Source: a phage. From it: a stretch of 64,000 nucleotides of DNA. The DNA lies in assembly GCA_019234695.1 (NCBI GenBank), contig GCA_019234695.1_3937.1. The stretch is one strand, 5' to 3'. Below are positions 1 to 64,000 of this stretch, piece after piece. The position numbers were made by a program, and so were the translations under genes. Within the stretch, counting starts at the first letter, position 1, and every line of letters begins with the position of its first letter. The notes beneath the pieces are model-generated. The model was not told the origin of the DNA. It searched no databases and worked only from the letters and a program-made list of their open reading frames with translations.

Positions 1-113
1 AAAAAAAGCTTCTACAATCCAAACAAACAGATGCTTGAAAGTAACTTTGCAGTATCTACAAGTATCGTCCATGACAGAAGCTTTATCCTTTACAAAAATA
101 TGAGAGGTGAGTC

Positions 114-290
114 ATGCAAGCATATTGGGTAGAAATTTTACTGTCACTTGGTAGTGTAGCAGTCTTTGTTTATCTTCTTTGTAAGTACTTTGCAGAACAC
201 AAGAAGTGTGACTACTGTAACGGAGAAGGGTATACAAGAGCAGGTTGTTGCCCTATGTGTGGTGGTTCTGGTAAAATGTTTAATAAGTAA
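114..290 (+). CDS. small membrane-anchored Cys4 zinc-ribbon protein (58 aa, below ORF-track cutoff)
   Basis: ATG at 114 after GAGAGGTGAG RBS; reads without stop to TAA at 288-290; hydrophobic N-terminus then CDYC...CPMC. Confidence 0.35.
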   Translation: MQAYWVEILLSLGSVAVFVYLLCKYFAEHKKCDYCNGEGYTRAGCCPMCGGSGKMFNK

Positions 291-318
291 TTTAACAGTA
301 AACTAAGAGGAAAGTATT

Positions 319-2685
319 ATGCGCATGGTAAATGACCACGCAGAAGTGATTAAGAGTTCAACTTCTTTAGAGACGTCTCAAGCACAGATTACAATGACAC
401 CTGAGATGTTCAGCCTTTTGAGTTCTGGTGTGTATACCTTTAAAGAAAGGGCAGTGATTCGTGAACTGTCATGTAACGCAGTAGATGCTCAGAAAGAAGC
501 TGGAAAAGAGAACATCCCGTTCCATGTGCATTTACCTACTCGTTTTGAGCCTTACTTTGAAGTTCGTGATTTTGGAACTGGATTGACTCATGATAAAGTT
601 ATGAGTTTGTACCTAAACTACGGGGCTTCTACGAAGAATGACTCTAATGACTACATTGGTGCAATGGGTATCGGCTCAAAATCACCATTTGCAATTGCTC
701 AGTCATTCACAGTGTCTAGCTATGTTGATGGTGTTGTTAATAAGTACTCTGTTTATCTTGAGAATGGTATCCCTCAAGTAACTAAGCTGACCACTAACCC
801 AACAAAAGAACCTAATGGTTTAGCTGTACGTGTGGCAGTTGCTGACCACCGTATCTCAAAGTTCTTTGAAGAAGCTGGAAATGTGTACTCATACTTCACT
901 GTAAAACCAGAAAGTAATATTGAGTACGACGATGTATTAGCAGACATGAACGTCATTGCCCGTGAAGAAGGTGTTTACGATGCCATGATTCATAAGCAAA
1001 GCTGGCGTTCTAGTGGTAACAGGACAGAGTTTAATGTGGTGATGGGTAATATTGCCTATCCAGTGAACATGGAAGCATTACTTGGTGATGATTTCTTCAA
1101 AGTCTTGCCAGAGTTTTTCCGTAGGAGCGTAGACCTTGTAAACATCTACATGCCTATTGGTTCAGTTGCTATAGCAGCTTCTCGTGAAGCATTGCAGATG
1201 AATGATACGACAAAAAATGTTATCATTGAGGCTACTAAAAAGATAACTGAAGCCATTACAAAGGATGTTATCAAGAAAGTTAATAGCCAACCTACACTCA
1301 TGGATGCTGCACAGGCTTATGCTGAGTTACGTTTGAACTCACGAGAGATGTTTAATGCTGTGTGTCCAAAGCTAGAGTGGGGAGGCGTTAAGCTTGATTC
1401 TCTGGAAGAAGAATTGCTAAACATTCGTCGTGGGATTATCTACGCAGAAGACGGCTCAGTCATTTATGAACGTGACGGTAAAGGCAATATTAAGGTTGAT
1501 AGGAACGGGAACAATATCCCTAAAGTAGATTATCTTTATAACCCAGTTGCTTATGTCAAGTTCAACTCTTTAGAGAGTAAGATTCGTGCAACAGCACTTT
1601 CCTACACTCAAGAGGCAAGTATGTTCAATATCTTTGGTGCAATGCGTAAAAGCCAAATTGAACAGTTTTTGTTCGTGATTAATGACCGTCGCAATAAAAA
1701 CGGCACTGAGAAGACTGTAGGACGAAACCAAATCTTGCGTGGTGCATGTCGAGACTACGCTAACGAATCAAGCCTGTTCCACAGATACAATGGTATTGTG
1801 TTTGTATTCTCGACTGAAAAAGAGTTAGATGATTTAATCAATCTACACAAACTTGATAAAAGCTTGTTAAAGATTGTGAAGATGTCTGATAAGGAACACC
1901 ACTATCAGCGTAAAGAAGCTGTAAGGGGTGTTGTAAAACTCTGGAAAGCTGTTCCAGCAGAAACTAAAGCTTCATACAAAGAGGTGTCAGAAGACTTAGA
2001 CACAATTGAAGAGCCTCAGCTTTATATTAAGGCAGTAGGTGACACAGTTGATGGTAGATGTTTTTGCTCATCTCCAGAGGATGTAGCTAAGTCAGTTGCT
2101 AATGTTACAGGCAAGACAGTCTATGTTTTCCGAAAAGCAAATTGGAAAAAGATACCAGAAGACTGGATTGAAGTAGATGAGAAGCTCTTGAACGACAGCT
2201 TAACTGATGTTCATTGGATTAACCATAACAGGTATATGACACGCATCTACATGGATGGTGTCCTCGACCTTACAAGCAGTTGGATTATTGCCAGAAACTT
2301 TACGTTCAATAACAGGAAGATTTCTCGCGGGTATTGTTATTCAAGGGATACTATTAAGACAATCTTCTTAGAAGGGAATGAAGATGCTGTTGAGGCAATG
2401 TTCGGTAAGATTCAGTATGTGGCTGCACCGTTTGCATACACTTACACTATCAGTGTTCTTCAGGATTTGAAGTCATGCCTTGATAATGACACAAAACTGT
2501 ACAAAAAGATTAAAAAAGCAGGTGACCGCATGGTTATCAAGCTGACAAACTATCTTTCAAAAAGAAAACAAGAAAACTTCTTGCTTTCACACTTAGATTG
2601 GAATAAAGTATCACCTATCGAAGTGAGTAAGTTTTTAGGCTTTAATGTGAAATGTGTTCCAGAAGGTACAACAATTTACGATTAA
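319..2685 (+). CDS. rIIA: rIIA protein (GHKL/HATPase-like N-terminus)
   Basis: 788 aa; N-terminal motifs AVIRELSCNAVDA, FEVRDFGTGL, GAMGIGSKSPF colinear with T4 rIIA; RBS AGAGGA. Confidence 0.85.
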   Translation: MRMVNDHAEVIKSSTSLETSQAQITMTPEMFSLLSSGVYTFKERAVIRELSCNAVDAQKEAGKENIPFHVHLPTRFEPYFEVRDFGTGLTHDKVMSLYLNYGASTKNDSNDYIGAMGIGSKSPFAIAQSFTVSSYVDGVVNKYSVYLENGIPQVTKLTTNPTKEPNGLAVRVAVADHRISKFFEEAGNVYSYFTVKPESNIEYDDVLADMNVIAREEGVYDAMIHKQSWRSSGNRTEFNVVMGNIAYPVNMEALLGDDFFKVLPEFFRRSVDLVNIYMPIGSVAIAASREALQMNDTTKNVIIEATKKITEAITKDVIKKVNSQPTLMDAAQAYAELRLNSREMFNAVCPKLEWGGVKLDSLEEELLNIRRGIIYAEDGSVIYERDGKGNIKVDRNGNNIPKVDYLYNPVAYVKFNSLESKIRATALSYTQEASMFNIFGAMRKSQIEQFLFVINDRRNKNGTEKTVGRNQILRGACRDYANESSLFHRYNGIVFVFSTEKELDDLINLHKLDKSLLKIVKMSDKEHHYQRKEAVRGVVKLWKAVPAETKASYKEVSEDLDTIEEPQLYIKAVGDTVDGRCFCSSPEDVAKSVANVTGKTVYVFRKANWKKIPEDWIEVDEKLLNDSLTDVHWINHNRYMTRIYMDGVLDLTSSWIIARNFTFNNRKISRGYCYSRDTIKTIFLEGNEDAVEAMFGKIQYVAAPFAYTYTISVLQDLKSCLDNDTKLYKKIKKAGDRMVIKLTNYLSKRKQENFLLSHLDWNKVSPIEVSKFLGFNVKCVPEGTTIYD

Positions 2686-2690
2686 AGTGT

Positions 2691-2719
2691 TTGACAAGGG
2701 GCTTTGAAGCCCCTTAGAA
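2691..2719 (+). promoter_or_regulatory. sigma70-like promoter with stem-loop in spacer
   Basis: TTGACA-17-TAGAAT; spacer is hairpin AAGGGGC-TTTGAA-GCCCCTT; upstream of rIIB. Confidence 0.4.
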
Positions 2720-2764
2720 TATCCTCACAAAATGATTTATTAACTAACAAGAGAGAGTAATAAG

Positions 2765-3874
2765 ATGACTACTAAAACTAAAGCACAGATTGACGCAGAA
2801 ATTTACAAACTGGTTAAAGAAGGTAAGCTGACTAAAACAGCTATTGCACAGAAATTTAATACTTCAACCCGTTCAGTCGGTCGTGCTGTAGAGCGTCATG
2901 AAGCAACCTTAAAAGGGAATAAGAAGGCAACTTCTACACCAGCTACGAAGTCTTTGAAACAAGTTGCTAAGACTTTTAAAAAGAAAGCTGGCAAACCAGT
3001 TGAAAAGGTTGTTAAAGATGCTGTACAGAAAGCTCCAGTAAATAAACTGCATGAAGCTATGCAGAAAGATGACAAGATTGAGTACATGATTACTGGTGAC
3101 TCTGTAATTATGACTTACGGTTCAGAGTCTGAAATTGTTGAGTCTACTCATCCGAACTATCAAGAGATTGTAGTTCATGTTGTGAAAGGTGAGTTTAAGA
3201 AAGCCTTTGAACTGATGAACATTCGTAAGTCTATCGAAAACTTCACTCAGGGTGCTATCACAATCAAAGGTGACAAACTATTCTACGGTGCTGTTGAGAT
3301 GCGTTCTACTCTGGTTGACCGTATTCTTCACATGATGAAGACTGGAGATAAAGGTTTTGAACGCCTTGTAATGTTCTTTGAAAAACTGATGGAAAACCCA
3401 TCTAAAGACTCTGTAGAACAACTTTGGGGCTTCGTATCTCACCTTGATGTTGAAATTGATGAAGAAGGCTACATCATTGGTTGGAAGAAAGTCTCTACTC
3501 GTGAAGGTAAGCTGGTTGACTCCCACACCTACAAAGTTCCTAACGATTTGGGTAACATTGTAGAGATGCCACGTTGGATGGTTGATAATAACCGTAACGT
3601 GACTTGCTCTCAAGGTCTTCATGTTGGTGCTTGGGATTATGTTCGTTGTTTCTCAGGTGATACAATTCTGAAGGTTCGTGTCCATCCACGAGATGTTGTA
3701 TCTGTTCCAACTGATTACAACGATATGAAGATGCGCTCATCTCGTTATGAAGTTGCAGCAATCGTTGATAATCAACGTAAAGTGTTGAAAGCATGGGATG
3801 GCAAGACTGAAGCTTTACATGTCATCGTTGGTACTGCTGGTGAACTCATCTCTCAGCGTAAACGTGAAATCTAA
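2765..3874 (+). CDS. rIIB: rIIB protein
   Basis: 369 aa; C-terminal half colinear with T4 rIIB (LFYGAVEMRSTLVDRIL, GLHVGAWDY, DVVSVP); directly downstream of rIIA. Confidence 0.85.
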   Translation: MTTKTKAQIDAEIYKLVKEGKLTKTAIAQKFNTSTRSVGRAVERHEATLKGNKKATSTPATKSLKQVAKTFKKKAGKPVEKVVKDAVQKAPVNKLHEAMQKDDKIEYMITGDSVIMTYGSESEIVESTHPNYQEIVVHVVKGEFKKAFELMNIRKSIENFTQGAITIKGDKLFYGAVEMRSTLVDRILHMMKTGDKGFERLVMFFEKLMENPSKDSVEQLWGFVSHLDVEIDEEGYIIGWKKVSTREGKLVDSHTYKVPNDLGNIVEMPRWMVDNNRNVTCSQGLHVGAWDYVRCFSGDTILKVRVHPRDVVSVPTDYNDMKMRSSRYEVAAIVDNQRKVLKAWDGKTEALHVIVGTAGELISQRKREI

Positions 3875-3887
3875 TAAGTAATTTCTT

Positions 3888-3914
3888 AAAAGGCTGCTTC
3901 GGCGGCCTTTTTTA
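3888..3914 (+). terminator. intrinsic terminator after rIIB
   Basis: AGGCTGC-TTCG-GCGGCCT followed by TTTTTT. Confidence 0.65.
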
Positions 3915-3943
3915 TTTGTATTTTGTGCAGAGTGCTGTATAAT
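3915..3943 (+). promoter_or_regulatory. promoter-like element
   Basis: TATAAT at 3938-3943 with weak -35; shares TTGTGCAG motif with 8.1 kb repeats. Confidence 0.35.
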
Positions 3944-3974
3944 TGTTGTCACGATAAACTAAACAGGAGAACCA

Positions 3975-4523
3975 ATGAAGAAATTGATTCTAGGTTTGTG
4001 CTTAATGTTTACAGCACACTTATCTTATGCAGTTGACTGCCCAGAGCTATCAATTAGCCAAAAAGTAAACATGTTAAAAGCTTACCAGTATGGTGAGAAT
4101 AACATGGGTAAAGGTTGGGGTATCACTCTAGCTGCTATAGCCTTACAAGAGTCAGAGTTAGGTCTGAAGGTAGAGAATAAAAAGACACATGATTATGGTA
4201 TTTTCCAGAATCACTTGAAGACTGTTGTAAAGCGTAACAACATTAGTCCTAATGTGGCTAAAAAGAAACTCTTAAAAGACTTTGACTATGCTGCAAAGGA
4301 AACGCACAAAGAACTTGAGTTTTGGACAAAGGTGCATGGTCAGCCAAAGTCAAAGAAGACTTTACAAAAAGTTTTAGCATCATATAATGCTGGGTATTCG
4401 TACAGAATCCCTAAAGCTAAGAAATACTCTCAAGATGTCTATAACAATATGAAAGTTATCGCTCAATGTGAATTTGCAACAAACATTTCTAAGGTAAACC
4501 ATGAAAAAATTAAGAAAGTCTGA
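3975..4523 (+). CDS. secreted lytic transglycosylase-like protein (SLT domain)
   Basis: N-terminal signal peptide MKKLILGLCLMFTAHLSYA; SLT-type motifs ALQESELG, YGIFQ, SYNAG. Confidence 0.55.
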   Translation: MKKLILGLCLMFTAHLSYAVDCPELSISQKVNMLKAYQYGENNMGKGWGITLAAIALQESELGLKVENKKTHDYGIFQNHLKTVVKRNNISPNVAKKKLLKDFDYAAKETHKELEFWTKVHGQPKSKKTLQKVLASYNAGYSYRIPKAKKYSQDVYNNMKVIAQCEFATNISKVNHEKIKKV

Positions 4524-5196
4524 TGAAGTCCTGTGCCACGCTTATGACTTGCATCCTCATGAGTTAGGTCTTGATTCCTGTGTATGGACTCCAGAACAGT
4601 GCAGAGATTTTGAAGACACTGCAAGAGAGGTTGTATGTTCACTTGAAGAGTTCCACACATCAGAACCCATTGTGAACGTTGTGGACAAAGAGACTGGACA
4701 AACTATAGGTGTAAGGCGTGATAGTTTAGTAATAGTCAATAAAGACCTTGTAGAAAAAGGTAACCTCATCTTAGCAGATATTGATGGTGTTCTTACAAAT
4801 TTTAATCACGAAGATTGCTCAACGGAATTGACTGATGGGTCATTCTCACAGTACACTAATCTTCTTGATTCTGTAAGAGCAAAACCAACATATGTTTTCA
4901 ACATTATTGATGCAATTGCAAATCATGCAGCAGTTGGACTCTTGACAGCAAGAGGTGAATCTCAGAGAGTACCTACTGAGATGTTTTTAAGGCATTACAT
5001 AGAGCATGATTACATGCTTTTTATGCGTGGTTTTGGAACTAACTCTATAAGTGCAGAAAGTTTGAAAGTGAGGATGATTCAGTCTTGCATTCTTCCTTAC
5101 TTTAATATAGTATGCTTTATAGAAGATACAGAGAAGAATGTTCAGAAGGTAAACAGAATCCTTCCACACATTAAAACCATGTTAGTTAAACATTGA
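4501..5196 (+). CDS. HAD-like hydrolase/phosphatase candidate
   Basis: ORF track; DxDG motif LADIDGVLTNF typical of HAD motif I; start overlaps preceding gene, exact start uncertain. Confidence 0.35.
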   Translation: MKKLRKSDEVLCHAYDLHPHELGLDSCVWTPEQCRDFEDTAREVVCSLEEFHTSEPIVNVVDKETGQTIGVRRDSLVIVNKDLVEKGNLILADIDGVLTNFNHEDCSTELTDGSFSQYTNLLDSVRAKPTYVFNIIDAIANHAAVGLLTARGESQRVPTEMFLRHYIEHDYMLFMRGFGTNSISAESLKVRMIQSCILPYFNIVCFIEDTEKNVQKVNRILPHIKTMLVKH

Positions 5197-5672
5197 GAGA
5201 AGAACTTATGAACAATATCATTACGGTAGCACTGGACGATACGGCAAACAAATCTGAAGTAGTTCGTAAAATGATTCAAGGTAACTTTGAAGGTAAAATT
5301 TTCCGTGCTGTTAATGTAAAAGCTGATGGCAGTATTCGTGAATACCGTGCATTGTTGAATGTTAAAAAGCACGTAAAAGGTGCTGGTTCAACGACTGCAC
5401 ACAAAGAAAACCTGATGACTATCTATGATATGGGTAAGGCTTCAGAGTTAGGTGCTGAAGGTATCGTTAAAGAAGGTGCTCCGTATCGCTCTTTCAATCT
5501 GGAAACTACTCTTATGCTTTCCTTTACGAGTGGTTCTAAAACAATCACTTATCTCTTTACTGATGCTGCAACGGTATCTGCTATTAAGGATAGCACTGTC
5601 AAAGCTGGCGTAGTTGCTGCTGCAAAAGCTTCTTCGATGGCTGCAAATATCCTTGCTAAAGTCCTCGGTTAA
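5193..5672 (+). CDS. hypothetical protein
   Basis: ORF track; followed by GGCTCC-TTCG-GGAGCC-TTTTT terminator; true start may be the internal ATG at 5208. Confidence 0.5.
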   Translation: MREELMNNIITVALDDTANKSEVVRKMIQGNFEGKIFRAVNVKADGSIREYRALLNVKKHVKGAGSTTAHKENLMTIYDMGKASELGAEGIVKEGAPYRSFNLETTLMLSFTSGSKTITYLFTDAATVSAIKDSTVKAGVVAAAKASSMAANILAKVLG

Positions 5673-5683
5673 GGTTAAGATAC

Positions 5684-5706
5684 AGGCTCCTTCGGGAGCC
5701 TTTTTC
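5684..5706 (+). terminator. intrinsic terminator
   Basis: GGCTCC-TTCG-GGAGCC followed by TTTTT. Confidence 0.7.
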
Positions 5707-5724
5707 ATTTCAGGAGATTGTTAA

Positions 5725-6072
5725 ATGACATTTAAAGAGTTCTGTCAAGCTACTTTCATAATTGTTTTCTTAGTTGGGGCAGGTGTCTGGGGAGGATACT
5801 CTTACAGAGACTACCAAGTTGCTGAAACTGAGCTAAACAACCAGAAGCTAATAAGTGTTGCTAAAGATGCTTATCAGGAAGGATTAGCTACACTGAGCAC
5901 CAATTACAAAAATGATTTGAAAGACGTGCTTGCTAAGAATAAGCACACAAAAGAGGTACTGACATATGAAAAGACTAAGCCAGAGTTTTATAATGTTTGT
6001 GTTACTGATAACTATGTCAGGGTGTTCAACGAACAAAGTGAACAGTACATTCAAAAACTCCCAAGTAAGTGA
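5725..6072 (+). CDS. i-spanin candidate (N-terminal TM, helical periplasmic domain)
   Basis: 115 aa; single N-terminal TM FIIVFLVGAGVWGGY; 3-prime end overlapped out of frame by a lipoprotein ORF. Confidence 0.45.
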   Translation: MTFKEFCQATFIIVFLVGAGVWGGYSYRDYQVAETELNNQKLISVAKDAYQEGLATLSTNYKNDLKDVLAKNKHTKEVLTYEKTKPEFYNVCVTDNYVRVFNEQSEQYIQKLPSK

Positions 6073-6235
6073 GAGTGATAAGTACACTCAAGAAGAGTCA
6101 AGATTCACTGTCAAAGGTAATACTGGTAGTGATGTGGCAGCAGCCCTTGAGTTTTATCGTGATGGTTTTTACCAGTGCACAATCAAAGCTAATAACCTTA
6201 TTGACATGATTTTATTAGGGAATAAGCAGCAATGA
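5966..6235 (+). CDS. o-spanin candidate (small lipoprotein)
   Basis: signal peptide ending ITMSGC (imperfect lipobox); overlaps 5725..6072 by ~107 nt in another frame; start may be the internal ATG near 5993. Confidence 0.4.
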   Translation: MKRLSQSFIMFVLLITMSGCSTNKVNSTFKNSQVSESDKYTQEESRFTVKGNTGSDVAAALEFYRDGFYQCTIKANNLIDMILLGNKQQ

Positions 6236-6501
6236 CAGAGAATCAAGACACTTTCTATGTAGAAGGTTACTTACTGTTGCCACGACCAAAAGAAACTTAT
6301 ATGCGAATCGATTTCTTACCAACCATTATGGATAATGTGATGTGTCATATCTTTATGCAAGGTGTCACAGCACAGCTTAAGCATGTTGGTAAAGATTGCA
6401 AAATAAAGGTTGACACTCATCCAGAAATCAAAGAGAATCACTACACATGGTTCTTACCAGATTCTAAAGAAATCTTAGCAGTTCTTAAAACGAGGAAGTA
6501 A
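6232..6501 (+). CDS. hypothetical protein
   Basis: ORF track; start/stop overlap with neighbours. Confidence 0.45.
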   Translation: MTENQDTFYVEGYLLLPRPKETYMRIDFLPTIMDNVMCHIFMQGVTAQLKHVGKDCKIKVDTHPEIKENHYTWFLPDSKEILAVLKTRK

Positions 6502-6503
6502 CT

Positions 6504-6830
6504 ATGCAGATTAATGGAAGAGACTTTGTAGCCGTTTACTACGAGAAAGATAAAGAAGTTGGCGTAGCACAAGTGTCTTATGGCAATGGTAAGTGGCTAT
6601 ATGGAACAATCGCAGTAGTTGGAACAAGAAGTGATACAAAAACTTTTAAAGATTGTGTTGACCTTCTTGAAGAATCCATTCAGAATCATTGGTGTCTGAT
6701 ATGGATGACTGACAATGAAGTGATAGAACGCTTCAAAAAGATTGATATCAACATTGATAGTATTGAGCATGTTGATTTATATGAGCTAACTGAGAAGGTA
6801 AACTATGAGAGTAATTCTAGCCAGAGATAA
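6504..6830 (+). CDS. hypothetical protein
   Basis: ORF track; tightly packed in same operon. Confidence 0.45.
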   Translation: MQINGRDFVAVYYEKDKEVGVAQVSYGNGKWLYGTIAVVGTRSDTKTFKDCVDLLEESIQNHWCLIWMTDNEVIERFKKIDINIDSIEHVDLYELTEKVNYESNSSQR

Positions 6831-7032
6831 AAAGACACGGAAACTCATCCGGTCAGCAGTATTCATTGGAAGAAATGAAGTCATCCCGTTTACAGCAAAC
6901 GATGTGATAGCCTACAGGAAAAACTTAGTATTTAGTGATTGCTTGCGTGGCTTCATCTCCCAACCGTTGGAAGACTTTAAAAGCCGTTGTGGTAAAGGTA
7001 TCATCATTCAAGAGGCAATTATCAATGGCTGA
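6805..7032 (+). CDS. hypothetical protein
   Basis: ORF track. Confidence 0.4.
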   Translation: MRVILARDKKTRKLIRSAVFIGRNEVIPFTANDVIAYRKNLVFSDCLRGFISQPLEDFKSRCGKGIIIQEAIING

Positions 7033-7225
7033 CTTCTGCAAAGACTGTTCTATAGAAATGTTTGGACGTGATACAGGTGACTTAAAAGGTCTTATCACTG
7101 AGGATGACTTTAAAGCTGGCTACGCAATGCCAGTAATCTGTGAAGGTTGTGGGTGCATCTGGGTAGACCACGAAGGACAGCGTGTAAAACCTTCAGAAGA
7201 TAAAGAATCTTGGGAGAGATGTTAA
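7025..7225 (+). CDS. small Cys-rich zinc-binding protein
   Basis: internal ATG at 7025 (MADFCKDCS...) after AGAGG RBS, trimmed from ORF 6935..7225; CxxC and CEGCGC motifs. Confidence 0.4.
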   Translation: MADFCKDCSIEMFGRDTGDLKGLITEDDFKAGYAMPVICEGCGCIWVDHEGQRVKPSEDKESWERC

Positions 7226-8005
7226 ATGGGTATTGTAAAAGTTGTGAAAGGTAACTTACTAGCTGCCTTCAAAAACACAGACATTGAGTTAATTGCTCAT
7301 GGTTGCAACTGCCGTAACCTCATGGGTGCCGGAATCGCTCAAAAAATTGCTAAGATTTTCCCAAAAGCTGAAGAAGCTGACCGGAAATTCCATAAAAAGT
7401 TTGGCTACAGCGCTCATGATATCGGATACCAGATGGTTGGTGAGGTGTCACATGCTCGAACGGAGTATGGTTACATTTTTAACCTGTATACACAGTTAGA
7501 TGTTGGGAAGTGTGCATCATACCGATACTTAGTGGAGTCACTAGAAAAACTCCGTAAATTTTGCTGGATGCACAACATTCGTAAGATTGGTTTACCCATG
7601 ATTGGTGCAGGTATCGGTGGTTTAGACGCACAAGCTGTGAAAAGCCTCATTAATAGCGTTATGTACAACGTTGATGTGTACCTATACGTCTATGATGAAG
7701 CAATGGCAACTGTAGTTACCCCTAAGTATGCCACCTCAGCACCACAATTCTATGATGGTGTCGTGCTAAGTGACGGTAAGTCTAACCATGTTACCCTCTA
7801 TCAGCTTGTTGATGGTAAGGTCGAGGCTAGTTACCCTCTGGTTAGTGAGATGGGTATGTGTAATAGTGAAATGTTCTCAATTGACCCGTTTGGTAGATAC
7901 GAAGGGGTGTTCTTTGATAACTACCCAGCAGCATACATCTACACAACAAATCAGGATGAAGTTCACTACTTGCTGTATTCTAAAAAGTTCAAATTCATAA
8001 ACTGA
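7226..8005 (+). CDS. macro-domain protein, TARG1/OARD1-like ADP-ribose hydrolase fold, with ~100 aa C-terminal extension
   Basis: IAHGCNCRNLMGAGIAQKIAKIFP and IGLPMIGAGIGGLDAQAVKSLI resemble TARG1 motifs LAHCISEDCRMGAGIA and MPRIGCGLDRL (recalled from memory). Confidence 0.65.
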   Translation: MGIVKVVKGNLLAAFKNTDIELIAHGCNCRNLMGAGIAQKIAKIFPKAEEADRKFHKKFGYSAHDIGYQMVGEVSHARTEYGYIFNLYTQLDVGKCASYRYLVESLEKLRKFCWMHNIRKIGLPMIGAGIGGLDAQAVKSLINSVMYNVDVYLYVYDEAMATVVTPKYATSAPQFYDGVVLSDGKSNHVTLYQLVDGKVEASYPLVSEMGMCNSEMFSIDPFGRYEGVFFDNYPAAYIYTTNQDEVHYLLYSKKFKFIN

Positions 8006-8035
8006 TTAGTGCTTCACAGCACCTATAATTAATCT

Positions 8036-8085
8036 AAAAAGGCCGCCTAACCCATTGAAAAATTTAAGGTAAGGCGGCCTTTTTC
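8036..8085. terminator. large-loop hairpin with A-tract/T-tract flanks
   Basis: AAAAAGGCCGCC ... GGCGGCCTTTTT with ~24-nt loop after macro-domain gene. Confidence 0.45.
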
Positions 8086-8228
8086 ATTTTCAATTTGTGC
8101 AGGTAGCTGTATAGGTCTGCACAGGTGTCTCAAAAAATCTCATCGCCGGATAGAAAAATCATTTTCAAAACGTGCAGACCCCGCTCAGGTCGGGCAAGAA
8201 AAATCATTTTAGAATTGTGCAGGTAGGT
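8081..8228. repeat. three direct repeats (~28 bp) sharing TCATTTT..TGTGCAG core
   Basis: copies at 8081-8106, 8155-8180, 8201-8228; first copy inside palindrome TGTGCAG..CTGCACA; C-rich tract at 8250-8282. Confidence 0.5.
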
Positions 8229-8401
8229 TTTTATGGGGAGCCAGACCAACCCCTCCCCCCCTCTTACTCCACCTCTCCCCAAAAGTCAAGAGAAAAATTT
8301 GTAGCGGGTTGAAAAATAATTCTTGATTTGTGTTCTGTTTTGTGGTAGTCGTGCGCGCACGTTCATTTCCCAACCTTACAAAAAATATTTAATAAAAACC
8401 G

Positions 8402-8430
8402 TTGACACGACAAACAAGTTTACGTACTAT
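8402..8430 (+). promoter_or_regulatory. sigma70-like early promoter
   Basis: TTGACA-17-TACTAT. Confidence 0.55.
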
Positions 8431-8479
8431 TTGCATCAGACGGGCAAGCAAGCCCACTTCCTAAACTGGAGAATCGAAA

Positions 8480-8686
8480 ATGCTTTATAGTCGTGAATTG
8501 ATGGTTACAACTAACGTTAACACAAAGGTAAAACGTTTTTACATGCAAGTATGTGGCGCATGGTCTAGAATATCAGAGGCTGACTATTGCAACTATGTAG
8601 AAACAGCTATAAACTCTAATTGCTACCTTACAAGAAATACAAGAAAGTACATAAGACAGACAGCAGTTTATTACTACGATGTCTAA
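8480..8686 (+). CDS. hypothetical small protein
   Basis: ORF track; conserved leader CTAAACTGGAGA..AAAATG; upstream TTGACA-17-TACTAT promoter. Confidence 0.5.
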   Translation: MLYSRELMVTTNVNTKVKRFYMQVCGAWSRISEADYCNYVETAINSNCYLTRNTRKYIRQTAVYYYDV

Positions 8687-8687
8687 T

Positions 8688-8777
8688 AAAGTACTTTACA
8701 AGGGGCTTAAAAGCTGATATCTTAAGCCCCAGATAAAGAGCTTTACCAAATCAACCCTTAAACTAGGAGATTCAAAA
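8688..8777 (+). repeat. cassette A copy 1 (stem-loop plus conserved leader)
   Basis: GTACTTTACAAGGGGCTTAAAAG...CTTAAGCCCCAGATAAAGAGCTTTACC...AAACTAGGAGATTCAAAAATG. Confidence 0.7.
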
Positions 8778-9161
8778 ATGGCATATCGTGCACCTAAATT
8801 CATCAACAAAGACAATTTCCGCAATGCACTGGAAAAATCACTTGATGAGAATTTTAAAGGTAACGTTATTGTTGTTCACTCGTTTAATTTTAAGTATGAT
8901 ATTAACGGGAATAAAATCAACCATTACACGGCGACAATGCTAGATGGTACTCTTTCAAGTGAAAAAGCCATTTTACATGCACTTGCTGGACGTGGTAAAA
9001 ACCTGATAAGATGCGATAAGAGACGTTATCAGGGTGGCGCATATGGTTACGATGATGCTGTTTATCATCTTGAAAATATGGGCTATCAAGTAGAAAAAGA
9101 TGGAGTGTCTCAAATAATCGGTAGTGATGGTTACGTAACTATCTTCAAAATTAACAAATAA
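8778..9161 (+). CDS. hypothetical protein
   Basis: ORF track; conserved leader AAACTAGGAGATTCAAAAATG. Confidence 0.55.
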   Translation: MAYRAPKFINKDNFRNALEKSLDENFKGNVIVVHSFNFKYDINGNKINHYTATMLDGTLSSEKAILHALAGRGKNLIRCDKRRYQGGAYGYDDAVYHLENMGYQVEKDGVSQIIGSDGYVTIFKINK

Positions 9162-9246
9162 AGTACTTTACAAGGGGCTTATAGTTCGATAAAGTAAGCC
9201 CCAGATAAAGAACTTTACCACTCAATCCTAAATTGGAGATTCAAAA
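9160..9246 (+). repeat. cassette A copy 2
   Basis: same element; stem GGGGCTTA / TAAGCCCC. Confidence 0.7.
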
Positions 9247-9480
9247 ATGGCTACTATCAAAAACGTTGTAATTCCTGTAAAAACTCGTGATGACGCTCGC
9301 ATCATGGCGAAAAAGTTAGGCGGGAAAGTGGTTGACAACGGAAAACAATCTGCTGTAAGATGGGGTGTGAGGGCTGATAAACAGTTGAAGTTAAAAAATT
9401 CACCAATAAATCTTTTTACATGTGTAAACACTATCGGAAAGACAAATGTATACACGATTTACAAGGGGCTTAAAAGTTGA
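9247..9480 (+). CDS. hypothetical small protein
   Basis: ORF track; conserved leader; 3-prime end runs into cassette A hairpin. Confidence 0.5.
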   Translation: MATIKNVVIPVKTRDDARIMAKKLGGKVVDNGKQSAVRWGVRADKQLKLKNSPINLFTCVNTIGKTNVYTIYKGLKS

Positions 9481-9536
9481 TACCTTAAGCCCCAGATAAA
9501 GAGCTTTACCACTAATCCTAAACTGGAGATTCAAAA
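9455..9536 (+). repeat. cassette A copy 3
   Basis: same element; overlaps 3-prime end of ORF 9247..9480. Confidence 0.7.
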
Positions 9537-9833
9537 ATGAAATTATCAAATAAAGTTCGTGAAAATCTAAGCAAATTACTCAACAAAATTGATTTCATTG
9601 AAACATCAAGAAATAGCCATGATGTTATGGAATGGTTACACGGCAAAATAAAAGGTCGTCGTGTAGTGATTTGCTTATGGAATAGTTGCAGGGAGTATAA
9701 AAAACCTGTATTGCAAGTCAATATCTATGATGATACTTTTAAAAGCCCTGTAAAGTCTAAAAGCGATTTATTAGAATCCTATGAGATAACTGTAAATGGC
9801 AAAGTATCACGTAAAGAGGAAACACCATGTTAA
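9537..9833 (+). CDS. hypothetical protein
   Basis: ORF track; conserved leader. Confidence 0.5.
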   Translation: MKLSNKVRENLSKLLNKIDFIETSRNSHDVMEWLHGKIKGRRVVICLWNSCREYKKPVLQVNIYDDTFKSPVKSKSDLLESYEITVNGKVSRKEETPC

Positions 9834-10159
9834 TGACTGGTATCACTGCAATCATTGCCATTTTCGCGCTATATAAGGCATATAAAGCCTATAATCTAGC
9901 AAATAAGGCAATCACACAGCAGGTTAGCAATAACCTTGTAATGAGCTTTCTAGAGCGGTTGAGCGATGAACAATTAAAGCGGTTAGAAATGAGCTTTAGA
10001 TTCAGGGCGAGAACTTATCAAATCAGCGACATTTTCAAAGATGATTTTCAATTAGTCGATGATTATAATTCTCTGATAAATGCTTTAAATATTAGTGACT
10101 TAAAAGACTATCATACTGTAATTGTTCAAGAGTTGAGCAAACGAAAACAAAACTGTTGA
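9827..10159 (+). CDS. hypothetical protein (N-terminal TM)
   Basis: ORF track; GAGGA RBS; hydrophobic N-terminus. Confidence 0.45.
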   Translation: MLMTGITAIIAIFALYKAYKAYNLANKAITQQVSNNLVMSFLERLSDEQLKRLEMSFRFRARTYQISDIFKDDFQLVDDYNSLINALNISDLKDYHTVIVQELSKRKQNC

Positions 10160-10184
10160 CACTGGTTTTTAGATAGATTAAATT
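10156..10184 (+). promoter_or_regulatory. cassette B promoter (copy 1)
   Basis: TTGACA-17-TAAATT, then hairpin and conserved RBS. Confidence 0.55.
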
Positions 10185-10248
10185 ACACATCAACGGGGAG
10201 GCAATAAACACCCCACTAAATAAAGTCCTTAAACTAGGAGATTCTAAA

Positions 10249-10653
10249 ATGGCTATTAATAATCGTGAGTTGTCAATCTTAAAAGCACGTTTAACCGTTA
10301 ATCGAATCAATGTTATCACGTCATCAGCACCGGATGAAACATTGCACAACATTATCGGGAAGATTCAAAGTGTTATCTTAGACGTTGAAAACGTAAAAAA
10401 CTCATTGTCTGACGTTGCAGCAGGCATCACGCTAGACGGTGCACAATATGAAATGGCTGACATGTTAGGCAAATCAAAGGTAATGAATAAAGAGCTTGAT
10501 TTAAAAATGTTTCGTTTTGCTGTTAAAGTGTGGCTATCTGTTGAGTATGACGCAAATTTTGCAATCGCTGACTTTTTCGCAACATGGTTGCAACGTAATT
10601 TGACAAATCATGATTTTCGCGATGTCTGTGATGCAATTTATGCAGAACTTTAA
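10249..10653 (+). CDS. hypothetical protein
   Basis: ORF track; cassette B promoter and conserved leader upstream. Confidence 0.55.
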   Translation: MAINNRELSILKARLTVNRINVITSSAPDETLHNIIGKIQSVILDVENVKNSLSDVAAGITLDGAQYEMADMLGKSKVMNKELDLKMFRFAVKVWLSVEYDANFAIADFFATWLQRNLTNHDFRDVCDAIYAEL

Positions 10654-10661
10654 AAATTTTA

Positions 10662-10690
10662 TTGACACTGATTTTTAGATAGATTAAATT
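10662..10690 (+). promoter_or_regulatory. cassette B promoter (copy 2)
   Basis: TTGACA-17-TAAATT, then hairpin GGGGAGGGAATGACCTTCCCC and conserved RBS. Confidence 0.55.
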
Positions 10691-10754
10691 ACACATCAAC
10701 GGGGAGGGAATGACCTTCCCCACTAAGTAAAGTCCTTAAACTAGGAGATTCAAA

Positions 10755-10952
10755 ATGGCTATTATCAACGGTTTAACCATTGAAACCACGCACATCAAAG
10801 ACATTAAAGTTGGTGATATAGTTCTTTCCCACGGCGTAGAAAAAACAGTCACTGCAAAGGATATCAAAGATGATTCTTTCATGGGTAGAACTCTCTTCGG
10901 TGATTCTTATTGCTTAGGTTATCTTGCAGTTTTAAAAGTTGTCAAAAATTAA
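10755..10952 (+). CDS. hypothetical small protein
   Basis: ORF track; cassette B upstream. Confidence 0.5.
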   Translation: MAIINGLTIETTHIKDIKVGDIVLSHGVEKTVTAKDIKDDSFMGRTLFGDSYCLGYLAVLKVVKN

Positions 10953-10957
10953 CTGAT

Positions 10958-11046
10958 AAAGTACTTTACAAGGGGCTTAAAAGTTCGATAAAGTAAGCCC
11001 CAGATAAAGAGCTTTACCACTAAATCCTTAAACTAGGAGATTCAAA
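10958..11046 (+). repeat. cassette A copy 4
   Basis: same element upstream of ORF 11047. Confidence 0.7.
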
Positions 11047-11589
11047 ATGAAATGCTTTCACGGTACTACTCAAGAAAACTTTATCAACCTGATTAATAAC
11101 GGTGATAAACCATCAGGTGTATGGAATTGTTCGGATATGGACGGCAATTTTTACGTGTACCCAGAAAATAAACTCTATGGTGATGATGAGGAAGAGATAG
11201 CATCGGAAGGTATCCAGCAAGCTCTAGGAAATGCCACTATCACGGCAGCTTTTCAGATGAAAACTCAAAATATTGTTATCTTAGAACTTGACATTCCAGA
11301 GGATGAGCTAAATGATGATTATTCTTGTGATAACATGTCAAATATAGCAAGCTTTACAGAGTACTTTGATGTAAATTGGATTAAAAAGGTCTATACAACA
11401 GAGTTCAACGCTATGTATTCACCTTTTTGTCTCCCTTCACTGGATAACCCAAATTTAAATTATCTTGATGAAACATTGGAGCTACTTGCTAAAAGTATCC
11501 AACAATCCGACAGTATTCAGGTTTTTTGTGACATCATGGATACACTGACAGAAAACATTGTAGAGAGTGATTTAAAGGTCTTTTTCTAA
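11047..11589 (+). CDS. hypothetical protein
   Basis: ORF track; cassette A and conserved leader upstream. Confidence 0.55.
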   Translation: MKCFHGTTQENFINLINNGDKPSGVWNCSDMDGNFYVYPENKLYGDDEEEIASEGIQQALGNATITAAFQMKTQNIVILELDIPEDELNDDYSCDNMSNIASFTEYFDVNWIKKVYTTEFNAMYSPFCLPSLDNPNLNYLDETLELLAKSIQQSDSIQVFCDIMDTLTENIVESDLKVFF

Positions 11590-11655
11590 AAACCTATACA
11601 TTCACCTTATAAACACTGATTAACCCCTTACAGGGGCTTTTAGAGGGCTTAAATC

Positions 11656-11889
11656 ATGCTTACAACCATTTATCTCATCCTTTCTATCTGTAGCGGTCAT
11701 TCATGTGACTTTAAAGGGCTTGAAGAGTTTACAGGAAGTAAAGAAAATGCTATTCAGGTTTGCCAGATAGCAAGACAAGACTATCCCGCCAGTGATGATA
11801 TACAATGCTACTTTAAGACAGAAGATGAAGAAGGAATCTATTTCGACAGTGTTGATGGTCAATATGAAATTATCATTGAAAAAGACTAG
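11656..11889 (+). CDS. hypothetical small protein
   Basis: ORF track. Confidence 0.4.
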   Translation: MLTTIYLILSICSGHSCDFKGLEEFTGSKENAIQVCQIARQDYPASDDIQCYFKTEDEEGIYFDSVDGQYEIIIEKD

Positions 11890-11915
11890 ACAAGCCTGAT
11901 AAAAGTCTGTAAATT
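11887..11915 (+). promoter_or_regulatory. cassette B promoter (copy 3)
   Basis: TAGACA-17-TAAATT, then conserved hairpin and RBS. Confidence 0.45.
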
Positions 11916-11979
11916 ACACATCAACGGGGAGGGAATGACCTTCCCCACTAAATAAAGTCCTAAACTGGAGATTCTAAAA

Positions 11980-12321
11980 ATGGCTTATGTAACCGTAATT
12001 ACTGATAAAGAGAATTCATCTTGGTCAACTCAGGTTAGTGACAAGATGTCACCTATGCAGTGCCTAAAATACTTTGAGCAGTGGAATAAAGGCGAGGATG
12101 TAAGCCCATTTCAAGTGATGCAGGTTATCCATGTAGATAACGAAGGGAATAAAACGGTTTTAAATAGTGAGTACTACGCAAGCCGTTTTGAAACTAGAAG
12201 TAAAACAATGAAGCTTTTACGTGAATCCGGTTATGCCCATATCGCCGCGCTAATCTGGGATGACCTGCTAAAAAGTCAGCGTATCAGCTATGTAAAACCT
12301 GAAAAAATATTCATCAGTTAA
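11980..12321 (+). CDS. hypothetical protein
   Basis: ORF track; cassette B upstream. Confidence 0.55.
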   Translation: MAYVTVITDKENSSWSTQVSDKMSPMQCLKYFEQWNKGEDVSPFQVMQVIHVDNEGNKTVLNSEYYASRFETRSKTMKLLRESGYAHIAALIWDDLLKSQRISYVKPEKIFIS

Positions 12322-12352
12322 TCAATAACTTATAAAAAACTTTTAAAAAGTG

Positions 12353-12381
12353 TTGACAATACCCCTTGACAATAGTACATT
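12353..12381 (+). promoter_or_regulatory. promoter-like element (tandem TTGACA boxes)
   Basis: TTGACA-17-TACATT; second TTGACA at 12366. Confidence 0.35.
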
Positions 12382-12449
12382 TGTTCGAGGGGGTTTATCT
12401 AAAAGGGATTCACTTAAAAGATTCTTTATAGATAAACTTAAAAAATTGC

Positions 12450-12478
12450 TTGCAATCATCTTCCAAAAACTTTATAGT
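12450..12478 (+). promoter_or_regulatory. sigma70-like promoter
   Basis: TTGCAA-17-TATAGT upstream of 12521 ORF. Confidence 0.5.
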
Positions 12479-12520
12479 TTATCTCAAGCAATAATGCTTT
12501 CCTAAACTGGAGATTCAAAA

Positions 12521-13051
12521 ATGAACAAGTTCAAAGCTATCAACTACATTCGCTCAAATAGTGTCATGTCTAAGCCTGTTAAGGATACCTACGAATTCCG
12601 TTGCAATGGTGAACACTTTGCTACCATCACCAAATCAAATAACGGGGCTTATTATATCCATCGTCGTAATGTTTCTACGGTTGTAGTTTCTAACTTTATG
12701 CAAGCTGTAGCGGAACTCCTCCCGCTCTTCTTAGAAAAGTATGCCGTACAGTGTGAAAGTGTTCGTGAATGCACTAAAACAGTGTTAAACGGTTATCGTA
12801 TGGCTTACGAGCGCTCTTTAAAGAATCTCAATAAATACTACAAAGCACCGGAAGGCACTTCATCCACAGCCTACGGGGTAGGGGGCTTCAATGTCAGCCT
12901 TTACGAAGTGGAAGAAATCGAGCTTTATGACCATCGCCCAAATGGTTACGCTAAGACACTGGGAGATGGGTTAATGCTGAATATCAAGAACTTAGAAAAA
13001 ACTTTAAGAGAAATTGAAAAAGATATTGACGAGACAATCAAAAGTCTGTAA
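12521..13051 (+). CDS. hypothetical protein
   Basis: ORF track; TTGCAA-17-TATAGT promoter and conserved leader upstream. Confidence 0.55.
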   Translation: MNKFKAINYIRSNSVMSKPVKDTYEFRCNGEHFATITKSNNGAYYIHRRNVSTVVVSNFMQAVAELLPLFLEKYAVQCESVRECTKTVLNGYRMAYERSLKNLNKYYKAPEGTSSTAYGVGGFNVSLYEVEEIELYDHRPNGYAKTLGDGLMLNIKNLEKTLREIEKDIDETIKSL

Positions 13052-13054
13052 ATT
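13026..13054 (+). promoter_or_regulatory. cassette B promoter (copy 4)
   Basis: TTGACG-17-TAAATT, then conserved hairpin and RBS. Confidence 0.5.
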
Positions 13055-13116
13055 ATCAATCAACGGGGAGGGAATAACCTTCCCCACTAAGTAAAGTCCT
13101 AAACTGGAGATTCAAA

Positions 13117-13380
13117 ATGGAACACGTAGAACTGACCACACTCTTACAAATCGCAACCGACAAGGAAGACGTAGCATTATTTCACCGTATAGAGAGTGAT
13201 TTGTTCAATGGTGAAATCATCAAAGAATCTTACGAAGTTGTCGGATTCAAAGATGGTAAAGCATTTGGCTTTTTTGACCTCGACAAAAGCAAAGCGGTTA
13301 CAAAGTACGATGTTCTATCTTGTGAGATTCTTACAAAATACAACGAAAAAAGGCTTGCAACATACGCCAACATGCAGTAA
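13117..13380 (+). CDS. hypothetical protein
   Basis: ORF track; cassette B upstream. Confidence 0.55.
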   Translation: MEHVELTTLLQIATDKEDVALFHRIESDLFNGEIIKESYEVVGFKDGKAFGFFDLDKSKAVTKYDVLSCEILTKYNEKRLATYANMQ

Positions 13381-13383
13381 ATT
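13355..13383 (+). promoter_or_regulatory. cassette B promoter (copy 5)
   Basis: TTGCAA-17-TAAATT, then conserved hairpin and RBS. Confidence 0.5.
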
Positions 13384-13445
13384 ACTAATCAACGGGGAGG
13401 GATGACCTCCCTACTAAATAAAACCTTAAACTAGGAGATTCTAAA

Positions 13446-13694
13446 ATGGCTACTATCCGCGCAACTGTTAACGAATTCGGCTTTTGCTCTCTGGATGTTA
13501 AATTTGACCTTGTAGGTACTGACAACGCCTTTGAGATGGTGAAAGGTCTTATCAGTCAGACCATCAAAGACTATAACCCTTCTGATGAGTTCTGGAAAGA
13601 AACAAAACAGGAAGTTCTCAAAGATGGTTATTCTTATCACTATTGGGGTGAAAAAATTGTCTCCCTATACTACGACAAAGATGGCACTAACTAA
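13446..13694 (+). CDS. hypothetical protein
   Basis: ORF track; cassette B upstream; followed by stem-loops. Confidence 0.55.
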   Translation: MATIRATVNEFGFCSLDVKFDLVGTDNAFEMVKGLISQTIKDYNPSDEFWKETKQEVLKDGYSYHYWGEKIVSLYYDKDGTN

Positions 13695-13704
13695 TCGACG
13701 CAAC

Positions 13705-13757
13705 GGGGCTAAATAGCCCCAGATACCTTAAAAGCTCCTTCTCATAGGGGCTTTTTT
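13705..13757 (+). terminator. stem-loops and T-tract after last small ORF
   Basis: GGGGCTAAATAGCCCC hairpin, then CATAGGGGCTTTTTT. Confidence 0.4.
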
Positions 13758-13759
13758 AC

Positions 13760-15290
13760 GTCTATAAAGAGACTCTATACAATCTCTTTCCTTCCCTTTC
13801 CAGAATCTATCCCACTGATTCGATAGAATCTATCTCGTACCTTAAAAGCAATAACTCTATAGCTTACTCTATAGCCCCTTATCAAATCAACTTAAATAAA
13901 AGCCAATAACCCCAGAAAGGGGATGGCCCATTTAAACGCTCTATAAAGCCCTATAACAGCCTTATCAACCTAACTTAAGGGATTGCATTACCTAACCATT
14001 AAAAGCCCTTTATAAAGCTTCCTAGAGGCTTAAAAGAATCTTATAAGGGTGTAAGCTTTATCATCTCGTTAGCTATCTTGTGAATAACTCAATAGCCCTT
14101 GATAGTCTCTAAAAAGTATGTTATAGGGGCTGTTAAGTTACTTTGAAGTTACGTAAAAGAGGCTATAAAGTTACGTAAATGCTAGCCCCCTTAACATTTT
14201 CTTAACAATTTCTTAACAAACCCTACATAGTTATGCTTGTTAGAGACTTATTAGCCCCTTGTTAAATCTCTGTTAAGACCACGTAAAAGCCTTGTAAGAG
14301 TCTTTAGCATAGCCTTTAAAGCCTCTGTAAAGCTCTATAAAGAGGTATCTGTACAGTTGGGGTGTAATTACTAGGAAGAGGCTTAAAAGGGCTTACAAGG
14401 AGCTATAGAGAGCTTTTAAGAGGTATGTTTAGAGAATCACTAAGAAAGAGAGGGAACGATAAGAAAAGAGATAGTGACCTTGTTAATAGCTTGTTAAAAA
14501 GATTAAACACTTGTTAGGAACTTGTTAATTATCCCTACAAAATAACTCTTTAAAATTAACTTGTTAGCTCTTGTTAGTCATCTGTTAAGCCTCTGTAAAG
14601 ACTATGTATCAACTGTTAAGAAACTGTTAAGCCCTTGTTAGTTCTGTTAAGAATCTGTTAAGACCTTTGAAGAGTTGTTAAGAAGATGTGAGAACTGTTA
14701 AGAGATTGTTAAGGATATTTTAAAATTTTGCAAAGTACTTGTAAGGGAGCTGTTAAGGGCTACCAAGCAGATATACATCTTCTACAGATATTTTTCAGTT
14801 CCTTCAAAGACCCTAAAAAATGACTTGATAGTCCTATTTTATAAAAATTTTAAAAATCTGAATAATTACCTAGACAGTCTTTTAAAAAATACAGGTAGAA
14901 ACAGGCTTATAAGATACCTTGTTAGTACCGTGTTAGACCTTGTGAGATAAGGTCTGTAAAGATATTCCTGTTAAGTTTGTTAAAACAGTCTATATAGAGG
15001 CTTAGTAATACCTAGTGAACACCTATAGAGAGTATCATAGCTGACATAGAGATTAAGGGGTGTATAGAGGCTTCTAAGAGCGTATAGAGAGATGGTTAAG
15101 GTGATTGTATAGGTTGTTAAGAAGGCTTGTTAGAAGAGTGTTTAGAGGGCTTATTAAAGGGCTAGTTAGAAGGCTTATACAGGGGGGCTATTAAGACCAC
15201 TAGATAGTTACTAAGATACTATATAGTACTATATAACTATATAGAGAGTAAGACTAAGGAGGTTGTTAAGAAGGATAGATATTTTGTTCA
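13760..15290. repeat. ORF-free iteron-rich region (degenerate CTGTTAAG / CTTGTTAG repeats; TATAGAG and TATAAAG motifs)
   Basis: no ORF of 60 aa or more on either strand across ~1.68 kb; about 35 copies of TGTTA(A/G), densest at 14470-14720. Confidence 0.7.
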
Positions 15291-15377
15291 CATATGCTGG
15301 TGACCCAGAGGTTGGGACAACCGATAAAATTTTATAAAAATTAAAAAGCCCCCGATTAAGGAGGCTCTTAAGATATT

Positions 15378-16001
15378 TTAAATCAGTGTTTCCAGAACTG
15401 TTTTAAGGGATGACTTAGTTGTCTGATAAAAATGAGTGAATCCGTTGTTGTTATCGAATATCTGCATCATGATATCATCTCCCTTGATTGGGTATACTCG
15501 GATATCATAGTGAAAACCATTAAAGACACAAGACCCATTACAGAATGCACTAAAGTCATCCACTGAGATATACTCTTCATGTCCTGTGATTTTTATACAA
15601 ACACCTTTACTCGGTCTCTTAGGGTTGATATCTTCCATCACAGACATACTCTGTCCACCAAGAGACACCATAGTGACCACTTTACGGTTCTTCTGTCTAA
15701 AGTACATCTTAACTTTCTGCAAAGTGTCTTCATAGAACGGATAAGACCTTTCTACAAAGATTCCTTCAAGTGGCTCTTTACCATTTTCAACTTCTCTGGT
15801 ATGTCGTACTGCAAAGATAATTTGTTGGAACCAGTCAAGATTTTCTTCGGAGAGTGCTTCTCGAACATCACTCCAGTCAAGGACTAAGTAGTTACCTTCA
15901 ACTTCTTTTAAGTTATCTTTTTCCATATCTATCACACCATTATCGTAAAACTTGATATTCTGGTACTGCGAATTTATTACTATTGTTCTTGATGAGGTCA
16001 T
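15378..16001 (-). CDS. hypothetical protein
   Basis: ORF track; first gene of leftward block; start may be an internal ATG. Confidence 0.5.
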   Translation of the reverse strand: MTSSRTIVINSQYQNIKFYDNGVIDMEKDNLKEVEGNYLVLDWSDVREALSEENLDWFQQIIFAVRHTREVENGKEPLEGIFVERSYPFYEDTLQKVKMYFRQKNRKVVTMVSLGGQSMSVMEDINPKRPSKGVCIKITGHEEYISVDDFSAFCNGSCVFNGFHYDIRVYPIKGDDIMMQIFDNNNGFTHFYQTTKSSLKTVLETLI

Positions 16002-16404
16002 CCCCTGAAACTAAAAATGTAATACCACATAAGTGTCTGTAACGACTATCATACTCGAATATCTTAAACAGATATTTACCATCATGATAAACCTGTTGCA
16101 CTTCACCTTCTGCAACAATCTCGCCTGTAATAAAATTTTTTAGTTTATACACATTACCAACTTTAGGTACTGTTTTCATCTCAGGCTCTTTTAGTGCTAC
16201 ACCTATTTTTGCATCACCGAGTAAATGAGAACTCTCAAAAGCTACGTGTTTCATATAAGCTTCTGAGCATTCCCAAATAAAACAATGTACAAGAACCTTA
16301 GCAGCATGTCTTGAGCAGTTCAACTTATCACAAATTTCTGTGTACATCTCATCTTTAGTAGAATTGTCAAGCATTGCTCTTTGCACTACTTCTTTAATTT
16401 TCAT
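15940..16404 (-). CDS. hypothetical protein
   Basis: ORF track; operon packing. Confidence 0.5.
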   Translation of the reverse strand: MKIKEVVQRAMLDNSTKDEMYTEICDKLNCSRHAAKVLVHCFIWECSEAYMKHVAFESSHLLGDAKIGVALKEPEMKTVPKVGNVYKLKNFITGEIVAEGEVQQVYHDGKYLFKIFEYDSRYRHLCGITFLVSGDDLIKNNSNKFAVPEYQVLR

Positions 16405-16816
16405 AAGCTCTCCGAATAACCCTATTAAGCATCTCTAAAGTCAGCTTTCCAGACTCTAAATGTGGCATAACAAGCTTTAAAGCTTTTTCAACATCATGCA
16501 CAATATCAATTATACCTTCCTCATAGGCTTCTACGAGGATATCTTTTACACCGATATAGCCTTCATTGATAATGATTTGCATATCAAAATCTTCTGATTG
16601 CTTGTTTAACTTACCTCTCCAATACCCATCAGCATTAAAAGATATCACTTCACACTCTTTAAAATCCATACCATCTGCATGGAATGGAGTAATTATTGTG
16701 CATTGGATTGGGTACTCTACACCAGTGGTGTCAACATCAAAGACCTTCACAGAAGTAAGTGGTTTCTTTGTTTTAGAGCAGTAAACTGTCAACCTTTTAC
16801 CAATAAGCTCTTTCAT
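16394..16816 (-). CDS. hypothetical protein
   Basis: ORF track; operon packing. Confidence 0.5.
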   Translation of the reverse strand: MKELIGKRLTVYCSKTKKPLTSVKVFDVDTTGVEYPIQCTIITPFHADGMDFKECEVISFNADGYWRGKLNKQSEDFDMQIIINEGYIGVKDILVEAYEEGIIDIVHDVEKALKLVMPHLESGKLTLEMLNRVIRRAYEN

Positions 16817-16868
16817 TTCGCTACCTTCTAAGTTTCTACAAAGGGGCTATCAAGTAACCCCTAAGTTA

Positions 16869-17093
16869 TTACTCAGACTTTTCAGTCTTCTTATCGGATT
16901 TCTTACTAGTCTTCTTCTCAGCTTTCTGCTCAGGTTCCTTCTCAGGAGTTGCCTTGATAACCATATCAAGAAGCTCTGATAAGTCACTCTTCAGCAAAGT
17001 AACAGGCTGCTCGTTGTAGAAGTTTTTGTCAAGATAAACTTTAAACTCTTCTATAGAAGGAAATCCAAAAATTGGTACAGGTGTCTTAATCAT
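16869..17093 (-). CDS. hypothetical small protein with Lys/Glu-rich tail
   Basis: ORF track. Confidence 0.4.
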   Translation of the reverse strand: MIKTPVPIFGFPSIEEFKVYLDKNFYNEQPVTLLKSDLSELLDMVIKATPEKEPEQKAEKKTSKKSDKKTEKSE

Positions 17094-17169
17094 TACTTAG
17101 TCTCTCCATAGGCATCTTTTAAGATTGCCTTGTTAATCATTTCAGCGATTGCAAAACGAACACATACAG

Positions 17170-17703
17170 CTATAATTGTAGGTTGCATTCTTTACTTACC
17201 TCTTCAAGTTTAACCTCAGAGTCCTTAAGTCGTTTCTTATGAACTCTGAACCTCATTAGTGAGATGATGATACCAGCTAAAGGAACAGCATACAAGTACC
17301 AAACATCATGTACCTTTGCAGTAATCTGTGTAATGGTCAAGTCTTGAGCTATGCAGCTAATTGCTGATACTGTCAGTAACATTGCTAAGAAGAACGCCAG
17401 TACCATAACAATACTTAGGCAGCCTCTGGCATGGTGTTCATGCTTAATACATTTGTTCTTTTCGTCAACAACCCTGTTGTAGTCGTTTGTAAAGTCTCTG
17501 TAGAAAGCTTTCAAGTATTCTTGATTGTAGCCTTCAAAGCAACCTGTACCATACCAATAATCACCACCAAAATGTGCTATGATACCAGTATCTCCATTTG
17601 GTTTGGTTACTCTTAAAGAAGTATGATGACGAGTATCCTGATAATCTATCTTATATCTCTCTTCAAAAATCATTTTCCAACCCCTCTCAATCGTTTGTTC
17701 CAT
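17170..17703 (-). CDS. hypothetical membrane protein
   Basis: ORF track; two C-terminal hydrophobic segments. Confidence 0.5.
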   Translation of the reverse strand: MEQTIERGWKMIFEERYKIDYQDTRHHTSLRVTKPNGDTGIIAHFGGDYWYGTGCFEGYNQEYLKAFYRDFTNDYNRVVDEKNKCIKHEHHARGCLSIVMVLAFFLAMLLTVSAISCIAQDLTITQITAKVHDVWYLYAVPLAGIIISLMRFRVHKKRLKDSEVKLEEVSKECNLQL

Positions 17704-17888
17704 TCAAGGTCAACAAATCTTTGCAGGACTTTCCCTCTAGGTGTTACACCTTTTAAATCTGCATCGTAACAATGGTAAAAGTCACCTTCAGCATGTTTAC
17801 CATAGCATTTTCTGATATTCTGGCTTCTGCGATACTGTTCTAACAAGGACAGTTTGTAGTAATCTTCAACTGTAGTTAGTTTTTTCAT
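17670..17888 (-). CDS. hypothetical small protein
   Basis: ORF track. Confidence 0.4.
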   Translation of the reverse strand: MKKLTTVEDYYKLSLLEQYRRSQNIRKCYGKHAEGDFYHCYDADLKGVTPRGKVLQRFVDLEWNKRLRGVGK

Positions 17889-18430
17889 TCTTTCACCATA
17901 GCATTTCTGAACTGACGTTGTGTTTCTCTTGTAATTTCGTTTGGAGTAAACCCTGCTTTTAGCATATCTCTGAAAAGAATTTCTAAATGGTTCCTCTCAA
18001 TGATGTGAATGGCATTCTGAATAGCTGTTTTGCGCTCCTTCAGGTCACTACTAATCTCTTCGCACTTACTGGTAAGTTCTGTGTCAACTTTCTTATAGAC
18101 TGGCATAACATGTGCGTAGCAACCTTTATTAGTCTCCATGAAAAATTTAAAAGATTCTTCAGAGTCCTTTAGAGCAATCCCTATAAAGTTCTTGTAAGCA
18201 CCTGTGAAAGATAAGGACTCAATCTCAGCAGTTGAGTATACAGTCCCTGCACACAGCCTTGCAGAAGTACTAAATGTGTGGTTTGGTGTCATGTCAAAAT
18301 CTAAGTTCTTCAGTGGCCTGAAATAAACAATACCGTTGTGTGAGATATGTGTTACAACAGCCTCAACATTCTTTGACGGATTCTGTTTAACGTACAAAAT
18401 TATTTTATCTTTTTCTTTCACTGTAGCCAT
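17885..18430 (-). CDS. hypothetical protein
   Basis: ORF track; 4-nt overlap with downstream gene. Confidence 0.5.
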   Translation of the reverse strand: MATVKEKDKIILYVKQNPSKNVEAVVTHISHNGIVYFRPLKNLDFDMTPNHTFSTSARLCAGTVYSTAEIESLSFTGAYKNFIGIALKDSEESFKFFMETNKGCYAHVMPVYKKVDTELTSKCEEISSDLKERKTAIQNAIHIIERNHLEILFRDMLKAGFTPNEITRETQRQFRNAMVKE

Positions 18431-18502
18431 ATCTATTCTCCAGAAACTAAAAAGGGAACTACCTCTCGATAGCTCCCATCATAATTAATGTTGTATACTC
18501 AG

Positions 18503-19084
18503 TCAAGAGTATTTTTTAGGCAGTAATGCACTACGCTTGTTACTTTCCTCACTCAGTAGTGCGATAAATTCATCACCTTTGCCTTTCCACGGGCTAAATG
18601 TAGGGATGTGTTCTCTGATAGCCTCAATCACTGTCTTCAGTGCGTTATTCTTTAACCACCAATCAGATACTGCCGATGCTACAACATAGTAAGCACCATC
18701 ATCTGTGAAGATTGGCTCAGAGATACATGGTGAAATCATAGTGGTAATGATAGAGCCATTATTCATGTAGTATGTTCTTTTTTCAACCTTGTCAAGAAGC
18801 TTATGAAGGTCTGCAAAGAGACTTACCACCTCTTTATGGTCAATATCTTTTTCAAGACTTGCTCTGTACTTTAATAGTGCAGCATCAACCTCTTTATCAT
18901 TGAATTTGAAGTACTGGACTTCTTCATTCACACATACGCTGATATTGTTGGTGTTTATCGTCAATTTGCACAGTTTGACTGGAGAGTTGATGTTGGTCTG
19001 AAAAAGTGCTACACAGCCCTCTACATTCCCGAAATGCTTGACTAATGTAACTTCTGGTTGAATATGCTCATGTTCTTCTGACAT
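18503..19084 (-). CDS. hypothetical protein
   Basis: ORF track. Confidence 0.5.
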   Translation of the reverse strand: MSEEHEHIQPEVTLVKHFGNVEGCVALFQTNINSPVKLCKLTINTNNISVCVNEEVQYFKFNDKEVDAALLKYRASLEKDIDHKEVVSLFADLHKLLDKVEKRTYYMNNGSIITTMISPCISEPIFTDDGAYYVVASAVSDWWLKNNALKTVIEAIREHIPTFSPWKGKGDEFIALLSEESNKRSALLPKKYS

Positions 19085-19428
19085 TATAGTTTCCTCATTA
19101 AATACTTTTTAAGTTGTGTGTTAGGTTTCTCAAAAACTTCTATAGAAGATATCTTGACAGACTCACCACGCATTCCTGTATGTTTGAATATATAGTACTC
19201 TAACATCCCTATGTACTTTGCTGGTAAGTCATGTTTGACATATACCGTTACAGAATCTTCAAATTCAACAACCTTTGTACCATCTTTGTAGTTAAACTCT
19301 TTAGGATGGTTATAGTTGTCAATGTCATACATTAAAAAGAGTCTTTTCCGTTGTAAGTCAAGCTTATTGGTTAAAGACTCTTTGATATCTGAGAAGTTTT
19401 TGTACACTGTGACATGGAGCTTACTCAT
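19084..19428 (-). CDS. hypothetical protein
   Basis: ORF track; start-stop overlap. Confidence 0.5.
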   Translation of the reverse strand: MSKLHVTVYKNFSDIKESLTNKLDLQRKRLFLMYDIDNYNHPKEFNYKDGTKVVEFEDSVTVYVKHDLPAKYIGMLEYYIFKHTGMRGESVKISSIEVFEKPNTQLKKYLMRKL

Positions 19429-19714
19429 CGTTAAACTCTCTGACGAAGAAATAGTTGACTTTATTATTACCTACCATAAGGTCAAAGCAGGTATTCTCAA
19501 AAGGTTTGTTGTAGGCATCGTATGAAGTGTACGTATCAGCTACTTGTTTAGTATTGAGCTTTTTACTTGATGGGTTTAAGAGGCCACCATACAGCTTCTT
19601 GATAGCCTCTTCTACAACAGACCAGATAATTTCGTCAGTAATTTCTTCGTACAGGTCAAGTTCACGCTCTAGTGAGAAGTCACAAATAGGGAAAACAACC
19701 TGTACTTTACTCAT
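19421..19714 (-). CDS. hypothetical protein
   Basis: ORF track. Confidence 0.45.
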   Translation of the reverse strand: MSKVQVVFPICDFSLERELDLYEEITDEIIWSVVEEAIKKLYGGLLNPSSKKLNTKQVADTYTSYDAYNKPFENTCFDLMVGNNKVNYFFVREFNDE

Positions 19715-20112
19715 TAACGAATAACCTGTGAGACTTGAATTGCTTCGGTTACTGACAAGTCACCTACTTTCTCTTCTTTGATAAAGGTGAAGGTAAGTTC
19801 AACAGGTTCTTGCTTTTCTTGCTCAACTGGAATGCCATTAAGCTCATCACGGATTGATTGAGTTGTCCAGTCTTCTCCACCATCTGGATAATGGATGGCG
19901 TAAAGAGGGAACTCCATATCATACCAGCCAAATACAGGACAGCCATCTGCATCATCTCGCATCCTACGTAGTGTGCTACCTGAGCCTGTAAAACGAAGGC
20001 TGATATTACCATTACACTCAAAGATTACTGCATCAGCAAGACCAGCGTCTTCACGGCCATCATGCCCAAACGTGTCAACTTTTACTTGAATATCTCTAAC
20101 ATCTTTATTCAT
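19714..20112 (-). CDS. hypothetical protein
   Basis: ORF track. Confidence 0.5.
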   Translation of the reverse strand: MNKDVRDIQVKVDTFGHDGREDAGLADAVIFECNGNISLRFTGSGSTLRRMRDDADGCPVFGWYDMEFPLYAIHYPDGGEDWTTQSIRDELNGIPVEQEKQEPVELTFTFIKEEKVGDLSVTEAIQVSQVIR

Positions 20113-20503
20113 AAAAACCTCTCTCTGCTTGTTCGATTTTTGCTCTTAAAGCTTCGCAATGCTGTAGATGGTAGTTAGCTTCTTGTTCATGTGTTGCTAA
20201 CTGCCTTTCCAGAACAGTTTTATAGTAACCTGCAAGTTGCTCTTTTGTCAATGGGTGCTCTGAAATAATATCAAGTCCACTTTCACCAAGAGGGTTGAAT
20301 TGTCCATGTTCGTTGACATTGTAAGTCTCAAACTTGAACAGGCCATTGTTCACAGACTCAATAGGTGACAGCTCAACAAGCTCTACAGTAAACCGTGTAT
20401 ATACCTTGTCACCTCTTGAAACCACATTGTTCCCGACAATGCGTACAAGCGAGCCATTACGAGTGTACTTAAAAGTTCCAAAGTCACTAGCCCAAAGTTT
20501 CAT
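20105..20503 (-). CDS. hypothetical protein
   Basis: ORF track; AGGAG RBS after the endolysin terminator. Confidence 0.5.
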   Translation of the reverse strand: MKLWASDFGTFKYTRNGSLVRIVGNNVVSRGDKVYTRFTVELVELSPIESVNNGLFKFETYNVNEHGQFNPLGESGLDIISEHPLTKEQLAGYYKTVLERQLATHEQEANYHLQHCEALRAKIEQAERGFYE

Positions 20504-20523
20504 AGTTTTCTCCTTAGAAAATA

Positions 20524-20546
20524 AAAAAGGCTCCCGAAGGAGCCTA
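20524..20546 (-). terminator. intrinsic terminator downstream of endolysin (minus strand)
   Basis: minus strand reads GGCTCC-TTCG-GGAGCC-TTTTTT. Confidence 0.65.
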
Positions 20547-20554
20547 TGAAGATA

Positions 20555-21019
20555 TTACTTTGGGTATACACTGTCAAGATAAATGTCAGCTTCCATTCTA
20601 CGTCTGTTTTTCAGACCGTTTGAAGTGACCTTCTTACCTTTGACTGTAACCTTGTTCCACCACTGCATAGCTTCTGCACAACCTACCTTATTACCAGCAT
20701 TGTGGCGCTTGATAAATGTGGAATCCTGCATAGCTGTGATACCGATGTTGTATGTTTCACTTACAAGTGCATCGAACTCATTCTGAGTAGTTGGAACCTT
20801 GATAGCTTTGTTCACTGCTGCAACAAACTTCTCAACATCCGCGAGAAGATACTGTTCAGCTTGTTCAGCGGTGATTTTCATTCCCATCTTAACAGGTTTT
20901 CCGTCAATACGAATTGTACCATACCCGATTGTTGGGATTCCGGCAGAGTCTTCGTAAGCCTCTAACTCAAGACCTTCGAAGAACTTAATAGCGTCTAAAC
21001 CTTTTCTTGAGAGTTGCAT
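20555..21019 (-). CDS. endolysin, GH24 lysozyme (T4 e / lambda R type)
   Basis: 154 aa; FEGLELEAYEDSAGIPTIGYG catalytic-region motif; followed by hairpin plus T-tract on minus strand. Confidence 0.85.
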   Translation of the reverse strand: MQLSRKGLDAIKFFEGLELEAYEDSAGIPTIGYGTIRIDGKPVKMGMKITAEQAEQYLLADVEKFVAAVNKAIKVPTTQNEFDALVSETYNIGITAMQDSTFIKRHNAGNKVGCAEAMQWWNKVTVKGKKVTSNGLKNRRRMEADIYLDSVYPK

Positions 21020-21903
21020 TACGCCTCCCCTGCTGGGTTAACTGTAACTGTTGCTGCATTGGATGTTACAGAGCCACCTGCACCAGTAACTACACAGGTG
21101 TAGCTTCCTGCATCAGCAGCGGTTGCACCTTCTTTGGTGTAAGTTGCAGTAGTTGCATCGAGGATGTCTTCCTCACCTTTCTTCCATTGGTAACCTGTCG
21201 CACCTGTTGCCACAACATTCAGTGTTAAGGTCTCACCTTCAGTGATTTCTTGATTGGTTGGTTGCTGAGTGATTACTGGAAGTGCATTCACAGTCACTGT
21301 TGCTGCATCTGAGGTAACACTTGTTCCACCCTCTCCAGATACAACGCAAGTGTATGAACCAGCATCAGAAGGTGCTACTGACTGTTTTGTGTAAGTTGCA
21401 GAATTGGCACTAGGGATATCCTCACCATCCTTCTTCCACTGATATCCAGTGGCGTTAGTTGCTAGAATGCTTAGAGTAAGTGTGCCACCCTCATTGACTG
21501 TTTGACCTGTTGGTTGCTGAGTAATTGCTGGTGGCTTAATAGCATCCTTCAGCTTAGCATTCAACATTGAGAACGGCTTAACTCTTGCCAACCATTCACA
21601 GTAAATAGTGTCAACATCTTTACCATTGATGATTGCATACTGCAAATCCATGAAGAAATCAGCAGTTCTCATCTGTGCACCAACACTGTAAAGGAGTTCA
21701 TCACTAAAAGGAACTTTGTAGTCTGGTTTGTAATCAAACTTCTCAACTTCTGCAATATCAGCTTCAGGCCAATATGAGCTATAGGTGAGTGGTAAAATAG
21801 CCTCTTGATATGTTCTAAAATCATATCTCTTACCAGCTTTTACGTTTGCAATGAAGCCCTTCACAAACTCTTTAAAGTCTGGGTAAGTCTTTGCTTTAAT
21901 CAT
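21019..21903 (-). CDS. protein with two tandem Ig-like domains
   Basis: two repeats of ...TQQPT.Q...EG.TLTL...ATGATGYQWKK.GEDI...ATYTK...AGSYTCVV.G.GG; N-terminal domain paralogous to 21900..22271. Confidence 0.55.
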   Translation of the reverse strand: MIKAKTYPDFKEFVKGFIANVKAGKRYDFRTYQEAILPLTYSSYWPEADIAEVEKFDYKPDYKVPFSDELLYSVGAQMRTADFFMDLQYAIINGKDVDTIYCEWLARVKPFSMLNAKLKDAIKPPAITQQPTGQTVNEGGTLTLSILATNATGYQWKKDGEDIPSANSATYTKQSVAPSDAGSYTCVVSGEGGTSVTSDAATVTVNALPVITQQPTNQEITEGETLTLNVVATGATGYQWKKGEEDILDATTATYTKEGATAADAGSYTCVVTGAGGSVTSNAATVTVNPAGEA

Positions 21904-22271
21904 TTATTTTCAGCCTCTAAATGTGCGTTTAGTCTAAAATAACCTTTGTGATTCGGAGATACATCACCAACAACAATACCTTTAACCTTATAACCTTTAC
22001 CAATTACATACTGGATATCCATAAGGAATCTTCCAAGACCAACAATATGGAACATTGGATATAATAGATTCTCAGAGTCTGGAATATTGATTTCGGGTTT
22101 GTAGGTGCATTGTTCGATTGTTGGTGTAATATCTTCTTCAGGCCATTTACTGAGTCTCCATGTCAAAGGTGTTGGGATAACATCATTAATGTTGTACCTT
22201 TCACCATTTTGCACGGAATTGATATAGGATTGTAGGAAGCAATAAAAGTCTTTTGCACTCTTAGCTTTCAT
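21900..22271 (-). CDS. hypothetical protein, paralog of N-terminal domain of the Ig-like protein
   Basis: shared pattern (FxxFxxxYIxxVxxGxRY..., MDLQYxIxxGK) with 21019..21903 N-terminus. Confidence 0.5.
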   Translation of the reverse strand: MKAKSAKDFYCFLQSYINSVQNGERYNINDVIPTPLTWRLSKWPEEDITPTIEQCTYKPEINIPDSENLLYPMFHIVGLGRFLMDIQYVIGKGYKVKGIVVGDVSPNHKGYFRLNAHLEAENK

Positions 22272-22318
22272 TAAATATCCTTATAAATAGTTAAAGGGGC
22301 ATCAGCCCCTATTCACAC

Positions 22319-22909
22319 TTAAGCTTTGGTCTTAAGTAGGTTCTTAAGTTTTTTAAGATTCATACTCTCATCAAACTTAAAACCAAATCCATTGACATAA
22401 TCAATGAACTCGGATTTCTTACTGAGTGACAATGCGTAACTCATATCAAAGTTCTTACTTGTTTCTGCGTCTGGACTAGAGTTCACATCAAATGAAATTT
22501 CTGTAGGCTCTTGCTTACTTTTTCTCATATTATCAACCAACAAACATGTATAGTTTGCTGGATAGAAATTTACACTACCATCAACGTAGCTGTACTTATT
22601 ATTATGGATAAGGTTGGAAAATACCTTAAGGAATGTTTCTGAGTCGTGGCAAACAAGTTTGAATTGGCTGCTCTCTCCAAGCGCAACTAATGAGTACGGG
22701 CTTTCACTATCAAAGTCATAATTTGGATTCGATGACGTTACTGTTACACGCATCAAGTTATTAGCAATAGTCTTCTGTTTAAAAGAATTTGGAACATAGT
22801 GAAGACCTCTATCACACTGATTAACTAATTCTTTCAATAGGTCATTTGCATATGGTGAGTTAATTGATACAGAGCCATCACTATTGTAATTAAAACTTAC
22901 TGTTAACAT
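22319..22909 (-). CDS. hypothetical protein
   Basis: ORF track. Confidence 0.5.
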   Translation of the reverse strand: MLTVSFNYNSDGSVSINSPYANDLLKELVNQCDRGLHYVPNSFKQKTIANNLMRVTVTSSNPNYDFDSESPYSLVALGESSQFKLVCHDSETFLKVFSNLIHNNKYSYVDGSVNFYPANYTCLLVDNMRKSKQEPTEISFDVNSSPDAETSKNFDMSYALSLSKKSEFIDYVNGFGFKFDESMNLKKLKNLLKTKA

Positions 22910-23136
22910 TTTTCAGTTCTCCTGCGATTTATAATTTTGCTGCAATAGAGAAACGAAGTAAACTCACTGGAAGAAACCATTAAGTGTTGTTCACTAGATT
23001 GAGCCATTGCCCTGAAATACATTCCAGTCAAAGCATCATAGTGACTATTCTTTCCAATTGAGGTTATATAGCCATGACTCTTTGCAGTTTGATATAAATC
23101 TATAATATCTGCGATTTCTAATTGGGAACTACACAT
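22903..23136 (-). CDS. hypothetical small protein
   Basis: ORF track. Confidence 0.4.
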   Translation of the reverse strand: MCSSQLEIADIIDLYQTAKSHGYITSIGKNSHYDALTGMYFRAMAQSSEQHLMVSSSEFTSFLYCSKIINRRRTEKC

Positions 23137-23300
23137 AGATAATCCTCTTGTCTTCTGTAATTTTGAAAGAACAGGTACAGACCAATTTCAGAGGATGAAT
23201 AGTAGATTGACTCTACCCTTTTTGATTCCTTACAGTGATTGGTATTCTTACCTTTCTTCGGTTTATTTGATTTTCTCATTAAGTCTCCTTTGTAGAACAA
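23118..23300 (-). CDS. hypothetical small basic protein
   Basis: ORF track; first gene of leftward operon. Confidence 0.3.
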   Translation of the reverse strand: MFYKGDLMRKSNKPKKGKNTNHCKESKRVESIYYSSSEIGLYLFFQNYRRQEDYLCVVPN

Positions 23301-23528
23301 GGCAGACCTACAGCTTTAAGTAAGATGGTACAGTAATCCATACAACAAGTCAAGAACTATTGCAAGTTAAAAAAGTTGTTGACAAAGTACTTGACAAGGT
23401 GTAGGCTTATAAATACTTAGAAGATAACTTAAAAGGTTCCTCTAAAAAGGCTATTTAAACAGATATCTTTCTGGATATCTATCTTTTATCTTAAAAGCCT
23501 TTTAAGAGGTCTTATAAGAGGCATACCA

Positions 23529-23900
23529 ATGAAAAACAGAACAAACAAAGGCCAGTTTAAAAAAGGCCAGTCTGGAAACCCATCTGGAAGACCAAAAGGC
23601 TCTCGTAACAAAAGCTCACTTGTAAAAGCTCAACTGACCATTGATAATTCTGCTGAGTTTGCTGCAAAGTTGTTTGAAGCAATTGTTACAAGGGATGCTG
23701 CTAAGCTTGCAGAGTTCGGGTTAAACACAGACGACGTAACCATCAAGAGCATGATTGAGGTCGGTAAAACTATCATGACTCACTCAGCAGGTGAGATGAA
23801 AGCCATTGCAGCAGACACTAAGAAGACTCCTGATAACGGTGGTCAGTCTCAGACAGATAACAAACCAACGTTCTCTGCTGTTGCAACCCTCAAAAAATAA
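23529..23900 (+). CDS. hypothetical protein with GNPSGRPKG motif
   Basis: ORF track; AAGAGG RBS; N-terminal KGQSGNPSGRPKGSRNK basic motif. Confidence 0.5.
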   Translation: MKNRTNKGQFKKGQSGNPSGRPKGSRNKSSLVKAQLTIDNSAEFAAKLFEAIVTRDAAKLAEFGLNTDDVTIKSMIEVGKTIMTHSAGEMKAIAADTKKTPDNGGQSQTDNKPTFSAVATLKK

Positions 23901-23912
23901 TTTTAAAAGATG

Positions 23913-23942
23913 TTGACAGACTCTACAAAGTTGCTCTAAAGT
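23913..23942 (+). promoter_or_regulatory. promoter embedded in inverted repeat, upstream of Ro60-like gene
   Basis: TTGACA-18-TAAAGT; flanked by inverted repeat TGACAGACT / AGTCTGTCA. Confidence 0.4.
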
Positions 23943-23981
23943 CTGTCACATCAAACAACAAATGAGAGAAGAGAGTAAAAT

Positions 23982-25397
23982 ATGAGCGAATTATTTAAAC
24001 ATGCGAACCTTCATGCAGGTCGAACTGAAAATGGTGCTGTAAACCATACTTCATCAATGTCTGCTCTTGTAGACTTTTACAAAGCTGCTGGTTCAAGCCG
24101 TAGCAACGTAGAAATCTTACCAGACCTGTTCTACAAAGCTTTGCGTGAGGATGTTGATGTTGCAGTTCGTATTTTGCTTCATATGCGAGATGTACGAGAA
24201 GGTATGGGTGAGCGTAAAGCCTTCAGAACTGTTTTGCTTCAAGCAATTGAAGATAAAGTTTTAGAGCCTACACAGGTTCTTCGCATTATGGATAAGATTG
24301 CAGAACTTGGTCGTTTTGATGACTTCAAAATCTTCGTGGGTACTTGTTTCGAGACAGATGCCTTCAAACATTTAGAAGCAGCATTACTAGACCCTGCAAC
24401 AGCAGGTTTGGCGGCTAAGTGGTTACCACGAGTCAAACCACGTCATAAGCAGTTTGTAAAACGTTTCTGCAAGTTTGCCAACTTGAGTGAGAAAGAGTAC
24501 CGCACACTGTTGTCTGCACTATCTGATACAGTTGAGCAAAAAATCTCTGCTAATGAGTTTGGTAAGATTGACTACAGTAAGATTCCTTCACTTGCTGCTG
24601 CACGTTACCAAAAACTGTTTAACCGTAAAGATGGAGAGCGTTACAAAGCTTACATCGAGTCCTTATCAAAAGGTGAGACTAAGATTAGCGCTGGTGCTGT
24701 TTACCCATACGATGTGATTAAATCCGTCAAGCATGGTAATGCAGATGTTGCTAATGAGCAGTGGAAAGCACTACCAAACTGGATGGCAGAAGGTGAAAAC
24801 ATCTTGTGTATGTCTGATGTATCAAGTTCAATGTCTTGGGTGAATTTTGGCTCCATTACTGCTCTGGATATTGGTGTATCACTTGCCTTGTATGTAGCAG
24901 AACGCAATACAGGTTGCTTTAAGAATGAGTTGATGGTTTATTCAACAAACCCTCACTTCATCGAACTGAGTGGTGATTTACGAAACCGTCATCGTCAGGT
25001 GATGCGACACGTTGAATATGGCTCAACTAACTTACAAGCAGCTTTTGACCGCATTCTTGAGACAGGCAAAAGAAACAACTTGACTCAGAAAGATATGCCA
25101 AGTAAGCTTATCATCTTCTCCGATATGGAGTTTAATCAGGTTGATGGGGCTAACGGTCGTACAAACTTTGAAGCAATTCAGAGTAAGTACAAAAAAGCTG
25201 GATATGAGATGCCACAACTGGTATTCTGGTACTTAGCAAACCGTAATGGTACTTGCGAAGTATCTGTTAAGGATAACGGTGTAGCAATGGTATCAGGGTT
25301 CTCTCCAGCCACTTTAAAAGCTCTGCTTGGTGGTGAGAAGTTTGACCCAATCAGTGTAATGCTCAAAGCAGTAATGATTGACCGTTATATCTGGTAA
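23982..25397 (+). CDS. Ro60-like protein (helical N-terminal domain plus vWA/MIDAS domain)
   Basis: 471 aa; SDVSSSM (DxSxS MIDAS), LIIFSDMEFN and GFSPATLKAL align by eye with human Ro60 vWA segments DVSASM, FIVFTDNETF, GFDTGAL (recalled). Confidence 0.5.
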   Translation: MSELFKHANLHAGRTENGAVNHTSSMSALVDFYKAAGSSRSNVEILPDLFYKALREDVDVAVRILLHMRDVREGMGERKAFRTVLLQAIEDKVLEPTQVLRIMDKIAELGRFDDFKIFVGTCFETDAFKHLEAALLDPATAGLAAKWLPRVKPRHKQFVKRFCKFANLSEKEYRTLLSALSDTVEQKISANEFGKIDYSKIPSLAAARYQKLFNRKDGERYKAYIESLSKGETKISAGAVYPYDVIKSVKHGNADVANEQWKALPNWMAEGENILCMSDVSSSMSWVNFGSITALDIGVSLALYVAERNTGCFKNELMVYSTNPHFIELSGDLRNRHRQVMRHVEYGSTNLQAAFDRILETGKRNNLTQKDMPSKLIIFSDMEFNQVDGANGRTNFEAIQSKYKKAGYEMPQLVFWYLANRNGTCEVSVKDNGVAMVSGFSPATLKALLGGEKFDPISVMLKAVMIDRYIW

Positions 25398-25415
25398 AAA
25401 GTTTTAAAAAGGGTA

Positions 25416-25444
25416 TTGACAATGTGTTTAATACCCTTTAATAT
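25416..25444 (+). promoter_or_regulatory. sigma70-like promoter upstream of tRNA cluster
   Basis: TTGACA-17-TAATAT; -35 flanked by inverted repeat GGGTATT / AATACCC. Confidence 0.55.
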
Positions 25445-25506
25445 GTTCTACATAGAAACGAAATGAGAGCTTTTCTAAGATACTGAAAAATATTTTAAAA
25501 AAGTTC

Positions 25507-25536
25507 TTGACAACCACTAAAAAATAATGTTAAAGT
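25507..25536 (+). promoter_or_regulatory. second promoter upstream of tRNA cluster
   Basis: TTGACA-18-TAAAGT with inverted repeat AACCACT / AGTGGTT; ~25 nt upstream of first tRNA. Confidence 0.4.
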
Positions 25537-25560
25537 GGTTACATAGAGTTTGAAAAGTTT

Positions 25561-25637
25561 ATCTCTGTTTAGCTCAGCTTGGTAGAGCGTTCCGTTTGGG
25601 GCGGTAAGGCCGGAGGTTCAAGTCCTCCAACAGAGAC
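25561..25637 (+). tRNA. tRNA-Pro (anticodon TGG)
   Basis: manual cloverleaf; acceptor CTCTGTT/AACAGAG, T-arm GGAGG-TTCAAGT-CCTCC, CCA encoded. Confidence 0.65.
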
Positions 25638-25644
25638 CAAATTA

Positions 25645-25722
25645 ATGTTCCAGTGGACAAAATGGTAAAGTCACCACTCTTTCAAAGTGGATATTTGAGG
25701 GTTCAAATCCCTTCTGGAACGC
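25645..25722 (+). tRNA. tRNA-Glu (TTC)
   Basis: manual fold; anticodon arm CCACT-CTTTCAA-AGTGG; T-loop TTCAAAT. Confidence 0.7.
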
Positions 25723-25728
25723 CAGTTT

Positions 25729-25802
25729 TGACAGAAGACCAATTACAGCAAACTTAATCTTATTCATCTGAAGGTAAATCGGACAAAGAAGAGATTTGGT
25801 CT
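25729..25802 (+). ncRNA. structured hairpin RNA E1 (Y RNA-like family)
   Basis: 5-prime ACAGAAGACCAATTACAGCAA pairs with 3-prime TTGGTCTGG; between tRNA-Glu and tRNA-Met. Confidence 0.45.
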
Positions 25803-25813
25803 GGTCATTAAGA

Positions 25814-25890
25814 ATTGCGGGTATAGAGAAAGGGCGTCTCACATGTCTCATTAGCATGGTATCGGCAGGTTCGACTCCTGCACCCGCCTC
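25814..25890 (+). tRNA. tRNA-Met (CAT), atypical
   Basis: anticodon arm CATGT-CTCATTA-GCATG; 1-72 mismatch and 3-nt connector before D-stem. Confidence 0.5.
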
Positions 25891-25895
25891 CAAAT

Positions 25896-25960
25896 TTACA
25901 GAAGACCGTTTACAGCAATATTTATTAAATTTTTAGCGGAAAAATTGAAAGATACGGTCT
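25896..25960 (+). ncRNA. structured hairpin RNA E2 (Y RNA-like family)
   Basis: 5-prime ACAGAAGACCGTTTACAGCAA pairs with 3-prime ACGGTCTGG; compensatory change relative to E1/E3. Confidence 0.45.
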
Positions 25961-25973
25961 GGTAATACTAAAC

Positions 25974-26050
25974 ATGGTTAGGAAGCACATAAGGTATGTG
26001 CGGTCGCCTGTTAAGCGAATGGCACAGGGTTCGAATCCCTGACTAACCGC
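25974..26050 (+). tRNA. tRNA-Asn (GTT)
   Basis: anticodon loop CTGTTAA; D-stem GCAC/GTGC; T-arm CAGGG-TTCGAAT-CCCTG. Confidence 0.7.
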
Positions 26051-26119
26051 CAAATTTAGGAGAGAAGCGATTGCTCACCGATTTGTAAGGTTCAAGTCCT
26101 TAGCCTGAATAGAAATCAA

Positions 26120-26207
26120 ATGTGTCGTTATCCCGTAGATGGTAGCGGTGGGGACTGTAAATCCCTTGTCATTGAGACTCGGTAGGTTCGACTCCTACAC
26201 GGCACAC
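26120..26207 (+). tRNA. tRNA-Tyr (GTA), long variable arm
   Basis: 88 nt; anticodon loop CTGTAAA; T-arm GTAGG-TTCGACT-CCTAC. Confidence 0.7.
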
Positions 26208-26213
26208 CAAATA

Positions 26214-26291
26214 AAGGTTATGTAGTTTAATCTGGTTAAAATACTCCCCTGTCACGGGAGATGATGAGGGTTCAAATCCCTTCATAACCGC
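26214..26291 (+). tRNA. tRNA-Asp (GTC)
   Basis: perfect acceptor GGTTATG/CATAACC; anticodon arm CTCCC-CTGTCAC-GGGAG. Confidence 0.8.
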
Positions 26292-26352
26292 CAATTTTGA
26301 GAGGGCTATTTAGCCCCTCCCTTAAAGAGTTCTTACGAGTATTCTTTAAAGG

Positions 26353-26426
26353 AGCAGAAGACCAAATACAGCAAGCATGTATGAAATTTCAAACCAATTC
26401 AATTTTGAAAATTTAAAACTTGGTCT
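26353..26426 (+). ncRNA. structured hairpin RNA E3 (Y RNA-like family)
   Basis: 5-prime CAGAAGACCAAATACAGCAA pairs with 3-prime TTGGTCTGG. Confidence 0.45.
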
Positions 26427-26438
26427 GGCTCAACAAAT

Positions 26439-26571
26439 TTACAGAAGACCGTTTACAGCAAAACTTAAACAATCTATTTCTCCGGTAAAGAAAAGGCGAG
26501 GGTTCGATTCCTTCACTCGGCAGATGTCGAGTTGGTGTAATGGTAGCACTTAAGATGATAAACAACGGTCT
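26439..26571 (+). ncRNA. candidate Y RNA (YrlA-like) with permuted tRNA-like module
   Basis: terminal stem AGACCGTT / AACGGTCT; internal order T-arm (GAGGG-TTCGATT-CCTTC), ACTCGGC, 4-nt loop, GTCGAGT, D-arm (GTGTAATGGTAGCAC). Confidence 0.5.
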
Positions 26572-26573
26572 GG

Positions 26574-26716
26574 TAATTATCTTTGTAGATAAGTTATTAA
26601 GCTTACCTGTGAGTATGCGACCACAAAGGGTGAATGGGTAAATTCTAGATTTAAACCCAAAAAGGCACATCGCTACAGACCTTAAGCAAGTCTGGGTAGC
26701 TTATCTACAAAGATAA
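26574..26716 (+). ncRNA. long hairpin element with 18-bp terminal inverted repeat
   Basis: ATTATCTTTGTAGATAAG (26574-26591) is the exact reverse complement of CTTATCTACAAAGATAAT (26699-26716); ~107 nt interior with sub-hairpins. Confidence 0.4.
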
Positions 26717-26720
26717 TTTA

Positions 26721-26796
26721 ATGGAAGTGTAGCAGAATGGTGATGCGGCAGACTTTTAATCTGACAGGCGATGGGTTCGAATCCCTCCACTTCTAC
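26721..26796 (+). tRNA. tRNA-Lys (TTT), weak T-stem
   Basis: anticodon loop CTTTTAA; acceptor GGAAGTG/CACTTCT; T-stem has two mismatches. Confidence 0.55.
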
Positions 26797-26800
26797 CAAT

Positions 26801-26877
26801 ATGGTTCAGTCGCAGATAAGGTAATGCAAGGGTCTCATAAGCCCTATGAATGTGGGTTCGATTCCCATCTGAACCTC
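26801..26877 (+). tRNA. tRNA-Met (CAT)
   Basis: perfect acceptor GGTTCAG/CTGAACC; anticodon arm AGGGT-CTCATAA-GCCCT. Confidence 0.7.
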
Positions 26878-26878
26878 C

Positions 26879-26954
26879 AAGCTGGTATAGTTAAGAAGGT
26901 TATAACACTCCCCTGATAAGGGAACATCGGTGGTTCGATTCCACCTACCAGTAC
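26879..26954 (+). tRNA. tRNA-Ile (GAT)
   Basis: anticodon loop CTGATAA; T-arm GGTGG-TTCGATT-CCACC. Confidence 0.75.
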
Positions 26955-26969
26955 CAATTTCAATAAAGT

Positions 26970-26998
26970 TGTTGACATTGAGATGTGACTACTTTATA
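26970..26998 (+). promoter_or_regulatory. internal sigma70-like promoter within tRNA cluster
   Basis: TTGACA-17-TATAGT after tRNA-Ile; precedes ~200 nt tRNA-free structured segment. Confidence 0.55.
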
Positions 26999-27200
26999 GT
27001 AACCTTAGTTTTCGTTGCGTAGCGTCTATTTTGCAAATTTAAAATAAATGCAAACGACAATGTTTTTCTGGCAGTAGCTTGATAGGCTAAACACCAGTGA
27101 GGTCTTCCAATCCCTCATCAAAGAATTTGGCGTACTCGCCCACGGTATGATTAATAAGGTGGGCATCTTTAAGGGCTTTCTAAGAGAGTCTTTAAAGATA

Positions 27201-27277
27201 ATGCACCCTTAGTTCAATTGGATAGAGCAACGGTCTTCTAAATCGTTAGTTACAGGTTCGAATCCTGTAGGGTGTAC
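27201..27277 (+). tRNA. tRNA-Arg (TCT)
   Basis: anticodon arm ACGGT-CTTCTAA-ATCGT; T-arm ACAGG-TTCGAAT-CCTGT. Confidence 0.8.
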
Positions 27278-27419
27278 CAAATAGTTAGCAGATTACTTAG
27301 ACGGCCTTAGCGGGTCTTCCTGTAGGGAGGTGGTCTGTATCTCATGTTTTCCAGAACATGTAAATAATCTGAGAAGGAGCTTGACAGTGTTGAGATAACA
27401 GGGTAAGCTTCGAATTATA

Positions 27420-27502
27420 ATATGGGACGATGTTAAGACTCTAAGGCATGAGCAACGGCCTCCAAAACCGTTTCAAAGGGGTTCAACTCCTCCGTCCCAT
27501 GC
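27420..27502 (+). tRNA. tRNA-Trp (CCA)-like, atypical
   Basis: perfect acceptor ATGGGAC/GTCCCAT; anticodon loop CTCCAAA; ~7 extra nt between acceptor and D-arm. Confidence 0.45.
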
Positions 27503-27515
27503 CAAAGTCTTATTA

Positions 27516-27603
27516 GGGGTAGGTAGCGGCTAATGGTAGCCAAACTGTCTTGAAAACAGTTGCCACTGTAGAGATACGGTGAGGGTTCGACTCCTTTACT
27601 TAC
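27516..27603 (+). tRNA. tRNA-Ser (TGA), long variable arm
   Basis: anticodon arm ACTGT-CTTGAAA-ACAGT; 20-nt variable arm; CCA not encoded. Confidence 0.75.
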
Positions 27604-27757
27604 CGCCTAATAAGATTTACTCCGTCCATGCTTGTTCGCATTGTCGGTTTATCCCTCGTGTATTGTCGTACACTGTCAAAGCACCTAGTAGGTGTCACGG
27701 AGAAGAGATAATATCAAGCTCTCCAAAGGTTCTAGTCACCGGATTAAACAAGACTAT

Positions 27758-27780
27758 GCAAAGACCTATTTAGGTCTTTT
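27758..27780 (+). terminator. terminator-like hairpin inside tRNA cluster
   Basis: AGACCTA-TT-TAGGTCT followed by TTTTT. Confidence 0.45.
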
Positions 27781-27859
27781 TAGAGGGCTTCTAAGGTTAT
27801 TAGTCGCTTGTTGTGGAACCTTGTTGCTTAGGTTCTTAGAAGTTCTCTAAAAAGATTTA

Positions 27860-27937
27860 ATGGGAGATTGACGGTAATTGGTAAACCTACCATCCTTAGA
27901 AGTTGGTGTTTGAGGGTTCGAATCCCTTGTCTCCTAC
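27860..27937 (+). tRNA. tRNA with anticodon TAG (Leu by anticodon), short variable arm
   Basis: acceptor GGGAGAT/GTCTCCT; anticodon loop CTTAGAA; discriminator A; 5-nt variable region. Confidence 0.5.
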
Positions 27938-27944
27938 CAAATTA

Positions 27945-28020
27945 ATGCAGGTGTAGCAAAATGGTTATGCGGCTGACTCTTAATCAGTAAGACGATGGGT
28001 TCAATTCCCTCCACCTGTAC
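27945..28020 (+). tRNA. tRNA-Lys (CTT), weak T-stem
   Basis: paralog of 26721..26796; anticodon arm GCTGA-CTCTTAA-TCAGT. Confidence 0.55.
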
Positions 28021-28026
28021 CAAACA

Positions 28027-28102
28027 TTGGGGATGTAGTTTACATGGTTAAAACATAAGTTTTGCAAACTTAAGTACAGGGTTCAATTCCCTGCTTCTCC
28101 AC
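28027..28102 (+). tRNA. tRNA-Ala (TGC)
   Basis: anticodon arm TAAGT-TTTGCAA-ACTTA; T-arm CAGGG-TTCAATT-CCCTG. Confidence 0.7.
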
Positions 28103-28108
28103 CAATTA

Positions 28109-28183
28109 GTGCATCCATAGTTTAAACGGGAAAATTACAGTCTTCCAAACTGAGGTTGAGGGTTCGATTCCCTCTGGATGCTC
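28109..28183 (+). tRNA. tRNA-Gly (TCC)
   Basis: perfect acceptor GCATCCA/TGGATGC; anticodon loop CTTCCAA; 75 nt. Confidence 0.7.
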
Positions 28184-28189
28184 CAAACA

Positions 28190-28266
28190 ATGCTGCTTTC
28201 GTATAATTGGCTATTACACATCCCTTGTAAGGATGGAAATGCAGGTTCGAGTCCTGTGAGCAGCAC
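28190..28266 (+). tRNA. tRNA-Thr (TGT)
   Basis: anticodon arm CATCC-CTTGTAA-GGATG; T-arm GCAGG-TTCGAGT-CCTGT. Confidence 0.8.
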
Positions 28267-28269
28267 CAA

Positions 28270-28357
28270 TTCAGAGGTCAAGTGAAAGACCGCTTTGAGT
28301 CAACTGAAGACCGTAACAAATACCACGGAGTTGAGTTAGCGGCACAACTTCAGACCT
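28270..28357 (+). ncRNA. structured hairpin RNA E5 (divergent member)
   Basis: outer stem CAGAGGTC / GACCTCTG; internal CTGAAGACCGTAACAAA resembles the E-family 5-prime motif. Confidence 0.35.
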
Positions 28358-28362
28358 CTTTC

Positions 28363-28437
28363 ATACTCGCTTAGTTTATATGGTAAAACATCACCCTTAC
28401 AAGATGAAGAAAAAGGTTCAAGTCCTTTAGTGAGTAC
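28363..28437 (+). tRNA. tRNA-Val (TAC)
   Basis: anticodon loop CTTACAA; T-arm AAAGG-TTCAAGT-CCTTT. Confidence 0.7.
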
Positions 28438-28438
28438 C

Positions 28439-28516
28439 ATGTTCCAGTATCCCAATTGGCAGAGGATGCAAGCTCAAACCTTGTATTAGTGACGGTTCGA
28501 ATCCGTCTTGGAACAC
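28439..28516 (+). tRNA. tRNA with anticodon CAA (Leu by anticodon), short variable arm
   Basis: acceptor GTTCCAG/TTGGAAC; anticodon arm GCAAG-CTCAAAC-CTTGT; discriminator A. Confidence 0.5.
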
Positions 28517-28521
28517 CAATT

Positions 28522-28597
28522 TTGCAGGATTAGTTCAAATGGAAAGAGCAACAGTCTACGAAGCTGTTAATAGGGGTTCGAATCCCTTATCCTGCGC
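28522..28597 (+). tRNA. tRNA-Arg (ACG)
   Basis: perfect acceptor GCAGGAT/ATCCTGC; anticodon loop CTACGAA. Confidence 0.8.
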
Positions 28598-28616
28598 CAG
28601 ATAAAAAGGTGATACT

Positions 28617-28859
28617 ATGCAAACATTAACAGTAGTTGAACATGAAAACTGTGAGAGTATTGAGTTTGTCAGGGTCATTGGTGTTGAACACCACATTTTC
28701 TTAAAAGTGGGATACTTATGCGACCCCGCTAGAGTAGAAAGATTTATACGTGATTGTTTTGGTGGTAGACATCTGAAGAGTGTTATTTTTGAGACAGTTT
28801 TACCAGAAGGTTTAGAAACGAATAATAACATTTACCTCCTTACGAGGATTAGACAATGA
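28617..28859 (+). CDS. hypothetical small protein embedded in tRNA cluster
   Basis: ORF track; AAAGGTG RBS-like upstream. Confidence 0.4.
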   Translation: MQTLTVVEHENCESIEFVRVIGVEHHIFLKVGYLCDPARVERFIRDCFGGRHLKSVIFETVLPEGLETNNNIYLLTRIRQ

Positions 28860-29413
28860 GATACTTAAAGTATGCTTCATGGATTTTCTTAGCTTTGTTA
28901 GAGCCATTTGCAGCAATCTTAGCAGTTATCTTAGCACCTTTTGTAGTTCCATTCTACAGTGAGAAGAAAGGACACTTACCTTTCGGGTTCAGATGGATGG
29001 AGACATATGACAACCCAATTGATGGTGATGAAGGTCACGTTAAAAGATGGGCTAATATTAGATGGATTGGTAAACTAGGTGTCTACATGCAAAGAGTCGG
29101 ATGGCTCTGGAGAAACAAAGCTTATAACTTCTCTTACCATGTATTAGGAAGAGATGTAAGAGATGTTACTAAGTGGAAAGGTAATATCAACGTAAGTTCT
29201 AACCCTGAAGATAATCAGACTGGTTATCTCCTAATGTGGAACAGTAATGCTTGGGGATTATTCGCTTTTATCCCATCAATTAAAGTCTTCGGTAAACAGT
29301 TTTACTGGAGAATTTATGTTGGATGGAAACTTAAAAGTGTTGTCCCAGAAGAAAGAGCATTCTCAAGGGAAAGAGTTATGTTGGCATTCTTTATTCATCC
29401 ACTGAGAAAGTAA
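28856..29413 (+). CDS. hypothetical membrane protein embedded in tRNA cluster
   Basis: ORF track; hydrophobic N-terminus; 4-nt start/stop overlap with upstream ORF. Confidence 0.5.
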   Translation: MRYLKYASWIFLALLEPFAAILAVILAPFVVPFYSEKKGHLPFGFRWMETYDNPIDGDEGHVKRWANIRWIGKLGVYMQRVGWLWRNKAYNFSYHVLGRDVRDVTKWKGNINVSSNPEDNQTGYLLMWNSNAWGLFAFIPSIKVFGKQFYWRIYVGWKLKSVVPEERAFSRERVMLAFFIHPLRK

Positions 29414-29420
29414 AGATTTA

Positions 29421-29496
29421 AAGGGGATTAGTTTACAAGGTTAAAACCTCGGTCTTTGAAATCGAAGAAGTTGGTTCAATTCCAACATCCCCCGCC
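29421..29496 (+). tRNA. tRNA-Gln (TTG)
   Basis: anticodon arm TCGGT-CTTTGAA-ATCGA; T-arm GTTGG-TTCAATT-CCAAC; weak 1-72 pair. Confidence 0.65.
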
Positions 29497-29498
29497 AA

Positions 29499-29577
29499 TG
29501 CTCCATTACTCCAATTGGCAGAGAGGCCAGACTTAAAATCTGTGTTATGTATCGGTTCGAATCCGATATGGAGTACC
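29499..29577 (+). tRNA. tRNA with anticodon TAA (Leu by anticodon), short variable arm
   Basis: acceptor GCTCCAT/ATGGAGT; anticodon loop CTTAAAA; 7-nt variable region; discriminator A. Confidence 0.5.
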
Positions 29578-29582
29578 AAATT

Positions 29583-29658
29583 TAGCGGTATAGCATAACT
29601 GGCAATGCAGCAGTCTCTGAAGCTGTCCTATTAAGGTTCAAATCCTTATGCCGCTGCC
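29583..29658 (+). tRNA. tRNA-Gln (CTG)
   Basis: D-stem GCAT/ATGC; anticodon loop CTCTGAA; T-arm TAAGG-TTCAAAT-CCTTA. Confidence 0.6.
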
Positions 29659-29689
29659 ACTTCTAAGGATTCTTACGAGAGTCCTTAAA

Positions 29690-29765
29690 TGTGGCCTTAT
29701 CATAAATGGTAATGCCCCATGCTGTGAACATGGTCTATACGGGTTCAAATCCCGTAGGTCACCCC
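29690..29765 (+). tRNA. tRNA-His (GTG)
   Basis: perfect anticodon arm CCATG-CTGTGAA-CATGG; T-arm ACGGG-TTCAAAT-CCCGT. Confidence 0.75.
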
Positions 29766-29771
29766 AATTTA

Positions 29772-29847
29772 TAGTCCAAGTAGCTTATATGGTTAAAGCG
29801 CGTGTCTGAAAAACATGAGAAGAGGGTTCAAATCCCACTGGACTACC
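29772..29847 (+). tRNA. tRNA-Phe (GAA)
   Basis: anticodon loop CTGAAAA; D-stem GCTT/AAGC; acceptor register ambiguous by 1 nt. Confidence 0.65.
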
Positions 29848-29864
29848 AATTTCAAAGGTGCTTA

Positions 29865-30599
29865 ATGAAAGAGATGACAGAACAAGGTAAGGAGATTTTC
29901 AATCTCTTAAAAACCGGTAAAGGGTTTTCTAACCCCCTTATTACTGGTGCAGCAGTTCTCGGTGGAACCGTAGCTGCCTCTACATCACTTGTAAGCTCTA
30001 TTAGCTCTGTATCAGACCCTACAGTAAAGGATAAGCTTGTTGCTGCTGGACTTACAACAGTTCTGCTTAACAGCTTTACCACGAGTCTGACAAGCACTAC
30101 ATCAACTACCAAAACACTAACAGATTACGGTCAAAAGTCCATTGATGAGTTTTCATCACGTATGCAGGTAGCAAAAGGTTACTCTAATGTTATGGGTGCA
30201 GCAGGTGAACAAGTTGGCTGTACACCATTTAGTGGTATTATGGGTGTTGCTACAGAGTATGGTCAAAAAACTATTGATACGATTAACAGTGCACTAGATA
30301 GTGTTAATGGTGTGTTAAGTGACTTACAAGATGCTATTGACAAAGGTCTTGATACTATTTCTGATTTAGCTGAGCAAGCTGTTAGTAAGATTAATGAAGG
30401 TATTTCAAAAATTACAGCTTATGCAGATGAAGTTGTGCAGATGATTGAAGAAGAAGCTGCTCTTATTGCAGAGTACCTTAAAACGAATATCAATGGGTTC
30501 TTAGCAGGTATCTTACCAGACTGGTTTGATGATGCTTGTAAAACTGGTGTAATTGACACTATTGCAACACCAGAAATGAAGAACGCATTACAGAAATAA
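29865..30599 (+). CDS. hypothetical Ser/Thr/Ala-rich protein embedded in tRNA cluster
   Basis: ORF 29802..30599 trimmed to internal ATG at 29865 because upstream part overlaps tRNA-Phe. Confidence 0.5.
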   Translation: MKEMTEQGKEIFNLLKTGKGFSNPLITGAAVLGGTVAASTSLVSSISSVSDPTVKDKLVAAGLTTVLLNSFTTSLTSTTSTTKTLTDYGQKSIDEFSSRMQVAKGYSNVMGAAGEQVGCTPFSGIMGVATEYGQKTIDTINSALDSVNGVLSDLQDAIDKGLDTISDLAEQAVSKINEGISKITAYADEVVQMIEEEAALIAEYLKTNINGFLAGILPDWFDDACKTGVIDTIATPEMKNALQK

Positions 30600-30601
30600 A
30601 T

Positions 30602-30694
30602 GGAAGATTAACCCTAAAAGGTAAGGGAGCAGTTTGCTAAACTGCCAGTAGCTGAGAAATCGGTGTACCAGTTCAAGTCTGGTATCTTCCTCCA
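30602..30694 (+). tRNA. tRNA-Ser (GCT), long variable arm
   Basis: 93 nt; perfect acceptor GGAAGAT/ATCTTCC; perfect anticodon arm GCAGT-TTGCTAA-ACTGC. Confidence 0.8.
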
Positions 30695-30698
30695 ATTT

Positions 30699-30774
30699 GA
30701 ATCCGTGACAGAAACGGCTATGTGCCTGTCTGCAAAACAGGTTTATAAGGGTTCGAGTCCCTTCGGATTCTCCA
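30699..30774 (+). tRNA. tRNA-Cys (GCA)
   Basis: perfect acceptor GAATCCG/CGGATTC; perfect anticodon arm CCTGT-CTGCAAA-ACAGG. Confidence 0.8.
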
Positions 30775-30811
30775 AGTTATTTTACTCTCTCTCAATTAAA
30801 ATAATAATAAT

Positions 30812-30871
30812 GCCCTGCTATAAGTATTCTTCCTTTCGCTACCGAAGAGTATTTTTAGACAGGGCTTTTTT
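30812..30871 (+). terminator. compound hairpin terminator after tRNA-Cys
   Basis: GCCCTG ... CAGGGC with nested hairpin, then TTTTTT. Confidence 0.5.
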
Positions 30872-30926
30872 ACAGAGTTATACTTTATAGGAAGACTTAT
30901 ACAGTATGTCTCTGACGTACATTGTG

Positions 30927-30951
30927 GTTTCTCCTTGACGGTCTCTGTGCC
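30927..30951 (+). terminator. intrinsic terminator
   Basis: GACGG-TCTCTGTG-CCGTC followed by TTTTTT. Confidence 0.55.
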
Positions 30952-30996
30952 GTCTTTTTTAAGGGGAAACATGATTAACTATTTGGAGAAAACATA

Positions 30997-31197
30997 ATGA
31001 GCGAGACCGTTTATAAAGAACTTTATGAAGCTAATAAAAAGCTAGAATTTATGCAGAATACTATCATGGCAATTGCAGACAGATTGTCTGTAGCAACAGG
31101 TATTGATATTAAAGAAGCATCTATGGATGCACTTCTTGATGCTGTTGATGCAAAGTTCGAAGTTAAGAAAGAAGAGACTGCTACAGACTCTGAATAA
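30997..31197 (+). CDS. hypothetical small acidic protein upstream of terminase
   Basis: ORF track; 66 aa; too small to call a small terminase confidently. Confidence 0.4.
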   Translation: MSETVYKELYEANKKLEFMQNTIMAIADRLSVATGIDIKEASMDALLDAVDAKFEVKKEETATDSE

Positions 31198-31218
31198 TTC
31201 TATTTGCGGAGGTGCTTA

Positions 31219-32820
31219 ATGGACTTAAATGCTGTTAAGCAGAAGCGAGTGGAAGATGTTAGGAAAGTCCTAGCTGGAGAGTTGGGGCTTTCTGATGAAG
31301 TAAAAGAAATTATTAAATCATTCGGTAAAGACCCCTCTAAATTCCTTCCAACTCAAATTCTGACTTTATTAAGATACACACCAGACCAAGTTCGCCTTAT
31401 CTTTAAATTGATGACTGATAAGAATTATGTAGCCCCTCAGCCGGGTTCTCAAGAGGTCTTTTTAAATACTAATGCTGACTTGGTTCTCTATGGTGGTGCT
31501 GCGGGTGCTGGTAAGACTGCTGCATTGTTAATGGACTCTTTAAGGTTTATTGATGACCCTAATTATAATGCTGTATATTTCCGTCGAAATACAACACAGC
31601 TACAAGGTGGTTTGTGGCCTGCTGCAAAGAAACTATTTGGTAAGTTTGGTGGGGTTCCTCACGAGCAGAAGATGACTATCACATTCCCTTCTGGGGCAAC
31701 TATCAAGTTTACCTATCTAGAGCTTGAAAAGCACGCTGAAGGTCATCAGGGTATTGAGTATTCAGCTATTTACTTTGACGAAGGTACTCACTTCTCTGCT
31801 TCACAGATTTCATACCTACAGACTCGTCTACGTTCTGGGGCTGAAGGTGATTCATACATGAAGATTTCTATGAACCCAGACAGAGACCACTTTATTTACG
31901 ATTGGGTAGAACCATTCTTAGATGAAGAAGGTTACCCAGACCCTGAAAAGTGTGGTCGTATTCGTTGGTATGTAATGAATGATGGTGTTATGGTTTCTGA
32001 TTGGGAGAGAGACAAGATTCTTGAAATGTTTCCTCTTGAGATTCCTCAAACATATACATTCATCTCTGGTACGATTGATGATAACCCAATTCTTGACTTC
32101 TTAGAACCTAAATATCGTGGTAAGTTGGAAAACAACACCCCTGTAAACGTTGCAAGACTTCGTTTCGGTAACTGGAAGGCTCGTGCAGAAGGTTCAAACT
32201 ATTGGCAAAGACAATGGTGTGAAATTGTTGATTCACTCCCAGAAGATGTATTCGATGTCAGAGCATGGGACTTAGCAGCAACTTTACCATCTGAGATTAA
32301 CCCTAACCCAGACTGGACAGCAGGTGTTAAGATGGGTAAATCTAAAAAAGACGGTTGCTATTATATCATTGATGTAGTAAGATTTAGAGATAGACCCTCT
32401 GGAGTCGAAACACAAATTAATTTGACTGCTGAAAGTGACGGTAAGCGAACTGGTATTTTTATCCCTCAAGACCCAGGCGCTGCTGGTAAATCCTACGCAA
32501 CATCCCTCATCAGGAAACTTGCCGAGAAAGGTTATCGAGCAAGAGCTAAACCAACAAATAAAGACAAAGTTACCCGATTTGCGGGGTTTTCTGCTGCTTC
32601 TGAAGCTGGACTTGTAAAAGTCTTGAGAGGTAGTTGGAACGAAGCTTACTTTCAAGAACTTGAAGGTTTTTGTGGTGATGGTAAAACTAAAGATGACCAA
32701 GTGGATGCTACCAGTGATGCTTTCAACAGTCTTAACGAAGTTAAATTATTCAAGCCACCATCAATGGGTGCTCACACAGACTTAGTGAGAGGAAACCCAT
32801 ATGAGGGGCTTAGACGTTGA
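31219..32820 (+). CDS. terminase large subunit
   Basis: Walker A-like LVLYGGAAGAGKTAAL; size and position before portal; start moved to ATG 31219 after GGAGGTG RBS. Confidence 0.8.
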   Translation: MDLNAVKQKRVEDVRKVLAGELGLSDEVKEIIKSFGKDPSKFLPTQILTLLRYTPDQVRLIFKLMTDKNYVAPQPGSQEVFLNTNADLVLYGGAAGAGKTAALLMDSLRFIDDPNYNAVYFRRNTTQLQGGLWPAAKKLFGKFGGVPHEQKMTITFPSGATIKFTYLELEKHAEGHQGIEYSAIYFDEGTHFSASQISYLQTRLRSGAEGDSYMKISMNPDRDHFIYDWVEPFLDEEGYPDPEKCGRIRWYVMNDGVMVSDWERDKILEMFPLEIPQTYTFISGTIDDNPILDFLEPKYRGKLENNTPVNVARLRFGNWKARAEGSNYWQRQWCEIVDSLPEDVFDVRAWDLAATLPSEINPNPDWTAGVKMGKSKKDGCYYIIDVVRFRDRPSGVETQINLTAESDGKRTGIFIPQDPGAAGKSYATSLIRKLAEKGYRARAKPTNKDKVTRFAGFSAASEAGLVKVLRGSWNEAYFQELEGFCGDGKTKDDQVDATSDAFNSLNEVKLFKPPSMGAHTDLVRGNPYEGLRR

Positions 32821-32836
32821 TAGCTAGGTGAGAAGA

Positions 32837-34303
32837 ATGGCAGATATTACAGAAACACAAGAAAGCTTACCACCATTTAGAATGGGTGAAGTAGGTTCTT
32901 TGGGTCTGAAGGTTAAGAATGGAAGAATCTATGAAGAACCTCGTCAGGCACTAAGGTTCCCTGAAAGTATTAAAACTTTCCAATTAATGATGCGTGACCC
33001 TGCTGTAGCAGCATCTGTAAATATTATTAAGATGTTTGTCAGAAAAGTCAACTGGAGATTCGTACCTCCAAAGGGAAAAGAGCAAGACCCTAAAATGCTT
33101 GAAAGAGCAGACTTCTTTAATTCTTTAATGGATGACATGGAGCATGATTGGGCAGATTTTATTAATTCTGTAATGTCATTCTGCACTTATGGGTTCTGTG
33201 TTAACGAGAAAGTTTATAAGAAGCGTCAGGGTAAAAAAGGAAAGTACCAGTCTAAATTTGATGATGGTCTAATTGGATGGGCTAAATTACCAATCAGAAA
33301 CCAATCAACACTTGATAAGTGGTATTTTGACGAAGACTTTAGAAAAGTTACAGGTGTTAGGCAGAATCTGAGAAATGTTTCACATATTGCTGGAGCAATT
33401 AATCTCGGAGAAAGACCACTAACAAGAAAACTTCCACGAGCTAAATTCATGCTGTTCAAGTATGACGATGAATATGGAAATCCAGAAGGTCGTTCACCAT
33501 TACTTAATGCTTATGTACCGTGGAAGTATAAAGTACAGATTGAAGAGTATGAAGCTGTTGGTGTTTCAAGAGACTTGGTAGGTATGCCAAAGATTGGTTT
33601 ACCACCAGATTATCTGGATGAAAATGCAGAACCTGAAAAGAAAGCTTTCGTACAATACTGCAAAACTGTTGTCAACGATATGATTGCTAATGACAGAGCA
33701 GGTTTAATCTGGCCTAGATATATCGACCCAGATACTAAAGAGGATATTTTCGAGTTCTCATTAGTTTCTAGACAGGGTGCTAAAGCATACGATACAGGTT
33801 CTATTATTGACAGATATTCCAAGCAGATTATGATGGCATTTATGTCAGATGTTCTTGCTATGGGTCAGTCAAAATACGGTTCATTCTCTCTTGCAGATTC
33901 TAAGACAAGCTTACTAGCGATGTCGGTAGATATTCTGCTGAAGCAAATTAAGAACGTAATTAACCGTGACTTAGTTGCACAGACTTATGCTCTTAATATG
34001 TGGGACGATGAAGAACATGTACAAATTACATATGATGATATCGAAACTCCAGACCTTGAAGCAATTGGTTCTTATATCCAGAAGACTGTTGCAGTAGGTG
34101 CTTTGGAAGTTGACAAAGAGCTATCTAACAAGCTTAGAGAGCATATTGGTCTTCCTCCTGCTGATGAGTCTCAGCCAGTATCTGAAAAGCTTTCTCCAAA
34201 TAGCCAAAGCCGTTCAGGAGATGGTTATAAGACCGCTGGAGAAGGTACTGCAAAGACACCTTCAGCGAAAGACCCAAGCACAGCAAATAAGGCAAATAAA
34301 TAA
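32837..34303 (+). CDS. portal protein
   Basis: ~490 aa immediately downstream of large terminase; start moved to ATG 32837 after AGGTGAG RBS. Confidence 0.65.
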   Translation: MADITETQESLPPFRMGEVGSLGLKVKNGRIYEEPRQALRFPESIKTFQLMMRDPAVAASVNIIKMFVRKVNWRFVPPKGKEQDPKMLERADFFNSLMDDMEHDWADFINSVMSFCTYGFCVNEKVYKKRQGKKGKYQSKFDDGLIGWAKLPIRNQSTLDKWYFDEDFRKVTGVRQNLRNVSHIAGAINLGERPLTRKLPRAKFMLFKYDDEYGNPEGRSPLLNAYVPWKYKVQIEEYEAVGVSRDLVGMPKIGLPPDYLDENAEPEKKAFVQYCKTVVNDMIANDRAGLIWPRYIDPDTKEDIFEFSLVSRQGAKAYDTGSIIDRYSKQIMMAFMSDVLAMGQSKYGSFSLADSKTSLLAMSVDILLKQIKNVINRDLVAQTYALNMWDDEEHVQITYDDIETPDLEAIGSYIQKTVAVGALEVDKELSNKLREHIGLPPADESQPVSEKLSPNSQSRSGDGYKTAGEGTAKTPSAKDPSTANKANK

Positions 34304-34803
34304 TGGCTGAAGTTATCTCTATTTCAAATGCTACACGAGTGCATTCGTATAGGGGTGTTCTTATTATCACTGACAAATTATCTGTAGAGGCTGGCTCAAG
34401 GGTCAGCCTTTCAGGTTATGTAAGTGATGGTGGAACCTCTGACGTTTTCACTATTTGCAGGTTACTTGATGCACCAATGAGTGGAAAACCGTTTATTTTA
34501 GGAAATTGTAGTGAAATTGTTAAAATTCCATTTGACAGTTCATGCCTTTTGGGTGTAAAGTTATATAACTGCGAGAATAAACGTATCAATGTTAATAGCA
34601 TTGAAGCCGCTTTCATTACCCTCGACACTGCATTTCAATCTCCAATGACAGTTAATAAAGAAACAAACAGACTTGAGTACATTTTTTCACAAAATGATTA
34701 CAAAGTACTTGTCAAAGGTAAAGTATATGATATGATTGTAAATGTGGTAGATGAATCTGGTAACCATTCAACAGTCCTTAAACAAAAAGTAAGGTTTAAT
34801 TAA
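34303..34803 (+). CDS. hypothetical head-module protein
   Basis: ORF track; start overlaps portal stop. Confidence 0.45.
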   Translation: MAEVISISNATRVHSYRGVLIITDKLSVEAGSRVSLSGYVSDGGTSDVFTICRLLDAPMSGKPFILGNCSEIVKIPFDSSCLLGVKLYNCENKRINVNSIEAAFITLDTAFQSPMTVNKETNRLEYIFSQNDYKVLVKGKVYDMIVNVVDESGNHSTVLKQKVRFN

Positions 34804-35135
34804 TGGGAACATTAACTATTGATGGTAAGAATAAAATCCTCGCCACGCTAACCCCAACGACTATTATTTTACACAATGTAGACCCAACGGCAGACCCTAC
34901 AGCAAATAAGGTTACTCAGCCAGTGGCTATTTATTTTTCTGAACCGGATAATGGCTTAATTGCCTCAGAAGATACAGTTAATATTACTGTTCCAGCTTCT
35001 GCAACGGTCTCACACTATAGCTTGTGGGATGCTAACGATAAATGCGTGGCAACTGGTGCTCTTAGCAAACCTCAATTCTTTGCTGAAGAAGGTATCTATG
35101 TTATCTCTTCAGTCTCTGTAGATTTAAACAAATAG
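34803..35135 (+). CDS. hypothetical head-module protein
   Basis: ORF track; start/stop overlap. Confidence 0.45.
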   Translation: MGTLTIDGKNKILATLTPTTIILHNVDPTADPTANKVTQPVAIYFSEPDNGLIASEDTVNITVPASATVSHYSLWDANDKCVATGALSKPQFFAEEGIYVISSVSVDLNK

Positions 35136-35146
35136 GGTGAGTAAAA

Positions 35147-36493
35147 ATGAGTTCGAATATCTTCAGACTTGCTGATAGATTATTCAACCAACCTTTACTA
35201 GCCACTGAATCATTAGCTCACTCAGCAGCAACTTATGTGAATAACAGATTGCTGGGTGATGTCCAAGCGGCAGTAAACTTTGATAAACCCAAAGGTGACG
35301 CAAGAAGTCTTTTAAAAGTAAAAGATGACATTGCTATTATCCCTATTATGGGTGGTTTAACTCATCGTATGACGTTCATTGATGCAATGTGTACAGGTGG
35401 ATTAAGCTCTTATGAGGGTTTACGTAGAGGCTTTGACGAAGCTTTAGCAGATGAGTCAATCAAGACTATTGTTCTGCATATTGATTCTGGTGGTGGTGAA
35501 GCTTCAGGTTGCTTTGAATTAGCACGTCACATTATGGCTTCAAGAGGCCAAAAGAAAATTATTGCTTATGTAGATGAGTTCGCTTGTTCCGCTGCATACG
35601 CTCTTGCATCTTCTGCTGAAGAAATTATTGCATCACCAGATGCAGATGTTGGTTCTATTGGTGTAATCATGGTTCATCAGGAATTAACTAAGGCATTTGA
35701 AAAGAATGGCGTAACAATTAACGTCATCAAAGCTGGTGAGTTTAAAGGTATGGGTTCACCATTCCAAGCACTCTCAGAAGAAAGCAAAGAAAGACTTCAA
35801 AAGAGAATTAATGATACCTACGCAACCTTTACAGGTTTTGTAGCCGAATCTCGTAATCTCTCTGAAGAAGCTGTAAAGAATACTGAGGCGAATGTTTATT
35901 CTGCTCAGGAAGCTCTTGAACTTGGTTTAATTAACTCAATCATGTCTCAAGATGATTTCTTAAATTACTTACAAGGTTCTGAAGAGGCTCCTGTAAGTTT
36001 AAACGTTAACAATTCAGGTGAAGAAATGACTGAACAAGAAAAGCAAGAACTAGAGGCTTTGCGTCTTCAGGTTGCTCAAATGAAAGCCAAAGAACAGGAA
36101 GCTGCTTTGTCAGATTTGACTAATAAGATTTCTGCTTCTGCTGAAGCTTTTGGGTTTGATGCAAAAGAAGCTGCAACGACTATTTTAGGTGCTGGTCTTG
36201 ACAACCCTCTGAGTGTTCTGTTTATGAATGCTATGGAAGGTGCTAACCAGAAACTTAATGAAACTATCGCGTCCCATGCTTCTGCAATGGAAGAAAAAGA
36301 ATCAGAAATTACCAAGCTGAAAGAAACTGCTGGTGCTGTTCTTGAACATTCCAACGCTATGGAAGAAGTGGGTAATGACGGCGAAGCTGATTTGGTTGAA
36401 GAAGAAAAAGAACCAGCTAAGAATGCTTCCGAAGACACCGCTGAACAACGCAAACTGGCTCTCCAGAATGCTCTAAAATCTCTTATCAAATAA
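35147..36493 (+). CDS. prohead protease (S49/ClpP-like) fused to Ala/Glu-rich scaffold-like C-terminal domain
   Basis: 448 aa; peptidase-like core with GSIG; C-terminal ~150 aa coiled-coil-like; position between portal and capsid genes. Confidence 0.65.
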   Translation: MSSNIFRLADRLFNQPLLATESLAHSAATYVNNRLLGDVQAAVNFDKPKGDARSLLKVKDDIAIIPIMGGLTHRMTFIDAMCTGGLSSYEGLRRGFDEALADESIKTIVLHIDSGGGEASGCFELARHIMASRGQKKIIAYVDEFACSAAYALASSAEEIIASPDADVGSIGVIMVHQELTKAFEKNGVTINVIKAGEFKGMGSPFQALSEESKERLQKRINDTYATFTGFVAESRNLSEEAVKNTEANVYSAQEALELGLINSIMSQDDFLNYLQGSEEAPVSLNVNNSGEEMTEQEKQELEALRLQVAQMKAKEQEAALSDLTNKISASAEAFGFDAKEAATTILGAGLDNPLSVLFMNAMEGANQKLNETIASHASAMEEKESEITKLKETAGAVLEHSNAMEEVGNDGEADLVEEEKEPAKNASEDTAEQRKLALQNALKSLIK

Positions 36494-36504
36494 GGAACAC
36501 AATA

Positions 36505-36882
36505 ATGGCATATCAAGGTTTTACTAAGTTAGGTAACAGAGAACCTCTGAATGATATCATTCTTTGGGAACAGATTACCCCAACAGGCCACTCTCGTAAA
36601 GAGTACACTCCAGTTGCTTCAACAGAATACCGTGTAGGTGAAGTTCTGAAAGCAGATGGTACTAAGGTACAAGCTGGAGAAGAAGCCCAAGCAGACTCTG
36701 TATGTATCGTTAATTTCTACGCAGACCTGCAACTGTCTTATCATGGTCAGTTGAAAGTGGTAGGTATCCACCGTGATGCAGAACTGAAAGACCTGCTTAC
36801 TCTTGAAGCGAGCGTTGATGCTGCTGCCGTCAAGACAGCTCTGGCTGCTAAAGGTATTGATTTCGTACCAACTGGCCTGTAA
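36505..36882 (+). CDS. head decoration protein (lambda gpD-like)
   Basis: 125 aa, immediately upstream of major capsid gene; lambda-like order C/Nu3-D-E. Confidence 0.5.
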   Translation: MAYQGFTKLGNREPLNDIILWEQITPTGHSRKEYTPVASTEYRVGEVLKADGTKVQAGEEAQADSVCIVNFYADLQLSYHGQLKVVGIHRDAELKDLLTLEASVDAAAVKTALAAKGIDFVPTGL

Positions 36883-36915
36883 TAACAATAATAAGACATT
36901 CTGGAGAATTTTACA

Positions 36916-38022
36916 ATGTTGACTAATTCTGAAAAAAGCAGATTTTTCCTTGCTGACCTTACTGGTGAAGTCCAGTCTATCCCAAATACTTATGGGTATA
37001 TTTCCAACTTAGGTCTGTTCCGTTCAGCACCAATCACCCAAACTACTTTCCTTATGGACTTGACTGATTGGGATGTTAGCTTGCTTGATGCGGTAGACCG
37101 CGATAGCCGTAAAGCAGAGACTAGCGCACCTGAGCGTGTTCGTCAAATCAGCTTCCCAATGATGTACTTCAAAGAAGTTGAAAGCATTACTCCTGATGAG
37201 ATTCAGGGTGTACGTCAGCCAGGAACTGCAAACGAACTGACTACTGAAGCTGTAGTACGTGCTAAGAAGCTGATGAAGATTCGTACCAAGTTCGATATTA
37301 CTCGTGAGTTCCTGTTTATGCAAGCTCTGAAGGGTAAAGTTGTTGATGCTCGTGGTACTCTGTATGCTGACCTGTACAAGCAGTTCGACGTTGAGAAGAA
37401 GACTGTTTACTTCGACCTTGACAACCCTAATGCTGACATTGACGCTGCTATTGAAGAACTGCGTATGCACATGGAAGACGAAGCTAAGACTGGCACTGTA
37501 ATCAACGGTGAAGAAATTCACGTAGTTGTTGACCGCTTATTCTTCAGCAAACTGGTTAAACACCCTAAGATTCGTGACGCTTATCTTGCACAGCAGACTC
37601 CGCTGGCTTGGCAACAGATTACTGGTTCTCTGAGAACTGGTGGTACTGACGGCGTTCAGGCTCACATGAACACTTTCTACTACGGTGGTGTTAAGTTTGT
37701 CCAGTACAACGGTAAGTTCAAAGACAAGCGTGGTAAGGTTCACACTCTGGTGAGCATTGATAGTGTAGCAGCAACTGTTGGTGTAGGTCATGCTTTCCCT
37801 AACGTTTCTATGCTGGGTGAAGCTAACAACATCTTCGAAGTGGCATATGGTCCATGCCCTAAGATGGGTTATGCAAATACACTTGGTCAGGAACTGTACG
37901 TATTCGAATACGAAAAAGACCGTGACGAAGGTATTGACTTTGAAGCTCACTCTTACATGCTGCCATACTGCACACGTCCTCAGTTGCTGGTAGACGTTCG
38001 TTCTGACGCTAAACCAGACTAA
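36916..38022 (+). CDS. major capsid protein (lambda gpE-like)
   Basis: 368 aa following decoration gene; strong GGAG-containing RBS region. Confidence 0.6.
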   Translation: MLTNSEKSRFFLADLTGEVQSIPNTYGYISNLGLFRSAPITQTTFLMDLTDWDVSLLDAVDRDSRKAETSAPERVRQISFPMMYFKEVESITPDEIQGVRQPGTANELTTEAVVRAKKLMKIRTKFDITREFLFMQALKGKVVDARGTLYADLYKQFDVEKKTVYFDLDNPNADIDAAIEELRMHMEDEAKTGTVINGEEIHVVVDRLFFSKLVKHPKIRDAYLAQQTPLAWQQITGSLRTGGTDGVQAHMNTFYYGGVKFVQYNGKFKDKRGKVHTLVSIDSVAATVGVGHAFPNVSMLGEANNIFEVAYGPCPKMGYANTLGQELYVFEYEKDRDEGIDFEAHSYMLPYCTRPQLLVDVRSDAKPD

Positions 38023-38043
38023 TATTCTTAAGGAGGGTTATGA

Positions 38044-38493
38044 ATGTGCTATACAGGCGACCCAGCCAATAACCCTCTTGATAGAGTAAGAATCCTCTGC
38101 ACAGACACCAATAATGATGAAATTCTTATTGAGCAGTCTGTGCTAGAGTGGTTCTATCTAGAATCTGGAAAGGATGAAAAGAAAGCAGCCATCAAAGCTC
38201 TTAAATATTTACTCTTTCAAGTAGCCAAGATGGGAGATGAGAAGGTTGGTGGTGTTTATTTACGTAACTCTTCCAGATTCAAATCTCTGAAAGCTGTTTA
38301 TGACGACCTTGTTAAAAGCTCTGTTTCAGGACTACCCTATGCAGGTGGTATTAATCAGTGCGACATTGATATGCGTCGTCAAAATCCTTGCTCTGTCAAG
38401 AAATACACAGAATATGGTGATGCTGCCAGATACGAAGGCAGAGATTACTGCAACCGTGTTAATGGCGTATTTATTATCGAGCGAGATGAATAA
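38044..38493 (+). CDS. head completion/connector candidate
   Basis: ORF track; AGGAGGG RBS. Confidence 0.4.
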   Translation: MCYTGDPANNPLDRVRILCTDTNNDEILIEQSVLEWFYLESGKDEKKAAIKALKYLLFQVAKMGDEKVGGVYLRNSSRFKSLKAVYDDLVKSSVSGLPYAGGINQCDIDMRRQNPCSVKKYTEYGDAARYEGRDYCNRVNGVFIIERDE

Positions 38494-38975
38494 TGGTTAA
38501 AAGGGTTATTCACCCCGCTAGAGCAAAATTAGTCGGGGCTATGAAGAACTTGCAAACGGCTAATGCTCAAGTTGGGTATTTTCAAGAACAAGGTCAACAT
38601 AGCTCTGGTTTTTCTTATCCTGCTTTAATGTATTTACAAGAAGTTATTGGGGTTCCTTCAGCTTCTGGTAAAGTATATCGTAGGTTGTTTGAAATCACTA
38701 TGATGCTAAACAGACAGACCTTGTTAGAGCAGACTAAGAAGAATCTCTATAAGCAACTTAGCAGTCTCAACACAGACCCTTCAAATACTTTAGAAGCATT
38801 TGCAAAGAATGCTCAGAAGGCAATTAAAAGGGGTTTTGGTAATTCTGCTATCCTCCCTCCTAACGCACCTTCCACAGTCAAGAAAAAAGGCTTTAACGCA
38901 CCTCTTGTTGAGACAGGTGACTTAAGAGATAACCTTGCTTATAAAATTTCTACTAAGAAGGGTATTAAGAAATGA
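38493..38975 (+). CDS. head-tail connector candidate
   Basis: ORF track; overlapping start/stop. Confidence 0.4.
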   Translation: MVKRVIHPARAKLVGAMKNLQTANAQVGYFQEQGQHSSGFSYPALMYLQEVIGVPSASGKVYRRLFEITMMLNRQTLLEQTKKNLYKQLSSLNTDPSNTLEAFAKNAQKAIKRGFGNSAILPPNAPSTVKKKGFNAPLVETGDLRDNLAYKISTKKGIKK

Positions 38976-39373
38976 GACTCTTAAACAGACACAGCTTTGT
39001 AGTAAAGCGTAAAGTCTCTGAAGACGGTTATTACAATGATGATGGTGATTGGGTAGCTTCACAAGATATTGTAGAGGTTAACTGCAAAGGTAATATCCAG
39101 CCATATATCAAAGGTTCTGTAAAGAACGGTACACAGATTGCTTTACCGGAAGGTATCAGGCTTACCGATACAAGAATCCTGTATACTACATATAAACTTA
39201 GAACTTCAGATGATGTAGAGTGGAATGAGTCTGACATTGTTATGATTGATGGTCATGAGTATGAAGTATTTATGACTATGGATTGGTCACAGCAATTAGC
39301 CCATACGTCCCATTATGAATATATCATTATTAGAAGGGATAAAATGAATGCAGTTAGAAACAGCAGAACTTGA
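38972..39373 (+). CDS. head-tail connector candidate
   Basis: ORF track. Confidence 0.4.
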   Translation: MRLLNRHSFVVKRKVSEDGYYNDDGDWVASQDIVEVNCKGNIQPYIKGSVKNGTQIALPEGIRLTDTRILYTTYKLRTSDDVEWNESDIVMIDGHEYEVFMTMDWSQQLAHTSHYEYIIIRRDKMNAVRNSRT

Positions 39374-39947
39374 AAAAGGTCTAGTTAGAACCTTAGTGGA
39401 TGTTATTGGTCACAGACTAGCTCGTGATAAAAATAATAGACCAAATGTAATTAGAGCTTACCCTTCTGATAACTCAAATGACAAAGGTTTAAAACCTGAC
39501 CAGCCATTTATTACCGTATATTGTCAAGATGCTGCAACACCTTATGGTTGGGTTCTTGATAAGTTTGTTGAGGATGATGTAGTTTGCTACAGAATTGCTT
39601 TTCAGATTCCAGTATTAATTACGGTAAATGGTAAAGGTGCTCACAGTATTATGCTTGAGCTTAAACAACGATTAGAGATGAGTTCAGTCAGAGATTTAAT
39701 TCTTGAAGAGACAGGAGCTACAGTTTTAGACACTGGAGCTATCCCGAATGACTATACCTATCTCAATACAGATTTCGAAAATTCTGCGCCTCTTGTTGTA
39801 ACTCTTGTAAAAAATTCAGTCCTGAAAGATGAACGTGGGGGAATTATTGAACGTGTCATTGTTGATGGTGAATTAGTTTACGAAGAAGGACAAGAGCCAC
39901 CAGAATATACTATCCATCTAGATGTAGACTCCAAAGGGGTAAAATAA
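39348..39947 (+). CDS. tail completion candidate
   Basis: ORF track; precedes sheath gene. Confidence 0.4.
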   Translation: MQLETAELEKGLVRTLVDVIGHRLARDKNNRPNVIRAYPSDNSNDKGLKPDQPFITVYCQDAATPYGWVLDKFVEDDVVCYRIAFQIPVLITVNGKGAHSIMLELKQRLEMSSVRDLILEETGATVLDTGAIPNDYTYLNTDFENSAPLVVTLVKNSVLKDERGGIIERVIVDGELVYEEGQEPPEYTIHLDVDSKGVK

Positions 39948-41300
39948 ATGTGGAATCCAATTGTTAATGTAGATATTACATTGAACACCGCAGGAACTAC
40001 AAGAGAAGGTTTTGGGCTACCACTATTTTTAGCTTCAACAGATAACTTTGAAGAAAGAGTCCGTGGTTACACTTCCTTAACTGAAGTTGCTGAAGATTTC
40101 GATGAAAACTCTGCTGCATATAAGGCTGCTAAACAACTTTGGAGTCAGACTCCTAAAGTAACTCAGCTTTATATTGGTAGACGTGCTATGCAGTACACTG
40201 TATCAATTCCTGATGAGGTTACTGAGAGCACCGACTATTCTTTAACTGTAGCTGTGAGCGGTGGAGTTTCTCAGCCATTCCAGTACACTTCACAGTCAGA
40301 AGATACTGCTGAGAAGGTGCTACAGCAGCTTAAAACTCAGATTGAAGCAGAGCCTTCTGTAAAAGACCTTGTTACCGTCAATGTAACTGGTGCTGGTGGT
40401 TCAGCAACAATGGTAATCACCAAAGCGGGTGACAATGACTTCGTGAAGGTTACCACTACAGCACAAACAGTGTCAATTGCAAGTACAACTGCTGACACAG
40501 CATCGACTGCTCTGGCAGCTATTGAGGCTTATTCAACTGACTGGTATTTCATTGCAGCAGAAGATAGAACTCAACAGTTTGTCTTAGCAATGGCTTCTGA
40601 GATTCAAGCTCGTAAGAAGATTTTCTTTACAGCTAACTCTGATGTAACAGCCCTACAAGGTACAGAATTAGCCAGTGCAAATGATGTTCCAGCACAGCTT
40701 GCTAAGAGTCAGTACACTCGTACCGTTTGCTTGTGGCATCACACAGCAGCAGAAGACTATCCAGAAATGGCATACATTGCTTATGGCGCTCCGTATGATG
40801 CAGGTTCGATTGCTTGGGGTAACGCACAGTTAACTGGCGTAGCTGCTTCTCTACAGCCATCTAATCAGAGACCTCTGACAAGTATTCAGAAGTCAGCTTT
40901 AGATGCACGTCGCTGTAACTTTATTGACCTTGATGGTGGTGTTCCAGTGGTTCGTAGAGGGATTACTTCTGGTGGGGAATGGATTGATATCATCCGTGGT
41001 GTTGACTGGTTAGAATCAGACCTGAAAACTTCTCTGAGAGACTTGCTAATTAACCAGAAGGGTGGTAAGATTACTTATGATGATACTGGTATTACCCGTA
41101 TTCGTCAAGTCATTGAAACCTCTCTGCAAAGAGCAGTCAACAGAAACTTCCTGTCATCTTACACAGTTAATGTTCCTAAAGCCTCTCAAGTTGCTTTAGC
41201 AGACAAGAAAGCTCGTATCCTGAAAGACGTTACCTTCTCAGGTATCTTAGCAGGGGCTATCTTGGATGTTGACTTGAAAGGTACAGTGGCTTACGAATAA
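39948..41300 (+). CDS. tail sheath protein
   Basis: 450 aa followed by 148 aa tube-size gene, two chaperone-size ORFs and tape measure (myovirus order). Confidence 0.55.
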   Translation: MWNPIVNVDITLNTAGTTREGFGLPLFLASTDNFEERVRGYTSLTEVAEDFDENSAAYKAAKQLWSQTPKVTQLYIGRRAMQYTVSIPDEVTESTDYSLTVAVSGGVSQPFQYTSQSEDTAEKVLQQLKTQIEAEPSVKDLVTVNVTGAGGSATMVITKAGDNDFVKVTTTAQTVSIASTTADTASTALAAIEAYSTDWYFIAAEDRTQQFVLAMASEIQARKKIFFTANSDVTALQGTELASANDVPAQLAKSQYTRTVCLWHHTAAEDYPEMAYIAYGAPYDAGSIAWGNAQLTGVAASLQPSNQRPLTSIQKSALDARRCNFIDLDGGVPVVRRGITSGGEWIDIIRGVDWLESDLKTSLRDLLINQKGGKITYDDTGITRIRQVIETSLQRAVNRNFLSSYTVNVPKASQVALADKKARILKDVTFSGILAGAILDVDLKGTVAYE

Positions 41301-41315
41301 TAGAGGTAAATTGGA

Positions 41316-41762
41316 ATGGCTATGTATCAGCAATATTCCCCTAAAGACGTTGTGTGTAGCTGGAATGGTATTGCCATTGAAGGCTTTGCCCCAGACTCAT
41401 TCTTACGTCTACAGAGAACATCACCACTTGTGACACCAGTTGTAGGTGCGGGTGGTCAAGTTGCTCTGACAAGAAATGCAGACAAGACAGGTACTATTGA
41501 GATTGAGTTAATGCAGACTTCTCTCTCTAATCAGATGCTTTCTGCAATTCAAGCTAAACAAGACAATATGGAACTTGAAGAAGATATCTCTTCTAACTTC
41601 GTAATCTACGACCCATCAGGCTCTGTTCTGGCAACTGGTATTAATGCTTGGTTGCAGGAATTACCGCAGATTGAACTTGGTCGTGACCAGAACTCTAAAA
41701 CTTGGATTTTTGGTTGTGAGAAGCTAGACTACACTTCTACAATTCCAGCGTCAAGTGTTTAA
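41316..41762 (+). CDS. tail tube protein
   Basis: 148 aa directly after sheath; followed by terminator hairpin. Confidence 0.5.
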   Translation: MAMYQQYSPKDVVCSWNGIAIEGFAPDSFLRLQRTSPLVTPVVGAGGQVALTRNADKTGTIEIELMQTSLSNQMLSAIQAKQDNMELEEDISSNFVIYDPSGSVLATGINAWLQELPQIELGRDQNSKTWIFGCEKLDYTSTIPASSV

Positions 41763-41774
41763 TAAATCCTATAA

Positions 41775-41806
41775 GGGGGAGACTTTAAAAGGTCTTCCCC
41801 TTTTTT
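41775..41806 (+). terminator. intrinsic terminator after tail tube gene
   Basis: GGGGGAGAC-TTTAAAAG-GTCTTCCCC followed by TTTTTTG. Confidence 0.65.
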
Positions 41807-41835
41807 GTTTCTTTTAAAAGTATTAAGGAATCACA

Positions 41836-42234
41836 ATGAAAACAGAATCTAGAGTAATTAATGGTAAGAAAGTAAATATCGTTCTGCTTGGGGCAAGAGA
41901 TGGTATTAAGATGTCTATGAAGTTGGGTAAAATTGTTGTTCCAACCTTTGCACAGATGCTGTCAAGTCTGACTGATAAAGGCAAGAAAGAAGCTCCAATG
42001 GTTCCATTTAAAGAACTTGTTGAAGCTTGTTTTGACAGAATTGAAGAAATTAACCTTGAAGAAATGGCTACATTACTATTTCAAGGGGCAACTGTCGATG
42101 ACTTCCCACTTAATATTGATACGTACTTCCAAGCAAACTACGGTGAGTTTATTGATTACTTAGCATTTGCGCTGGAGGCAAACTTCGGAAGTTTTTTCGA
42201 AGCAAGCATTTTCAAAAGCCTAACTTCTCAGTAA
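41836..42234 (+). CDS. tail assembly chaperone candidate
   Basis: position upstream of tape measure. Confidence 0.4.
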   Translation: MKTESRVINGKKVNIVLLGARDGIKMSMKLGKIVVPTFAQMLSSLTDKGKKEAPMVPFKELVEACFDRIEEINLEEMATLLFQGATVDDFPLNIDTYFQANYGEFIDYLAFALEANFGSFFEASIFKSLTSQ

Positions 42235-42236
42235 AC

Positions 42237-42475
42237 ATGGGTAACACTCTACAGACACCACTAACTGATGCTGCTGTAGAGGCAACCTATGAAGAAGCAG
42301 ACGAGATGAAATTTGTGCTTGCTATTTATGGTATGGAAGGGTGTAAAGAAACACTTGACCAACTCTTTGCTATGACATTCTCTGATTTATTATCATTGAG
42401 ACAATTTCTTGAGATTCAGAGGTCGTATAAAGAGGAAATTGCTTACAACGAACTTAGAAGAGCAGGAAAAATGTA

Positions 42476-42476
<1 letters not shown>
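42237..42476 (+). CDS. tail assembly chaperone candidate (second ORF)
   Basis: 79 aa between chaperone and tape measure. Confidence 0.35.
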
Positions 42477-47860
<5,384 letters not shown>

Positions 47861-47861
<1 letters not shown>

Positions 47862-49330
47862 TGGCAGGATTAACTACAACAGGATTACAAACTCTAAGAT
47901 ATCAGGAAATTTTTGATAATATCAAATCAAGACTTCTTAGAGATATTTCACCAAACCTTGACGTTTCTGAAGATAGCCAATTAGGTCTCTTCCTAGCTTC
48001 AATTGCAAGGTCTTTAGCAGATACACATGAGATTCTATCAGAAATCTATGACGGCGGGACAATTGACAAGGCTGAAGGATTTAACCTTGATGATATTACA
48101 GCTTTGAATGCTGTATACAGATATGTTGCTCAGGCAACAAGGGGTCAGGTTGAGTTTACTGGAACAACTGGTGCTACCATCTCTTCAACAACAAGATTGA
48201 GAAGTACTGCTGGAAATATCTTTTATCCAGTTAACAATATTACCCTTACCCCATCATATTGTGTTGAAGCTGTTCTTGAAGTTAACTCTTTACGAACTTA
48301 TGCAGATTATGTTATTATTATTGATAACGTTATTTTCTCGTATAAACCAACCTCATCAGACACAATTACCACACTACTAACTAAATTAGCAGAGGCTATT
48401 AATGGTGGTATTGTAGCAAAAGCAGAAGTTATCAATGATGGAGCCTCATTAAGAATCTATAAAGATGAGGGTGATATTATTGCAAGAACAAACCCTATGG
48501 TTGTTACTGCGACAACGTTTCTGACATTTACAAAGATTACAACTATCTCAGATGTAGTAGCTGAAGAGGTTGGTGCTATTCCTGCTTTAGCTGGGACTCT
48601 TATTGAGATTGAAACCACTGTTGATGGCCTTGACAGCATCTATAACAGGTATGACTTAACAACTGGTAGAAACGAAGAAACTGACACAGAACTTAGACAG
48701 AGATATTTAGAATCCTTAGCAGTTACTGGTGTAGGGACTTTGGATGCAATTGTAGCTGCTGTTAAAAGAGTTCAAGGGGTCTCAGATGCTTCAGGTGTTG
48801 AAAATGATACTGAAGAGACGAACTCAGAAGGTCTTCCACCAAAATCTTTTAAGATTGTCGTAGTTGGTGGTCAAAATGATAATGTTGCTCAAGCAATCTG
48901 GGATACAAAACCTGCTGGTATTAGGGCTTATGGCTCGATTTTTGGCACAGCCTATGATTTAGGTGGTTTAGCACATAATATTTATTTTAGCAGACCAACA
49001 CCAAAATACGCATTTGTTAAAGTCTCTTACTCTTTATATGACGAAGAAAGCTTGACAATCCCTGAAGAGGATATCAGAGACAGTATTGTACAAGGTATTA
49101 ATGCCTACGGAAGAACTCTTAAGGTTGGTAATGACGTTATCCCTAACAGAATTTATGGGTACATCTATGACGTAATCAAAGGTATTGAGATTAATGAGGT
49201 GAAAGTAGCATTATCAAACAGCCAATCAGTTCCACCTAGTGACGGACAATATACTACAGCAAGAATTACTGTTGACGGTGACCAATATACTGTTTGGGAA
49301 AGTAGCCAGTATACCATCACTAAGGAGTAA
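47861..49330 (+). CDS. baseplate J-like protein candidate
   Basis: 489 aa; gene order. Confidence 0.4.
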
Positions 49331-49332
49331 TA

Positions 49333-50187
49333 ATGTTTGAAAAGATTGATAGTGTTTATTATAAAACACTTGATGAAAGGACTGTAACACAGTTTAAAGA
49401 TAAATTTATCTATACAAGTATCTTGAAAGCAATCACTGATGAGCTACAAACACTAGAGGATGTTTGCTGGCAGATGCACACAGAGAGAAATATCAGGACG
49501 TCAGTAGGTCAACAACTTGATAATATTGGCTCACTGATTAAAGTTCCTAGACCTTTAGGTGCTGATGATGAAACATACAGAGCTATGCTTTATATCCAAA
49601 TCTTCCTAAGACGCTCTGACACCACCCCAACATTCTTGCAAAAAGCAATTATGACGCTATACGGTGCAACTTTCTCTCAGATTTTTGAGCATATTACTCC
49701 TAAGACTGGTGGTATCGTTATCCGTATCAACACTAGAAAAAGCGTTCTAGATGCTGCATATACACTATCAAAGATTTCTGCAACAACTACTGGCTCCGCT
49801 GTTATCTTAAGAGATGTTACTTTAAATGGAACTGCTTGGACTCCTGTAGAGGTTGCTGATTCATCACTTGCTATTGTTGATGATAAAGAGAACTGGTTTG
49901 TAACTGATGCTAACAGAGGTCTTGTCACAAATAACACTGGCGGCTCTCTGGAGTCCAACTTAGTAGGTAGTCTTGCAGATGCTGATGTTATTGATGGTTA
50001 CTTTAGGGTTGACAGAACAGCAAACTCACAGAGTGATGATTATATGACTGTAGATAGGTCCAATAATAGTGGCTATTTCATCGTTGGTAAAGAAGCTATT
50101 GCAGGTGGTGCATATGGAATCATGGCTGAGGTTGCACAAATTGTCAAAGGCAGAAAAGATAAATCACAACAAGAAGGAAATTCTTAA
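49333..50187 (+). CDS. baseplate/tail-fibre attachment protein candidate
   Basis: 284 aa between baseplate genes and tail fibres. Confidence 0.35.
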
Positions 50188-50489
50188 TGGCAGTTTTAAA
50201 TTGGTCTACAAATGAAGTAGATACTGATGGTAACCAGTTAAAAGTTTTACCACCACCGGAAGTTCAAGAGACAGGTCTTTTAAAGGGTGAACCTATGGGT
50301 AGACAGTGGTTCAACTATATTATCAACTACCTGCTTAATAAAGTAAACGGCACTGTTGGTGAAGTTCGCTCATATGCAACTGAGCAACCAGATTTAGTGG
50401 CTAATGGCTGGAATCTGATTAAATCTGAGACAGGGACTGCATCAACAAGTACAGGAAACCTTTACACATATGAATATGTAGGAGCTTAA
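50187..50489 (+). CDS. hypothetical tail protein
   Basis: ORF track; overlapping start/stop. Confidence 0.4.
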
Positions 50490-50491
50490 TA

Positions 50492-51667
50492 ATGGCAGTA
50501 GGTGAAATTCAAATTAGTGCCTTGCCACAAGCGGCCTTACCAGTTGATTTAAGTGATATCTTCCACCTTAAGCAAGGTGTTGAGGATAAAAGATGTACGC
50601 TTGAACAGTTGTTAGCACCTCACGCATCTCTGAGGAATAATCCTCATGGTGTAACCAAATCGCAAGTGGGTCTTGATAATGTTATTAACTCTCTCCAATT
50701 AGTTGCAGCCAATAACTTGTCAGACATTGTGAATGTTGCTGAGGCAAGAGCAAATCTACAAATTATGTCGTCAGAGGAAGTGAATAACTTAATTCAGCAG
50801 CATGTTGACGACAAAAGTAACCCACACAATACAACGAAAGCGCAGGTCGGTTTAAGTAATGTTCAGAACTGGACAACATCTAATCTGTACAATGAAGATG
50901 CTGATAAGTATGCTACCGCGAAAGCAGTTAATAATTTATACAAAGCTATCCAAGCGTCATATCCAGTAGGGACTATTCATCTATCTGTTAACTCTGCTAA
51001 CCCATCCACTTACTTGCTTTGTGGAGGTACTTGGGAGTTAGTTTCTAAAGGTAGAGCACTAGTTGGTTATGATACAGATTCTAGACCTGTTGGTTCAACG
51101 TTTGGTTCTCAGACTGTAGCATTAACAAATAATAATTTACCAGCACATACTCACTCTATCTATCTAACAGGTGGTGGTCATACACACTCTGCAAGTGTAT
51201 CTATCTCTAGTTTTGATTATGGTTCAAAAAGTACATCAACTTTTGATTACGGTACAAAAACGACTAATAGTGCTGGTGCTCACACTCACACGTTTAGTGG
51301 CACAACAAGTAATGCTGGTAACCACAACCATAGAGTCCCTATGAGGGGTAATGATAGGGGTGGCACAAACGCTATTACTGCATCTGCTGATGCTGGTGTT
51401 GGTAATGCTATGTATACTGATTTAGCTGGTGCTCACACCCATAGCTTCTCAGGTACAACTGCATCATCTGGTGCTCATAGCCATACTGTCGCAATTGGTG
51501 CTCACAGCCACACTGTTAATATTGGTTCGCACAGTCATACAGGTACTGTTACTGTTTCTAGCTCTGAGCATACACACTCAGGGACATCTGGTTCTGTTGG
51601 TGGTGGTCAAGCTTTCAGTGTTGAGCAGCCATCTTTTGTAGTGTATGTGTGGCAGAGAACAGCTTAA
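50492..51667 (+). CDS. tail fibre protein with His-X-His repeat C-terminal domain
   Basis: NPHG..K.QVGL.NV repeats near N-terminus; C-terminal GAHTHSFSGTT, GAHSHTVAIGAHSHTVNIGSHSHTG; tail ...WQRTA shared with next gene. Confidence 0.65.
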   Translation: MAVGEIQISALPQAALPVDLSDIFHLKQGVEDKRCTLEQLLAPHASLRNNPHGVTKSQVGLDNVINSLQLVAANNLSDIVNVAEARANLQIMSSEEVNNLIQQHVDDKSNPHNTTKAQVGLSNVQNWTTSNLYNEDADKYATAKAVNNLYKAIQASYPVGTIHLSVNSANPSTYLLCGGTWELVSKGRALVGYDTDSRPVGSTFGSQTVALTNNNLPAHTHSIYLTGGGHTHSASVSISSFDYGSKSTSTFDYGTKTTNSAGAHTHTFSGTTSNAGNHNHRVPMRGNDRGGTNAITASADAGVGNAMYTDLAGAHTHSFSGTTASSGAHSHTVAIGAHSHTVNIGSHSHTGTVTVSSSEHTHSGTSGSVGGGQAFSVEQPSFVVYVWQRTA

Positions 51668-51713
51668 TTTCTTTACAGGGGCTATAAAGCCCCTTTTAAG
51701 AGGAAAATTCATA

Positions 51714-54263
51714 ATGGCAGATTACAAATTGAGTCAATTAAACTCAATCGACACAATTCGTTCAGAAGACCTATTGCACATCAGAGTTAAGAAAAGACCT
51801 GAAATGTTGGGTGACGAAGACCGTAGAATGACCTATCAAGACTTCTTAGCTTCCTTCAAACTAGAAAGGTTTGTTCAGATTGCTGGGAGTACTATGGTTG
51901 GGGATTTAGGTATTGTCAAGTTACTTTACGGTGGTAAGGCAGTATTTGACCCAACAGGCTCTTCTGAGATTACTATTGGGGATATTTTAAAGACTTTTAA
52001 AATTAACTCAAATGGGCTTAAACTCACTATTGCAGATGCCACAAGGTCGGCAACTGTTTATCATACTTTGAATAAACCAAGCCCTAATGAACTTGGTATG
52101 AGAACTAATGAAGAGAATGATGCAAGATATGCAAGGCTTGCTGTTACAAACACATTCTCTGGAACTCAGAACATTCAAGGTGATGCTAACTTACTTCGTC
52201 TTAGAAACCAGAATGCAAATAATGCGCAATATATTGAGGGTGTGAACTTAGATGGTTCAGCTAGATGGTGGGTTGGTATTGGTAGTAATGGCTCTGATGA
52301 AGTAAAACTGTACAATAACAAATACAACTCAGCTTTGACTATTGCAAGCAATATCTCTGTTAATAAGTCTTTAGCAATCACTGGACAAGTTCAACCTTCA
52401 GATTTCTCTAACTTAGATGCTAGATACTTCACTCAGACAGTTGCTAATCAGAGATTTGCACAGTTAGCTGGCAATAATACTTTTACAGGTGCTAACACAT
52501 TTAGGACTATGAGTGTTATTTCAAATGCTGCTGCTATCACACTGCAATGTGCATCAGCAAACGAATCCCTGTATCTACTTGCAAAAGATTATGAAGGTGG
52601 AAACTTATGGTATCTTGGTAAAGGTAGTTCAGGTGCTGGTGTAACTATCTACAACTATACCACTAACACCTCTTTGGTCTTAGATGCTGCTGGAGTATCA
52701 GCAAATAAAAATGTCAGAATCACTGGACAAGTTCAACCTTCAGATTGGGCTAACATTGACTCTAGATATATTCCGGCAGCAACATTAAGTACAATTGCAA
52801 GAACTAATGCAAGGAATACTTTTAATGGTGTACAGACAGTTGTTACGGATAATGAAGGTCTGATTGTTAAAAACTCTACTCAGAATAGACCATTATATAT
52901 TCGTGGTGTGGACACTACTAATGTATCAAGATGGTGGATTGGTGTTGGTGGTGCTGATACGAATGATGTTACCCTAAATAACAGTTATTCTGGAACCCAA
53001 TTGGTTCTCGGAAATACAACATCATACATTAACAAAACATTGACTATTGCTGGACAAGTTCAACCTTCAGATTTCTCTAACTTAGATGCTAGATACTTTA
53101 CGCAAAGTGCTAGTGATAGCAGATACCTAAGAATCAGAAGTACTAGTTTTAATTTAGGAAACGGTGAAAAGTGGGCTAAAATCGCTACTGTTGTAATGCC
53201 ACAATCAACATCTACGGCAGTCATTGAGGTTTTTGGAGGTGCTGGTTTTAATGCGAATAACCCATACCAAGCAGGTAAGTGTGAAATTGTTTTACGAACG
53301 TCAAATAATAATCCAAAGGATTTAAATGCTGTAGCTTGGAGAACAGCAGATAATGCCCTCATCACGGATATTGGTTATATTAACACTTCTGGTGACACTT
53401 ATGATATTTACTGTAAGGTTGGTGGCTACCAAAATTCTACGGTATCTAGGGTTCAATCTTCTAGTAATGCAAGTGTACAGTTGTTTGAAGTACCGCAAAC
53501 ATTTGATGATGCTCCACAAGGTATTGTGAAGGGTACACTTGCAAGGTACTACACAAGTTTGCAAAAACCAACCCCTTCAGATATTGGTGCATACACTAAA
53601 GCAGAGACTGACCAGAAAATTGCAGAAGCAATTAGTGACTCTACAGACCTGAATAAAATCTATCCAGTAGGTATTGTGACGTGGTTTAACAGTAATGTCA
53701 ACCCAAACACAGCACTTCCTGGGTTAACTTGGACGTACCTGAATAATGGTGTTGGTAGAACTATTAGAATTGCAGCAGCAAACGGTTCAGATGTTGCTAC
53801 AACTGGTGGTTCAGACTCTGTAACGTTGTCTGTTGGTAACTTACCTTCACACACGCACAGCTTCTCTGCTACTACTTCATCATTTGACTATGGTACTAAG
53901 ACTTCTAGCACAACTGGTAACCACAACCACAACAGAGGTACTATGGAGATTACTGGTTCATTTGGTTACTTCAGAAGTGACGCTAGTAGCTTCTACACAG
54001 CAAGTGGTGCATTCTACCTCGGTAGTCAGGCAGGTTCTAAAGGGTATACTGGTAACAACTTTACTAATGGTATCCCTGTCAACTTCAACGCATCAAGAAA
54101 CTGGTCTGGTGTAACGAATACAACAGGTAACCACAGCCACACTGTTGGTATTGGTGCTCACAGCCACACAGTTAGCGGTAACACAGGTGGTACTGGTTCT
54201 GGTTCAGCATTTAGTGTTACTAACCAGTTCTATAAGTTAATGGCTTGGGTAAGAACTGCTTAA
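51714..54263 (+). CDS. large tail fibre protein with triplicated internal repeat and His-X-His C-terminus
   Basis: start moved to ATG 51714 (MADYKLSQ) after AAGAGGA RBS; three copies of ITGQVQPSDFSNLDARYFTQ; C-terminal GNHSHTVGIGAHSHTVSG ... WVRTA. Confidence 0.65.
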   Translation: MADYKLSQLNSIDTIRSEDLLHIRVKKRPEMLGDEDRRMTYQDFLASFKLERFVQIAGSTMVGDLGIVKLLYGGKAVFDPTGSSEITIGDILKTFKINSNGLKLTIADATRSATVYHTLNKPSPNELGMRTNEENDARYARLAVTNTFSGTQNIQGDANLLRLRNQNANNAQYIEGVNLDGSARWWVGIGSNGSDEVKLYNNKYNSALTIASNISVNKSLAITGQVQPSDFSNLDARYFTQTVANQRFAQLAGNNTFTGANTFRTMSVISNAAAITLQCASANESLYLLAKDYEGGNLWYLGKGSSGAGVTIYNYTTNTSLVLDAAGVSANKNVRITGQVQPSDWANIDSRYIPAATLSTIARTNARNTFNGVQTVVTDNEGLIVKNSTQNRPLYIRGVDTTNVSRWWIGVGGADTNDVTLNNSYSGTQLVLGNTTSYINKTLTIAGQVQPSDFSNLDARYFTQSASDSRYLRIRSTSFNLGNGEKWAKIATVVMPQSTSTAVIEVFGGAGFNANNPYQAGKCEIVLRTSNNNPKDLNAVAWRTADNALITDIGYINTSGDTYDIYCKVGGYQNSTVSRVQSSSNASVQLFEVPQTFDDAPQGIVKGTLARYYTSLQKPTPSDIGAYTKAETDQKIAEAISDSTDLNKIYPVGIVTWFNSNVNPNTALPGLTWTYLNNGVGRTIRIAAANGSDVATTGGSDSVTLSVGNLPSHTHSFSATTSSFDYGTKTSSTTGNHNHNRGTMEITGSFGYFRSDASSFYTASGAFYLGSQAGSKGYTGNNFTNGIPVNFNASRNWSGVTNTTGNHSHTVGIGAHSHTVSGNTGGTGSGSAFSVTNQFYKLMAWVRTA

Positions 54264-54342
54264 TCACTTGTTGACTGATTGTTAAGATGGTGTTAATATT
54301 CTTTATGGGTATTCTCACCATCTTGGCTGATGAGGTGATTAA

Positions 54343-54537
54343 ATGCCTACAATCCTAGCAATTCTTCTAAAAAATCTAGGTAGCTTCTTCTGGAAACTCA
54401 TTTTATCCCTTCTAAGTGAATACATGATTGAGAAAGTGTTCTTTAAGCTTGCAAGATACCTTGCGAGTAAAACAGATACACCTATTGATGATGAGTTCGT
54501 AGATAACTTAGAAAAAGCTTTTAAGGGGGAGAAATAA
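54343..54537 (+). CDS. small membrane protein (possible lysis-associated)
   Basis: 64 aa with hydrophobic N-terminus; function not established. Confidence 0.35.
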   Translation: MPTILAILLKNLGSFFWKLILSLLSEYMIEKVFFKLARYLASKTDTPIDDEFVDNLEKAFKGEK

Positions 54538-54909
54538 ATGAAGTGGCTAGAGGAAGCTTTTAAAAATAATATTGGTGCAATTGTAGTTGGTATTTTTAGT
54601 GTTATTGGGATGTATACCACTATGCAAGTCTCAAGTGGTAAGCAGGAAGTGTCTGTCACAACAAAGTTACAGCAGCTAGATAATTATTCCAAAAGTAACT
54701 ATTCAGCTATTCGTGATTTACAGTCTGACATGAGATTGATTCAGCTAGGGATGGAGAACCAGAAAGTTCAGTTAGAGAATGTTAAGGGTGAAAACGCAAA
54801 ACTTACCAAAACCCTTGATAAATTCTCTGACAGTGTGAACAATCTGGCTCAATCAGTATCAGCCTTGCAAGCTATTACTGAAAAGAACACAAAGAATACT
54901 GAAAAATAA
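54538..54909 (+). CDS. small membrane-anchored coiled-coil protein
   Basis: N-terminal TM IGAIVVGIFSVIGMY then helical region; followed by bidirectional terminator. Confidence 0.45.
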   Translation: MKWLEEAFKNNIGAIVVGIFSVIGMYTTMQVSSGKQEVSVTTKLQQLDNYSKSNYSAIRDLQSDMRLIQLGMENQKVQLENVKGENAKLTKTLDKFSDSVNNLAQSVSALQAITEKNTKNTEK

Positions 54910-54915
54910 AATTTA

Positions 54916-54943
54916 AGGCTCCCGTAAAAAGGAGCCTTTTTTG
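54916..54943. terminator. bidirectional terminator between convergent blocks
   Basis: GGCTCC-CGTAAAAA-GGAGCC followed by TTTTTT. Confidence 0.65.
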
Positions 54944-54946
54944 TTT

Positions 54947-55846
54947 TTACTTACCTACTGACAGAGGTGCTTCAATCTTTCCTGCATGTTGGTAGTTGTA
55001 AATGCCACCAATAAAATCACTTGCAGTAAGGTGTTTTAGGTCACTTAGTGTGTTAAGTGGTACACCAATCTCAAAAGTAGGTGCATGGAACTCTTCATTG
55101 TTCATCAGTTCATAAACCTGCTTCATATGGTTCTGATAAATCTGGGTATCCCCAAAGACACCTATCAAGTACCGTGGAGTGTATCCAGTCATCTTGCAAA
55201 GAACTTCTAAGATGAAGCCATAAGACGCAATGTTAAATGGAAGCCCTAAAAAGGTGTCTACAGAACGTTGATACCATTGCAAGTCAACTTCACCTTCGTT
55301 AGTGATATAAATCTGAAACAGAACATGACAAGGTGCTAAAGCCATTGAGTTTGCTGCGATATCTGCTGCATTCCAAGCATTAACAAGCATGTATCGGTCT
55401 GTGATATCACCATTCATCTTCGTTACTAAGGTCTCTAGCTGGTCTACAACACAACCGTTATGCCCTTCAAAGTTTCTCCACTGAACTCCATAGATTCTCC
55501 CACCTGCATCCTCTAACCAATCTTGTTCAGAAGAATAATTAGAGCTTAACCAACGTTTAAAATCATCTGACCAGATAGTCCAGCGTTCTCCGTCATTTTC
55601 ATCCCAAGTACGGTAACGAAGTTCACCCAGCTTATTCTCACCATTCAGGAACCATAAAGCCTCCCCAATAACTTGCCGTGTAAACACCTGTTTAGATGTT
55701 AAGAGCGGGAAACCAGTCCTCATATCAAAACGAAACTGAGGTGGAGCAAAAGCAGAGATAACATCTCCAGTTCGTGTAGTACGCAGTTCACCAACGGATA
55801 AAACATGGTTCAGGATATTTTTGTAACTTGTATCTGCTTGTGACAT
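54947..55846 (-). CDS. thyA: thymidylate synthase (ThyA family)
   Basis: FPLLTSKQVFTRQVIGEALWFLNGENK and active-site-like ALAPCHVLFQIY match ThyA motifs; adjacent to DHFR. Confidence 0.75.
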   Translation of the reverse strand: MSQADTSYKNILNHVLSVGELRTTRTGDVISAFAPPQFRFDMRTGFPLLTSKQVFTRQVIGEALWFLNGENKLGELRYRTWDENDGERWTIWSDDFKRWLSSNYSSEQDWLEDAGGRIYGVQWRNFEGHNGCVVDQLETLVTKMNGDITDRYMLVNAWNAADIAANSMALAPCHVLFQIYITNEGEVDLQWYQRSVDTFLGLPFNIASYGFILEVLCKMTGYTPRYLIGVFGDTQIYQNHMKQVYELMNNEEFHAPTFEIGVPLNTLSDLKHLTASDFIGGIYNYQHAGKIEAPLSVGK

Positions 55847-55847
55847 A

Positions 55848-56393
55848 TCAAAAGTGTCCTTTTACTTGTGGAACATAAATTTCAAAAGTTGCTTTACCAT
55901 CCTCTGATGGTTTTGACTGTACCTTTGTAAACACACGGTTATCATACAGCTTCTCAAAGAAGTTTTCAAAAGGTAAATGCACAGTGGCCTCTTCAGTAAC
56001 TTTATGGAAAACAGTATGGAACACCACACTAGCATATGGTAAAGCATTGACAAGGATACCTGCACCACCAATTACAAAGACATCTTCATCAATAGAGCTA
56101 TCAAGATACTTCAAAAATGCTCCAAATGACTCTTTACTGGCTTTAGCATACATTACATCATCTTTGCCAAAGTCTATGCCTAAGTATGGTACAGAATTTG
56201 TTAAGATGAGGTTTGCACGTTCTGGTAAAGGTTTACTACCCAGAGTCTTAAAAGTCTCATTACCCATGACTACTAAGTTATTTTTAGTGAGTCTCTTAAA
56301 CTCTTGCATGTCCTGTTTATGTCGAGGCCACGGCATACCAGTCGGTGTACCAAATTCACCGTTTTCACCACTTGCAAATATTAGCTTAATCAT
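55848..56393 (-). CDS. frd: dihydrofolate reductase
   Basis: MIKLIFASGENGEFG...MPW...LVVMGNETF DHFR N-terminal signature; 2-nt spacing to thyA. Confidence 0.8.
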   Translation of the reverse strand: MIKLIFASGENGEFGTPTGMPWPRHKQDMQEFKRLTKNNLVVMGNETFKTLGSKPLPERANLILTNSVPYLGIDFGKDDVMYAKASKESFGAFLKYLDSSIDEDVFVIGGAGILVNALPYASVVFHTVFHKVTEEATVHLPFENFFEKLYDNRVFTKVQSKPSEDGKATFEIYVPQVKGHF

Positions 56394-56650
56394 TTTGTAA
56401 ACCCTTTCTTAATGAACCAGTTGATAACATTCTTCACAGCTTTATTGCTGTGGTAGATTAAGTGTGGTGTAGGTTGGTATGAACCATAGGCCCAGAATGA
56501 TAGATGCTCACCACAACCAACACATGTAGTACTTTCTTCAGCTATATGGCCATTAACAATCACATGAACTTCACCTTGTAAGTCTGTACACCCACAATGT
56601 GGACATCGGATAGGTGTTCCGTCAGGCTCATAGCAGTGTTCAATTTTCAT
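56390..56650 (-). CDS. small zinc-ribbon protein
   Basis: CPHCGC ... CVGCGEH. Confidence 0.45.
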   Translation of the reverse strand: MKIEHCYEPDGTPIRCPHCGCTDLQGEVHVIVNGHIAEESTTCVGCGEHLSFWAYGSYQPTPHLIYHSNKAVKNVINWFIKKGFTK

Positions 56651-57166
56651 TTATTTAACCTCAAAAACTGGTTCAAGAACCAATATAAAGTCTACACAGT
56701 CATCTTCTTCATCCAGAATACCATCAAAGTTCTTAGGAACGAAGTCGAAGAGGCTCATCACAAAACAGTCAGAAGTAACCCTGATAGTTCCTCCAATGTT
56801 CTCTACAGTCAATACTGTACGACTTTCTTTCACCTCCCGAAGAAGATTACTCACAAAGTCATCTAAGAAGTACTTCATCAGCGACTTGAAACCTTTAGGG
56901 TAATCTGTACCAGAGTATGTTTCAATCTGAGGGACAAGCTTAACATTTATGCTAGTCTTTGTTAAGAATGCACTAGAGAACATACTGTCAGGTAGTTTAC
57001 AAACAATCTTTCCAGTACCTTCATGTTCAATCTCAACAAAACCAGCTTCATCGCCACATGTAACTATTTTAAAAGACGCTTCATTCTCACCCTGTGAAGC
57101 CATAAACTTTTTAAGCATCACTTTAAGGAAGTCTGCATGAGCATCTTGTAAGTAGATATCAATCAT
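56651..57166 (-). CDS. hypothetical protein
   Basis: ORF track. Confidence 0.5.
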   Translation of the reverse strand: MIDIYLQDAHADFLKVMLKKFMASQGENEASFKIVTCGDEAGFVEIEHEGTGKIVCKLPDSMFSSAFLTKTSINVKLVPQIETYSGTDYPKGFKSLMKYFLDDFVSNLLREVKESRTVLTVENIGGTIRVTSDCFVMSLFDFVPKNFDGILDEEDDCVDFILVLEPVFEVK

Positions 57167-57179
57167 AGTTAATCACCTA

Positions 57180-57539
57180 TTAAGGGAACAAACACTTAAT
57201 GTCATCGTTTTTGAAAACGAAACTTGTATAGTTGTGACCGTCAACATCCAGCCAAACAGCCTGAACATCTACACCATCAAGATTGTGGTAAAGTTCTTTG
57301 ATGAAGTGGTCTTTCACAATCTGGCTGCTAGTTGTTTCCAGCTTAATATTTGAGATTGCTGAACCTACAGCCATATAACCCATGACACGTTTCTTCTCAG
57401 TATGCTTAATCTTACCATCTTTGTAAGCCATAATGAGATTGGAAAGAATTTTTACACCGTAGTACTTTTCAAGGTGAGTAGGTGCACCATAAAAGCCTAA
57501 TGCGAAGTTTTCAGAGTGGATAATGTTTTCACGTTTCAT
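57180..57539 (-). CDS. hypothetical protein
   Basis: ORF track. Confidence 0.5.
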   Translation of the reverse strand: MKRENIIHSENFALGFYGAPTHLEKYYGVKILSNLIMAYKDGKIKHTEKKRVMGYMAVGSAISNIKLETTSSQIVKDHFIKELYHNLDGVDVQAVWLDVDGHNYTSFVFKNDDIKCLFP

Positions 57540-57540
57540 A

Positions 57541-57870
57541 TTAATCTGCCAACCTTAAATTGAAATTAACACCAAATTTTTCACACACTTCCAACATATA
57601 CTCAAGAGAGACATTCCCAGTGAGGTGGATTATGTTGGATACACGAGCTTGAGAGATACCACAAATTTTAGCGACTTGCTCTTGAGAAAGACCTCTGGAT
57701 TTAATCTCTCTCTTAAAACGATGTGCAACGAAGTCTCTCATTTCGTCTACATCCATTGGACAAATATAACTCTCCATTTCAGCCTCTCTATCAGCCTCCC
57801 AATCATCTTGTGGAGCATAAGGGTCAAAAACCTCATTCATCTTTCTTCTTCCGTTTACGTGGAGTATCAA
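57541..57870 (-). CDS. HTH (XRE-like) DNA-binding protein
   Basis: LSQEQVAKICGISQARVSNI helix-turn-helix signature. Confidence 0.5.
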   Translation of the reverse strand: MILHVNGRRKMNEVFDPYAPQDDWEADREAEMESYICPMDVDEMRDFVAHRFKREIKSRGLSQEQVAKICGISQARVSNIIHLTGNVSLEYMLEVCEKFGVNFNLRLAD

Positions 57871-58045
57871 TTAATGAGTCTATGTTTGTAGCTCTGACCT
57901 TTTCACGTTCATCATTAAGATAATCATCAAGAGCCTTTTCAATCTGTGAATCATCTTGACAGATGACTGTAAAGACTGTAAAGCCGTCTGTATCGTCAAT
58001 TATCTTACCATAACCGCTTCTGGGATGTAACTTTTTAAGAGCCAT
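57833..58045 (-). CDS. hypothetical small protein
   Basis: ORF track. Confidence 0.35.
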   Translation of the reverse strand: MALKKLHPRSGYGKIIDDTDGFTVFTVICQDDSQIEKALDDYLNDEREKVRATNIDSLIDTPRKRKKKDE

Positions 58046-58046
58046 A

Positions 58047-58430
58047 TCAAATACCTGTGCAGCTTCTGTTTTCTAAGAAATACTCAACACCATACATAGC
58101 TTTTTGCATCAAATCTTCTTTAAACTGGATACGGTGGCTGAGCATCGCCTGTACATCAATATCATCATGGTGCTTCTCTTTAATATTTGCAGATTGCAGG
58201 AAATACTCTGCAAGAACGCGATATTGATAGTCAGTCACCTTATCAGTCATCTCTGTCAAAGACTCTTCAGAGATTGGTTTCAGTAGCTCACCATTAGCTA
58301 GAGCAACACCTTTTACAATCTGACAAGTATCCTCTGGGACACCTGATAAGTTCACATTTGGCAGTTCTGTTGCATTGACTGGTAAATTCATTGCCATAAC
58401 CATTGCAGCAGCTAATAAAATCTTTTTCAT
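58047..58430 (-). CDS. secreted/periplasmic hypothetical protein
   Basis: signal peptide MKKILLAAAMVMAMNLPVNA. Confidence 0.5.
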   Translation of the reverse strand: MKKILLAAAMVMAMNLPVNATELPNVNLSGVPEDTCQIVKGVALANGELLKPISEESLTEMTDKVTDYQYRVLAEYFLQSANIKEKHHDDIDVQAMLSHRIQFKEDLMQKAMYGVEYFLENRSCTGI

Positions 58431-58544
58431 AATGACCTCAAAGTTATATTAAATTTTGTATTACATTGAGTATAAAAATAAGCTATAACACCTGACTTGT
58501 CAACAGATTTTATAGCTTATTTGGCAGATTTTTTATAAGGCTAC

Positions 58545-58930
58545 TGCCATCCTTCCATACCTTACTTTACCACACCTAACCATACCTAACCAAACTATAC
58601 CATACAATACCTTGTTAAAAGACCCTTTTAAAGACCTTTTAAAAAGGTAAGTCTCATTTTAATGTAGCTGAGACTAACTACCCATACATTACCTTACCAT
58701 ACCAGACCTCACCCTACCTTAACTTACCTTACTCTATCCTACCAAACACCACTTAAAAACCCTCTTAGAAGACTCTTAAGTGATGTAATCGGATTTTTAT
58801 GTAGCTCCGATTAACTACCCATACCAAGCCTAACCTGACCGCACCAAACCTTACAACACCACACCATACCTGACCATACCAAACCTCATTAAAAGACCCT
58901 CTTAAAGACCTTTTAAAAAGGAGCCTCCGA
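58545..58930. repeat. G-depleted (C/A/T-rich) tracts with conserved-loop hairpins, region 1
   Basis: plus strand nearly lacks G over long CCATACC-type runs; hairpins at ~58660-58687 and ~58787-58814 share loop TTTWATGTAGC. Confidence 0.6.
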
Positions 58931-58941
58931 AGAGGCTACCT
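58914..58941 (-). terminator. terminator-like hairpin downstream of 58949..59389 (minus strand)
   Basis: minus strand reads AGCCTCTTCGGAGGCT then CCTTTTT. Confidence 0.45.
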
Positions 58942-58948
58942 AGTCAAC

Positions 58949-59389
58949 TTAGAAAGGTTTTCTACGTTGCTTGTTAATGTTAGCTTTCATAGCAGCTAAA
59001 TGGTTTTGCTGTTCAATCAGTCGTGAGCGTTCTTGATGGCTAAGTGCCATAGTGTTCACATTCTCAATTGCTTGAGTGGCTTGCTTTAAAGCGCGACCAA
59101 TCTTACCAGACATTTTACGTTTTGCAATAGTTGCTTGATGCTTAGGTTCAACCACACGATAACCAACACCCATTGAAGCAACCAGATAAATCTTCTCTTC
59201 TTTAAGAAGCTTCTCAATAAACTTCTCAAGTCGGTTTAGACGTGTAAGCGCATAAGCCTTCATTTCATCTTCGTACTTAACAATGTCACCTTGATAAGTT
59301 GGCTTCACAATACCTAAGAAGGTGTCCATCTCAGAGTGTGATACAGTGTCACCGTAACTAAACTTTGCTGCTAATGCTTTTGTATTCAT
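58949..59389 (-). CDS. hypothetical protein
   Basis: ORF track; followed on minus strand by hairpin plus T-tract. Confidence 0.5.
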   Translation of the reverse strand: MNTKALAAKFSYGDTVSHSEMDTFLGIVKPTYQGDIVKYEDEMKAYALTRLNRLEKFIEKLLKEEKIYLVASMGVGYRVVEPKHQATIAKRKMSGKIGRALKQATQAIENVNTMALSHQERSRLIEQQNHLAAMKANINKQRRKPF

Positions 59390-59391
59390 AA

Positions 59392-59997
<606 letters not shown>

Positions 59998-60074
59998 TTA
60001 GTTGATTGTTAAGTTGTTTGTAAAGAACCCTCAACAGAAGACTCTTTAGAAACTTGGTAGATTTTTAACGTGGC

Positions 60075-60360
60075 TACTACCATCCACCCATACCATACCG
60101 AACCTTACCTTACCAAACCAGACCGCGCCTTACCAAACCAGACCAAACATTACTTTACCCTACCTCATTAAAAAACCCTCTTAAAGACCTTTTAAAAAGG
60201 TAAGTCTCATTTTAATGTAGATGAGACTAACTACCCATACTGTACCGCACCTGACCCGACCTGACCAGACCTAGCATTACCGTGCCACACCGTACCGAAC
60301 AGAACACTACCATACCTCACATCACTTAAAAACCATCTTAGAAGACTCTTAAGTGATGCT
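60075..60360. repeat. G-depleted tracts with conserved-loop hairpin, region 2
   Basis: 60165-60240 near-identical to 58615-58687; CACTTAAAAACC.TCTTAGAAGACTCTTAAGTG at 60322-60358 matches 58749-58787. Confidence 0.6.
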
Positions 60361-60573
60361 GGTGAGTACCCGTTGGTTTATGCTGCTCAGTATACTCACC
60401 AAATTTTCTATGTCAACAACTTTTTATAAAAAAGTTCTGATAGCTATATGTGTCACGAAACAAAAGATTGTAAACAAGACACCCATTGCAAAAGATGTGT
60501 CCAAAAGCTTACTTGCAACGTATGACAATACAAAGACAACCAGTATAAACAGAATGACTGTACTGAACATAGT

Positions 60574-61674
60574 TTATTCATAATCCCTAATAACTAGCCC
60601 GACAGGGAACTGTAAAGAACCCTTACGAGTCATCTTCTGGAACTGTACCGTTAAAGGCTTCCCGATAAACTCTTCAGGATGCTCAGCAAGATACTGTTTC
60701 TTCTCGTGTGTAGTTTTCCATGAAACATCTACAAAGACGTTAGGAAGAGTCTCTACAACGAACTTACCATGACCACGTTTATCAGTCTTTACACCAGTCA
60801 CTTTAAACTCTTCAGTGTGCATCTTCTTGTGCTTAATCAAGAAGTATGAACGGTGACCGCACTCATAGAATGAGTTTTCAGAGATTGAACGGTACATTGC
60901 ACCTTCAAACTTAGCTTCAACCCACTTATCATGAGCTTCATCAAACTCTTCCCAAGAGTTAACACGGCGAGACTTGACAGGAACAACTTTACAGCCATCT
61001 CTAAAGTCATTCAATGGTGAAGTCTCAATAATATCTCTACGCTCAGGCCACGTCTTAGTACTGTCACAGATATCGTACCAGTAGAACTGGAGTAGATGTC
61101 GGTCTGGATTGTCAGCATTCTTAATCATAGACACAATATCTTCTAAGTCCCAACCGTGAGCATAAATCTCACCATCAAAGTCTTCGACTTGTGGGTGCAA
61201 TTTAAGCAACAAAAGCAAATCTGGGATTAGTTCTGCTGGGACGTTGTAAACAGTATTCTCACGAGAGTAAGCCGTGAAACTAACTGAGTCATTATTTCTT
61301 GAAATTCTACAACGGACACCATCAAGTTTTGGTTGAGCATCAGCAGGAAATATCAAATACTTTGCATGACTAACCTTTGCAGCATCATGAGCAAGCTGTA
61401 CACCTACCTTCTCAGTATTCTGTGCAGACTCTTTCGTGTAAGCATAACCTTTACGGTCAACTTGCTTTTTATACTTAGCAGCAACTTCAAAGAGAGCTTG
61501 CTGTTCAGCATTACGTTCATTCTTTTTACCGATGTTTTTAGGTTCTGCTGTATACTCTTCAAACATCATCTTGCCATTTTCTTTACCATAGGTTGTAATA
61601 ACTTTGTTACCTATAGCACCGCATGACCAGATGTTGAAGGAACCGTCTTTATTTTGTTTGTACAGTGTTGTCAT
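60574..61674 (-). CDS. ATP-dependent DNA ligase
   Basis: KxDGxR adenylation motif PKLDGVRC; start moved to ATG (MTTLYKQ) after AGAGGA RBS. Confidence 0.7.
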   Translation of the reverse strand: MTTLYKQNKDGSFNIWSCGAIGNKVITTYGKENGKMMFEEYTAEPKNIGKKNERNAEQQALFEVAAKYKKQVDRKGYAYTKESAQNTEKVGVQLAHDAAKVSHAKYLIFPADAQPKLDGVRCRISRNNDSVSFTAYSRENTVYNVPAELIPDLLLLLKLHPQVEDFDGEIYAHGWDLEDIVSMIKNADNPDRHLLQFYWYDICDSTKTWPERRDIIETSPLNDFRDGCKVVPVKSRRVNSWEEFDEAHDKWVEAKFEGAMYRSISENSFYECGHRSYFLIKHKKMHTEEFKVTGVKTDKRGHGKFVVETLPNVFVDVSWKTTHEKKQYLAEHPEEFIGKPLTVQFQKMTRKGSLQFPVGLVIRDYE

Positions 61675-61675
61675 T

Positions 61676-61867
61676 TTATTCCTCTGAGTGATACCAAGTA
61701 TTGCAAGCATTACATGCGTAAAGTTCTAAGTCATTTTTATCTGGTTTATGGAAACAGTTTGCTCCGCAGTGGCAACGAAACGGCTTTCCACCAACTGTCA
61801 GGATGAAGGATTGAACCTTTCCATCTGGAGTTCGTATAGCATTTTTATACTTATCTTCTTTGTTCAT
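61676..61867 (-). CDS. small zinc-ribbon protein
   Basis: CHCGANC ... CNACNTW. Confidence 0.4.
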   Translation of the reverse strand: MNKEDKYKNAIRTPDGKVQSFILTVGGKPFRCHCGANCFHKPDKNDLELYACNACNTWYHSEE

Positions 61868-62022
61868 TTATCTCTTACCTTTGTCAGATTTCATATATGA
61901 CATGTTACTACGCCTTTTAATGAAATGCACAACGCATTTTGGTGTATCTTTTGCATCTTTAATGTACAGCCTTTCGAAACTGTGTACTGTGAAGATTGCA
62001 TCTGTCATTGTTTGCTTGGATT

Positions 62023-62232
62023 TCATTTTCTTTTACCACCAATCTCTACGTCAATAACTTGAACATCGCCAGCAACATCAAACTTATGAATGATGCTTTC
62101 CACAGTGTAAGTCCAACCCTCGATGCGAACCAACTCACCTTCTCGTGGGACGATTGGGTTACGTTGAGCTACGGTTGTAGTGGAGTGAACAACATCATAA
62201 CAATAGATATAGTTTACTAGGACTTCCATCGT
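62023..62232 (-). CDS. hypothetical small protein
   Basis: ORF 62023..62328 trimmed to ATG (MEVLV) after GAGG RBS to avoid overlap. Confidence 0.35.
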   Translation of the reverse strand, partial: TMEVLVNYIYCYDVVHSTTTVAQRNPIVPREGELVRIEGWTYTVESIIHKFDVAGDVQVIDVEIGGKRK

Positions 62233-62239
62233 GAAAACC

Positions 62240-62497
62240 TCACTCAATAACCGTAGTGTGTGATTGACCATTTTTCCCATAACTATAAGATGTTGTTGTT
62301 TGAGAGTTTGGACATCTGACAACAACAATATCTCTGCTTATGGCATCACCATGTAACTTATAGACTTTGCAATCTTGCATCTCTGGTGGGAGGCTATAAG
62401 AAGCGTTTTTGTCCTCGTAAGAGGGGTTGCAGCCAGATAGAAAAATTACTCCAAGTGCAACCATTACTTTCACACAACTCTTAACCTTATTGTTCAC
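62240..62497 (-). CDS. lipoprotein
   Basis: signal peptide with lipobox LSGC. Confidence 0.55.
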   Translation of the reverse strand: MNNKVKSCVKVMVALGVIFLSGCNPSYEDKNASYSLPPEMQDCKVYKLHGDAISRDIVVVRCPNSQTTTSYSYGKNGQSHTTVIE

Positions 62498-62629
62498 GAT
62501 AGTCTACCTCTCTGTATGTTTTTAAATAGTGGGTAATGAGTTCTGGTAATTCACTACGTTTAACGTTTGAACGAAGAAGTGTCCAGTCAAAACCTTTACC
62601 AACCCTTCCCCAGAGACTGTACATTTTCT

Positions 62630-62863
62630 TCATAGCAACTCCAGAATATCAATACGTTCACCTTTAAGTACTCCAGTACGGTCTTTTGCAATCTTACCGT
62701 CAACGATAAGGATGTGTGTAGACCTTAAAGCGTCGTTGTTAAAGGTTTTTACGAACTTGCTAGGCATGACTACAATGGACATCTCCTGAATTAACTCTGG
62801 AGTGTAGCAGTTATCATGAAGTTGCTGAATAACGTCTGCAAGTGTCATTTTTGATGTCTCCAA
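62630..62863 (-). CDS. hypothetical small protein
   Basis: ORF track. Confidence 0.4.
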   Translation of the reverse strand: METSKMTLADVIQQLHDNCYTPELIQEMSIVVMPSKFVKTFNNDALRSTHILIVDGKIAKDRTGVLKGERIDILELL

Positions 62864-63054
62864 TATTCAATATCTACAAGTTCTTGTGCAATGCTTTTCA
62901 GATTACCTTTCAAGAAAACCTTCTCAGAACCTGAAAGAGATGAATTGTCAATCAACCTGTTTATTCTCTCAAACAACTTCTGCTTACGATTCTTGATAGT
63001 TTCCTTTGAAGCACCTTTCATCATTGCTGCATGGGTTCTTCCACGGTGGCTCAT
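62845..63054 (-). CDS. hypothetical small basic protein
   Basis: ORF track. Confidence 0.35.
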   Translation of the reverse strand: MSHRGRTHAAMMKGASKETIKNRKQKLFERINRLIDNSSLSGSEKVFLKGNLKSIAQELVDIEYWRHQK

Positions 63055-63115
63055 AAGCCCTCCTATATAAGATATTGTATAAGGTACTCTTCCATGAGTA
63101 CCTTGTCAATACTAA

Positions 63116-64000
63116 TTAGTGCACTTCAAGCCAGCTTTTACCAACCTTACCAGTACCTGTTACAAGTGTTTCTTTCTTAAGACCTAAATTCTTAGAAGCT
63201 TGTCCATAATACCAGTCAGTAACTGCTTTCACTTCTGCCGTCATACTTTCTGGACATTCCCAGCTTGTTTCATCGTGATATGCGCAGAGCAAACGAGCAC
63301 CAATAGCTGGTTTACGACCATTTAACTTCATCAAACCTTCGTCAATCATACGACGACAAGCAAGGTTAATTGCCTCATTTTGAATCTGAGCCTCTGAACC
63401 CATCAAAAGATAGTTCAACAGTTTGTGTGGAGATTTACACCACAACCAAGCTCCAGCAACCTTTACAAATCCCCCTTTAGAGATTGCAGCGGTCTTACCA
63501 AAAACCTCTTCAAGTGCCTTTTTAGTCGCTTTGTAGTCAGCTTCCAAGTCATCTAGCAACTTCTTAATTTTAGGCAAACGAATAAAGTAAGTCTGTTTAG
63601 TCAGTGCACCTTCCTGAGTAGTTGCAGCTTTAATTGTCTTAGCAAACTTCTCATCACCTGCACCGAACAGCAGTGCATAGATACCATTCTTAGCTTTCTT
63701 ACGACCTTTGCTAATCTCATGAAGAAGATTCTCATCCTGAGTAGCTCGACAAGTCAAGATATCCTGCTCATCATTCAAGCTAAAGTAAATACTGTTCAGT
63801 GTATGTGCATCAGTCCCTGAATAGACAACGTACAGGTCATTCTCAGAGTCATAGCGAAGGTACTTATCAATCTCTGGGTTTAGGTACTCATCAAAATGTT
63901 TGCAGTAATAGCGTCCATCTTCTTGACGAATAAACTCAATCTCTTCTTTACCTTGCGTTACCGCTTTGGTGAAGTCTTTGTCACCCATAAAGTTACAAAG
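63116..64000 (-). CDS. family-A DNA polymerase, C-terminal part (N-terminus beyond window edge)
   Basis: motif B-like RKKAKNGIYALLFGAG, motif C-like LLCAYHDE, C-terminal VTGTGKVGKSWLEVH resembling Klenow end; frame stays open to position 64000. Confidence 0.6.
   Translation of the reverse strand, partial: LCNFMGDKDFTKAVTQGKEEIEFIRQEDGRYYCKHFDEYLNPEIDKYLRYDSENDLYVVYSGTDAHTLNSIYFSLNDEQDILTCRATQDENLLHEISKGRKKAKNGIYALLFGAGDEKFAKTIKAATTQEGALTKQTYFIRLPKIKKLLDDLEADYKATKKALEEVFGKTAAISKGGFVKVAGAWLWCKSPHKLLNYLLMGSEAQIQNEAINLACRRMIDEGLMKLNGRKPAIGARLLCAYHDETSWECPESMTAEVKAVTDWYYGQASKNLGLKKETLVTGTGKVGKSWLEVH

What the first reader, a model, noticed from the sequence alone, without database searches (positions are those of the whole stretch)
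13695..15377. 1.7 kb ORF-free region saturated with degenerate CTGTTAAG-type iterons
A phage genome that is otherwise densely coding has ~1.68 kb with no ORF of 60 aa or more on either strand, sitting between the rightward small-ORF region and the leftward gene block. It holds about 35 copies of TGTTA(A/G), often as CTGTTAAG, CTTGTTAG or CCTTGTTA, in both orientations, with a very dense array at 14470-14720. Flanking sub-regions are rich in CTATAAAG, TATAGAG and TTAGAAG. The motifs themselves supply stop codons in all frames. Candidate functions include a replication origin, a binding array for a phage or host DNA-binding protein, a transcription factor or nucleoid-protein sink, or a long noncoding RNA locus.
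Basis: seen in the sequence. Interest (0 to 1): 0.8.

Follow-up and report, generated by a model that had tools for sequence, protein, structure and literature searches.

The report
Phage genome-end repeat with motif arrays
The 1.7 kb gene-free stretch is where this Felix O1-like phage's linear genome begins and ends: a 580-bp terminal repeat with non-coding flanks, filled with short motifs spaced one DNA turn apart that most likely guide cutting and packaging of the DNA.

Summary
Window 13695-15377 has no ORF longer than 41 aa. It holds 30 TGTTA(A/G) copies (27 forward, 3 reverse) against 2.9±1.6 in shuffles, and 66 CTNNNNAG octamers against about 13 expected.

The window is a Felixounavirus. 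The ORF-free state is conserved in more than 200 relatives across at least three Ounavirinae genera, so this is not gene decay.

By homology to records with determined ends, the direct terminal repeat (DTR) maps to 14185-14764. It is flanked by 490 and 613 bp of non-coding DNA, and inward-facing terminators close both convergent gene blocks.

Inside the DTR:
- YTGTTAAG cores are better conserved than the spacers (96% vs 83%).
- The cores are phased at 10.4 bp.
- They point outward toward both cut sites.
- AAGCAGATATACA lies immediately outside the right cut.

Most likely these are cis-acting signals for concatemer cutting and packaging, analogous to the C(C/A/T)TAAAG arrays around T7's terminal repeat. 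The binding protein is unknown.

The DTR is already published for this genus. I found no description of the array architecture. Moderate interest.

The parts
13695..15377 (.). The whole ORF-free concatemer-junction region between the convergent gene blocks: left flank, direct terminal repeat (DTR) and right flank.
   Evidence: The ORF-free state holds in 18 homologs, whose longest ORFs are 29-62 aa. The region is as conserved as the flanking coding DNA: 80-87% vs 80-90% identity.
13730..13758 (+). Rho-independent terminator closing the rightward small-gene block: a 9-bp stem AAAAGCTCC/GGGGCTTTT followed by a T-run.
   Evidence: Read from the sequence. The homologous site in ASO1A is annotated as a terminator by TransTermHP/WebGeSTer.
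13695..14184 (.). Left flank. In the virion this unique DNA adjoins the right-end DTR copy. It carries CTTAAAAG, CTATAAAG and CTCTATAG-type octamers (18 CTNNNNAG sites) with 11.1-bp periodicity.
   Evidence: 0.6% of 1000 random placements reached the observed periodicity power.
14141..14179 (+). Two copies of CT(T/A)T(G/A)AAGTTACGTAAA, 22 bp apart, ending 5 bp before the left cut. Each contains the palindrome TTACGTAA.
   Evidence: repeat family D18. ACGTAAA(A/T)GCTA|GCCCCC is conserved at the left boundary in the relatives where the true boundary was displayed.
14185..14764 (.). The 580-bp direct terminal repeat, present once in this collapsed, circularly opened sequence.
   Evidence: Mapped from the 581-bp DTR annotated in Pr103Blw. 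At least 8 independent records start at this position or carry both copies. In UAB_Phi87, Bal31 digestion and run-off sequencing gave a 608-bp DTR (PMC4837284), and my in-silico SpeI end fragments agree within about 3%. The Kolesnikvirus SPARTY record has an exact 439-bp DTR with homologous boundaries.
14190..14219 (-). Three reverse-oriented (C)TTAACA copies of the TGTTAAG motif at 11-bp spacing, starting 5 nt inside the left cut. They point toward that cut.
   Evidence: Mostly 3 copies (range 2-5) are found in the homologs with a detectable left boundary.
14481..14757 (+). Dense forward YTGTTA(A/G) array of 16 copies. The last 12 (14562-14757) are phased at 10.4 bp. The final copy ends 7 nt inside the right cut.
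   Evidence: Fourier power was 9.6 of a maximum 12, and 0 of 5000 null arrays reached it. The spacing pattern 9-11-20-20-11 is conserved in relatives, with a closely similar pattern (11-11-9-20-20-20-11) in the Kolesnikvirus locus L034. Cores are 96.4% conserved vs 82.9% for other DTR positions.
14727..14759 (.). Right arm of an imperfect inverted repeat whose left arm is 14188-14220 (33 nt, 73% complementary). The two ends of the DTR therefore mirror each other.
   Evidence: inverted repeat I3, also I4 and I10.
14765..14777 (+). AAGCAGATATACA, immediately outside the right DTR boundary. Candidate cleavage or recognition site.
   Evidence: Present at the boundary in 8 of 8 relatives chosen by BLAST, including Mooglevirus and Kolesnikvirus. 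It is also invariant in 30 IMG/VR homologs, but those were retrieved with this pattern, so that invariance is by construction.
14765..15377 (.). Right flank. In the virion this unique DNA adjoins the left-end DTR copy. It carries 7 forward TGTTAR copies, TATAGAG/CTATATAG motifs, AGATAT repeats and AT-rich tracts (14835-14868, 15326-15347).
   Evidence: Periodicity here is not significant.
15344..15369 (-). Rho-independent terminator closing the leftward gene block.
   Evidence: The homologous site in ASO1A is annotated as a terminator.
31204..32820 (+). Large terminase subunit, the presumed trans-acting nuclease and motor that cuts at the DTR boundaries.
   Evidence: Pfam Terminase_6N and Terminase_6C, and PHROG 979. 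It is 99.3% identical to Felix O1 TerL. No small terminase subunit is annotated in the relatives examined or in the literature.

Best explanation
This region is the concatemer junction, that is the genome-terminus region, of a Felix O1-like myovirus that packages unit-length DNA with short exact direct terminal repeats.

Layout. In the window's circularly opened sequence the repeat is present once, at 14185-14764. The virion DNA would start at 14185 and, after one trip round the map, end at 14764. The repeat has non-coding flanks of 490 bp (left) and 613 bp (right). Inward-facing terminators on both sides shield it from transcription by the two convergent gene blocks.

Likely signals. The YTGTTAAG copies inside the repeat lie on one face of the helix (10.4-bp phase). 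They point outward toward both cut sites: three reversed copies begin 5 nt from the left cut, and about 19 forward copies run up to 7 nt from the right cut. Together with the conserved AAGCAGATATACA just outside the right cut, I take these to be the cis-acting signals on which the packaging machinery assembles. That machinery would be the large terminase plus an unidentified DNA-binding partner.

Proposed mechanism. The complex cuts the concatemer at both repeat boundaries. The repeat is then regenerated, probably by staggered nicks and strand-displacement synthesis as proposed for T7.

What is shown: the identity and coordinates of the repeat (by homology), and the selection on, phasing of and orientation of the motifs.

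What is inferred: that the motifs bind a packaging protein, and how the repeat is duplicated.
For: Termini
- Pr103Blw annotates a 581-bp DTR inside the homologous ORF-free gap, and its two copies are identical.
- Records from several laboratories start exactly at the position equivalent to window 14185, or carry both copies.
- DTR sizes of 581, 608 and 613 bp have been published for this genus.
- In UAB_Phi87 the Bal31-sensitive SpeI fragments were 4322 and 2819 bp. I predict 4435 and 2747 bp from the homologous boundaries.
- Kolesnikvirus SPARTY has an exact 439-bp DTR whose boundaries are homologous.

Selection on the motifs
- Core positions are 96.4% conserved vs 82.9% for other DTR positions (Mann-Whitney p about 1e-13).
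- 16-22 copies per DTR are retained in the Felixounavirus- and Mooglevirus-like homologs, down to about 75% sequence identity; the Kolesnikvirus locus keeps 12-13.
- The spacing pattern and the 10.2-10.6-bp phase are kept in all 29 homologs tested.

Geometry
- The two DTR ends form an inverted repeat, so motif copies face each cut.
- Predicted DTR lengths in relatives mostly cluster at about 570, 580, 591, 602, 613, 623 and 633 bp (638 and 658 fall outside). This is gain or loss of whole 10-11-bp units.

Precedent
- T7 has 17 same-orientation C.TAAAG heptamers in and beside its 160-bp terminal repeat.

Other
- The TGTTAR cluster is unique within the 64-kb window.
Against: - No reads or end-mapping exist for this isolate, so the boundaries are transferred by homology.
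- No protein is shown or predicted to bind the motifs. No small terminase is recognisable, and the neighbouring genes match only families of unknown function.
- Higher conservation of repeated cores can be partly inflated when an aligner anchors on repeats.
- The invariance of AAGCAGATATACA in the IMG/VR set is by construction, because those loci were retrieved with that pattern.
- As far as I know, the function of the analogous T7 arrays is itself not established.
- The arrays in the two flanks (CTATAAAG, TATAGAG and related types) are not explained by a cut-site model.
Confidence: 0.75

Rival explanations
1. Replication origin. The short repeats would act as iterons for a phage or host initiator, and the AT-rich tracts (14835-14868, 15326-15347) would be the unwinding element. 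This could coexist with the terminus function.
For: The region is large, conserved and non-coding, with phased repeats and AT-rich tracts. It lies where transcription converges.
Against: - Only one DnaA-box match, at chance level, and no IHF consensus.
- The repeat unit is 8 bp at 10-11-bp spacing, not the 17-22-bp unit typical of iterons.
- The flanking genes have no recognisable initiator domain.
- The densest array abuts the cut sites and is oriented toward them, which an origin does not require.
- GC skew simply follows gene orientation.
Confidence: 0.12
2. End-management platform unrelated to cutting. The arrays would bind a phage or host protein that protects the linear ends from exonucleases, anchors the last-packaged end in the portal or tail, paces DNA ejection, or promotes repeat-to-repeat recombination into concatemers.
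For: In the virion the dense array forms roughly the last 280 bp of the right end, and the reversed copies form the first 35 bp of the left end. One-face phasing suits a cooperative protein coat. Length variation in 10-11-bp units shows that the repeats recombine or slip.
Against: No candidate protein is known. Recombination needs only homology, not oriented motifs. The mirror arrangement, at nearly the same short distance from each cut (5 and 7 nt), fits positioning of a nuclease better than generic coating.
Confidence: 0.15
3. A locus for one or more non-coding RNAs.
For: A long, conserved non-coding stretch. A few weak sigma-70-like sites lie inside it, for example a leftward CTTACA-17-TAAAAT at 14745-14717.
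Against: - Promoter-like sites are no more frequent than in shuffles: 10 found vs 11.7 expected.
- No Rfam family matches. The only hit is a sub-threshold Phe_leader overlapping the terminator, E = 0.39.
- Conservation is concentrated in oriented DNA motifs with helical phasing, not in paired columns.
- The virion DNA is physically discontinuous within the region.
Confidence: 0.03
4. Decayed or frameshifted genes, or a sequencing or assembly artefact.
For: A few records annotate tiny ORFs here, 25-55 aa long.
Against: 207 of 286 matching phage records cover at least 80% of the region. The ORF-free state is conserved across at least three genera. The tiny annotated ORFs differ from record to record.
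Confidence: 0.01

Closest known systems
Phage T7 concatemer junction: 160-bp terminal repeat with short-repeat arrays (SRL/SRR in Dunn & Studier 1983, cited from my own knowledge; sequence checked)
   Same: - Short exact direct terminal repeat.
- Non-coding DNA on both sides of it.
- Many copies of one oriented 7-8-bp motif, ending in TAAAG or TTAAG, within and beside the repeat at about one copy per 10-13 bp.
   Different: - No sequence relationship was detected: no T7-like record appeared among the blastn hits.
- T7's heptamers are mostly outside the repeat, all in one orientation, with a 13-bp period.
- Here the main array is inside the repeat, phased at 10.4 bp, and mirrored toward both cuts.
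- This region is 1.7 kb and closed off by terminators, whereas T7's ends carry promoters.
Phage P1 pac site: seven TGATC(A/G) hexamers flanking the cut (Sternberg & Coulby, cited from my own knowledge)
   Same: Short repeated motifs arranged on both sides of a terminase cleavage site.
   Different: P1 packages by the headful mechanism, giving permuted ends. Its motifs are Dam methylation sites and the site is about 160 bp. Here the ends are exact and the repeat is regenerated.
SPP1 pacL/pacR boxes and lambda cosB R-sites, bound by small terminase subunits (from my own knowledge)
   Same: Phased short repeats next to the cut, on which a packaging protein assembles and positions the nuclease.
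   Different: Those systems have identified small subunits, and lambda also uses IHF. No small subunit is recognisable here, there is no IHF consensus, and there are far more repeat copies.
Iteron-type replication origins (lambda ori, plasmid oriV)
   Same: Directly repeated, helically phased protein-binding motifs in non-coding DNA that contains AT-rich tracts.
   Different: The repeat unit is much shorter, there is no adjacent initiator gene and no DnaA or IHF module, and the arrays coincide with the genome termini.

Membership tests
Short exact direct-terminal-repeat (T7-type DTR) genome ends | Fixed physical ends at unique sequence positions | tested here: met
   Shown by homology only. 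Independent records start at the position equivalent to window 14185. Bal31 digestion and run-off sequencing in UAB_Phi87 agree with my in-silico SpeI fragments. SPARTY's boundaries are homologous. No reads were available for this isolate.
Short exact direct-terminal-repeat (T7-type DTR) genome ends | The same sequence at both ends of the virion DNA | tested here: met
   In homolog records the two copies are identical: 581/581 in Pr103Blw and 439/439 in SPARTY.
Short exact direct-terminal-repeat (T7-type DTR) genome ends | Large terminase belonging to a DTR-type clade | tested here: met
   The window's TerL is 99.3% identical to Felix O1 TerL. PMC4837284 places Felix O1 TerL in a Felix O1-like DTR cluster.
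Short exact direct-terminal-repeat (T7-type DTR) genome ends | Read-start pile-ups and doubled coverage over the repeat in this isolate | not testable with these tools
   No sequencing reads were available.
T7-like short-repeat arrays at the terminal repeat | Many copies of one oriented 7-8-bp motif in and beside the repeat | tested here: met
   for this phage, and for T7.
T7-like short-repeat arrays at the terminal repeat | Sequence homology to the T7-group junction | tested here: not met
   No Autographiviridae record was among the 286 blastn matches. This is an analogy, not a family relationship.
Iteron-type replication origin | Iterons plus a cognate initiator gene nearby | tested here: not met
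   The unit is 8 bp at 10-11-bp spacing. The seven ORFs flanking the region or adjacent to TerL match only PHROG families of unknown function and no Pfam domain.
Iteron-type replication origin | DnaA boxes, IHF site and AT-rich unwinding element | tested here: inconclusive
   One DnaA box (chance level) and no IHF consensus. AT-rich tracts are present.
Iteron-type replication origin | Replication initiates here | not testable with these tools
   This needs marker-frequency analysis or 2D gels.
Headful pac site (P1/P22/SPP1 type) | Circularly permuted, terminally redundant ends | tested here: not met
   Relatives have exact, non-permuted ends.
Curated structured RNA families (Rfam 15) | Match to a covariance model | tested here: not met
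   The only hit is a sub-threshold Phe_leader (24.8 bits against a gathering score of 55) that overlaps the terminator.

The most novel reading that the evidence does not exclude
The roughly 1.7-kb lattice of helically phased CTNNNNAG/YTGTTAAG sites could be the docking platform for a packaging-recognition protein unrelated to canonical small terminases. That protein might be the 66-aa product encoded directly upstream of TerL, or an early protein. It would coat one face of the junction DNA and present both repeat boundaries, in mirror orientation, to the large terminase. This would be a 'TerS-less' mode of site recognition conserved across the Ounavirinae genera sampled here.
Probability: 0.15. 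Interest if true: 0.65.

Novelty: new member of a known kind. Interest (0 to 1): 0.4.

Why it matters
Felix O1-like phages are widely used for Salmonella and E. coli typing, biocontrol and therapy. How they recognise and cut their DNA is nevertheless unknown, and no small terminase has been identified.

This analysis places the terminal repeat in the 1.7-kb gap. It also defines candidate cis signals: the phased, outward-facing YTGTTAAG arrays, the AAGCAGATATACA box, and the ACGTAAA-GCTA|GCCCCC left boundary. That gives concrete targets for packaging assays, for engineering (safe insertion sites, packaging-competent vectors), and for opening and annotating these genomes correctly.

It also explains why assemblies of this group often break or are opened arbitrarily at this place.

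Tried and rejected
- Intrinsic DNA curvature. A wedge-model calculation (Bolshoy-Trifonov parameters recalled from memory, so approximate) gave the dense array a mean of 16.7° against a window mean of 19°. There is no sign that phasing reflects bent DNA.
- Host-factor sites. There is no IHF consensus in the region and one DnaA box at chance level.
- Promoters and RNA. Sigma-70-like sites are at chance level and there is no Rfam family match.
- Binding protein. PHROG and Pfam scans of the flanking genes and the 66-aa ORF upstream of TerL returned only families of unknown function. A homolog search for the 66-aa ORF found only near-identical proteins, so I did not attempt structure prediction. 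A Pharokka-annotated relative has no small terminase.
- Literature. Eight full-text searches found the DTR sizes but no description of the gap or its arrays. The Bas63 knockout screen reports genes only, and its supplement is not held.
- UAB_Phi87 record. It does not start at the DTR and does not annotate it, so I tested the published end fragments in silico instead.
- A first regex for the left boundary picked a second, similar site (TTA|GCCCCTTGTTAA at about 14251). This was corrected.

Full report
**What is there.** Window 13695-15377 lies between a rightward block of small genes, whose last ORF ends at 13694, and a leftward block, whose last ORF ends at 15378. The longest ORF on either strand is 41 aa.

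TGTTA(A/G) occurs 30 times, 27 forward and 3 reverse. Dinucleotide-preserving shuffles give 2.9±1.6 (maximum 9). The density is ten times that of the rest of the window, and no other 500-bp bin of the 64 kb approaches it.

The more general unit is a degenerate octamer, CTNNNNAG. There are 66 sites against about 13 expected. Neighbour spacings of 10-12 and 21-23 bp dominate.

**Whose genome, and is the gap conserved.** The region matches 256 phage records by megablast and 286 by blastn. Nearly all are Ounavirinae, mostly Felixounavirus, at 73-93% identity. The window opens just upstream of rIIA, the convention used for Felix O1.

Relatives show the same gap between the same convergent genes, with predicted terminators at both edges. 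The same holds in Mooglevirus and in Kolesnikvirus, the Erwinia phage Ea21-4 group. Across 18 homologs the longest ORF in the gap is 29-62 aa. The gap is as conserved as the flanking coding DNA, 80-87% against 80-90%. Gene decay or sequencing error is therefore excluded.

**What it is.** Phage Pr103Blw annotates a 581-bp "short direct terminal repeat" at both ends of its record. Its first gene is the homolog of the window's 15378 gene, and its last gene is the homolog of the 13694 gene. The two copies are identical, and the joined ends align collinearly to the window. This places the repeat at 14185-14764. The boundaries read ...GTAAATGCTA|GCCCCCTTAACA... on the left and ...GTTAAGGGCTACC|AAGCAGATATACA... 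on the right.

Records from other laboratories start at exactly the same position or carry both copies: Ro111lw, CRP22, NBEco005, E9, D4, I14.1, H12 and ZX4221. Published DTR sizes for the genus are 581, 608 and 613 bp. The 608-bp value for UAB_Phi87 came from Bal31 digestion and run-off sequencing.

Transferring my boundaries to the UAB_Phi87 record predicts a 614-bp repeat and terminal SpeI fragments of 4435 and 2747 bp. The reported Bal31-sensitive fragments are 4322 and 2819 bp. This is close but not exact.

In the Kolesnikvirus SPARTY the record ends define an exact 439-bp repeat. Its boundaries are homologous...GGTTA|GCCAC... and ...CCACT|AAGCAGATATACA.

The gap is therefore the concatemer junction: 490 bp of left flank, a 580-bp DTR and 613 bp of right flank. 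For this isolate the coordinates rest on homology only.

**Anatomy of the arrays.** TGTTAR belongs mainly to the repeat. The window has 19 forward and 3 reverse copies in the DTR, 7 in the right flank and 1 in the left flank. The same distribution is seen in Mooglevirus and Kolesnikvirus. The consensus is YTGTTAAG(A).

- **Left end.** The three reversed copies sit at 11-bp spacing, starting 5 nt inside the left cut.
- **Right end.** The forward copies run up to 7 nt inside the right cut.
- **Mirror symmetry.** The two ends of the repeat form an imperfect inverted repeat, 14188-14220 against 14727-14759 (33 nt, 73% complementary). The motif copies therefore point outward to both cuts.
- **Phasing.** The last 12 forward copies (14562-14757) are phased at 10.4 bp. 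Their Fourier power is 9.6 of a possible 12, and 0 of 5000 null arrays reached it.
- **Conservation of phase.** Every homolog tested shows a 10.2-10.6-bp phase. The spacing pattern 9-11-20-20-11 recurs, with a closely similar pattern in the Kolesnikvirus locus, which aligns at only 49% identity overall.
- **Flanks.** CTNNNNAG sites are periodic at 11.1-11.2 bp in the left flank and the left part of the DTR. They are not significantly periodic in the right flank.

**Selection.** Within the DTR, motif-core positions are 96.4% conserved across 17 relatives, against 82.9% for other positions (Mann-Whitney p about 1e-13). Aligners anchoring on repeats may inflate this somewhat.

The Felixounavirus- and Mooglevirus-like homologs keep 16-22 copies per repeat down to about 75% identity; the Kolesnikvirus locus keeps 12-13. 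Predicted repeat lengths in relatives mostly cluster at about 570, 580, 591, 602, 613, 623 and 633 bp. This means gain or loss of whole 10-11-bp units. Two values, 638 and 658 bp, fall outside the series.

AAGCAGATATACA lies directly outside the right cut in all 8 relatives chosen by BLAST. Its invariance in the 30 IMG/VR loci is by construction, because I retrieved them with that pattern.

**How it most likely works.** Shown: this is the terminal-repeat region, and the motifs are selected, phased and oriented with respect to the two cut sites. Inferred: the arrays and boundary boxes are the cis signals on which the packaging complex assembles. That complex would include TerL (31204-32820; Terminase_6N/6C) and an unknown DNA-binding partner.

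The mirror arrangement would present both repeat boundaries in equivalent geometry, so nicks could be made on opposite strands. Strand-displacement synthesis between the nicks would then regenerate the repeat. This is the classical proposal for T7, cited from my own knowledge. The inward-facing terminators would keep RNA polymerase off the complex.

I put about 0.93 on the identity of the region and about 0.5 on the packaging-signal reading of the arrays.

**Rivals.**
- **Origin of replication.** Not excluded, but it lacks its usual modules.
- **End protection, ejection or recombination platform.** Compatible with the position of the arrays at the extreme virion ends, but it explains the mirror geometry less well.
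- **Intrinsic bending.** Not supported by an approximate wedge model.
- **RNA.** Nothing points to one.

**Comparison with known systems.** The closest analogue is the T7 junction. In the T7 record the first 480 nt hold 17 same-orientation C.TAAAG heptamers, three inside the 160-bp repeat and a 13-bp-period run beside it. Further copies precede the right-end repeat.

The resemblance is architectural only, since no T7-group record appears among the blastn matches. P1 pac, SPP1 pac and lambda cosB share the principle of short repeats flanking a terminase cut. They belong to other packaging modes, and their binding proteins are known.

**Novelty.** The terminal repeat of Felix O1-like phages is published and annotated in some records. 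The original Felix O1 paper only inferred "short terminal repeats" and did not discuss the gap. I found no description of the gap's array architecture in eight full-text searches.

I therefore rate this a new, better-resolved member of a known kind, of moderate interest. It turns the unknown packaging recognition of a widely used phage group into testable elements.

Noticed in passing
window 8685-8748, 9157-9220, 9448-9511, 10956-11019; and 10170-10247, 10676-10753, 11901-11978, 13040-13117: Two families of repeated intergenic cassettes (64 nt and 78 nt) lie between the small early genes. Each has a GC-rich hairpin, GGGGCTTAAAAG...AAGCCCC or GGGGAGGGAATGACCTTCCCC, followed by a ribosome-binding region. 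They correspond to the direct repeats reported for Felix O1. The first 30 nt of the ORF-free gap (GGGGCTAAATAGCCCCAGATA) resemble the first family.
   Followed up: partly
window 30997-31197 (+): A 66-aa ORF lies directly upstream of the large terminase gene. It matches PHROG 4397 (unknown function) and no Pfam domain, and only near-identical homologs were found. Its position is where small-terminase genes usually sit. This is speculative.
   Followed up: partly
window 14246-14266: A second site, CTTATTA|GCCCCTTGTTAAATC, resembles the left repeat boundary ATGCTA|GCCCCCTTAACATTT. Here it is followed by forward rather than reversed motif copies. It is conserved in relatives. Its meaning is unknown.
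   Followed up: no
GenBank GU169904.1 (Staphylococcus phage SA1), 135884-136463: A record labelled as a Staphylococcus phage holds a 91%-identical copy of this Felix O1-like terminal repeat. This suggests a chimeric or contaminated assembly.
   Followed up: no
window 25563-30774: A cluster of 26 tRNA genes, all on the + strand, lies between the leftward block and the structural genes.
   Followed up: no
Relatives: KC139528, KC139543, KC139640, MN850636, OL825705 and others: Several draft contigs and 'complete' records break or are opened inside or within about 300 bp of the gap. This is consistent with assemblers stumbling over the doubled-coverage repeat.
   Followed up: partly
window 14729-14735 and 14716-14735: TGCAAAG, within GATATTTTAAAATTTTGCAAAG, is invariant in all 19 aligned sequences including the Kolesnikvirus locus. 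It lies between the last motif copies, about 30 bp from the right cut. A weak leftward promoter-like site overlaps it.
   Followed up: no

What the first reader, a model, noticed from the sequence alone, without database searches (positions are those of the whole stretch)
21019..22271. Tandem Ig-like domain protein and a paralogous single-domain gene in the leftward block
ORF 21019..21903 carries two immunoglobulin-like repeats (Y-x-W-K-K...A-T-Y-T-K...G-S-Y-T-C-V-V) after an N-terminal domain that is duplicated as the adjacent ORF 21900..22271. Ig-like domains on phages usually decorate virions and mediate weak adhesion to carbohydrates, but this gene lies outside the structural module, next to the endolysin.
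Basis: partly seen in the sequence, partly recalled or inferred. Interest (0 to 1): 0.4.

Follow-up and report, generated by a model that had tools for sequence, protein, structure and literature searches.

The report
Hoc-like capsid decoration gene plus anchor-only paralog
The two-Ig-domain gene is the already described and structurally solved "Hex-Dec" head-decoration protein of Felix O1-like phages, and its small neighbour is a conserved but dispensable copy of its capsid-anchor domain whose role is still unknown.

Summary
ORF 21019..21903(-) encodes 294 aa: a ~120-aa N-terminal domain plus two I-set Ig domains that are 68% identical to each other. ORF 21900..22271(-) encodes 123 aa and is a paralog of that N-terminal domain (38% identity, E 6e-17).

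The window is a Felixounavirus. The 294-aa protein is the ortholog of Bas63 Hex-Dec (PDB 9NCF chain S) and Sf14 gp20 (9C2D chain S). [quoted passage not shown] Orthologs were found in virions by mass spectrometry (Felix O1 Gp36, Sf14 gp20). The Bas63 paper already notes that the gene lies outside the structural module. Both anchoring arginines (R79, R107) and their partner, MCP Asp221, are encoded in this window. The main finding is therefore already known.

The part not discussed in the papers I read is the paralog:
- It has the CapBD fold and lacks both arginines.
- It is under purifying selection (dN/dS ~0.13) and is transcribed late with Hex-Dec.
- It is not among the proteins reported from Felix O1 virions, scores "Not Fit" in a SUSP1 knock-down screen, and is a decayed remnant in one lineage.

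Its function is unresolved.

The parts
21019..21903 (-). Hex-Dec gene (294 aa): Hoc-like hexamer-centre capsid decoration protein, ortholog of Bas63 Hex-Dec, Sf14 gp20 and Felix O1 Gp36
   Evidence: phmmer against PDB: 9ncf_S E 2.2e-248, 9c2d_S E 7e-168. phrog_3995 E 2e-171. Syntenic in 9 relatives.
21544..21903 (-). Capsid-binding domain (CapBD), residues 1-120, carrying Arg79 and Arg107
   Evidence: Residues 1-122 are near-identical to the modelled part of 9ncf_S. R79 and R107 are invariant in 43 Hex-Dec sequences. PMC11821841 reports that they salt-bridge MCP Asp221. dN/dS 0.04.
21286..21534 (-). Ig-like domain 1 (residues ~124-206), I-set/Ig_3 type
   Evidence: Pfam Ig_3 residues 124-189. 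AF2 pLDDT ~95 beta-sandwich. Corresponds to Ig1 of Bas63 Hex-Dec.
21034..21285 (-). Ig-like domain 2 (residues ~207-290). Corresponds to the last (4th) Ig of Bas63 Hex-Dec, so the middle repeats are absent here
   Evidence: Pfam Ig_2/I-set residues 209-288. Second phmmer stretch: query 207-292 aligns almost identically to 9ncf_S 374-458. 68% identical to Ig1.
21900..22271 (-). CapBD-only paralog (123 aa, phrog_4463, 'hypothetical protein'; = Felix O1 ORF37, Sf14 gp21, SUSP1 agp126)
   Evidence: BLASTP to Hex-Dec E 6e-17. phmmer 9ncf_S E 3.8e-12. The AF2 model hits only 9c2d_S and 9ncf_S in the PDB, TM 0.67-0.68. dN/dS 0.13. Present in 233 of 253 related phage records.
21900..21917 (-). Junction between the two genes: GAGG Shine-Dalgarno (21914-21917) inside the paralog's 3' end, and the ATGA stop/start overlap (21900-21903)
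   Evidence: Sequence. GAGG and the overlapping or abutting stop/start are conserved in all 9 related loci inspected, including the divergent metagenomic phage L014.
22283..22310 (-). Terminator-like hairpin AGGGGC-TGAT-GCCCCT plus T-rich tail, immediately upstream of the paralog
   Evidence: Sequence. Identical to the rho-independent terminator 'ggggctgatgcccctttaactatttat' listed in Felix O1 Table 2 (PMC3185647). The fold is only modestly better than shuffles, z -1.5, and the simple terminator scan did not pick it up.
20555..21019 (-). GH24 endolysin. Its ATG overlaps the Hex-Dec stop (TAATG)
   Evidence: Pfam Phage_lysozyme E 4.5e-41. Sequence.
20528..20545 (-). Strong intrinsic terminator closing the paralog / Hex-Dec / endolysin unit
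   Evidence: AGGCTCCTTCGGGAGCCT followed by TTTTTATTTT. Annotated as a terminator in phage KhF2.
36916..38022 (+). Major capsid protein, the binding partner of Hex-Dec; Asp221 is present
   Evidence: phmmer 9ncf_A E 2.8e-248, 9c2d_A E 2.3e-233. The residues ...KIRDAY... place D at position 221.
36505..36882 (+). Beta-tulip decoration protein, the second decoration protein of the same capsid
   Evidence: phmmer 9ncf_J E 5.5e-79.

Best explanation
The window is a Felix O1-like phage (Felixounavirus). ORF 21019..21903(-) encodes the Hex-Dec capsid decoration protein.

Shown for orthologs by cryo-EM: one monomer sits in the centre of each pentamer-adjacent (facet-edge, quasi-3-fold) hexamer of the T=9 head, which is 60 sites per head by capsid geometry. 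The N-terminal ~120-residue capsid-binding domain holds it there, and Arg79 and Arg107 salt-bridge Asp221 of three MCP subunits. The Ig domains are flexible and were not resolved.

Inferred here: the two C-terminal Ig domains of this phage project outward as a short flexible fibre. By analogy with T4 Hoc they would mediate weak adhesion to surfaces or glycans, or modulate particle aggregation, rather than stabilise the shell. The number of Ig domains (1 to 4 in relatives) changes by gain or loss of whole repeats. This phage carries the first and last repeats of the 4-domain Bas63 protein.

The gene sits in a three-gene unit, paralog / Hex-Dec / endolysin, with overlapping stop and start codons. 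This arrangement is conserved across Ounavirinae.

The upstream 123-aa ORF is an ancient duplicate of the capsid-binding domain alone. It is transcribed late with Hex-Dec. It has replaced both anchoring arginines while keeping its own strongly conserved surface in the same lobe. It is not among the proteins reported in virion proteomes and it is dispensable. My best guess (inferred, low confidence) is an accessory, non-virion or low-copy protein that uses the CapBD fold to contact a different site or a different assembly state of the capsid lattice than Hex-Dec does.
For: Identity of the phage: 95-98% nucleotide identity to Felixounaviruses.

Identity of the protein: phmmer to 9ncf_S E 2.2e-248 and 9c2d_S E 7e-168, with residues 1-122 near-identical. 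phrog_3995 E 2e-171.

Structure and location of orthologs: PMC12609058 and PMC11821841.

Virion mass spectrometry: Felix O1 Gp36 at 44% coverage (PMC3185647); Sf14 gp20 'Yes'.

Binding partners encoded here: R79 and R107 are invariant and MCP D221 is present.

Ig fold.

Domain correspondence to Bas63.

Synteny: conserved in Felixouna-, Moogle- and Suspvirus and in a divergent metagenomic phage. A single CapBD gene precedes the lysozyme in more distant relatives.

Paralog:
- CapBD fold.
- R79 is replaced by Gly in 98% of paralog sequences, and R107 by Gln/Asn.
- Residues 69-118 are the most conserved part of the paralog family.
- dN/dS 0.13.
- Felix O1 ORF36 and ORF37 are both maximally expressed at 60 min (PMC3185647 Table 3).
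- Gp37 is not among the 17 Felix O1 virion proteins, although proteins of 9.7-13.7 kDa were detected.
- The VpaE1 ortholog stayed 'hypothetical' in the paper's annotation table after virion MS.
- SUSP1 agp125 and agp126 are both 'Not Fit' in the CRISPRi-ART screen.
- A decayed remnant with identical breakpoints occurs in Z31, REP11, EcF-vB and vB_CECAV_041.
Against: No adhesion or glycan-binding data exist for any member of this family, so the Hoc-like function is an analogy.

The AF2 model of the Hex-Dec CapBD is poor (pLDDT below 50), so its fold here rests on sequence identity to the solved chains.

For the paralog there is no direct evidence of any binding partner. The proteomic absences are negative evidence. 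The CRISPRi-ART authors report false negatives, and the endolysin also scored 'Not Fit'. The Felix O1 RT-PCR timing places the overlapping endolysin gene at 25 min rather than 60 min, so the transcript structure of the unit is not settled.
Confidence: 0.9

Rival explanations
1. The 294-aa protein is a tail protein, as most GenBank records and PHROGs label it.
For: phrog_3995 is annotated 'tail protein'. Many records say 'putative tail protein'. Felix O1 Gp36 was called '(major) tail protein' after virion MS (PMC3185647). Ig domains also occur on major tail proteins (phrog_158 and phrog_853 hit the Ig region).
Against: The MS only showed that the protein is in virions, not where. Two independent cryo-EM studies model the N-terminal domain of orthologs in capsid hexamer centres (9NCF chain S, 9C2D chain S). 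The tail-protein PHROG hits cover only the Ig repeats.
Confidence: 0.03
2. The 123-aa paralog is a third, unrecognised capsid decoration protein. It would plug the 20 facet-centre (true 3-fold) hexamers that Hex-Dec cannot occupy. A monomer there would be smeared by 3-fold averaging in icosahedral maps.
For: It has the same fold as the capsid anchor. It is co-expressed late with Hex-Dec. The lobe that carries the capsid contacts in Hex-Dec is the most conserved part of the paralog, but with different residues. PMC11821841 attributes Hex-Dec's exclusion from true 3-fold hexamers to shifted Asp221 positions, so a differently tuned anchor could in principle fit.
Against: Both structure papers report no density on those hexamers. 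Gp37 is not among the reported Felix O1 virion proteins although smaller proteins were detected. The VpaE1 ortholog was not re-annotated as structural after MS. The gene is decayed in a viable lineage and is 'Not Fit' in SUSP1; that last point alone does not argue against a decoration role, because Hex-Dec also scores 'Not Fit'.
Confidence: 0.12
3. The paralog is a non-virion assembly or regulatory factor. For example, it could act as a transient placeholder on procapsid hexamers, or as a competitor or chaperone that tunes where and when Hex-Dec binds.
For: Late co-transcription and overlapping stop/start with Hex-Dec. Absence from the reported virion proteomes. Purifying selection.
Against: Phages that lost the paralog keep an intact Hex-Dec gene (REP11, vB_CECAV_041), so it is not an obligate chaperone. 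No interaction data exist. The loss of both Arg anchors argues against simple competition for the same site.
Confidence: 0.3
4. The paralog is a functionless duplicate on its way to being lost.
For: It is decayed in about 19 of 253 records. It shows no fitness effect in the SUSP1 knock-down screen. It is less constrained than the CapBD of Hex-Dec (dN/dS 0.13 against 0.04).
Against: It is retained intact, at constant length and position, in three genera and in a phage where it is diverged enough to fall in a separate 50%-identity cluster. dN/dS of 0.13 is clear purifying selection, similar to Ig1 (0.12) and to the endolysin (0.085). Many family-specific residues are invariant.
Confidence: 0.1

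Closest known systems
Bas63 Hex-Dec (PDB 9NCF chain S) and Sf14 gp20 (PDB 9C2D/9C3A chain S): Ounavirinae hexamer-centre decoration proteins
   Same: Orthologous. The N-terminal capsid-binding domain is near-identical to Bas63 and about 80% identical to Sf14. R79 and R107 are conserved. The Ig repeats are of the same I-set type. The gene has the same position between the paralog and the endolysin. The MCP partner with Asp221 is the same.
   Different: Only the number of Ig repeats differs: 2 here, 4 in Bas63, 3 in Sf14. The two repeats kept here correspond to the first and last of Bas63.
[quoted passage not shown]
   Same: A monomer at hexamer centres, built from a string of Ig-like domains plus a small capsid-binding domain. 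It is non-essential and acidic (Ig part pI 4.15 here). The Ig region hits Hoc-like PHROGs 2973 and 4069.
   Different: The domain order is reversed: the Hoc anchor is C-terminal. The anchor folds are topologically distinct with minimal sequence similarity (PMC12609058). Hex-Dec occupies only one class of hexamers and binds in one orientation (PMC11821841). The PHROG and PDB similarity is confined to the Ig repeats.
T5 pb10 decoration protein (PDB 5LXK, 8ZVI)
   Same: [quoted passage not shown] The Ig domain matches at E ~2e-12.
   Different: The match covers residues 128-207 only, so the anchor domain is unrelated by sequence. A Foldseek search with the model of the paralog, which shares the anchor fold, found only 9c2d_S and 9ncf_S in the PDB.
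Erwinia phage phiEa104 BIG2-domain protein (E5AFW9) and metagenomic relatives P0099, P0100 and P0103
   Same: The same CapBD family by profile search (E 8e-9 to 6e-5) and by fold (Foldseek E 2e-3). P0099, P0100 and P0103 are about 205 aa with one C-terminal beta-sandwich domain.
   Different: The displayed domain is Big_2 rather than I-set Ig. The paralog query gave no Erwinia phage match. One distant relative (P0102) carries a Lys-rich tail instead of any Ig domain.

Membership tests
Ounavirinae Hex-Dec / Sf14 gp20 decoration proteins | N-terminal capsid-binding domain homologous to the chains modelled in 9NCF and 9C2D | tested here: met
   phmmer E 2.2e-248 and 7e-168; residues 1-122 aligned without gaps.
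Ounavirinae Hex-Dec / Sf14 gp20 decoration proteins | Arg79 and Arg107, which anchor to MCP Asp221 | tested here: met
   R79 and R107 are present and invariant in the family. The window's MCP has D221. The contacts themselves are as reported in PMC11821841.
Ounavirinae Hex-Dec / Sf14 gp20 decoration proteins | C-terminal string of one or more Ig-like domains | tested here: met
   Two Pfam Ig_3/Ig_2/I-set stretches. AF2 pLDDT ~95. Foldseek top hits are tandem Ig modules.
Ounavirinae Hex-Dec / Sf14 gp20 decoration proteins | Gene located immediately upstream of the endolysin, away from the structural module | tested here: met
   Noted for Bas63 in PMC12609058.
Ounavirinae Hex-Dec / Sf14 gp20 decoration proteins | Physically bound at the centre of pentamer-adjacent hexamers of the T=9 capsid | not testable with these tools
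   Shown only for orthologs (cryo-EM; MS).
T4 Hoc family | Hoc-type C-terminal capsid-binding domain following N-terminal Ig domains | tested here: not met
   The anchor is N-terminal here. The Hoc-like PHROG hits (2973, 4069, 3945) align only to residues 120-292. The Bas63 authors report a distinct topology. It works like Hoc but is not a member.
T5 pb10 family | pb10-type N-terminal capsid-binding domain | tested here: not met
   PDB pb10 chains match only the Ig region, residues 128-207. A Foldseek search with the paralog model, which shares the CapBD fold, gave no pb10 hit.
phrog_4463 (CapBD-only paralog family) | Full-length match to the family profile and homology to the Hex-Dec CapBD | tested here: met
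   phrog_4463 E 3.9e-78 over residues 1-123. BLASTP to Hex-Dec E 6e-17. Foldseek to 9c2d_S and 9ncf_S, TM 0.67-0.68.
phrog_4463 (CapBD-only paralog family) | Capsid binding in the manner of Hex-Dec (Arg79/Arg107 anchors) | tested here: not met
   Gly at the R79 position in 98% of paralog sequences and Gln/Asn at the R107 position.
Mucus- or glycan-adhering Ig-decorated phages (BAM model; my own knowledge: Barr et al. 2013, Fraser et al. 2006) | Demonstrated binding of the Ig domains to glycans or mucin | not testable with these tools
   A search for Felixounavirus plus Ig-like plus mucus returned two papers, neither an experimental binding study: the Bas63 structure paper and a review of phages in liver disease.

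The most novel reading that the evidence does not exclude
The anchor-only paralog (21900..22271) is a functional third capsid-lattice ligand. It would be a re-tuned copy of the Hex-Dec anchor that recognises the 20 facet-centre hexamers, or a procapsid-state hexamer, that Hex-Dec cannot bind. Icosahedral averaging and shotgun proteomics would so far have missed it. That would make the pair a natural example of one anchor fold diversified to read different quasi-equivalent hexamer conformations.
Probability: 0.13. Interest if true: 0.5.

Novelty: already known. Interest (0 to 1): 0.22.

Why it matters
The practical value is in correcting annotation. This gene is labelled 'tail protein' in most Felix O1-like genomes, but it is a head decoration protein with a solved anchor.

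The Ig string is a natural display scaffold with a variable number of repeats. Felix O1-like phages are used for Salmonella and E. coli typing and for biocontrol, so a dispensable, surface-exposed protein is a candidate site for engineering.

The open point is the anchor-only paralog. It is conserved, expressed late and under selection, yet it has no reported virion presence and no laboratory phenotype. If it reads a different hexamer class or assembly state, it would show how decoration proteins discriminate between quasi-equivalent capsomers.

Tried and rejected
1. Internal duplication of the CapBD. The Bas63 authors report pseudo-C2 lobes L1 and L2. hhalign of the N-half against the C-half of the family alignment gave no significant signal (P 0.17, 9 columns). 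The symmetry is therefore visible only in the structure, not in the sequence.

2. A frameshift fusion of the paralog to Hex-Dec. The junction has no canonical X_XXY_YYZ slippery heptamer in this window. It carries a conserved GAGG Shine-Dalgarno and an ATGA overlap, which fits ordinary coupled or independent initiation. Rejected as unsupported.

3. Promoter scan of 16500..24200. It found 24 sigma-70-like sites against 20.4 expected from shuffles, which is uninformative. No late-promoter motif could be assigned.

4. AF2 model of full-length Hex-Dec. The CapBD came out at low confidence (pLDDT below 50). This agrees with the Sf14 authors' remark that the AlphaFold anchor did not match their density. 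I relied on sequence identity to the solved chains instead.

5. VpaE1 virion MS table. It is not held as text. Only the paper's annotation table could be read, and there ORF40c remains 'hypothetical'.

6. Sf14 supplement. It contains no mention of Sf14's own gp21.

7. Profile search of 1.84 billion representative proteins with the CapBD/paralog alignment. It returned only 13 hits, 12 of them full-length CapBD matches and those whose context I examined phage-borne; the 13th was a weak multi-stretch match. The fold has no detectable relatives with a known biochemical function.

8. A Gad1-like gene lies downstream of the unit in the divergent phage L014. No comparable large ORF exists in the corresponding part of this window.
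Full report
**Observation**

Both ORFs are present exactly as described, on the minus strand: 21019..21903 (294 aa) and 21900..22271 (123 aa).

- The quoted motifs occur twice (GYQWKK...ATYTK...GSYTCVV).
- Pfam finds two stretches each of Ig_3 (E 1e-22), Ig_2 (3e-18) and I-set (1.5e-15) at about residues 124-205 and 209-288.
- The two repeats are 68% identical (E 8e-37).
- An AlphaFold2 model built on 17 homologs gives two beta-sandwiches at pLDDT ~95. Its best PDB matches are tandem Ig modules of Robo, MuSK and titin.
- The first ~120 residues align with the whole neighbouring ORF at 38% identity, E 6e-17, and the PHROG profiles cross-match.
- The neighbour stops where the linker to the first Ig domain begins.
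- The downstream gene, 20555..21019, is a GH24 phage lysozyme (Pfam E 4.5e-41).

**What the genome is**

The 2.45-kb region is 95-98% identical to many Felixounavirus genomes, including KhF2, nataliec and VpaE1. The window also carries the Felix O1-type structural module. Its major capsid protein (36916..38022) and beta-tulip decoration protein (36505..36882) are near-identical to chains A and J of PDB 9NCF. A cluster of 26 tRNA genes lies between the two blocks.

**What the 294-aa protein is**

A sequence search of the PDB gives 9NCF chain S ('Immunoglobulin-like domain protein', 460 aa, E 2.2e-248) and 9C2D/9C3A chain S ('tail protein', 372 aa, E 7e-168). Residues 1-122 are almost unchanged. 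These entries are the icosahedral capsid reconstructions of Escherichia phage Bas63 (PMC12609058) and Shigella phage Sf14 (PMC11821841).

Both papers describe the protein, called Hex-Dec in Bas63 and gp20 in Sf14, as a Hoc-like decoration protein:
- It does not sit on the facet-centre hexamers.
- The Ig domains are flexible and unresolved.

Sf14 gp20 was detected in particles by mass spectrometry. So was Felix O1 Gp36, the direct ortholog, at 44% coverage (PMC3185647). That result is the origin of the misleading 'tail protein' label that PHROGs and GenBank still carry.

The Sf14 paper reports that Arg79 and Arg107 salt-bridge Asp221 of three MCP subunits. Both arginines are present here and invariant in the family. 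The MCP encoded in this window has Asp221.

**Domain count**

This protein has two Ig domains. Felix O1, VpaE1, Moogle, ESh22 and SUSP2 are also 294 aa. HY02 and UAB_Phi87 are 377 aa (three domains by the repeat length), Sf14 has three and Bas63 has four. Many metagenomic relatives are about 210 aa, enough for a single domain.

The second phmmer stretch shows that Ig2 here is almost identical to the last (4th) repeat of Bas63, while Ig1 matches Bas63 Ig1. This allele looks like the four-domain form without the two middle repeats. The Bas63 authors report 1 to 4 domains across the genus.

**Gene organisation**

- The paralog's TGA overlaps the Hex-Dec ATG (ATGA).
- A GAGG Shine-Dalgarno lies 11-14 nt upstream of that ATG, inside the paralog's last codons.
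- The Hex-Dec TAA overlaps the lysozyme ATG (TAATG).
- A strong intrinsic terminator follows the lysozyme at 20528..20545.
- A GC hairpin with a T-rich tail (22283..22310) sits just upstream of the paralog. It is the terminator listed in Felix O1 Table 2, though its fold is only modestly better than shuffled sequence.

The paralog / Hex-Dec / lysozyme order is conserved in Felixounavirus, Mooglevirus, Suspvirus and a much more divergent 87-kb metagenomic phage. In still more distant relatives a single CapBD gene sits directly before the lysozyme. The position next to the endolysin is therefore ancestral and not a recent transfer.

**The paralog**

Fold and homology:
- The 123-aa protein matches phrog_4463 ('unknown function', E 3.9e-78).
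- It hits only the two Hex-Dec chains in the PDB by sequence (E 4e-12 and 1.5e-11).
- Its AF2 model (pLDDT 71.5, pTM 0.71) superposes over its full length on 9c2d_S and 9ncf_S (TM 0.67-0.68). Nothing else in the PDB is significant. In BFVD it finds only the same family plus an Erwinia phage CapBD-Big_2 protein.

Distribution and selection:
- It is intact in 233 of 253 related phage records.
- dN/dS is 0.13, compared with 0.04 for the Hex-Dec CapBD, 0.12 for Ig1 and 0.085 for the lysozyme.

Sequence differences from Hex-Dec (alignment of 48 paralogs and 43 Hex-Dec CapBDs):
- The shared positions are core residues: F10, F13, G24-R-Y, P-L-T, W-P-E-x-D-I, L-L-Y, F-x-M-D-x-Q-Y and L-N-A-x-L.
- The position of Arg79 is Gly in 98% of paralogs, and Arg107 is Gln or Asn.
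- The C-terminal lobe (residues 69-118) carries both contacts in Hex-Dec. It is the most conserved part of the paralog family, but with different residues.

Expression and presence in virions:
- Felix O1 RT-PCR places ORF36 and ORF37 together among genes maximally expressed at 60 min, with tail and baseplate genes.
- Gp37 is not among the 17 Felix O1 virion proteins, although proteins of 9.7-13.7 kDa were detected.
- The VpaE1 ortholog remained 'hypothetical' in that paper's annotation table after virion MS.
- Neither structure paper mentions it.

Dispensability:
- In the SUSP1 CRISPRi-ART screen both orthologs are 'Not Fit': agp125 scores -0.39 and agp126 scores -0.91 (PMC11879866 source data). 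The screen has false negatives, and the lysozyme is also 'Not Fit'.
- Four phages from China, the USA, Egypt and Spain (Z31, REP11, EcF-vB, vB_CECAV_041) carry the same decayed remnant. The start codon is lost and there is an internal ~226-nt deletion with identical breakpoints. REP11 and vB_CECAV_041 keep an intact Hex-Dec.
- About 19 records lack an intact copy.

The paralog is thus a real, selected, late gene that is dispensable. It is not an obligate chaperone of Hex-Dec, and it is unlikely to bind the same site in the same way.

**Wider family**

A profile of paralogs plus CapBDs searched against 1.84 billion representative proteins found only 13 hits. Besides close Ounavirinae they include CapBD fused to a Big_2 domain (P0099, P0100, P0103), CapBD fused to a divergent Ig domain (P0101), and CapBD with a Lys-rich tail (P0102). 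The Erwinia phage phiEa104 BIG2 protein (204 aa) shares the fold. The anchor is the constant element and the displayed module is exchangeable. The duplication giving the anchor-only gene is restricted to the enterobacterial clade and the divergent phage L014.

**Mechanism and confidence**

Shown for orthologs, and transferable here by near-identity: the location on the capsid, the stoichiometric class of sites, and the Arg-Asp anchoring.

Inferred: the Ig string acts like Hoc in weak adhesion, aggregation control or environmental sensing. No binding data exist for this family; my search found no experimental binding study.

Low confidence: any specific role for the paralog. I rank the possibilities as follows:
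- a non-virion or transient capsid-lattice ligand, about 0.3;
- a facet-centre plug missed by symmetric averaging, about 0.12;
- a functionless duplicate, about 0.1.
The remainder is unknown.

**Verdict**

The feature is already described, structurally solved and published (2025), so it ranks low for novelty. The residual point of interest is the conserved anchor-only paralog, which the literature I could read does not discuss.

Noticed in passing
window 23982..25397 (+): A 471-aa protein with DUF2828 and DUF7788 domains (phrog_850, 'RNA-binding protein'). It is transcribed divergently from the leftward block and lies immediately upstream of the tRNA cluster. It is conserved at this position in all Ounavirinae loci inspected.
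   Followed up: no
window 25563..30774 (+): A cluster of 26 tRNA genes, including two tRNA-Met, with a few small ORFs interspersed. It lies between the leftward block and the structural module.
   Followed up: partly
L014 11510..12369 and L015 8967..9826: In the divergent metagenomic Ounavirinae-like phage, a Gad1-family (PF25705) gene lies about 4 kb downstream of the paralog / Hex-Dec / lysozyme unit. No comparable large ORF is present in the corresponding part of this window.
   Followed up: partly
L003 (Shigella phage Z31) 2998..3570: The Hex-Dec gene in Z31 is interrupted by a stop codon inside Ig1 and is annotated as two CDSs. The Sf14 paper notes similar premature stops in CHB7. The Ig part of this gene is evolutionarily labile while the anchor is kept.
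   Followed up: partly
window 22319..22909 (-): The 196-aa protein directly upstream (phrog_4034, unknown function) is conserved at this position in every relative inspected, with dN/dS 0.08. In the distant phage L017 the equivalent 185-aa gene has a faint Phage_Inh_N hit.
   Followed up: no
window residue 81 of the paralog (codon at about 22029..22031): This phage's paralog has Arg at position 81, where 92% of the family has Thr. This is two residues from the position equivalent to Hex-Dec Arg79. It may be neutral, but it is worth noting if anyone tests capsid binding.
   Followed up: no

What the first reader, a model, noticed from the sequence alone, without database searches (positions are those of the whole stretch)
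23913..25545. Promoters whose -35 box sits inside an inverted repeat
At 23911-23950 (TGACAGACT..AGTCTGTCA), 25410-25440 (GGGTATT..AATACCC) and 25505-25540 (AACCACT..AGTGGTT) a TTGACA hexamer lies within or next to a 7-9 bp inverted repeat that spans the promoter. The rIIB promoter at 2691 likewise has a hairpin as its spacer. This recurring architecture may modulate promoter use, for instance through DNA structure or binding of a dimeric regulator.
Basis: seen in the sequence. Interest (0 to 1): 0.35.

Follow-up and report, generated by a model that had tools for sequence, protein, structure and literature searches.

The report
Early promoters embedded in RNA stem-loops
In this Felix O1-like phage, several host-type early promoters are built inside hairpin-forming inverted repeats, an arrangement already known from T4-like phages as promoter/stem-loop cassettes; the hairpin most likely acts in the RNA arriving from the upstream gene and does not switch the promoter itself.

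Summary
The window is a Felixounavirus genome, 97-98% identical to VpaE1 and Felix O1. TTGACA boxes at 23913, 25416, 25507 and 2691 lie in or next to perfect inverted repeats of 9, 10, 7 and 8 bp. Repeats that long occur in 0.28%, 0.03%, 3.7% and 1.2% of 45-nt genomic windows. P1, P2 and the rIIB site fold far better than shuffles; P3 alone does not.

The architecture recurs at seven further sites in the window. The arms differ at every promoter, so a shared dimeric regulator is unlikely.

Across about 60 related loci the stems are kept by G·U wobbles on the sense strand. Variant pair types are 18 G·U against 7 A·C, and five pairs show compensatory changes. In Citrobacter phage Michonne, P1 stays stable only as sense-strand RNA. 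The right arm lies upstream of the promoter's own start, so the hairpin can only exist in read-through RNA from the upstream gene.

Best reading: composite promoter/stem-loop cassettes equivalent to the PeSLs of T4-like phages, here in Ounavirinae. Indel breakpoints between relatives fall at such cassettes. Termination or 3'-end protection is inferred, not shown. This is a new member of a known kind, of modest interest.

The parts
23886..23912 (+). AT-rich UP-element-like tract upstream of P1 (AAAAAATAATTTTAAAAGATG). The motif AAAAA..TTTTAAAA is shared with P2, P3 and 12353.
   Evidence: 80% A+T against 61% for the window
23913..23942 (+). P1 promoter: -35 TTGACA 23913-18, 18-nt spacer, -10 TAAAGT 23937-42. 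It precedes the 471-aa DUF2828/DUF7788 gene (23982-25397).
   Evidence: both boxes are conserved in all relatives
23909..23952 (+). P1 stem-loop: left arm 23909-23925, right arm 23937-23952, 16 pairs with one bulge. It starts 9 nt after the stop codon of the DUF5681 gene (23898-23900).
   Evidence: RNA dG -16.2, z -4.2. 94% of cells are paired in 14 distinct sequences. Pair 23910/23951 occurs as A-U, G·U and G-C.
25408..25439 (+). P2 stem-loop AAAGGGUAUU/AAUACCCUUU enclosing the -35. It starts 11 nt after the stop of the 471-aa gene (25395-97) and is followed by the U-rich tract UUUAAUAUGUU.
   Evidence: flagged terminator-like; dG -13.5, z -3.6. The only variants are U·G wobbles.
25416..25444 (+). 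P2 promoter: TTGACA 25416-21, 17-nt spacer, TAATAT 25439-44. The -10 coincides with the U-rich tail of the hairpin. First of two tandem promoters ahead of the tRNA cluster.
   Evidence: the block 25400-25465 is invariant between Felixounavirus and Mooglevirus
25507..25536 (+). P3 promoter: TTGACA 25507-12, 18-nt spacer with a TG motif before the -10, TAAAGT 25531-36. It lies 27 nt upstream of tRNA-Pro (25563).
25512..25540 (+). P3 inverted repeat AACCACU/AGUGGUU, 7 bp with a 15-nt loop. This is the weakest of the set.
   Evidence: z -1.5. C->U wobble variants occur in relatives. The repeat is broken in the Mooglevirus clade, where a different spacer hairpin ACACUA/UAGUGU appears.
2691..2720 (+). 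rIIB promoter (TTGACA 2691-96, TAGAAT 2715-20) with hairpin AAGGGGCUU/AAGCCCCUU (2696-2715) as its spacer, 11 nt after the rIIA stop.
   Evidence: z -2.9. A 60%-identity relative (L065) has a different hairpin at the same junction.
8687..8747 (+). Class-A cassette copy 1: TAAAGTACTTTACA-N-GGGGCTTA-(loop holding the -10, TAnnnT)-TAAGCCCC-AGATAAAGAGCTTTAC.
9160..9219 (+). Class-A cassette copy 2. The whole promoter lies inside an interrupted hairpin of about 19 bp.
   Evidence: (dG -20.5, z -5.5)
9451..9510 (+). Class-A cassette copy 3. It overlaps the 3' end of ORF 9247-9480, whose stop codon sits in the loop.
   Evidence: a recurrent indel breakpoint at 9455-9458
10957..11018 (+). Class-A cassette copy 4.
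12353..12392 (+). Tandem TTGACA boxes (12353, 12366) with stem CCCCUUGA/UCGAGGGG (12362-12392).
   Evidence: z -3.1; a compensated C-G to A-U change
26965..27000 (+). Promoter TTGACA 26972 / TATAGT 26995-27000 (Felix O1 'P45'), flanked by AAAGTTGT/ACTACTTT. The hairpin is weak.
   Evidence: z -1.3, not significant
58478..58520 (-). Minus-strand example: stem AUAAGCUAUAA/UUAUAGCUUAU encloses the -35 (TTGACA 58503-58498) and is followed by UUUUUAUAC, which doubles as the -10 region.
   Evidence: (z -3.6)

Best explanation
These are composite promoter/stem-loop cassettes of the kind described as PeSLs (promoter-early stem-loops) in T4-like phages, here found in a Felix O1-like phage.

Each cassette holds a near-consensus sigma-70 early promoter with an AT-rich upstream tract. 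Laid over it is a stem-loop selected as a structure of the sense-strand RNA.

The 3' arm ends at or before the promoter's own start site. So the hairpin forms only in transcripts that read in from the gene just upstream; it begins 9-11 nt after that gene's stop codon. There it most likely defines or protects the 3' end of the upstream message.

- Where the U-rich -10 follows the stem (P2 and 58503 on the minus strand), it probably causes partial termination.
- Elsewhere (P1, P3, the GGGGCTTA family), it probably serves as an exonuclease barrier or processing site.

The overlap with the promoter looks like space-saving in intergenic regions of about 80 nt. The spacer is free sequence, and the boxes themselves are used as stem bases.

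Shown here: the repeats, their non-randomness, their recurrence, conservation of the promoter boxes, and conservation of pairing through G·U and compensatory changes. Inferred: that the RNA hairpin terminates or stabilises, and that the promoters fire where predicted.
For: - Non-random hairpins occur at P1, P2, rIIB, 9167, 12353 and 58503(-), with z from -2.9 to -5.5 and inverted-repeat background rates of 0.03-1.2%.
- Promoter function is under selection. In 115 distinct copies of the cassette family, the -10 keeps T1 in 115/115, A2 in 115/115 and T6 in 114/115, while the three middle bases vary freely. The -35 and -10 of P1-P3 are invariant or conservatively changed in relatives of 82-99% identity.
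- Structure is under selection on the sense strand. Over 79 stem pairs, variant types are G·U 18 against A·C 7 (p=0.022). Types seen in >=2 distinct sequences are 11 against 2 (p=0.011). Cells are 222 against 27. Five pairs show more than one Watson-Crick type.
- Non-stem columns show no transition bias, 62 against 69.
- Pair 23910/23951 occurs as A-U, G·U and G-C. The G-C form also appears in metagenome locus L102, in an otherwise Felixounavirus-like P1 sequence.
- Michonne P1 folds at -18.9 kcal/mol, z -3.7, as sense RNA. As antisense RNA it gives z -0.8, and as DNA z -1.2 and -1.45.
- In the family, outer-stem pair 10/64 is G-C in 92 sequences and U-A in 13.
- Arms are unique to each promoter.
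- The hairpins start 9-11 nt after upstream stop codons.
- Promoters with no co-directional gene close upstream (8402, 23379) have no hairpin, z>0.
- The same anatomy, including the positional classes, is described for PeSLs, where one stem-loop reduced reporter expression like the rrnB T1 terminator (PMC2839356; PMC4122927).
- Indel breakpoints between the window and relatives fall at cassettes.
Against: - There are no transcript data for any Felixounavirus in the searchable literature. Start sites and 3' ends are predictions.
- P1, P3 and the GGGGCTTA family have no U-tract after the stem, and their loops are 11-17 nt. They do not look like this phage's canonical terminators, such as GGCTGCTTCGGCGGCCTTTTTT at 3890. 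Efficient intrinsic termination is therefore doubtful for them.
- The strand asymmetry is only moderate (p about 0.01-0.02), and it counts variant types, not phylogenetic events.
- Most Felixounavirus P1 copies carry a C·A mismatch at 23923/23939. That position is a G·U on the minus strand, so in the window P1 folds better as minus-strand RNA (-21.8 against -16.2).
- P3 and 26972 are not significant alone, and P3's repeat is broken in Mooglevirus.
- Erwinia phage Coenus shows no significant hairpin at the equivalent promoters.
- Promoter 60416(-) also has no hairpin (z +0.9), although the co-directional ORF 60574-61710 ends about 150 nt upstream of it. Its context was not examined further.
Confidence: 0.55

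Rival explanations
1. DNA-level control of the promoter. Under negative supercoiling the inverted repeat extrudes as a cruciform or hairpin. This hides or exposes the -35/-10 and so tunes promoter use during infection.
For: The repeats are perfect in DNA and span the boxes. In the window, both DNA strands of P1 and P2 fold significantly better than shuffles, with z from -3.2 to -4.2. In the window, P1 is at least as stable on the minus strand.
Against: Loops of 8-17 nt make extrusion unfavourable (own knowledge). Relatives accumulate G·T pairs, which would be A·C on the other strand. In Michonne P1, both DNA strands fall to z -1.2 and -1.45 while the sense RNA keeps z -3.7. Hairpins were absent at the two promoters with no co-directional gene close upstream (8402, 23379), which fits an RNA role and not a promoter-intrinsic one.
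Confidence: 0.1
2. Each inverted repeat is an operator for a dimeric host or phage DNA-binding protein that represses or activates the overlapping promoter.
For: Dyad symmetry across a promoter is the classical operator layout. P2 and its surroundings (25400-25465) are completely invariant across genera, more than pairing alone would require.
Against: The arms are different at every promoter: TGACAGACT, GGGTATT, AACCACT, AAGGGGCTT, AAGCTATAA. None recurs elsewhere as an inverted-repeat pair, so many different regulators would be needed. Half-site spacings of 11-17 bp vary. Arm sequences drift while pairing is kept.
Confidence: 0.05
3. The hairpins are RNA processing sites, for RNase III or similar, that cut polycistronic early transcripts into monocistronic units, as in the T7 early region. 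They are not terminators.
For: The family cassettes form interrupted helices of about 19 bp with internal loops. P1 forms 16 pairs with a bulge. No U-tract follows most stems.
Against: P2, P3 and rIIB have only 7-10 bp, short for RNase III. No cleavage data exist. This overlaps with the best explanation, being a variant of the RNA-level reading.
Confidence: 0.15
4. The repeats have no function of their own. They are chance, or by-products of recombination between similar promoter cassettes. This reading applies mainly to P3 and 26972.
For: P3 (z -1.5) and 26972 (z -1.3) are within the background range. P3's repeat is broken in Mooglevirus. Cassettes are recombination junctions.
Against: The joint improbability of repeats of 9, 10 and 8 bp at promoters. 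Compensatory and wobble-preserving changes. A different hairpin at the same rIIA/rIIB junction in a 60%-identity relative.
Confidence: 0.1

Closest known systems
PeSLs (promoter-early stem-loops) of T4-like phages RB49/phi1, PST/T4 and nt-1/KVP40 (Arbiol et al. 2010, PMC2839356; Comeau et al. 2014, PMC4122927)
   Same: A near-consensus sigma-70 promoter, an AT-rich tract upstream of the -35, and a stem-loop lying between the boxes, overlapping either box, or just upstream or downstream. The cassette sits between the upstream stop codon and the downstream Shine-Dalgarno sequence. Stem types Gn-loop-Cn (compare GGGGCTT..AAGCCCC) and A3-4G3-loop-C3T3-4 (compare AAAGGG..CCCTTT of P2). Association with arrays of small ORFs, and indel breakpoints at cassettes.
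   Different: The host phage is an Ounavirinae member, not a T4-like phage. P1-P3 themselves sit at conserved, syntenic positions next to the tRNA cluster, not in a variable region. Most stems here have long loops that contain the -10, with no U-tract. Terminator activity and mini-circle formation have not been tested here.
Intrinsic (Rho-independent) terminators overlapping a downstream promoter
   Same: P2 and 58503(-) are a hairpin just after a stop codon followed by a U-rich run that doubles as the -10.
   Different: P1, P3, rIIB and the GGGGCTTA family lack a U-tract. Their stems are AU-rich or their loops are 11-17 nt, unlike this genome's canonical terminators.
Intergenic RNase III hairpins of the T7 early region
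   Same: Interrupted hairpins between consecutive early genes in read-through transcripts. Their likely effect is on the stability of the upstream message.
   Different: The T7 sites do not coincide with promoters. No cleavage evidence exists here, and several stems are too short.
Hairpin-form early promoters of phage N4 (virion RNA polymerase)
   Same: A promoter coinciding with an inverted repeat; in N4 a DNA structure is needed for promoter use.
   Different: The N4 promoters are 5-7 bp stems with 3-nt loops, read by a phage RNA polymerase on extruded single-stranded DNA (own knowledge). Here the boxes are sigma-70 consensus, the loops are long, and the substitution pattern points to RNA.

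Membership tests
PeSL (promoter-early stem-loop) cassette | Near-consensus sigma-70 -35 and -10 boxes with a spacer of about 17 nt | tested here: met
   TTGACA at all four sites, with spacers of 17-18 nt and -10 boxes TAAAGT, TAATAT and TAGAAT. In the cassette family the -10 keeps T1, A2 and T6 in 114-115 of 115 copies.
PeSL (promoter-early stem-loop) cassette | [quoted passage not shown] | tested here: met
   80-84% A+T in the 25 nt upstream of P1 and P3, against 61% for the window. The motif AAAAA..TTTTAAAA is shared. P2 fell below the 76% A+T filter used.
PeSL (promoter-early stem-loop) cassette | A stable stem-loop between the boxes, overlapping a box, or immediately flanking the promoter | tested here: met
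   rIIB: in the spacer. P1 and P3: from the -35 to the -10. P2 and 58503(-): enclosing the -35. Class-B cassettes: just after +1. P1, P2 and rIIB are significant, P3 is not.
PeSL (promoter-early stem-loop) cassette | Intergenic position between the upstream stop codon and the downstream Shine-Dalgarno sequence and start codon | tested here: met
   Hairpins start 9-11 nt after the stops at 23900, 25397 and 2685. An SD sequence and ATG, or a tRNA, follow within 30-45 nt.
PeSL (promoter-early stem-loop) cassette | The stem-loop terminates or attenuates transcription coming from upstream | not testable with these tools
   Only P2 and 58503(-) have a U-rich tail. No transcript data were found.
PeSL (promoter-early stem-loop) cassette | Cassettes flank variable small ORFs and mark recombination and indel junctions between close relatives | tested here: inconclusive
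   Met for the 8.6-13.5 kb array: breakpoints at 8686-8701, 9455-9458, 10230-10262, 10956, 11958-79, 13043-13120 and 13377. Also met at 26972. P1-P3 are syntenic in all relatives. Intergenic breakpoints are partly expected whenever whole genes are gained or lost.
PeSL (promoter-early stem-loop) cassette | Described so far only in T4-like myoviruses | tested here: not met
   The window is a Felixounavirus (Ounavirinae). This is a matter of distribution, not a mechanistic criterion.
Intrinsic terminator | A GC-rich stem with a short loop, followed directly by a U-tract | tested here: not met
   P1 is followed by AAACAACA, P3 by ACAUAGAG, and the family by AGAUAAAG. Only P2 is partly met, with UUUAAUAUGUU.
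Operator of a dimeric regulator | The same half-site recurring at co-regulated promoters | tested here: not met
   The arms of P1, P2 and P3 occur only at their own site. Only AAGGGGCTT is shared, between rIIB and the cassette family.
Known RNA families (Rfam 15) | A match to a curated covariance model | tested here: not met
   Only tRNAs and sub-threshold chance matches in 22000-28000.

The most novel reading that the evidence does not exclude
Promoter-embedded stem-loops would be a general solution, arrived at independently outside the T4-like phages. A sense-RNA hairpin stops, releases or trims transcripts from the upstream gene exactly on top of the next promoter. This insulates each small early gene as its own expression unit, and the same conserved cassette serves as the homology patch for swapping genes between Ounavirinae genomes.
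Probability: 0.3. Interest if true: 0.45.

Novelty: new member of a known kind. Interest (0 to 1): 0.3.

Why it matters
Felix O1-like phages are widely used for Salmonella and E. coli typing and biocontrol, yet their transcription map is essentially unknown. The genome paper listed five putative promoters and left open how transcription passes the terminators (PMC3185647).

Recognising a PeSL-type cassette system gives three things:
- a concrete promoter and 3'-end map to test;
- an explanation for the compact intergenic regions of about 80 nt;
- a likely mechanism for gene shuffling in the early region.

It also extends PeSL-like cassettes beyond the T4-like phages. This refines known biology and is not a new principle.

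Tried and rejected
- **Shared operator.** I searched every arm with 0-1 mismatch across the window and found no recurrence. Rejected.
- **Rfam.** Nothing matched the hairpins.
- **Literature.** I looked for Felix O1 promoter hairpins and for a Felixounavirus transcriptome and found nothing. The wV8 paper mentions no promoters at all. One search was a poorly chosen search and yielded nothing useful.
- **Distant relatives.**
  - L031, L105 and similar loci (about 40% identity) have unrelated flanks and no sigma-70-type boxes, so they are uninformative.
  - Erwinia phage Coenus has TTGACA promoters at the equivalent places but no significant hairpins.
- **Minus-strand test.** I tried to use element 58503 as an independent test of the sense-strand rule. 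Relatives are nearly invariant there, with one G·U and one A·C variant, so it is uninformative.
- **Shuffle control on P1.** The count of structure pairs shuffle control was not significant, because the variation is one-sided.
- **Majority-rule polarisation.** Counting single-base changes in stems gave only 10 against 4. I replaced it with pair-level classification.
- **Mini-ORF after P2.** A 7-codon ORF (ATG at 25463) is not conserved in Mooglevirus. Dropped.
Full report
**Identity of the window.** The region 23400-26400 is 97-98% identical to Escherichia phage VpaE1, Salmonella phage Felix O1 and about 250 other Felixounavirus genomes. It is about 82% identical to Mooglevirus, represented by Citrobacter phage Michonne. 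The finding lies where the plus-strand early genes meet a 26-gene tRNA cluster. The order is:
- the DUF5681 gene, 23529-23900;
- P1;
- a 471-aa DUF2828/DUF7788 gene, 23982-25397;
- P2;
- P3;
- tRNA-Pro at 25563.

**The observation.**
- P1: TTGACA 23913, 18-nt spacer, TAAAGT. It carries TGACAGACT/AGTCTGTCA.
- P2: TTGACA 25416, 17-nt spacer, TAATAT. It sits in AAAGGGTATT/AATACCCTTT.
- P3: TTGACA 25507, 18-nt spacer, TAAAGT. It abuts AACCACT/AGTGGTT.
- rIIB promoter: TTGACA 2691, 18-nt spacer, TAGAAT. The hairpin AAGGGGCTT/AAGCCCCTT forms its spacer.

**Is it more than chance?** Perfect inverted repeats of >=7, >=8, >=9 and >=10 bp occur in 3.7%, 1.2%, 0.28% and 0.03% of 45-nt genomic windows. 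Folding z-scores against dinucleotide shuffles are -4.2 for P1, -3.6 for P2, -2.9 for rIIB and -1.5 for P3. Against low-GC genomic windows, P1 lies at the 0.8th percentile, P2 at the 2.5th and P3 at the 25th. P3 is unremarkable by itself.

**The architecture recurs.** A scan of all TTGACA-type sites found more cases.
- A repeated cassette occurs at 8687, 9160, 9451 and 10957. Its form is TAAAGTACTTTACA-N-GGGGCTTA-loop-TAAGCCCC-AGATAAAGAGCTTTAC (z -5.5). The loop contains the -10.
- 12353 has tandem TTGACA boxes within CCCCUUGA/UCGAGGGG (z -3.1).
- 26972 has a weak hairpin.
- 58503 on the minus strand has AAGCTATAA/TTATAGCTT around the -35, followed by T5 (z -3.6).
- A second cassette class, at 10156, 10662, 11887, 13026 and about 13355, places a GGGGAGGG/CCTTCCCC hairpin roughly 10 nt after the predicted start instead.
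- The promoters at 8402 and 23379 have no co-directional gene close upstream and show no hairpin. Promoter 60416(-) also shows none, although the co-directional ORF 60574-61710 ends about 150 nt upstream of it. All three have z>0.

**Are the promoters real?** There are no transcript data, but the conservation has the signature of sigma-70 recognition. In 115 distinct copies of the cassette family, the -10 is T (115), A (115), N, N, N, T (114). In P1-P3 the -35 is invariant, and the -10 changes only at inner positions: TAAAGT to TAGAGT or TATAGT.

**Is the pairing selected, and at what level?** I collected about 60 related loci from IMG/VR, metagenomes and GenBank and aligned each element.

P1 forms 16 pairs, with 94% of cells paired in 14 distinct sequences.
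- Variants at 23920, 23921, 23923 and 23925 are G·U or U·G.
- Pair 23910/23951 exists as A-U, G·U and G-C. The G-C form is found in Mooglevirus and also in metagenome locus L102, whose P1 sequence is otherwise Felixounavirus-like.

P2 varies only by two U·G wobbles. P3 shows three wobble variants, but is broken in Mooglevirus, where a different spacer hairpin appears.

In the cassette family:
- inner pair 26/48 is C-G in 68 sequences, U·G in 45 and U-A in 1;
- outer pair 10/64 is G-C in 92 and U-A in 13;
- pair 11/63 is U·G in 107, U-A in 6 and C-G in 2.

Over all 79 stem pairs:
- variant types are G·U 18 against A·C 7 (p=0.022);
- types seen in at least two distinct sequences are 11 against 2 (p=0.011);
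- cells are 222 against 27.

Non-stem columns show no transition bias, 62 against 69.

Michonne P1 is the clearest single case. As sense RNA it folds at -18.9 kcal/mol, z -3.7. As antisense RNA it gives z -0.8, and the two DNA strands give z -1.2 and -1.45.

A relative with only 60% rIIB identity (L065) has a different hairpin, AAGUGGUC/GGCCACUU, over the -10 at the same rIIA/rIIB junction (z -2.4).

There are counter-points.
- Most Felixounavirus P1 copies carry C·A at 23923/23939, so in the window the minus-strand RNA fold is better (-21.8 against -16.2).
- Within the window, the other elements fold about equally on both strands.
- The statistics count variant types, not independent events.

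**Mechanism.** The 3' arm of each hairpin ends at or before the predicted +1. The structure therefore cannot be in the promoter's own transcript. It can exist only in RNA that reads through from the upstream gene, whose stop codon lies 9-11 nt before the stem. Together with the sense-strand wobble pattern, this points to an RNA element acting on the upstream message.

For P2 and 58503(-), the U-rich -10 follows the stem directly, so partial intrinsic termination is plausible; the scan flags P2 as terminator-like. P1, P3, rIIB and the cassette family lack a U-tract and have 11-17-nt loops, unlike the phage's canonical terminators. For these, a 3'-exonuclease barrier or a processing site is more likely. 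This step is inference.

A shared dimeric regulator is unlikely because every promoter has its own arms. A cruciform is disfavoured by the long loops and by the G·T/A·C asymmetry, but it is not excluded.

**Comparison with what is known.** The anatomy matches the PeSLs of T4-like phages. Those have a sigma-70 consensus promoter, an AT-rich upstream tract and a stem-loop in any of five positions relative to the boxes. They lie between a stop codon and the next Shine-Dalgarno sequence. Their stems are of type Gn-loop-Cn or A3-4G3-loop-C3T3-4. In one reporter test the stem-loop acted as a terminator, and the cassettes serve as recombination points for gene shuffling (PMC2839356; PMC4122927).

Indel breakpoints between the window and its relatives in the 8-14.5 kb array of small ORFs fall at cassettes here too: 8686-8701, 9455-9458, 10230-10262, 10956, 11958-79, 13043-13120 and 13377. 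Downstream of promoter 26972, the sequence switches to unrelated DNA in Felix O1, L016 and L019 right after the -10.

The Felix O1 genome paper lists five putative promoters, including the 26972 homologue 'P45', and mentions no hairpins. No paper in the searchable library links PeSLs to Felix O1-like phages.

**Verdict.** The interpretation should move from 'structure or regulator that modulates the promoter' to 'PeSL-type composite cassette whose stem-loop works in upstream read-through RNA'. This is a new member of a known kind, in Ounavirinae instead of T4-like phages. It is of modest interest, and the functional step is still untested.

Noticed in passing
window 10156-10250, 10662-10755, 11887-11979, 13026-13116, ~13355-13445: A second repeated cassette. 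The promoter is TTGACA-N17-TAAATT, and its -10 often begins with the upstream gene's stop codon. About 10 nt after the predicted start comes a 5'-UTR hairpin, GGGGAGGG-loop-CCTTCCCC, and then AACTAGGAGATTCAAAATG.
   Followed up: partly
window 25400-25465: The P2 block, including about 20 nt downstream of the -10, is identical between Felixounavirus and Mooglevirus, while the flanking coding sequence is only about 82% identical. That is more constraint than a promoter plus a stem would require.
   Followed up: partly
window 26995-27030; L001 5531-5620: Immediately after the -10 of promoter 26972, the sequence switches to unrelated DNA in Felix O1, L016 and L019. This is a recombination or insertion junction placed exactly at a promoter.
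   Followed up: partly
window 23982-25397: The 471-aa DUF2828 + DUF7788 protein is annotated elsewhere as 'RNA-binding protein' or 'vWFA protein'. It sits directly upstream of the tRNA cluster and two tandem promoters. I did not examine whether a small structured RNA partner is encoded nearby.
   Followed up: no
window 3924-3941, 8096-8113, 8216-8233: The motif TGTGCAG-N7-TATA lies just downstream of two canonical terminators. It could be a phage-specific promoter type. The count is not above chance: 3 found against 1.6 expected.
   Followed up: partly
window 58560-58740 (minus strand): A run of short periodic repeats (GGTAWGG / TACCT, periods 5, 10 and 15) lies in the ~450-nt gap upstream of promoter 58503. 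The purpose is unknown; it may be iteron-like.
   Followed up: no
window 8245-8285: A C/T-rich tract (CCAACCCCTCCCCCCCTCTTACTCCACCTCTCCCC) lies inside the ~770-nt non-coding region 8006-8777, which also holds a terminator and the first early promoter (8402).
   Followed up: no
window 9451-9510: One cassette copy overlaps the 3' end of ORF 9247-9480, whose stop codon lies in the hairpin loop. Relatives carry insertions of 89-695 bp exactly at 9457/9458.
   Followed up: partly

What the first reader, a model, noticed from the sequence alone, without database searches (positions are those of the whole stretch)
23982..26571. Candidate phage Ro60 / Y-RNA module: Ro60-like gene directly upstream of Y RNA-like hairpins
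ORF 23982..25397 has a helical N-terminal region and a vWA-like C-terminal domain whose motifs (SDVSSSM, LIIFSDMEFN, GFSPATLKAL) align by eye with the Ro60 vWA/MIDAS region. About 400-1200 nt downstream, inside the tRNA cluster, sit four hairpin elements with the same closing helix, one carrying a tRNA-like domain. Bacterial Ro60 orthologs (Rsr) are known to bind Y RNAs (YrlA) that have a terminal Ro-binding stem plus an internal tRNA-like domain and are usually encoded next to rsr. Protein and RNAs together in a virulent phage would be a compact RNA-quality-control or RNA-decay-hijacking module worth testing.
Basis: partly seen in the sequence, partly recalled or inferred. Interest (0 to 1): 0.85.

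Follow-up and report, generated by a model that had tools for sequence, protein, structure and literature searches.

The report
Phage Ro60-like protein with partner RNAs
A Felix O1-type phage encodes a ring-shaped RNA-binding protein of the Ro60 kind, and between its tRNA genes lie four or five small structured RNAs (one a rearranged tRNA look-alike) whose shared motif sits beside this protein's gene in very different phages, so they are probably an undescribed Ro60/Y-RNA-like particle.

Summary

Four elements (25729-25807, 25896-25965, 26352-26431, 26439-26576) share one architecture: outer stem, A-N-A bulge, 7-bp stem, UUACAGCAA loop. E4 carries V, T, acceptor-like and D arms, a circularly permuted tRNA as in bacterial YrlA.

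The same motif lies next to homologous genes, on the gene strand, in phages of Listeria, Staphylococcus, Bacillus, Campylobacter, Mycobacterium and Vibrio. Among 65 distant loci it is about 16-21-fold enriched within 1 kb of the gene. Stems change by compensatory substitutions. It is absent from canonical TROVE-Ro60 phage loci, and Rfam YrlA does not match.

A 2024 preprint already called the ortholog (Bas63 gp130, 97% identical) Ro60-like, showed that it counters the Ppl defence, and guessed at Y RNAs without finding them.

Verdict: the protein is known. The partner RNA family appears new, a variant of the Ro60/Y-RNA kind. Binding and expression are untested.

The parts
23913..23949 (+). Sigma-70-like promoter (TTGACA-18-TAAAGT) overlapping a palindrome (TGACAGACT...AGTCTGTCA), upstream of the Ro60-like gene
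   Evidence: Consensus scan, 10 of 12 matches; sequence read. This is a pattern match only.
23982..25397 (+). Gene for a 471-aa Ro60-like RNA-binding protein: helical ring-type N-terminal part plus a C-terminal vWA domain with a complete MIDAS motif. Pfam DUF2828+DUF7788, PHROG 850. Ortholog of Bas63 gp130.
25507..25536 (+). Sigma-70-like promoter (TTGACA-18-TAAAGT with an extended -10 TG) in front of the tRNA/RNA-element array. A second promoter-like site is at 25416-25444.
   Evidence: This is a pattern match only.
25729..25807 (+). E1: Y-like hairpin RNA between tRNA-Glu (ends 25724) and tRNA-Met (starts 25816). Outer stem UGAC/GUCA, AGA bulge, stem AGACCAA/UUGGUCU, loop UUACAGCAA.
   Evidence: 50.8 bits; orthologs
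25896..25965 (+). E2: Y-like hairpin RNA between tRNA-Met (ends 25892) and tRNA-Asn (starts 25976)
   Evidence: 55 bits
26352..26431 (+). E3: Y-like hairpin RNA downstream of tRNA-Asp, with outer stem GAGC/GCUC
   Evidence: 51.3 bits
26439..26576 (+). E4: YrlA-like RNA. It has the same closing helix and UUACAGCAA loop, enclosing a V hairpin, a T arm, a 7-bp acceptor-like hairpin and a D arm (a circularly permuted class-II-type tRNA domain).
   Evidence: In one search ARAGORN reads the permuted sequence as a tRNA whose 'intron' is the closing helix.
26577..26722 (+). E5 (candidate member): a 148-nt long-stem RNA ending at the 5' end of tRNA-Lys (26723). It has a side hairpin AGAC-CUUAAGCAA-GUCU-GG that resembles a miniature of the motif.
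   Evidence: In one search, 16 of 30 pairs keep pairing through changes on both sides among 4 orthologs.
25563..26293 (+). Six tRNA genes (Pro, Glu, Met, Asn, Tyr, Asp) that punctuate E1 and E2. Their processing would release the elements.
   Evidence: The release by tRNA processing is inferred.
28900..29109 (+). Uncertain sixth copy of the motif, inside ORF 28856-29413: 8-bp AGAGCCAU/AUGGCUCU stem, UUGCAGCAA loop, then GG
   Evidence: Not checked for conservation outside close relatives.

Best explanation
The gene 23982-25397 encodes a divergent Ro60-type protein, with a helical-repeat ring and a vWA/MIDAS domain. E1-E4, and probably E5, are its cognate small RNAs: a distinct, Y-RNA-like family.

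Each RNA pairs its 5' and 3' ends into a bulged helix of the form outer stem / A-N-A bulge / [A or G]G-stem. This helix closes a loop that begins UUACAGCAA, and the helix plus loop is the likely protein-binding site (inferred). E4 also carries a circularly permuted tRNA-like domain, as bacterial YrlA does.

The RNAs are made as part of the tRNA-array transcript. Cutting of the neighbouring tRNAs, by RNase P at the downstream tRNA and by 3' processing of the upstream one, would release them (inferred from the geometry).

By analogy with Rsr-YrlA-PNPase and with Thermus phage Ro60-Yrl-PNPase, the RNAs would gate the ring or tether it to host RNA enzymes. This would let the phage control the fate of structured or damaged RNAs during infection (analogy only). 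The 97%-identical ortholog Bas63 gp130 counters the Ppl defence system (published, PMC11482910).

Sub-confidences: Ro60 fold 0.95; real RNA family genetically linked to this protein family 0.9; direct binding 0.7; Y-RNA-like gate or tether role 0.4.
For: Protein:
- The AlphaFold model has pLDDT 89 and pTM 0.89.
- The top 11 Foldseek hits are all Ro60, aligned over full length.
- The MIDAS residues D279, S281, S283, T349 and D381 are invariant. They are colinear with the DVSGSM/GGTD/TDNE motifs of TROVE-type phage Ro proteins (hhalign, 242 columns, E 2.7e-5).

RNA:
- There are four exact motif copies against 0.23 expected, with a common fold.
- On 39 distinct cores, 98.8% of cells are paired and 9 of 11 pairs show changes on both sides; 0 of 500 shuffles reach this.
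- Stems differ but stay paired in relatives at 53-63% protein identity, for example AGUAUC/GAUACU and GGACUGU/ACAGUCC.

Linkage:
- A descriptor search over 83 loci finds 127 hits on the gene strand and 6 on the opposite strand.
- In 65 loci at 39-46% protein identity, hit density is 0.75 per kb within 1 kb of the gene, 0.045 per kb further away and 0.035 per kb on the other strand; 48 of 65 loci have a nearby copy.
- Tandem copies abut the gene in phages of Listeria, Staphylococcus, Campylobacter, Bacillus and Mycobacterium.
- In five canonical TROVE-Ro60 loci the search gave only scattered weak hits, mostly inside coding regions, none with the consensus loop and flanks.

tRNA mimicry: the V/T/AS/D arms are conserved and the AS stem covaries. 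ARAGORN reads the permuted sequences as tRNAs, 3 of 5 at default settings and 5 of 5 at the 95% threshold.

Context: RtcB or RNA ligase genes lie near some homologs.

Literature: PMC11482910 (gp130 is Ro60-like and anti-Ppl); PMC4201824 and PMC12135203 (phage Ro60 with adjacent Y-like RNAs).
Against: - There are no expression or end-mapping data for E1-E5 and no binding data.
- gp130 alone, from a plasmid or inserted in T7, restores plaquing on a Ppl host (PMC11482910). The phage RNAs are therefore not needed for that phenotype, unless host RNAs substitute for them.
- Pfam finds no TROVE domain. HMMER against PDB sequences finds nothing. hhalign does not reach the N-terminal ring.
- Rfam YrlA (RF02553) and Y_RNA give no hit at E<=10, although RF02553 detects the canonical ET08 YrlA.
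- The YrlA 5' motif GNCGAA(N)G is not present as such.
- In my core alignment the 3' strands were located by requiring pairing, which inflates the percentage paired.
- 17 of 65 distant loci had no nearby descriptor hit, and GAP32 had none.
Confidence: 0.7

Rival explanations
1. The motif is mainly a cis-acting operator. The Ro60-like protein binds these hairpins to repress its own translation or to control processing and stability of the tRNA-array transcript. E1-E4 are then regulatory sites in a precursor, not free-standing Y-like RNAs.
For: In distant relatives a minimal copy of the hairpin ends 1-10 nt before the Shine-Dalgarno sequence of the gene itself: L021 5950-5986, L073 5895-5948, L019 2328-2364, L080 5881-5938, L022 5946-5987. 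E1 and E2 sit exactly in tRNA spacers. Nothing shows that the RNAs accumulate.
Against: In the window and in other Ounavirinae no copy lies in the gene's own leader. In Staphylococcus and Mycobacterium phages the copies lie downstream of the gene. A conserved tRNA-like domain in one copy per genome has no obvious use in an operator, whereas it is the hallmark of YrlA (PMC4201824). The two roles are not mutually exclusive.
Confidence: 0.15
2. The protein works on its own as a protein-level inhibitor of host defence (Ppl). The repeated RNA elements are unrelated phage small RNAs or tRNA-processing spacers, bound by other factors.
For: gp130 alone rescues T7, which lacks these elements, on a Ppl host (PMC11482910). 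Overexpression of the homolog LeBron gp53 alone is toxic in M. smegmatis (PMC13148394).
Against: The motif keeps company with this gene family on the same strand, within 1 kb, in phages of five or more host phyla, and in most cases no tRNA was found in the fetched flanks (24 of 71 loci had one). This is hard to explain without a functional link. The protein has the fold of an RNA-binding ring.
Confidence: 0.1
3. The four elements are leftovers of duplicated tRNA-spacer units and have no function of their own.
For: They are paralogous repeats inside a tRNA array, where duplications are common. Single-sequence folding z-scores are modest, from -1.1 to -2.2.
Against: In orthologs the motif is invariant while the interiors diverge with indels. 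Stems covary. The motif recurs in unrelated phages that have no tRNA array nearby. The opposite strand and distant DNA serve as controls and are about 16-21-fold poorer in hits.
Confidence: 0.03

Closest known systems
Bas63 (Escherichia phage JohannRWettstein, MZ501086) gp130, PhageMaP preprint PMC11482910
   Same: It is the ortholog: 97% identical over 471 aa, with the same position upstream of the same tRNA array. E1-E4 are present there too. The preprint reports it as structurally Ro60-like and as a counter to the Ppl defence.
   Different: The preprint only guessed that some annotated tRNA genes might be Y RNAs. The candidate RNAs found here lie in the spacers between tRNAs, partly under spurious minus-strand ORF calls (bas63_0137 and bas63_0138), and were not described.
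Bacterial Rsr (Ro60) with YrlA/YrlB (Salmonella, M. smegmatis) and D. radiodurans Yrn1; Rfam RF02553
   Same: A ring-plus-vWA protein. The small RNAs are encoded next to the gene on the same strand. Each RNA is closed by a stem formed from its 5' and 3' ends, with a purine-rich motif on the 5' strand followed by YUAY. One RNA carries V, T, acceptor-like and D arms in that order (PMC4201824).
   Different: The protein is not detectably TROVE by Pfam and is 12-16% identical in structural alignments. The RNA motif is A-N-A/[AG]G-stem/UUACAGCAA rather than GNCGAA(N)G. There is no RF02553 hit. There are four or five paralogous RNAs, embedded in a tRNA array.
TROVE-type phage Ro60 with Yrl RNAs (mycobacteriophages ET08/Bxz1; Thermus phage phiLo, PDB 9KOP/9L5Y)
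   Different: It is a separate sequence family: tblastn finds 358 phage records for the TROVE type against 710 for this family. The CAGCAA motif does not occur as a consensus copy in five TROVE-type loci. Their YrlA matches RF02553.
Mycobacteriophage cluster L 'Ro-like RNA binding protein' (Faith1 gp55, LeBron gp53)
   Same: The same protein family, 31-34% identical over full length. Faith1 has three motif RNAs just downstream of the gene, the middle one tRNA-like.
   Different: The stems begin GG...CC with a 3' A instead of AG...CU with a 3' G. There is no tRNA array at that locus. Only the protein has been annotated or tested, for toxicity (PMC13148394).

Membership tests
Ro60 / TROVE protein family | TROVE domain recognised by the Pfam model (PF05731) | tested here: not met
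   hmmscan at E<=1 returns only DUF7788 (1.8e-43) and DUF2828 (2.1e-30). phmmer and hmmsearch against PDB sequences find no Ro60.
Ro60 / TROVE protein family | Ro60 fold: alpha-helical repeat ring followed by a vWA domain | tested here: met
Ro60 / TROVE protein family | vWA domain with MIDAS motif DxSxS...T...D | tested here: met
   D279, S281, S283, T349 and D381 are invariant in 41 homologs. They align to DVSGSM / GGTD / TDNE of TROVE-type phage Ro proteins.
Ro60 / TROVE protein family | Binds Y RNA on the outer surface and single-stranded RNA ends in the central hole | not testable with these tools
   Needs RIP/CLIP, gel shifts or a structure of the complex.
Ro60 / TROVE protein family | Partner small RNA encoded beside the gene on the same strand | tested here: met
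   Motif RNAs lie within 1 kb on the gene strand in 48 of 65 distant loci and in all of the Felix O1-like (Ounavirinae) loci examined.
YrlA (Rfam RF02553, Y RNA-like) | Match to the covariance model at the gathering score (69 bits) | tested here: not met
   No RF02553 hit at E<=10 in 25398-30900, nor in the Faith1, LP-064 or 6ec loci at E<=1. Positive control: the ET08 YrlA gives 37.4 bits, E 7e-5.
YrlA (Rfam RF02553, Y RNA-like) | 5' motif GNCGAA(N0-1)G (PMC4201824) | tested here: not met
   The elements have C-A-G-A-A-G (also AUAAG, ACAGG, AAAAG in relatives). This is purine-rich and similarly placed but is not the motif.
YrlA (Rfam RF02553, Y RNA-like) | tRNA-like domain with V, T, acceptor-like (AS) and D stem-loops in that order | tested here: met
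   Met for E4 only. After permutation at the AS loop, ARAGORN calls a tRNA with a 7-bp acceptor stem, D and T arms and a long variable arm. E1-E3 lack the domain, like YrlB.
YrlA (Rfam RF02553, Y RNA-like) | Encoded within about 4 kb of the Ro60 gene on the same strand | tested here: met
   E1-E4 lie 332-1179 nt downstream of the stop codon, on the same strand.
YrlA (Rfam RF02553, Y RNA-like) | Bound by the Ro60 ortholog; modified by TruB/DusA; cut by RNase P | not testable with these tools
   Experimental features (PMC4201824).
tRNA | Cloverleaf in the normal order, recognised by tRNA finders | tested here: not met
   ARAGORN and Rfam call none of E1-E5. The only signal is a sub-threshold tRNA hit at 26465-26515, 18.8 bits against a threshold of 29.

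The most novel reading that the evidence does not exclude
DUF2828/DUF7788 proteins and the A-N-A/[AG]G-stem/UUACAGCAA RNAs would form a second, ancient Ro60-like ribonucleoprotein. It would be more common in phages than canonical Ro60 (710 against 358 phage records). Its RNAs would be released from tRNA arrays by tRNA processing. In many phages the protein would autoregulate through a copy of the site on its own leader. The particle, not just the protein, would be a counter-defence device that shields or repairs phage and host structured RNAs against immune systems such as Ppl. Pfam also lists DUF2828 in plants and fungi, so those proteins could likewise have unrecognised RNA partners.
Probability: 0.3. 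Interest if true: 0.85.

Novelty: new variant of a known kind. Interest (0 to 1): 0.7.

Why it matters
Ro60/Y-RNA particles are known from animals, about 5% of bacteria and a few phage groups. How Y RNAs direct Ro60 is still only partly understood.

This locus shows that a much larger phage protein family, carried as a 'domain of unknown function', has the Ro60 fold. It also brings its own conserved RNA partner family with a different recognition motif, including a tRNA mimic.

That gives a compact and genetically tractable system. Bas63 and Felix O1 grow on E. coli and Salmonella, and a Ppl counter-defence phenotype and a knockout library already exist. In this system one can ask what Y-like RNAs do and why they mimic tRNA.

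It can also be used to ask why Ro60-type genes sit in phage tRNA arrays. Finally, it marks RNA genes that current phage annotations miss or overwrite with spurious small ORFs.

Tried and rejected
1. Rfam at gathering threshold and at E<=10 gave no Y RNA, YrlA or other family for E1-E5, only tRNAs and noise.

2. Direct and profile HMMER searches against PDB sequences gave nothing. hhalign against a single TROVE sequence matched only the MIDAS strand.

3. A covariance model built from the Felix O1-like (Ounavirinae) cores (R1) recovers E1-E3 and their orthologs. It is too narrow for distant phages, where only weak hits appeared, all on the gene strand. It also truncates E4.

4. A first loose descriptor was too noisy, with 169 hits on the gene strand against 102 on the other. 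I replaced it with tighter ones.

5. I looked for a motif copy in the window gene's own leader and found none. There is only a promoter with a palindrome.

6. I considered that E4 might be a normal or degenerate tRNA and rejected this, because it is recognised only after circular permutation.

7. RtcB or RNA-ligase adjacency as a general rule was rejected: it holds in only 6 of about 90 loci.

8. Two papers were not held in the library and could not be checked: the Sim et al. 2020 review and Burroughs & Aravind 2016. A literature search for Felix O1 small-RNA data found nothing.

9. I did not run the bacterial-genome or metagenome scans, because the viral loci were sufficient.
Full report
**What the window is.** The region is 97-98% identical to Felix O1-like phages (Felixounavirus), including FelixO1 NC_005282. 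It is followed by 26 tRNA genes on the same strand, 25563-30774.

**The protein.**
- Pfam assigns DUF2828 (N-terminal part) and DUF7788 (C-terminal part) and reports no TROVE or VWA model at E<=1.
- PHROGs places it in phrog_850, 'RNA-binding protein'.
- HMMER against PDB sequences finds nothing, either with the single sequence or with a 41-member family profile.
- An AlphaFold2 model built on that alignment is confident (pLDDT 89.3, pTM 0.89).
- The top 11 Foldseek hits in the PDB are all Ro60, aligned over full length. They include Xenopus 1YVR (TM 0.67), human Ro60 complexes, Deinococcus Rsr and Thermus phage phiLo Ro60. All later hits are isolated vWA domains with E>1e-3.
- The MIDAS residues D279, S281, S283, T349 and D381 are invariant in the family.
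- hhalign against five TROVE-type phage Ro proteins aligns residues 187-447 colinearly with their last helices and vWA domain (E 2.7e-5, probability 74%). It does not reach the N-terminal ring.

The protein is therefore a remote Ro60 homolog. The fold shows this clearly and sequence shows it only for the C-terminal half.

The family is large. tblastn finds it in 710 phage records, from phages of Escherichia, Salmonella, Vibrio, Listeria, Staphylococcus, Campylobacter, Enterococcus, Bacillus and Mycobacterium. Actinophage annotators already call it 'Ro-like RNA binding protein'. Canonical TROVE-type Ro60 occurs in 358 phage records, a different set.

**The RNAs in the window.** The 20-nt motif CAGAAGACCNNNTACAGCAA occurs four times, only here and only on the + strand; 0.23 matches are expected even with three mismatches allowed. 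Each copy has a downstream GGTCTGG.

All four fold alike:
- a 4-bp outer stem that differs between copies but stays paired (UGAC/GUCA, UUAC/GUAA, GAGC/GCUC);
- a 5' AGA bulge opposite a single 3' G;
- a 7-bp stem AGACCNN/NNGGUCU;
- an internal loop that begins UUACAGCAA.

E1 (25729-25807) and E2 (25896-25965) each fill a spacer between two tRNAs. E3 (26352-26431) and E4 (26439-26576) follow tRNA-Asp.

E4 encloses a V hairpin, a T arm (GAGGG-UUCGAUU-CCUUC), a 7-bp hairpin in the position of an acceptor stem, and a D arm (GUGU-AAUGGUA-GCAC). This is the V-T-AS-D order that defines YrlA (PMC4201824).

I cut E4 and four relatives at the AS loop and rejoined them in tRNA order. This added an artificial ACCA 3' end. 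ARAGORN then called tRNAs in 3 of 5 at default settings and in 5 of 5 at 95% stringency. In each call the closing helix was treated as an 'intron' in the anticodon loop.

In their native order none of the elements is called a tRNA, and Rfam gives no Y RNA or YrlA hit at E<=10. Rfam does hold YrlA (RF02553), and it detects the canonical YrlA of mycobacteriophage ET08. The negative result is therefore informative.

**Conservation and covariation.**
- All four elements are present in 13 of the 15 Felixounavirus loci fetched. L009 lacks a detectable E4 and L015 is truncated after E1.
- In orthologs the closing helix and loop motif are invariant, while the interiors diverge by substitutions and indels. 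The AS stem of E4 changes by compensatory substitutions.
- In relatives with 63%, 56% and 53% protein identity (L082, L083, and L081 = Yersinia phage P778) the elements persist with different but complementary stems. Examples are AGUAUC/GAUACU, AGUGUCU/GGACACU and GGACUGU/ACAGUCC. L083 also has a tRNA-like member.
- On 39 distinct 47-nt cores, 98.8% of cells pair and 9 of 11 pairs show changes on both sides. No shuffle out of 500 and no slid register comes close.
- Caveat: I located the 3' strands by requiring pairing. The percentage paired is therefore inflated. The strand and position controls in the next section are the fairer test.

**Linkage to the gene family.** I fetched 80 IMG/VR loci that encode homologs at 99% to 39% identity. 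I searched them with a descriptor: A, then an [AG]G-stem of 6-8 bp, then 2-4 nt, then CAGCA[AU], then the complementary strand, then G or A.
- Over 83 loci this found 127 hits on the gene strand and 6 on the opposite strand.
- A version of the descriptor without the flanking-base requirements was applied to the 65 distant loci. It gave 94 hits within 1 kb of the gene on its strand (0.75 per kb), 0.045 per kb further away and 0.035 per kb on the other strand. A nearby copy was present in 48 of 65 loci, whereas only 24 of the 71 loci checked had any tRNA in the flanks.
- Annotated phages show the same picture. Listeria phage LP-064 has three tandem copies just upstream of the gene. Staphylococcus phage 6ec has three just downstream. 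Campylobacter phage PC5 has two upstream and Bacillus phage FADO has five upstream.
- Mycobacteriophage Faith1 has three copies downstream, the middle one with T, 7-bp AS and D arms.
- Five canonical TROVE-type Ro60 loci gave only scattered weak hits, mostly inside coding regions, none with the consensus loop and flanks. Their YrlA has a different closing motif.

The RNA motif therefore travels with this protein family, not with tRNA arrays and not with canonical Ro60.

**Likely mechanism.**
- Shown: the protein has the Ro60 fold with an intact MIDAS motif. A conserved, covarying RNA family is encoded beside the gene across host phyla. One member per genome often mimics a permuted tRNA.
- Inferred: the bulged helix plus the UUACAGCAA loop is the protein's binding site. 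This parallels Ro60 recognition of a bulged helix, mainly through its 5' strand (PMC4201824, PMC12135203).
- Inferred from geometry: promoter-like sites at 25416 and 25507 drive the array. E1 and E2 would be released by RNase P cleavage at the downstream tRNA and by 3' maturation of the upstream tRNA. E5 ends exactly at tRNA-Lys.
- By analogy only: the RNAs gate or tether the ring to host RNases or tRNA enzymes, as in Rsr-YrlA-PNPase and phiLo Ro60-Yrl-PNPase.

RtcB or RNA-ligase genes near some homologs fit an RNA-repair or RNA-quality theme, but such neighbours are infrequent.

**What is already known.** The PhageMaP preprint (PMC11482910) studied Bas63. Its gp130 is 97% identical to this ORF and sits before the same tRNAs.
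- The authors noted 'high structural similarity to Ro60'.
- They showed that deleting g130 sensitises Bas63 to the Ppl defence.
- They showed that gp130 alone rescues T7 on a Ppl host.
- They speculated that some annotated tRNA genes might be Y RNAs.

They did not identify RNAs. My model R1 finds E1-E4 in Bas63 in the spacers, partly beneath the minus-strand ORF calls bas63_0137 and bas63_0138.

The rescue of T7 by the protein alone argues that the phage RNAs are dispensable for that one phenotype. LeBron gp53, of the same family, is moderately toxic when overexpressed (PMC13148394). In the FelixO1 RefSeq record the gene is called 'RNA-binding protein' and the spacers carry no annotation.

**Verdict.** Its interpretation is supported as far as computation can go. 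The protein side is already known and annotated, with a phenotype in a preprint. The RNA side appears undescribed: it is absent from Rfam 15 and from the literature I could search. That RNA family has a distinct motif, a tRNA-mimicking member and a cross-phylum association with DUF2828/DUF7788 genes. I class it as a new variant of the Ro60/Y-RNA kind. Expression, binding and function remain to be shown.

Noticed in passing
window 26577-26722: E5: a 148-nt long-stem RNA directly after E4, ending at the 5' end of tRNA-Lys. It has a side hairpin AGAC-CUUAAGCAA-GUCU-GG that looks like a miniature of the motif. It is conserved in Felix O1-like (Ounavirinae) relatives, and 16 of 30 pairs keep pairing through changes on both sides.
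   Followed up: partly
window 28900-29109: A possible sixth motif copy inside the 185-aa ORF 28856-29413: 8-bp AGAGCCAU/AUGGCUCU stem, UUGCAGCAA loop, then GG. It might be an mRNA site for the protein, or it might be chance.
   Followed up: partly
L021 5950-5986; L073 5895-5948; L019 2328-2364; L080 5881-5938; L022 5946-5987: In distant phages a minimal copy of the hairpin ends just before the Shine-Dalgarno sequence of the Ro60-like gene itself. This suggests translational autoregulation.
   Followed up: partly
window 26054-26121: A tRNA-like fragment with a T-arm-like hairpin (UAAGG-UUCAAGU-CCUUA) between tRNA-Asn and tRNA-Tyr. Neither ARAGORN nor Rfam calls it.
   Followed up: no
window 26957-27202, 27280-27517, 27608-27861, 29849-30601: Long tRNA-free gaps inside the array. 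They show only weak Rfam signals: tmRNA-like at 26898-27202 and tRNA-Sec-like at 27424-27498. They may hold further non-coding RNAs.
   Followed up: no
window 23913-23949 and 25507-25545: Both promoter-like sites (TTGACA-18-TAAAGT) overlap an inverted repeat that starts at the -35 hexamer. This may be a shared operator or a phage promoter class.
   Followed up: no
L086 1429-1980 (Listeria phage LP-064): A ROOL RNA (RF03087, 87 bits, E 2e-16, just under the gathering score) lies about 1 kb upstream of the Ro60-like gene. An RtcB-like ligase gene lies 1.3 kb downstream.
   Followed up: no
L094, L095, L096 (Gordonia, Streptomyces, Rhodococcus phages): Canonical TROVE-type phage Ro60 genes also sit inside tRNA arrays. 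In phage Trina a 209-nt 'tRNA-OTHER' pseudogene lies directly upstream and is probably its YrlA.
   Followed up: partly
window 23529-23900: A DUF5681 gene (123 aa) lies directly upstream of the Ro60-like gene in the window and in every Felix O1-like (Ounavirinae) locus examined, down to 52% identity. It is absent from the more distant loci.
   Followed up: partly
window 58682-58732 and 60088-60153: Arrays with a 5-nt period (CCAAA/CCAGA/CCTTA units) in intergenic DNA between minus-strand genes. Their function is unknown.
   Followed up: no
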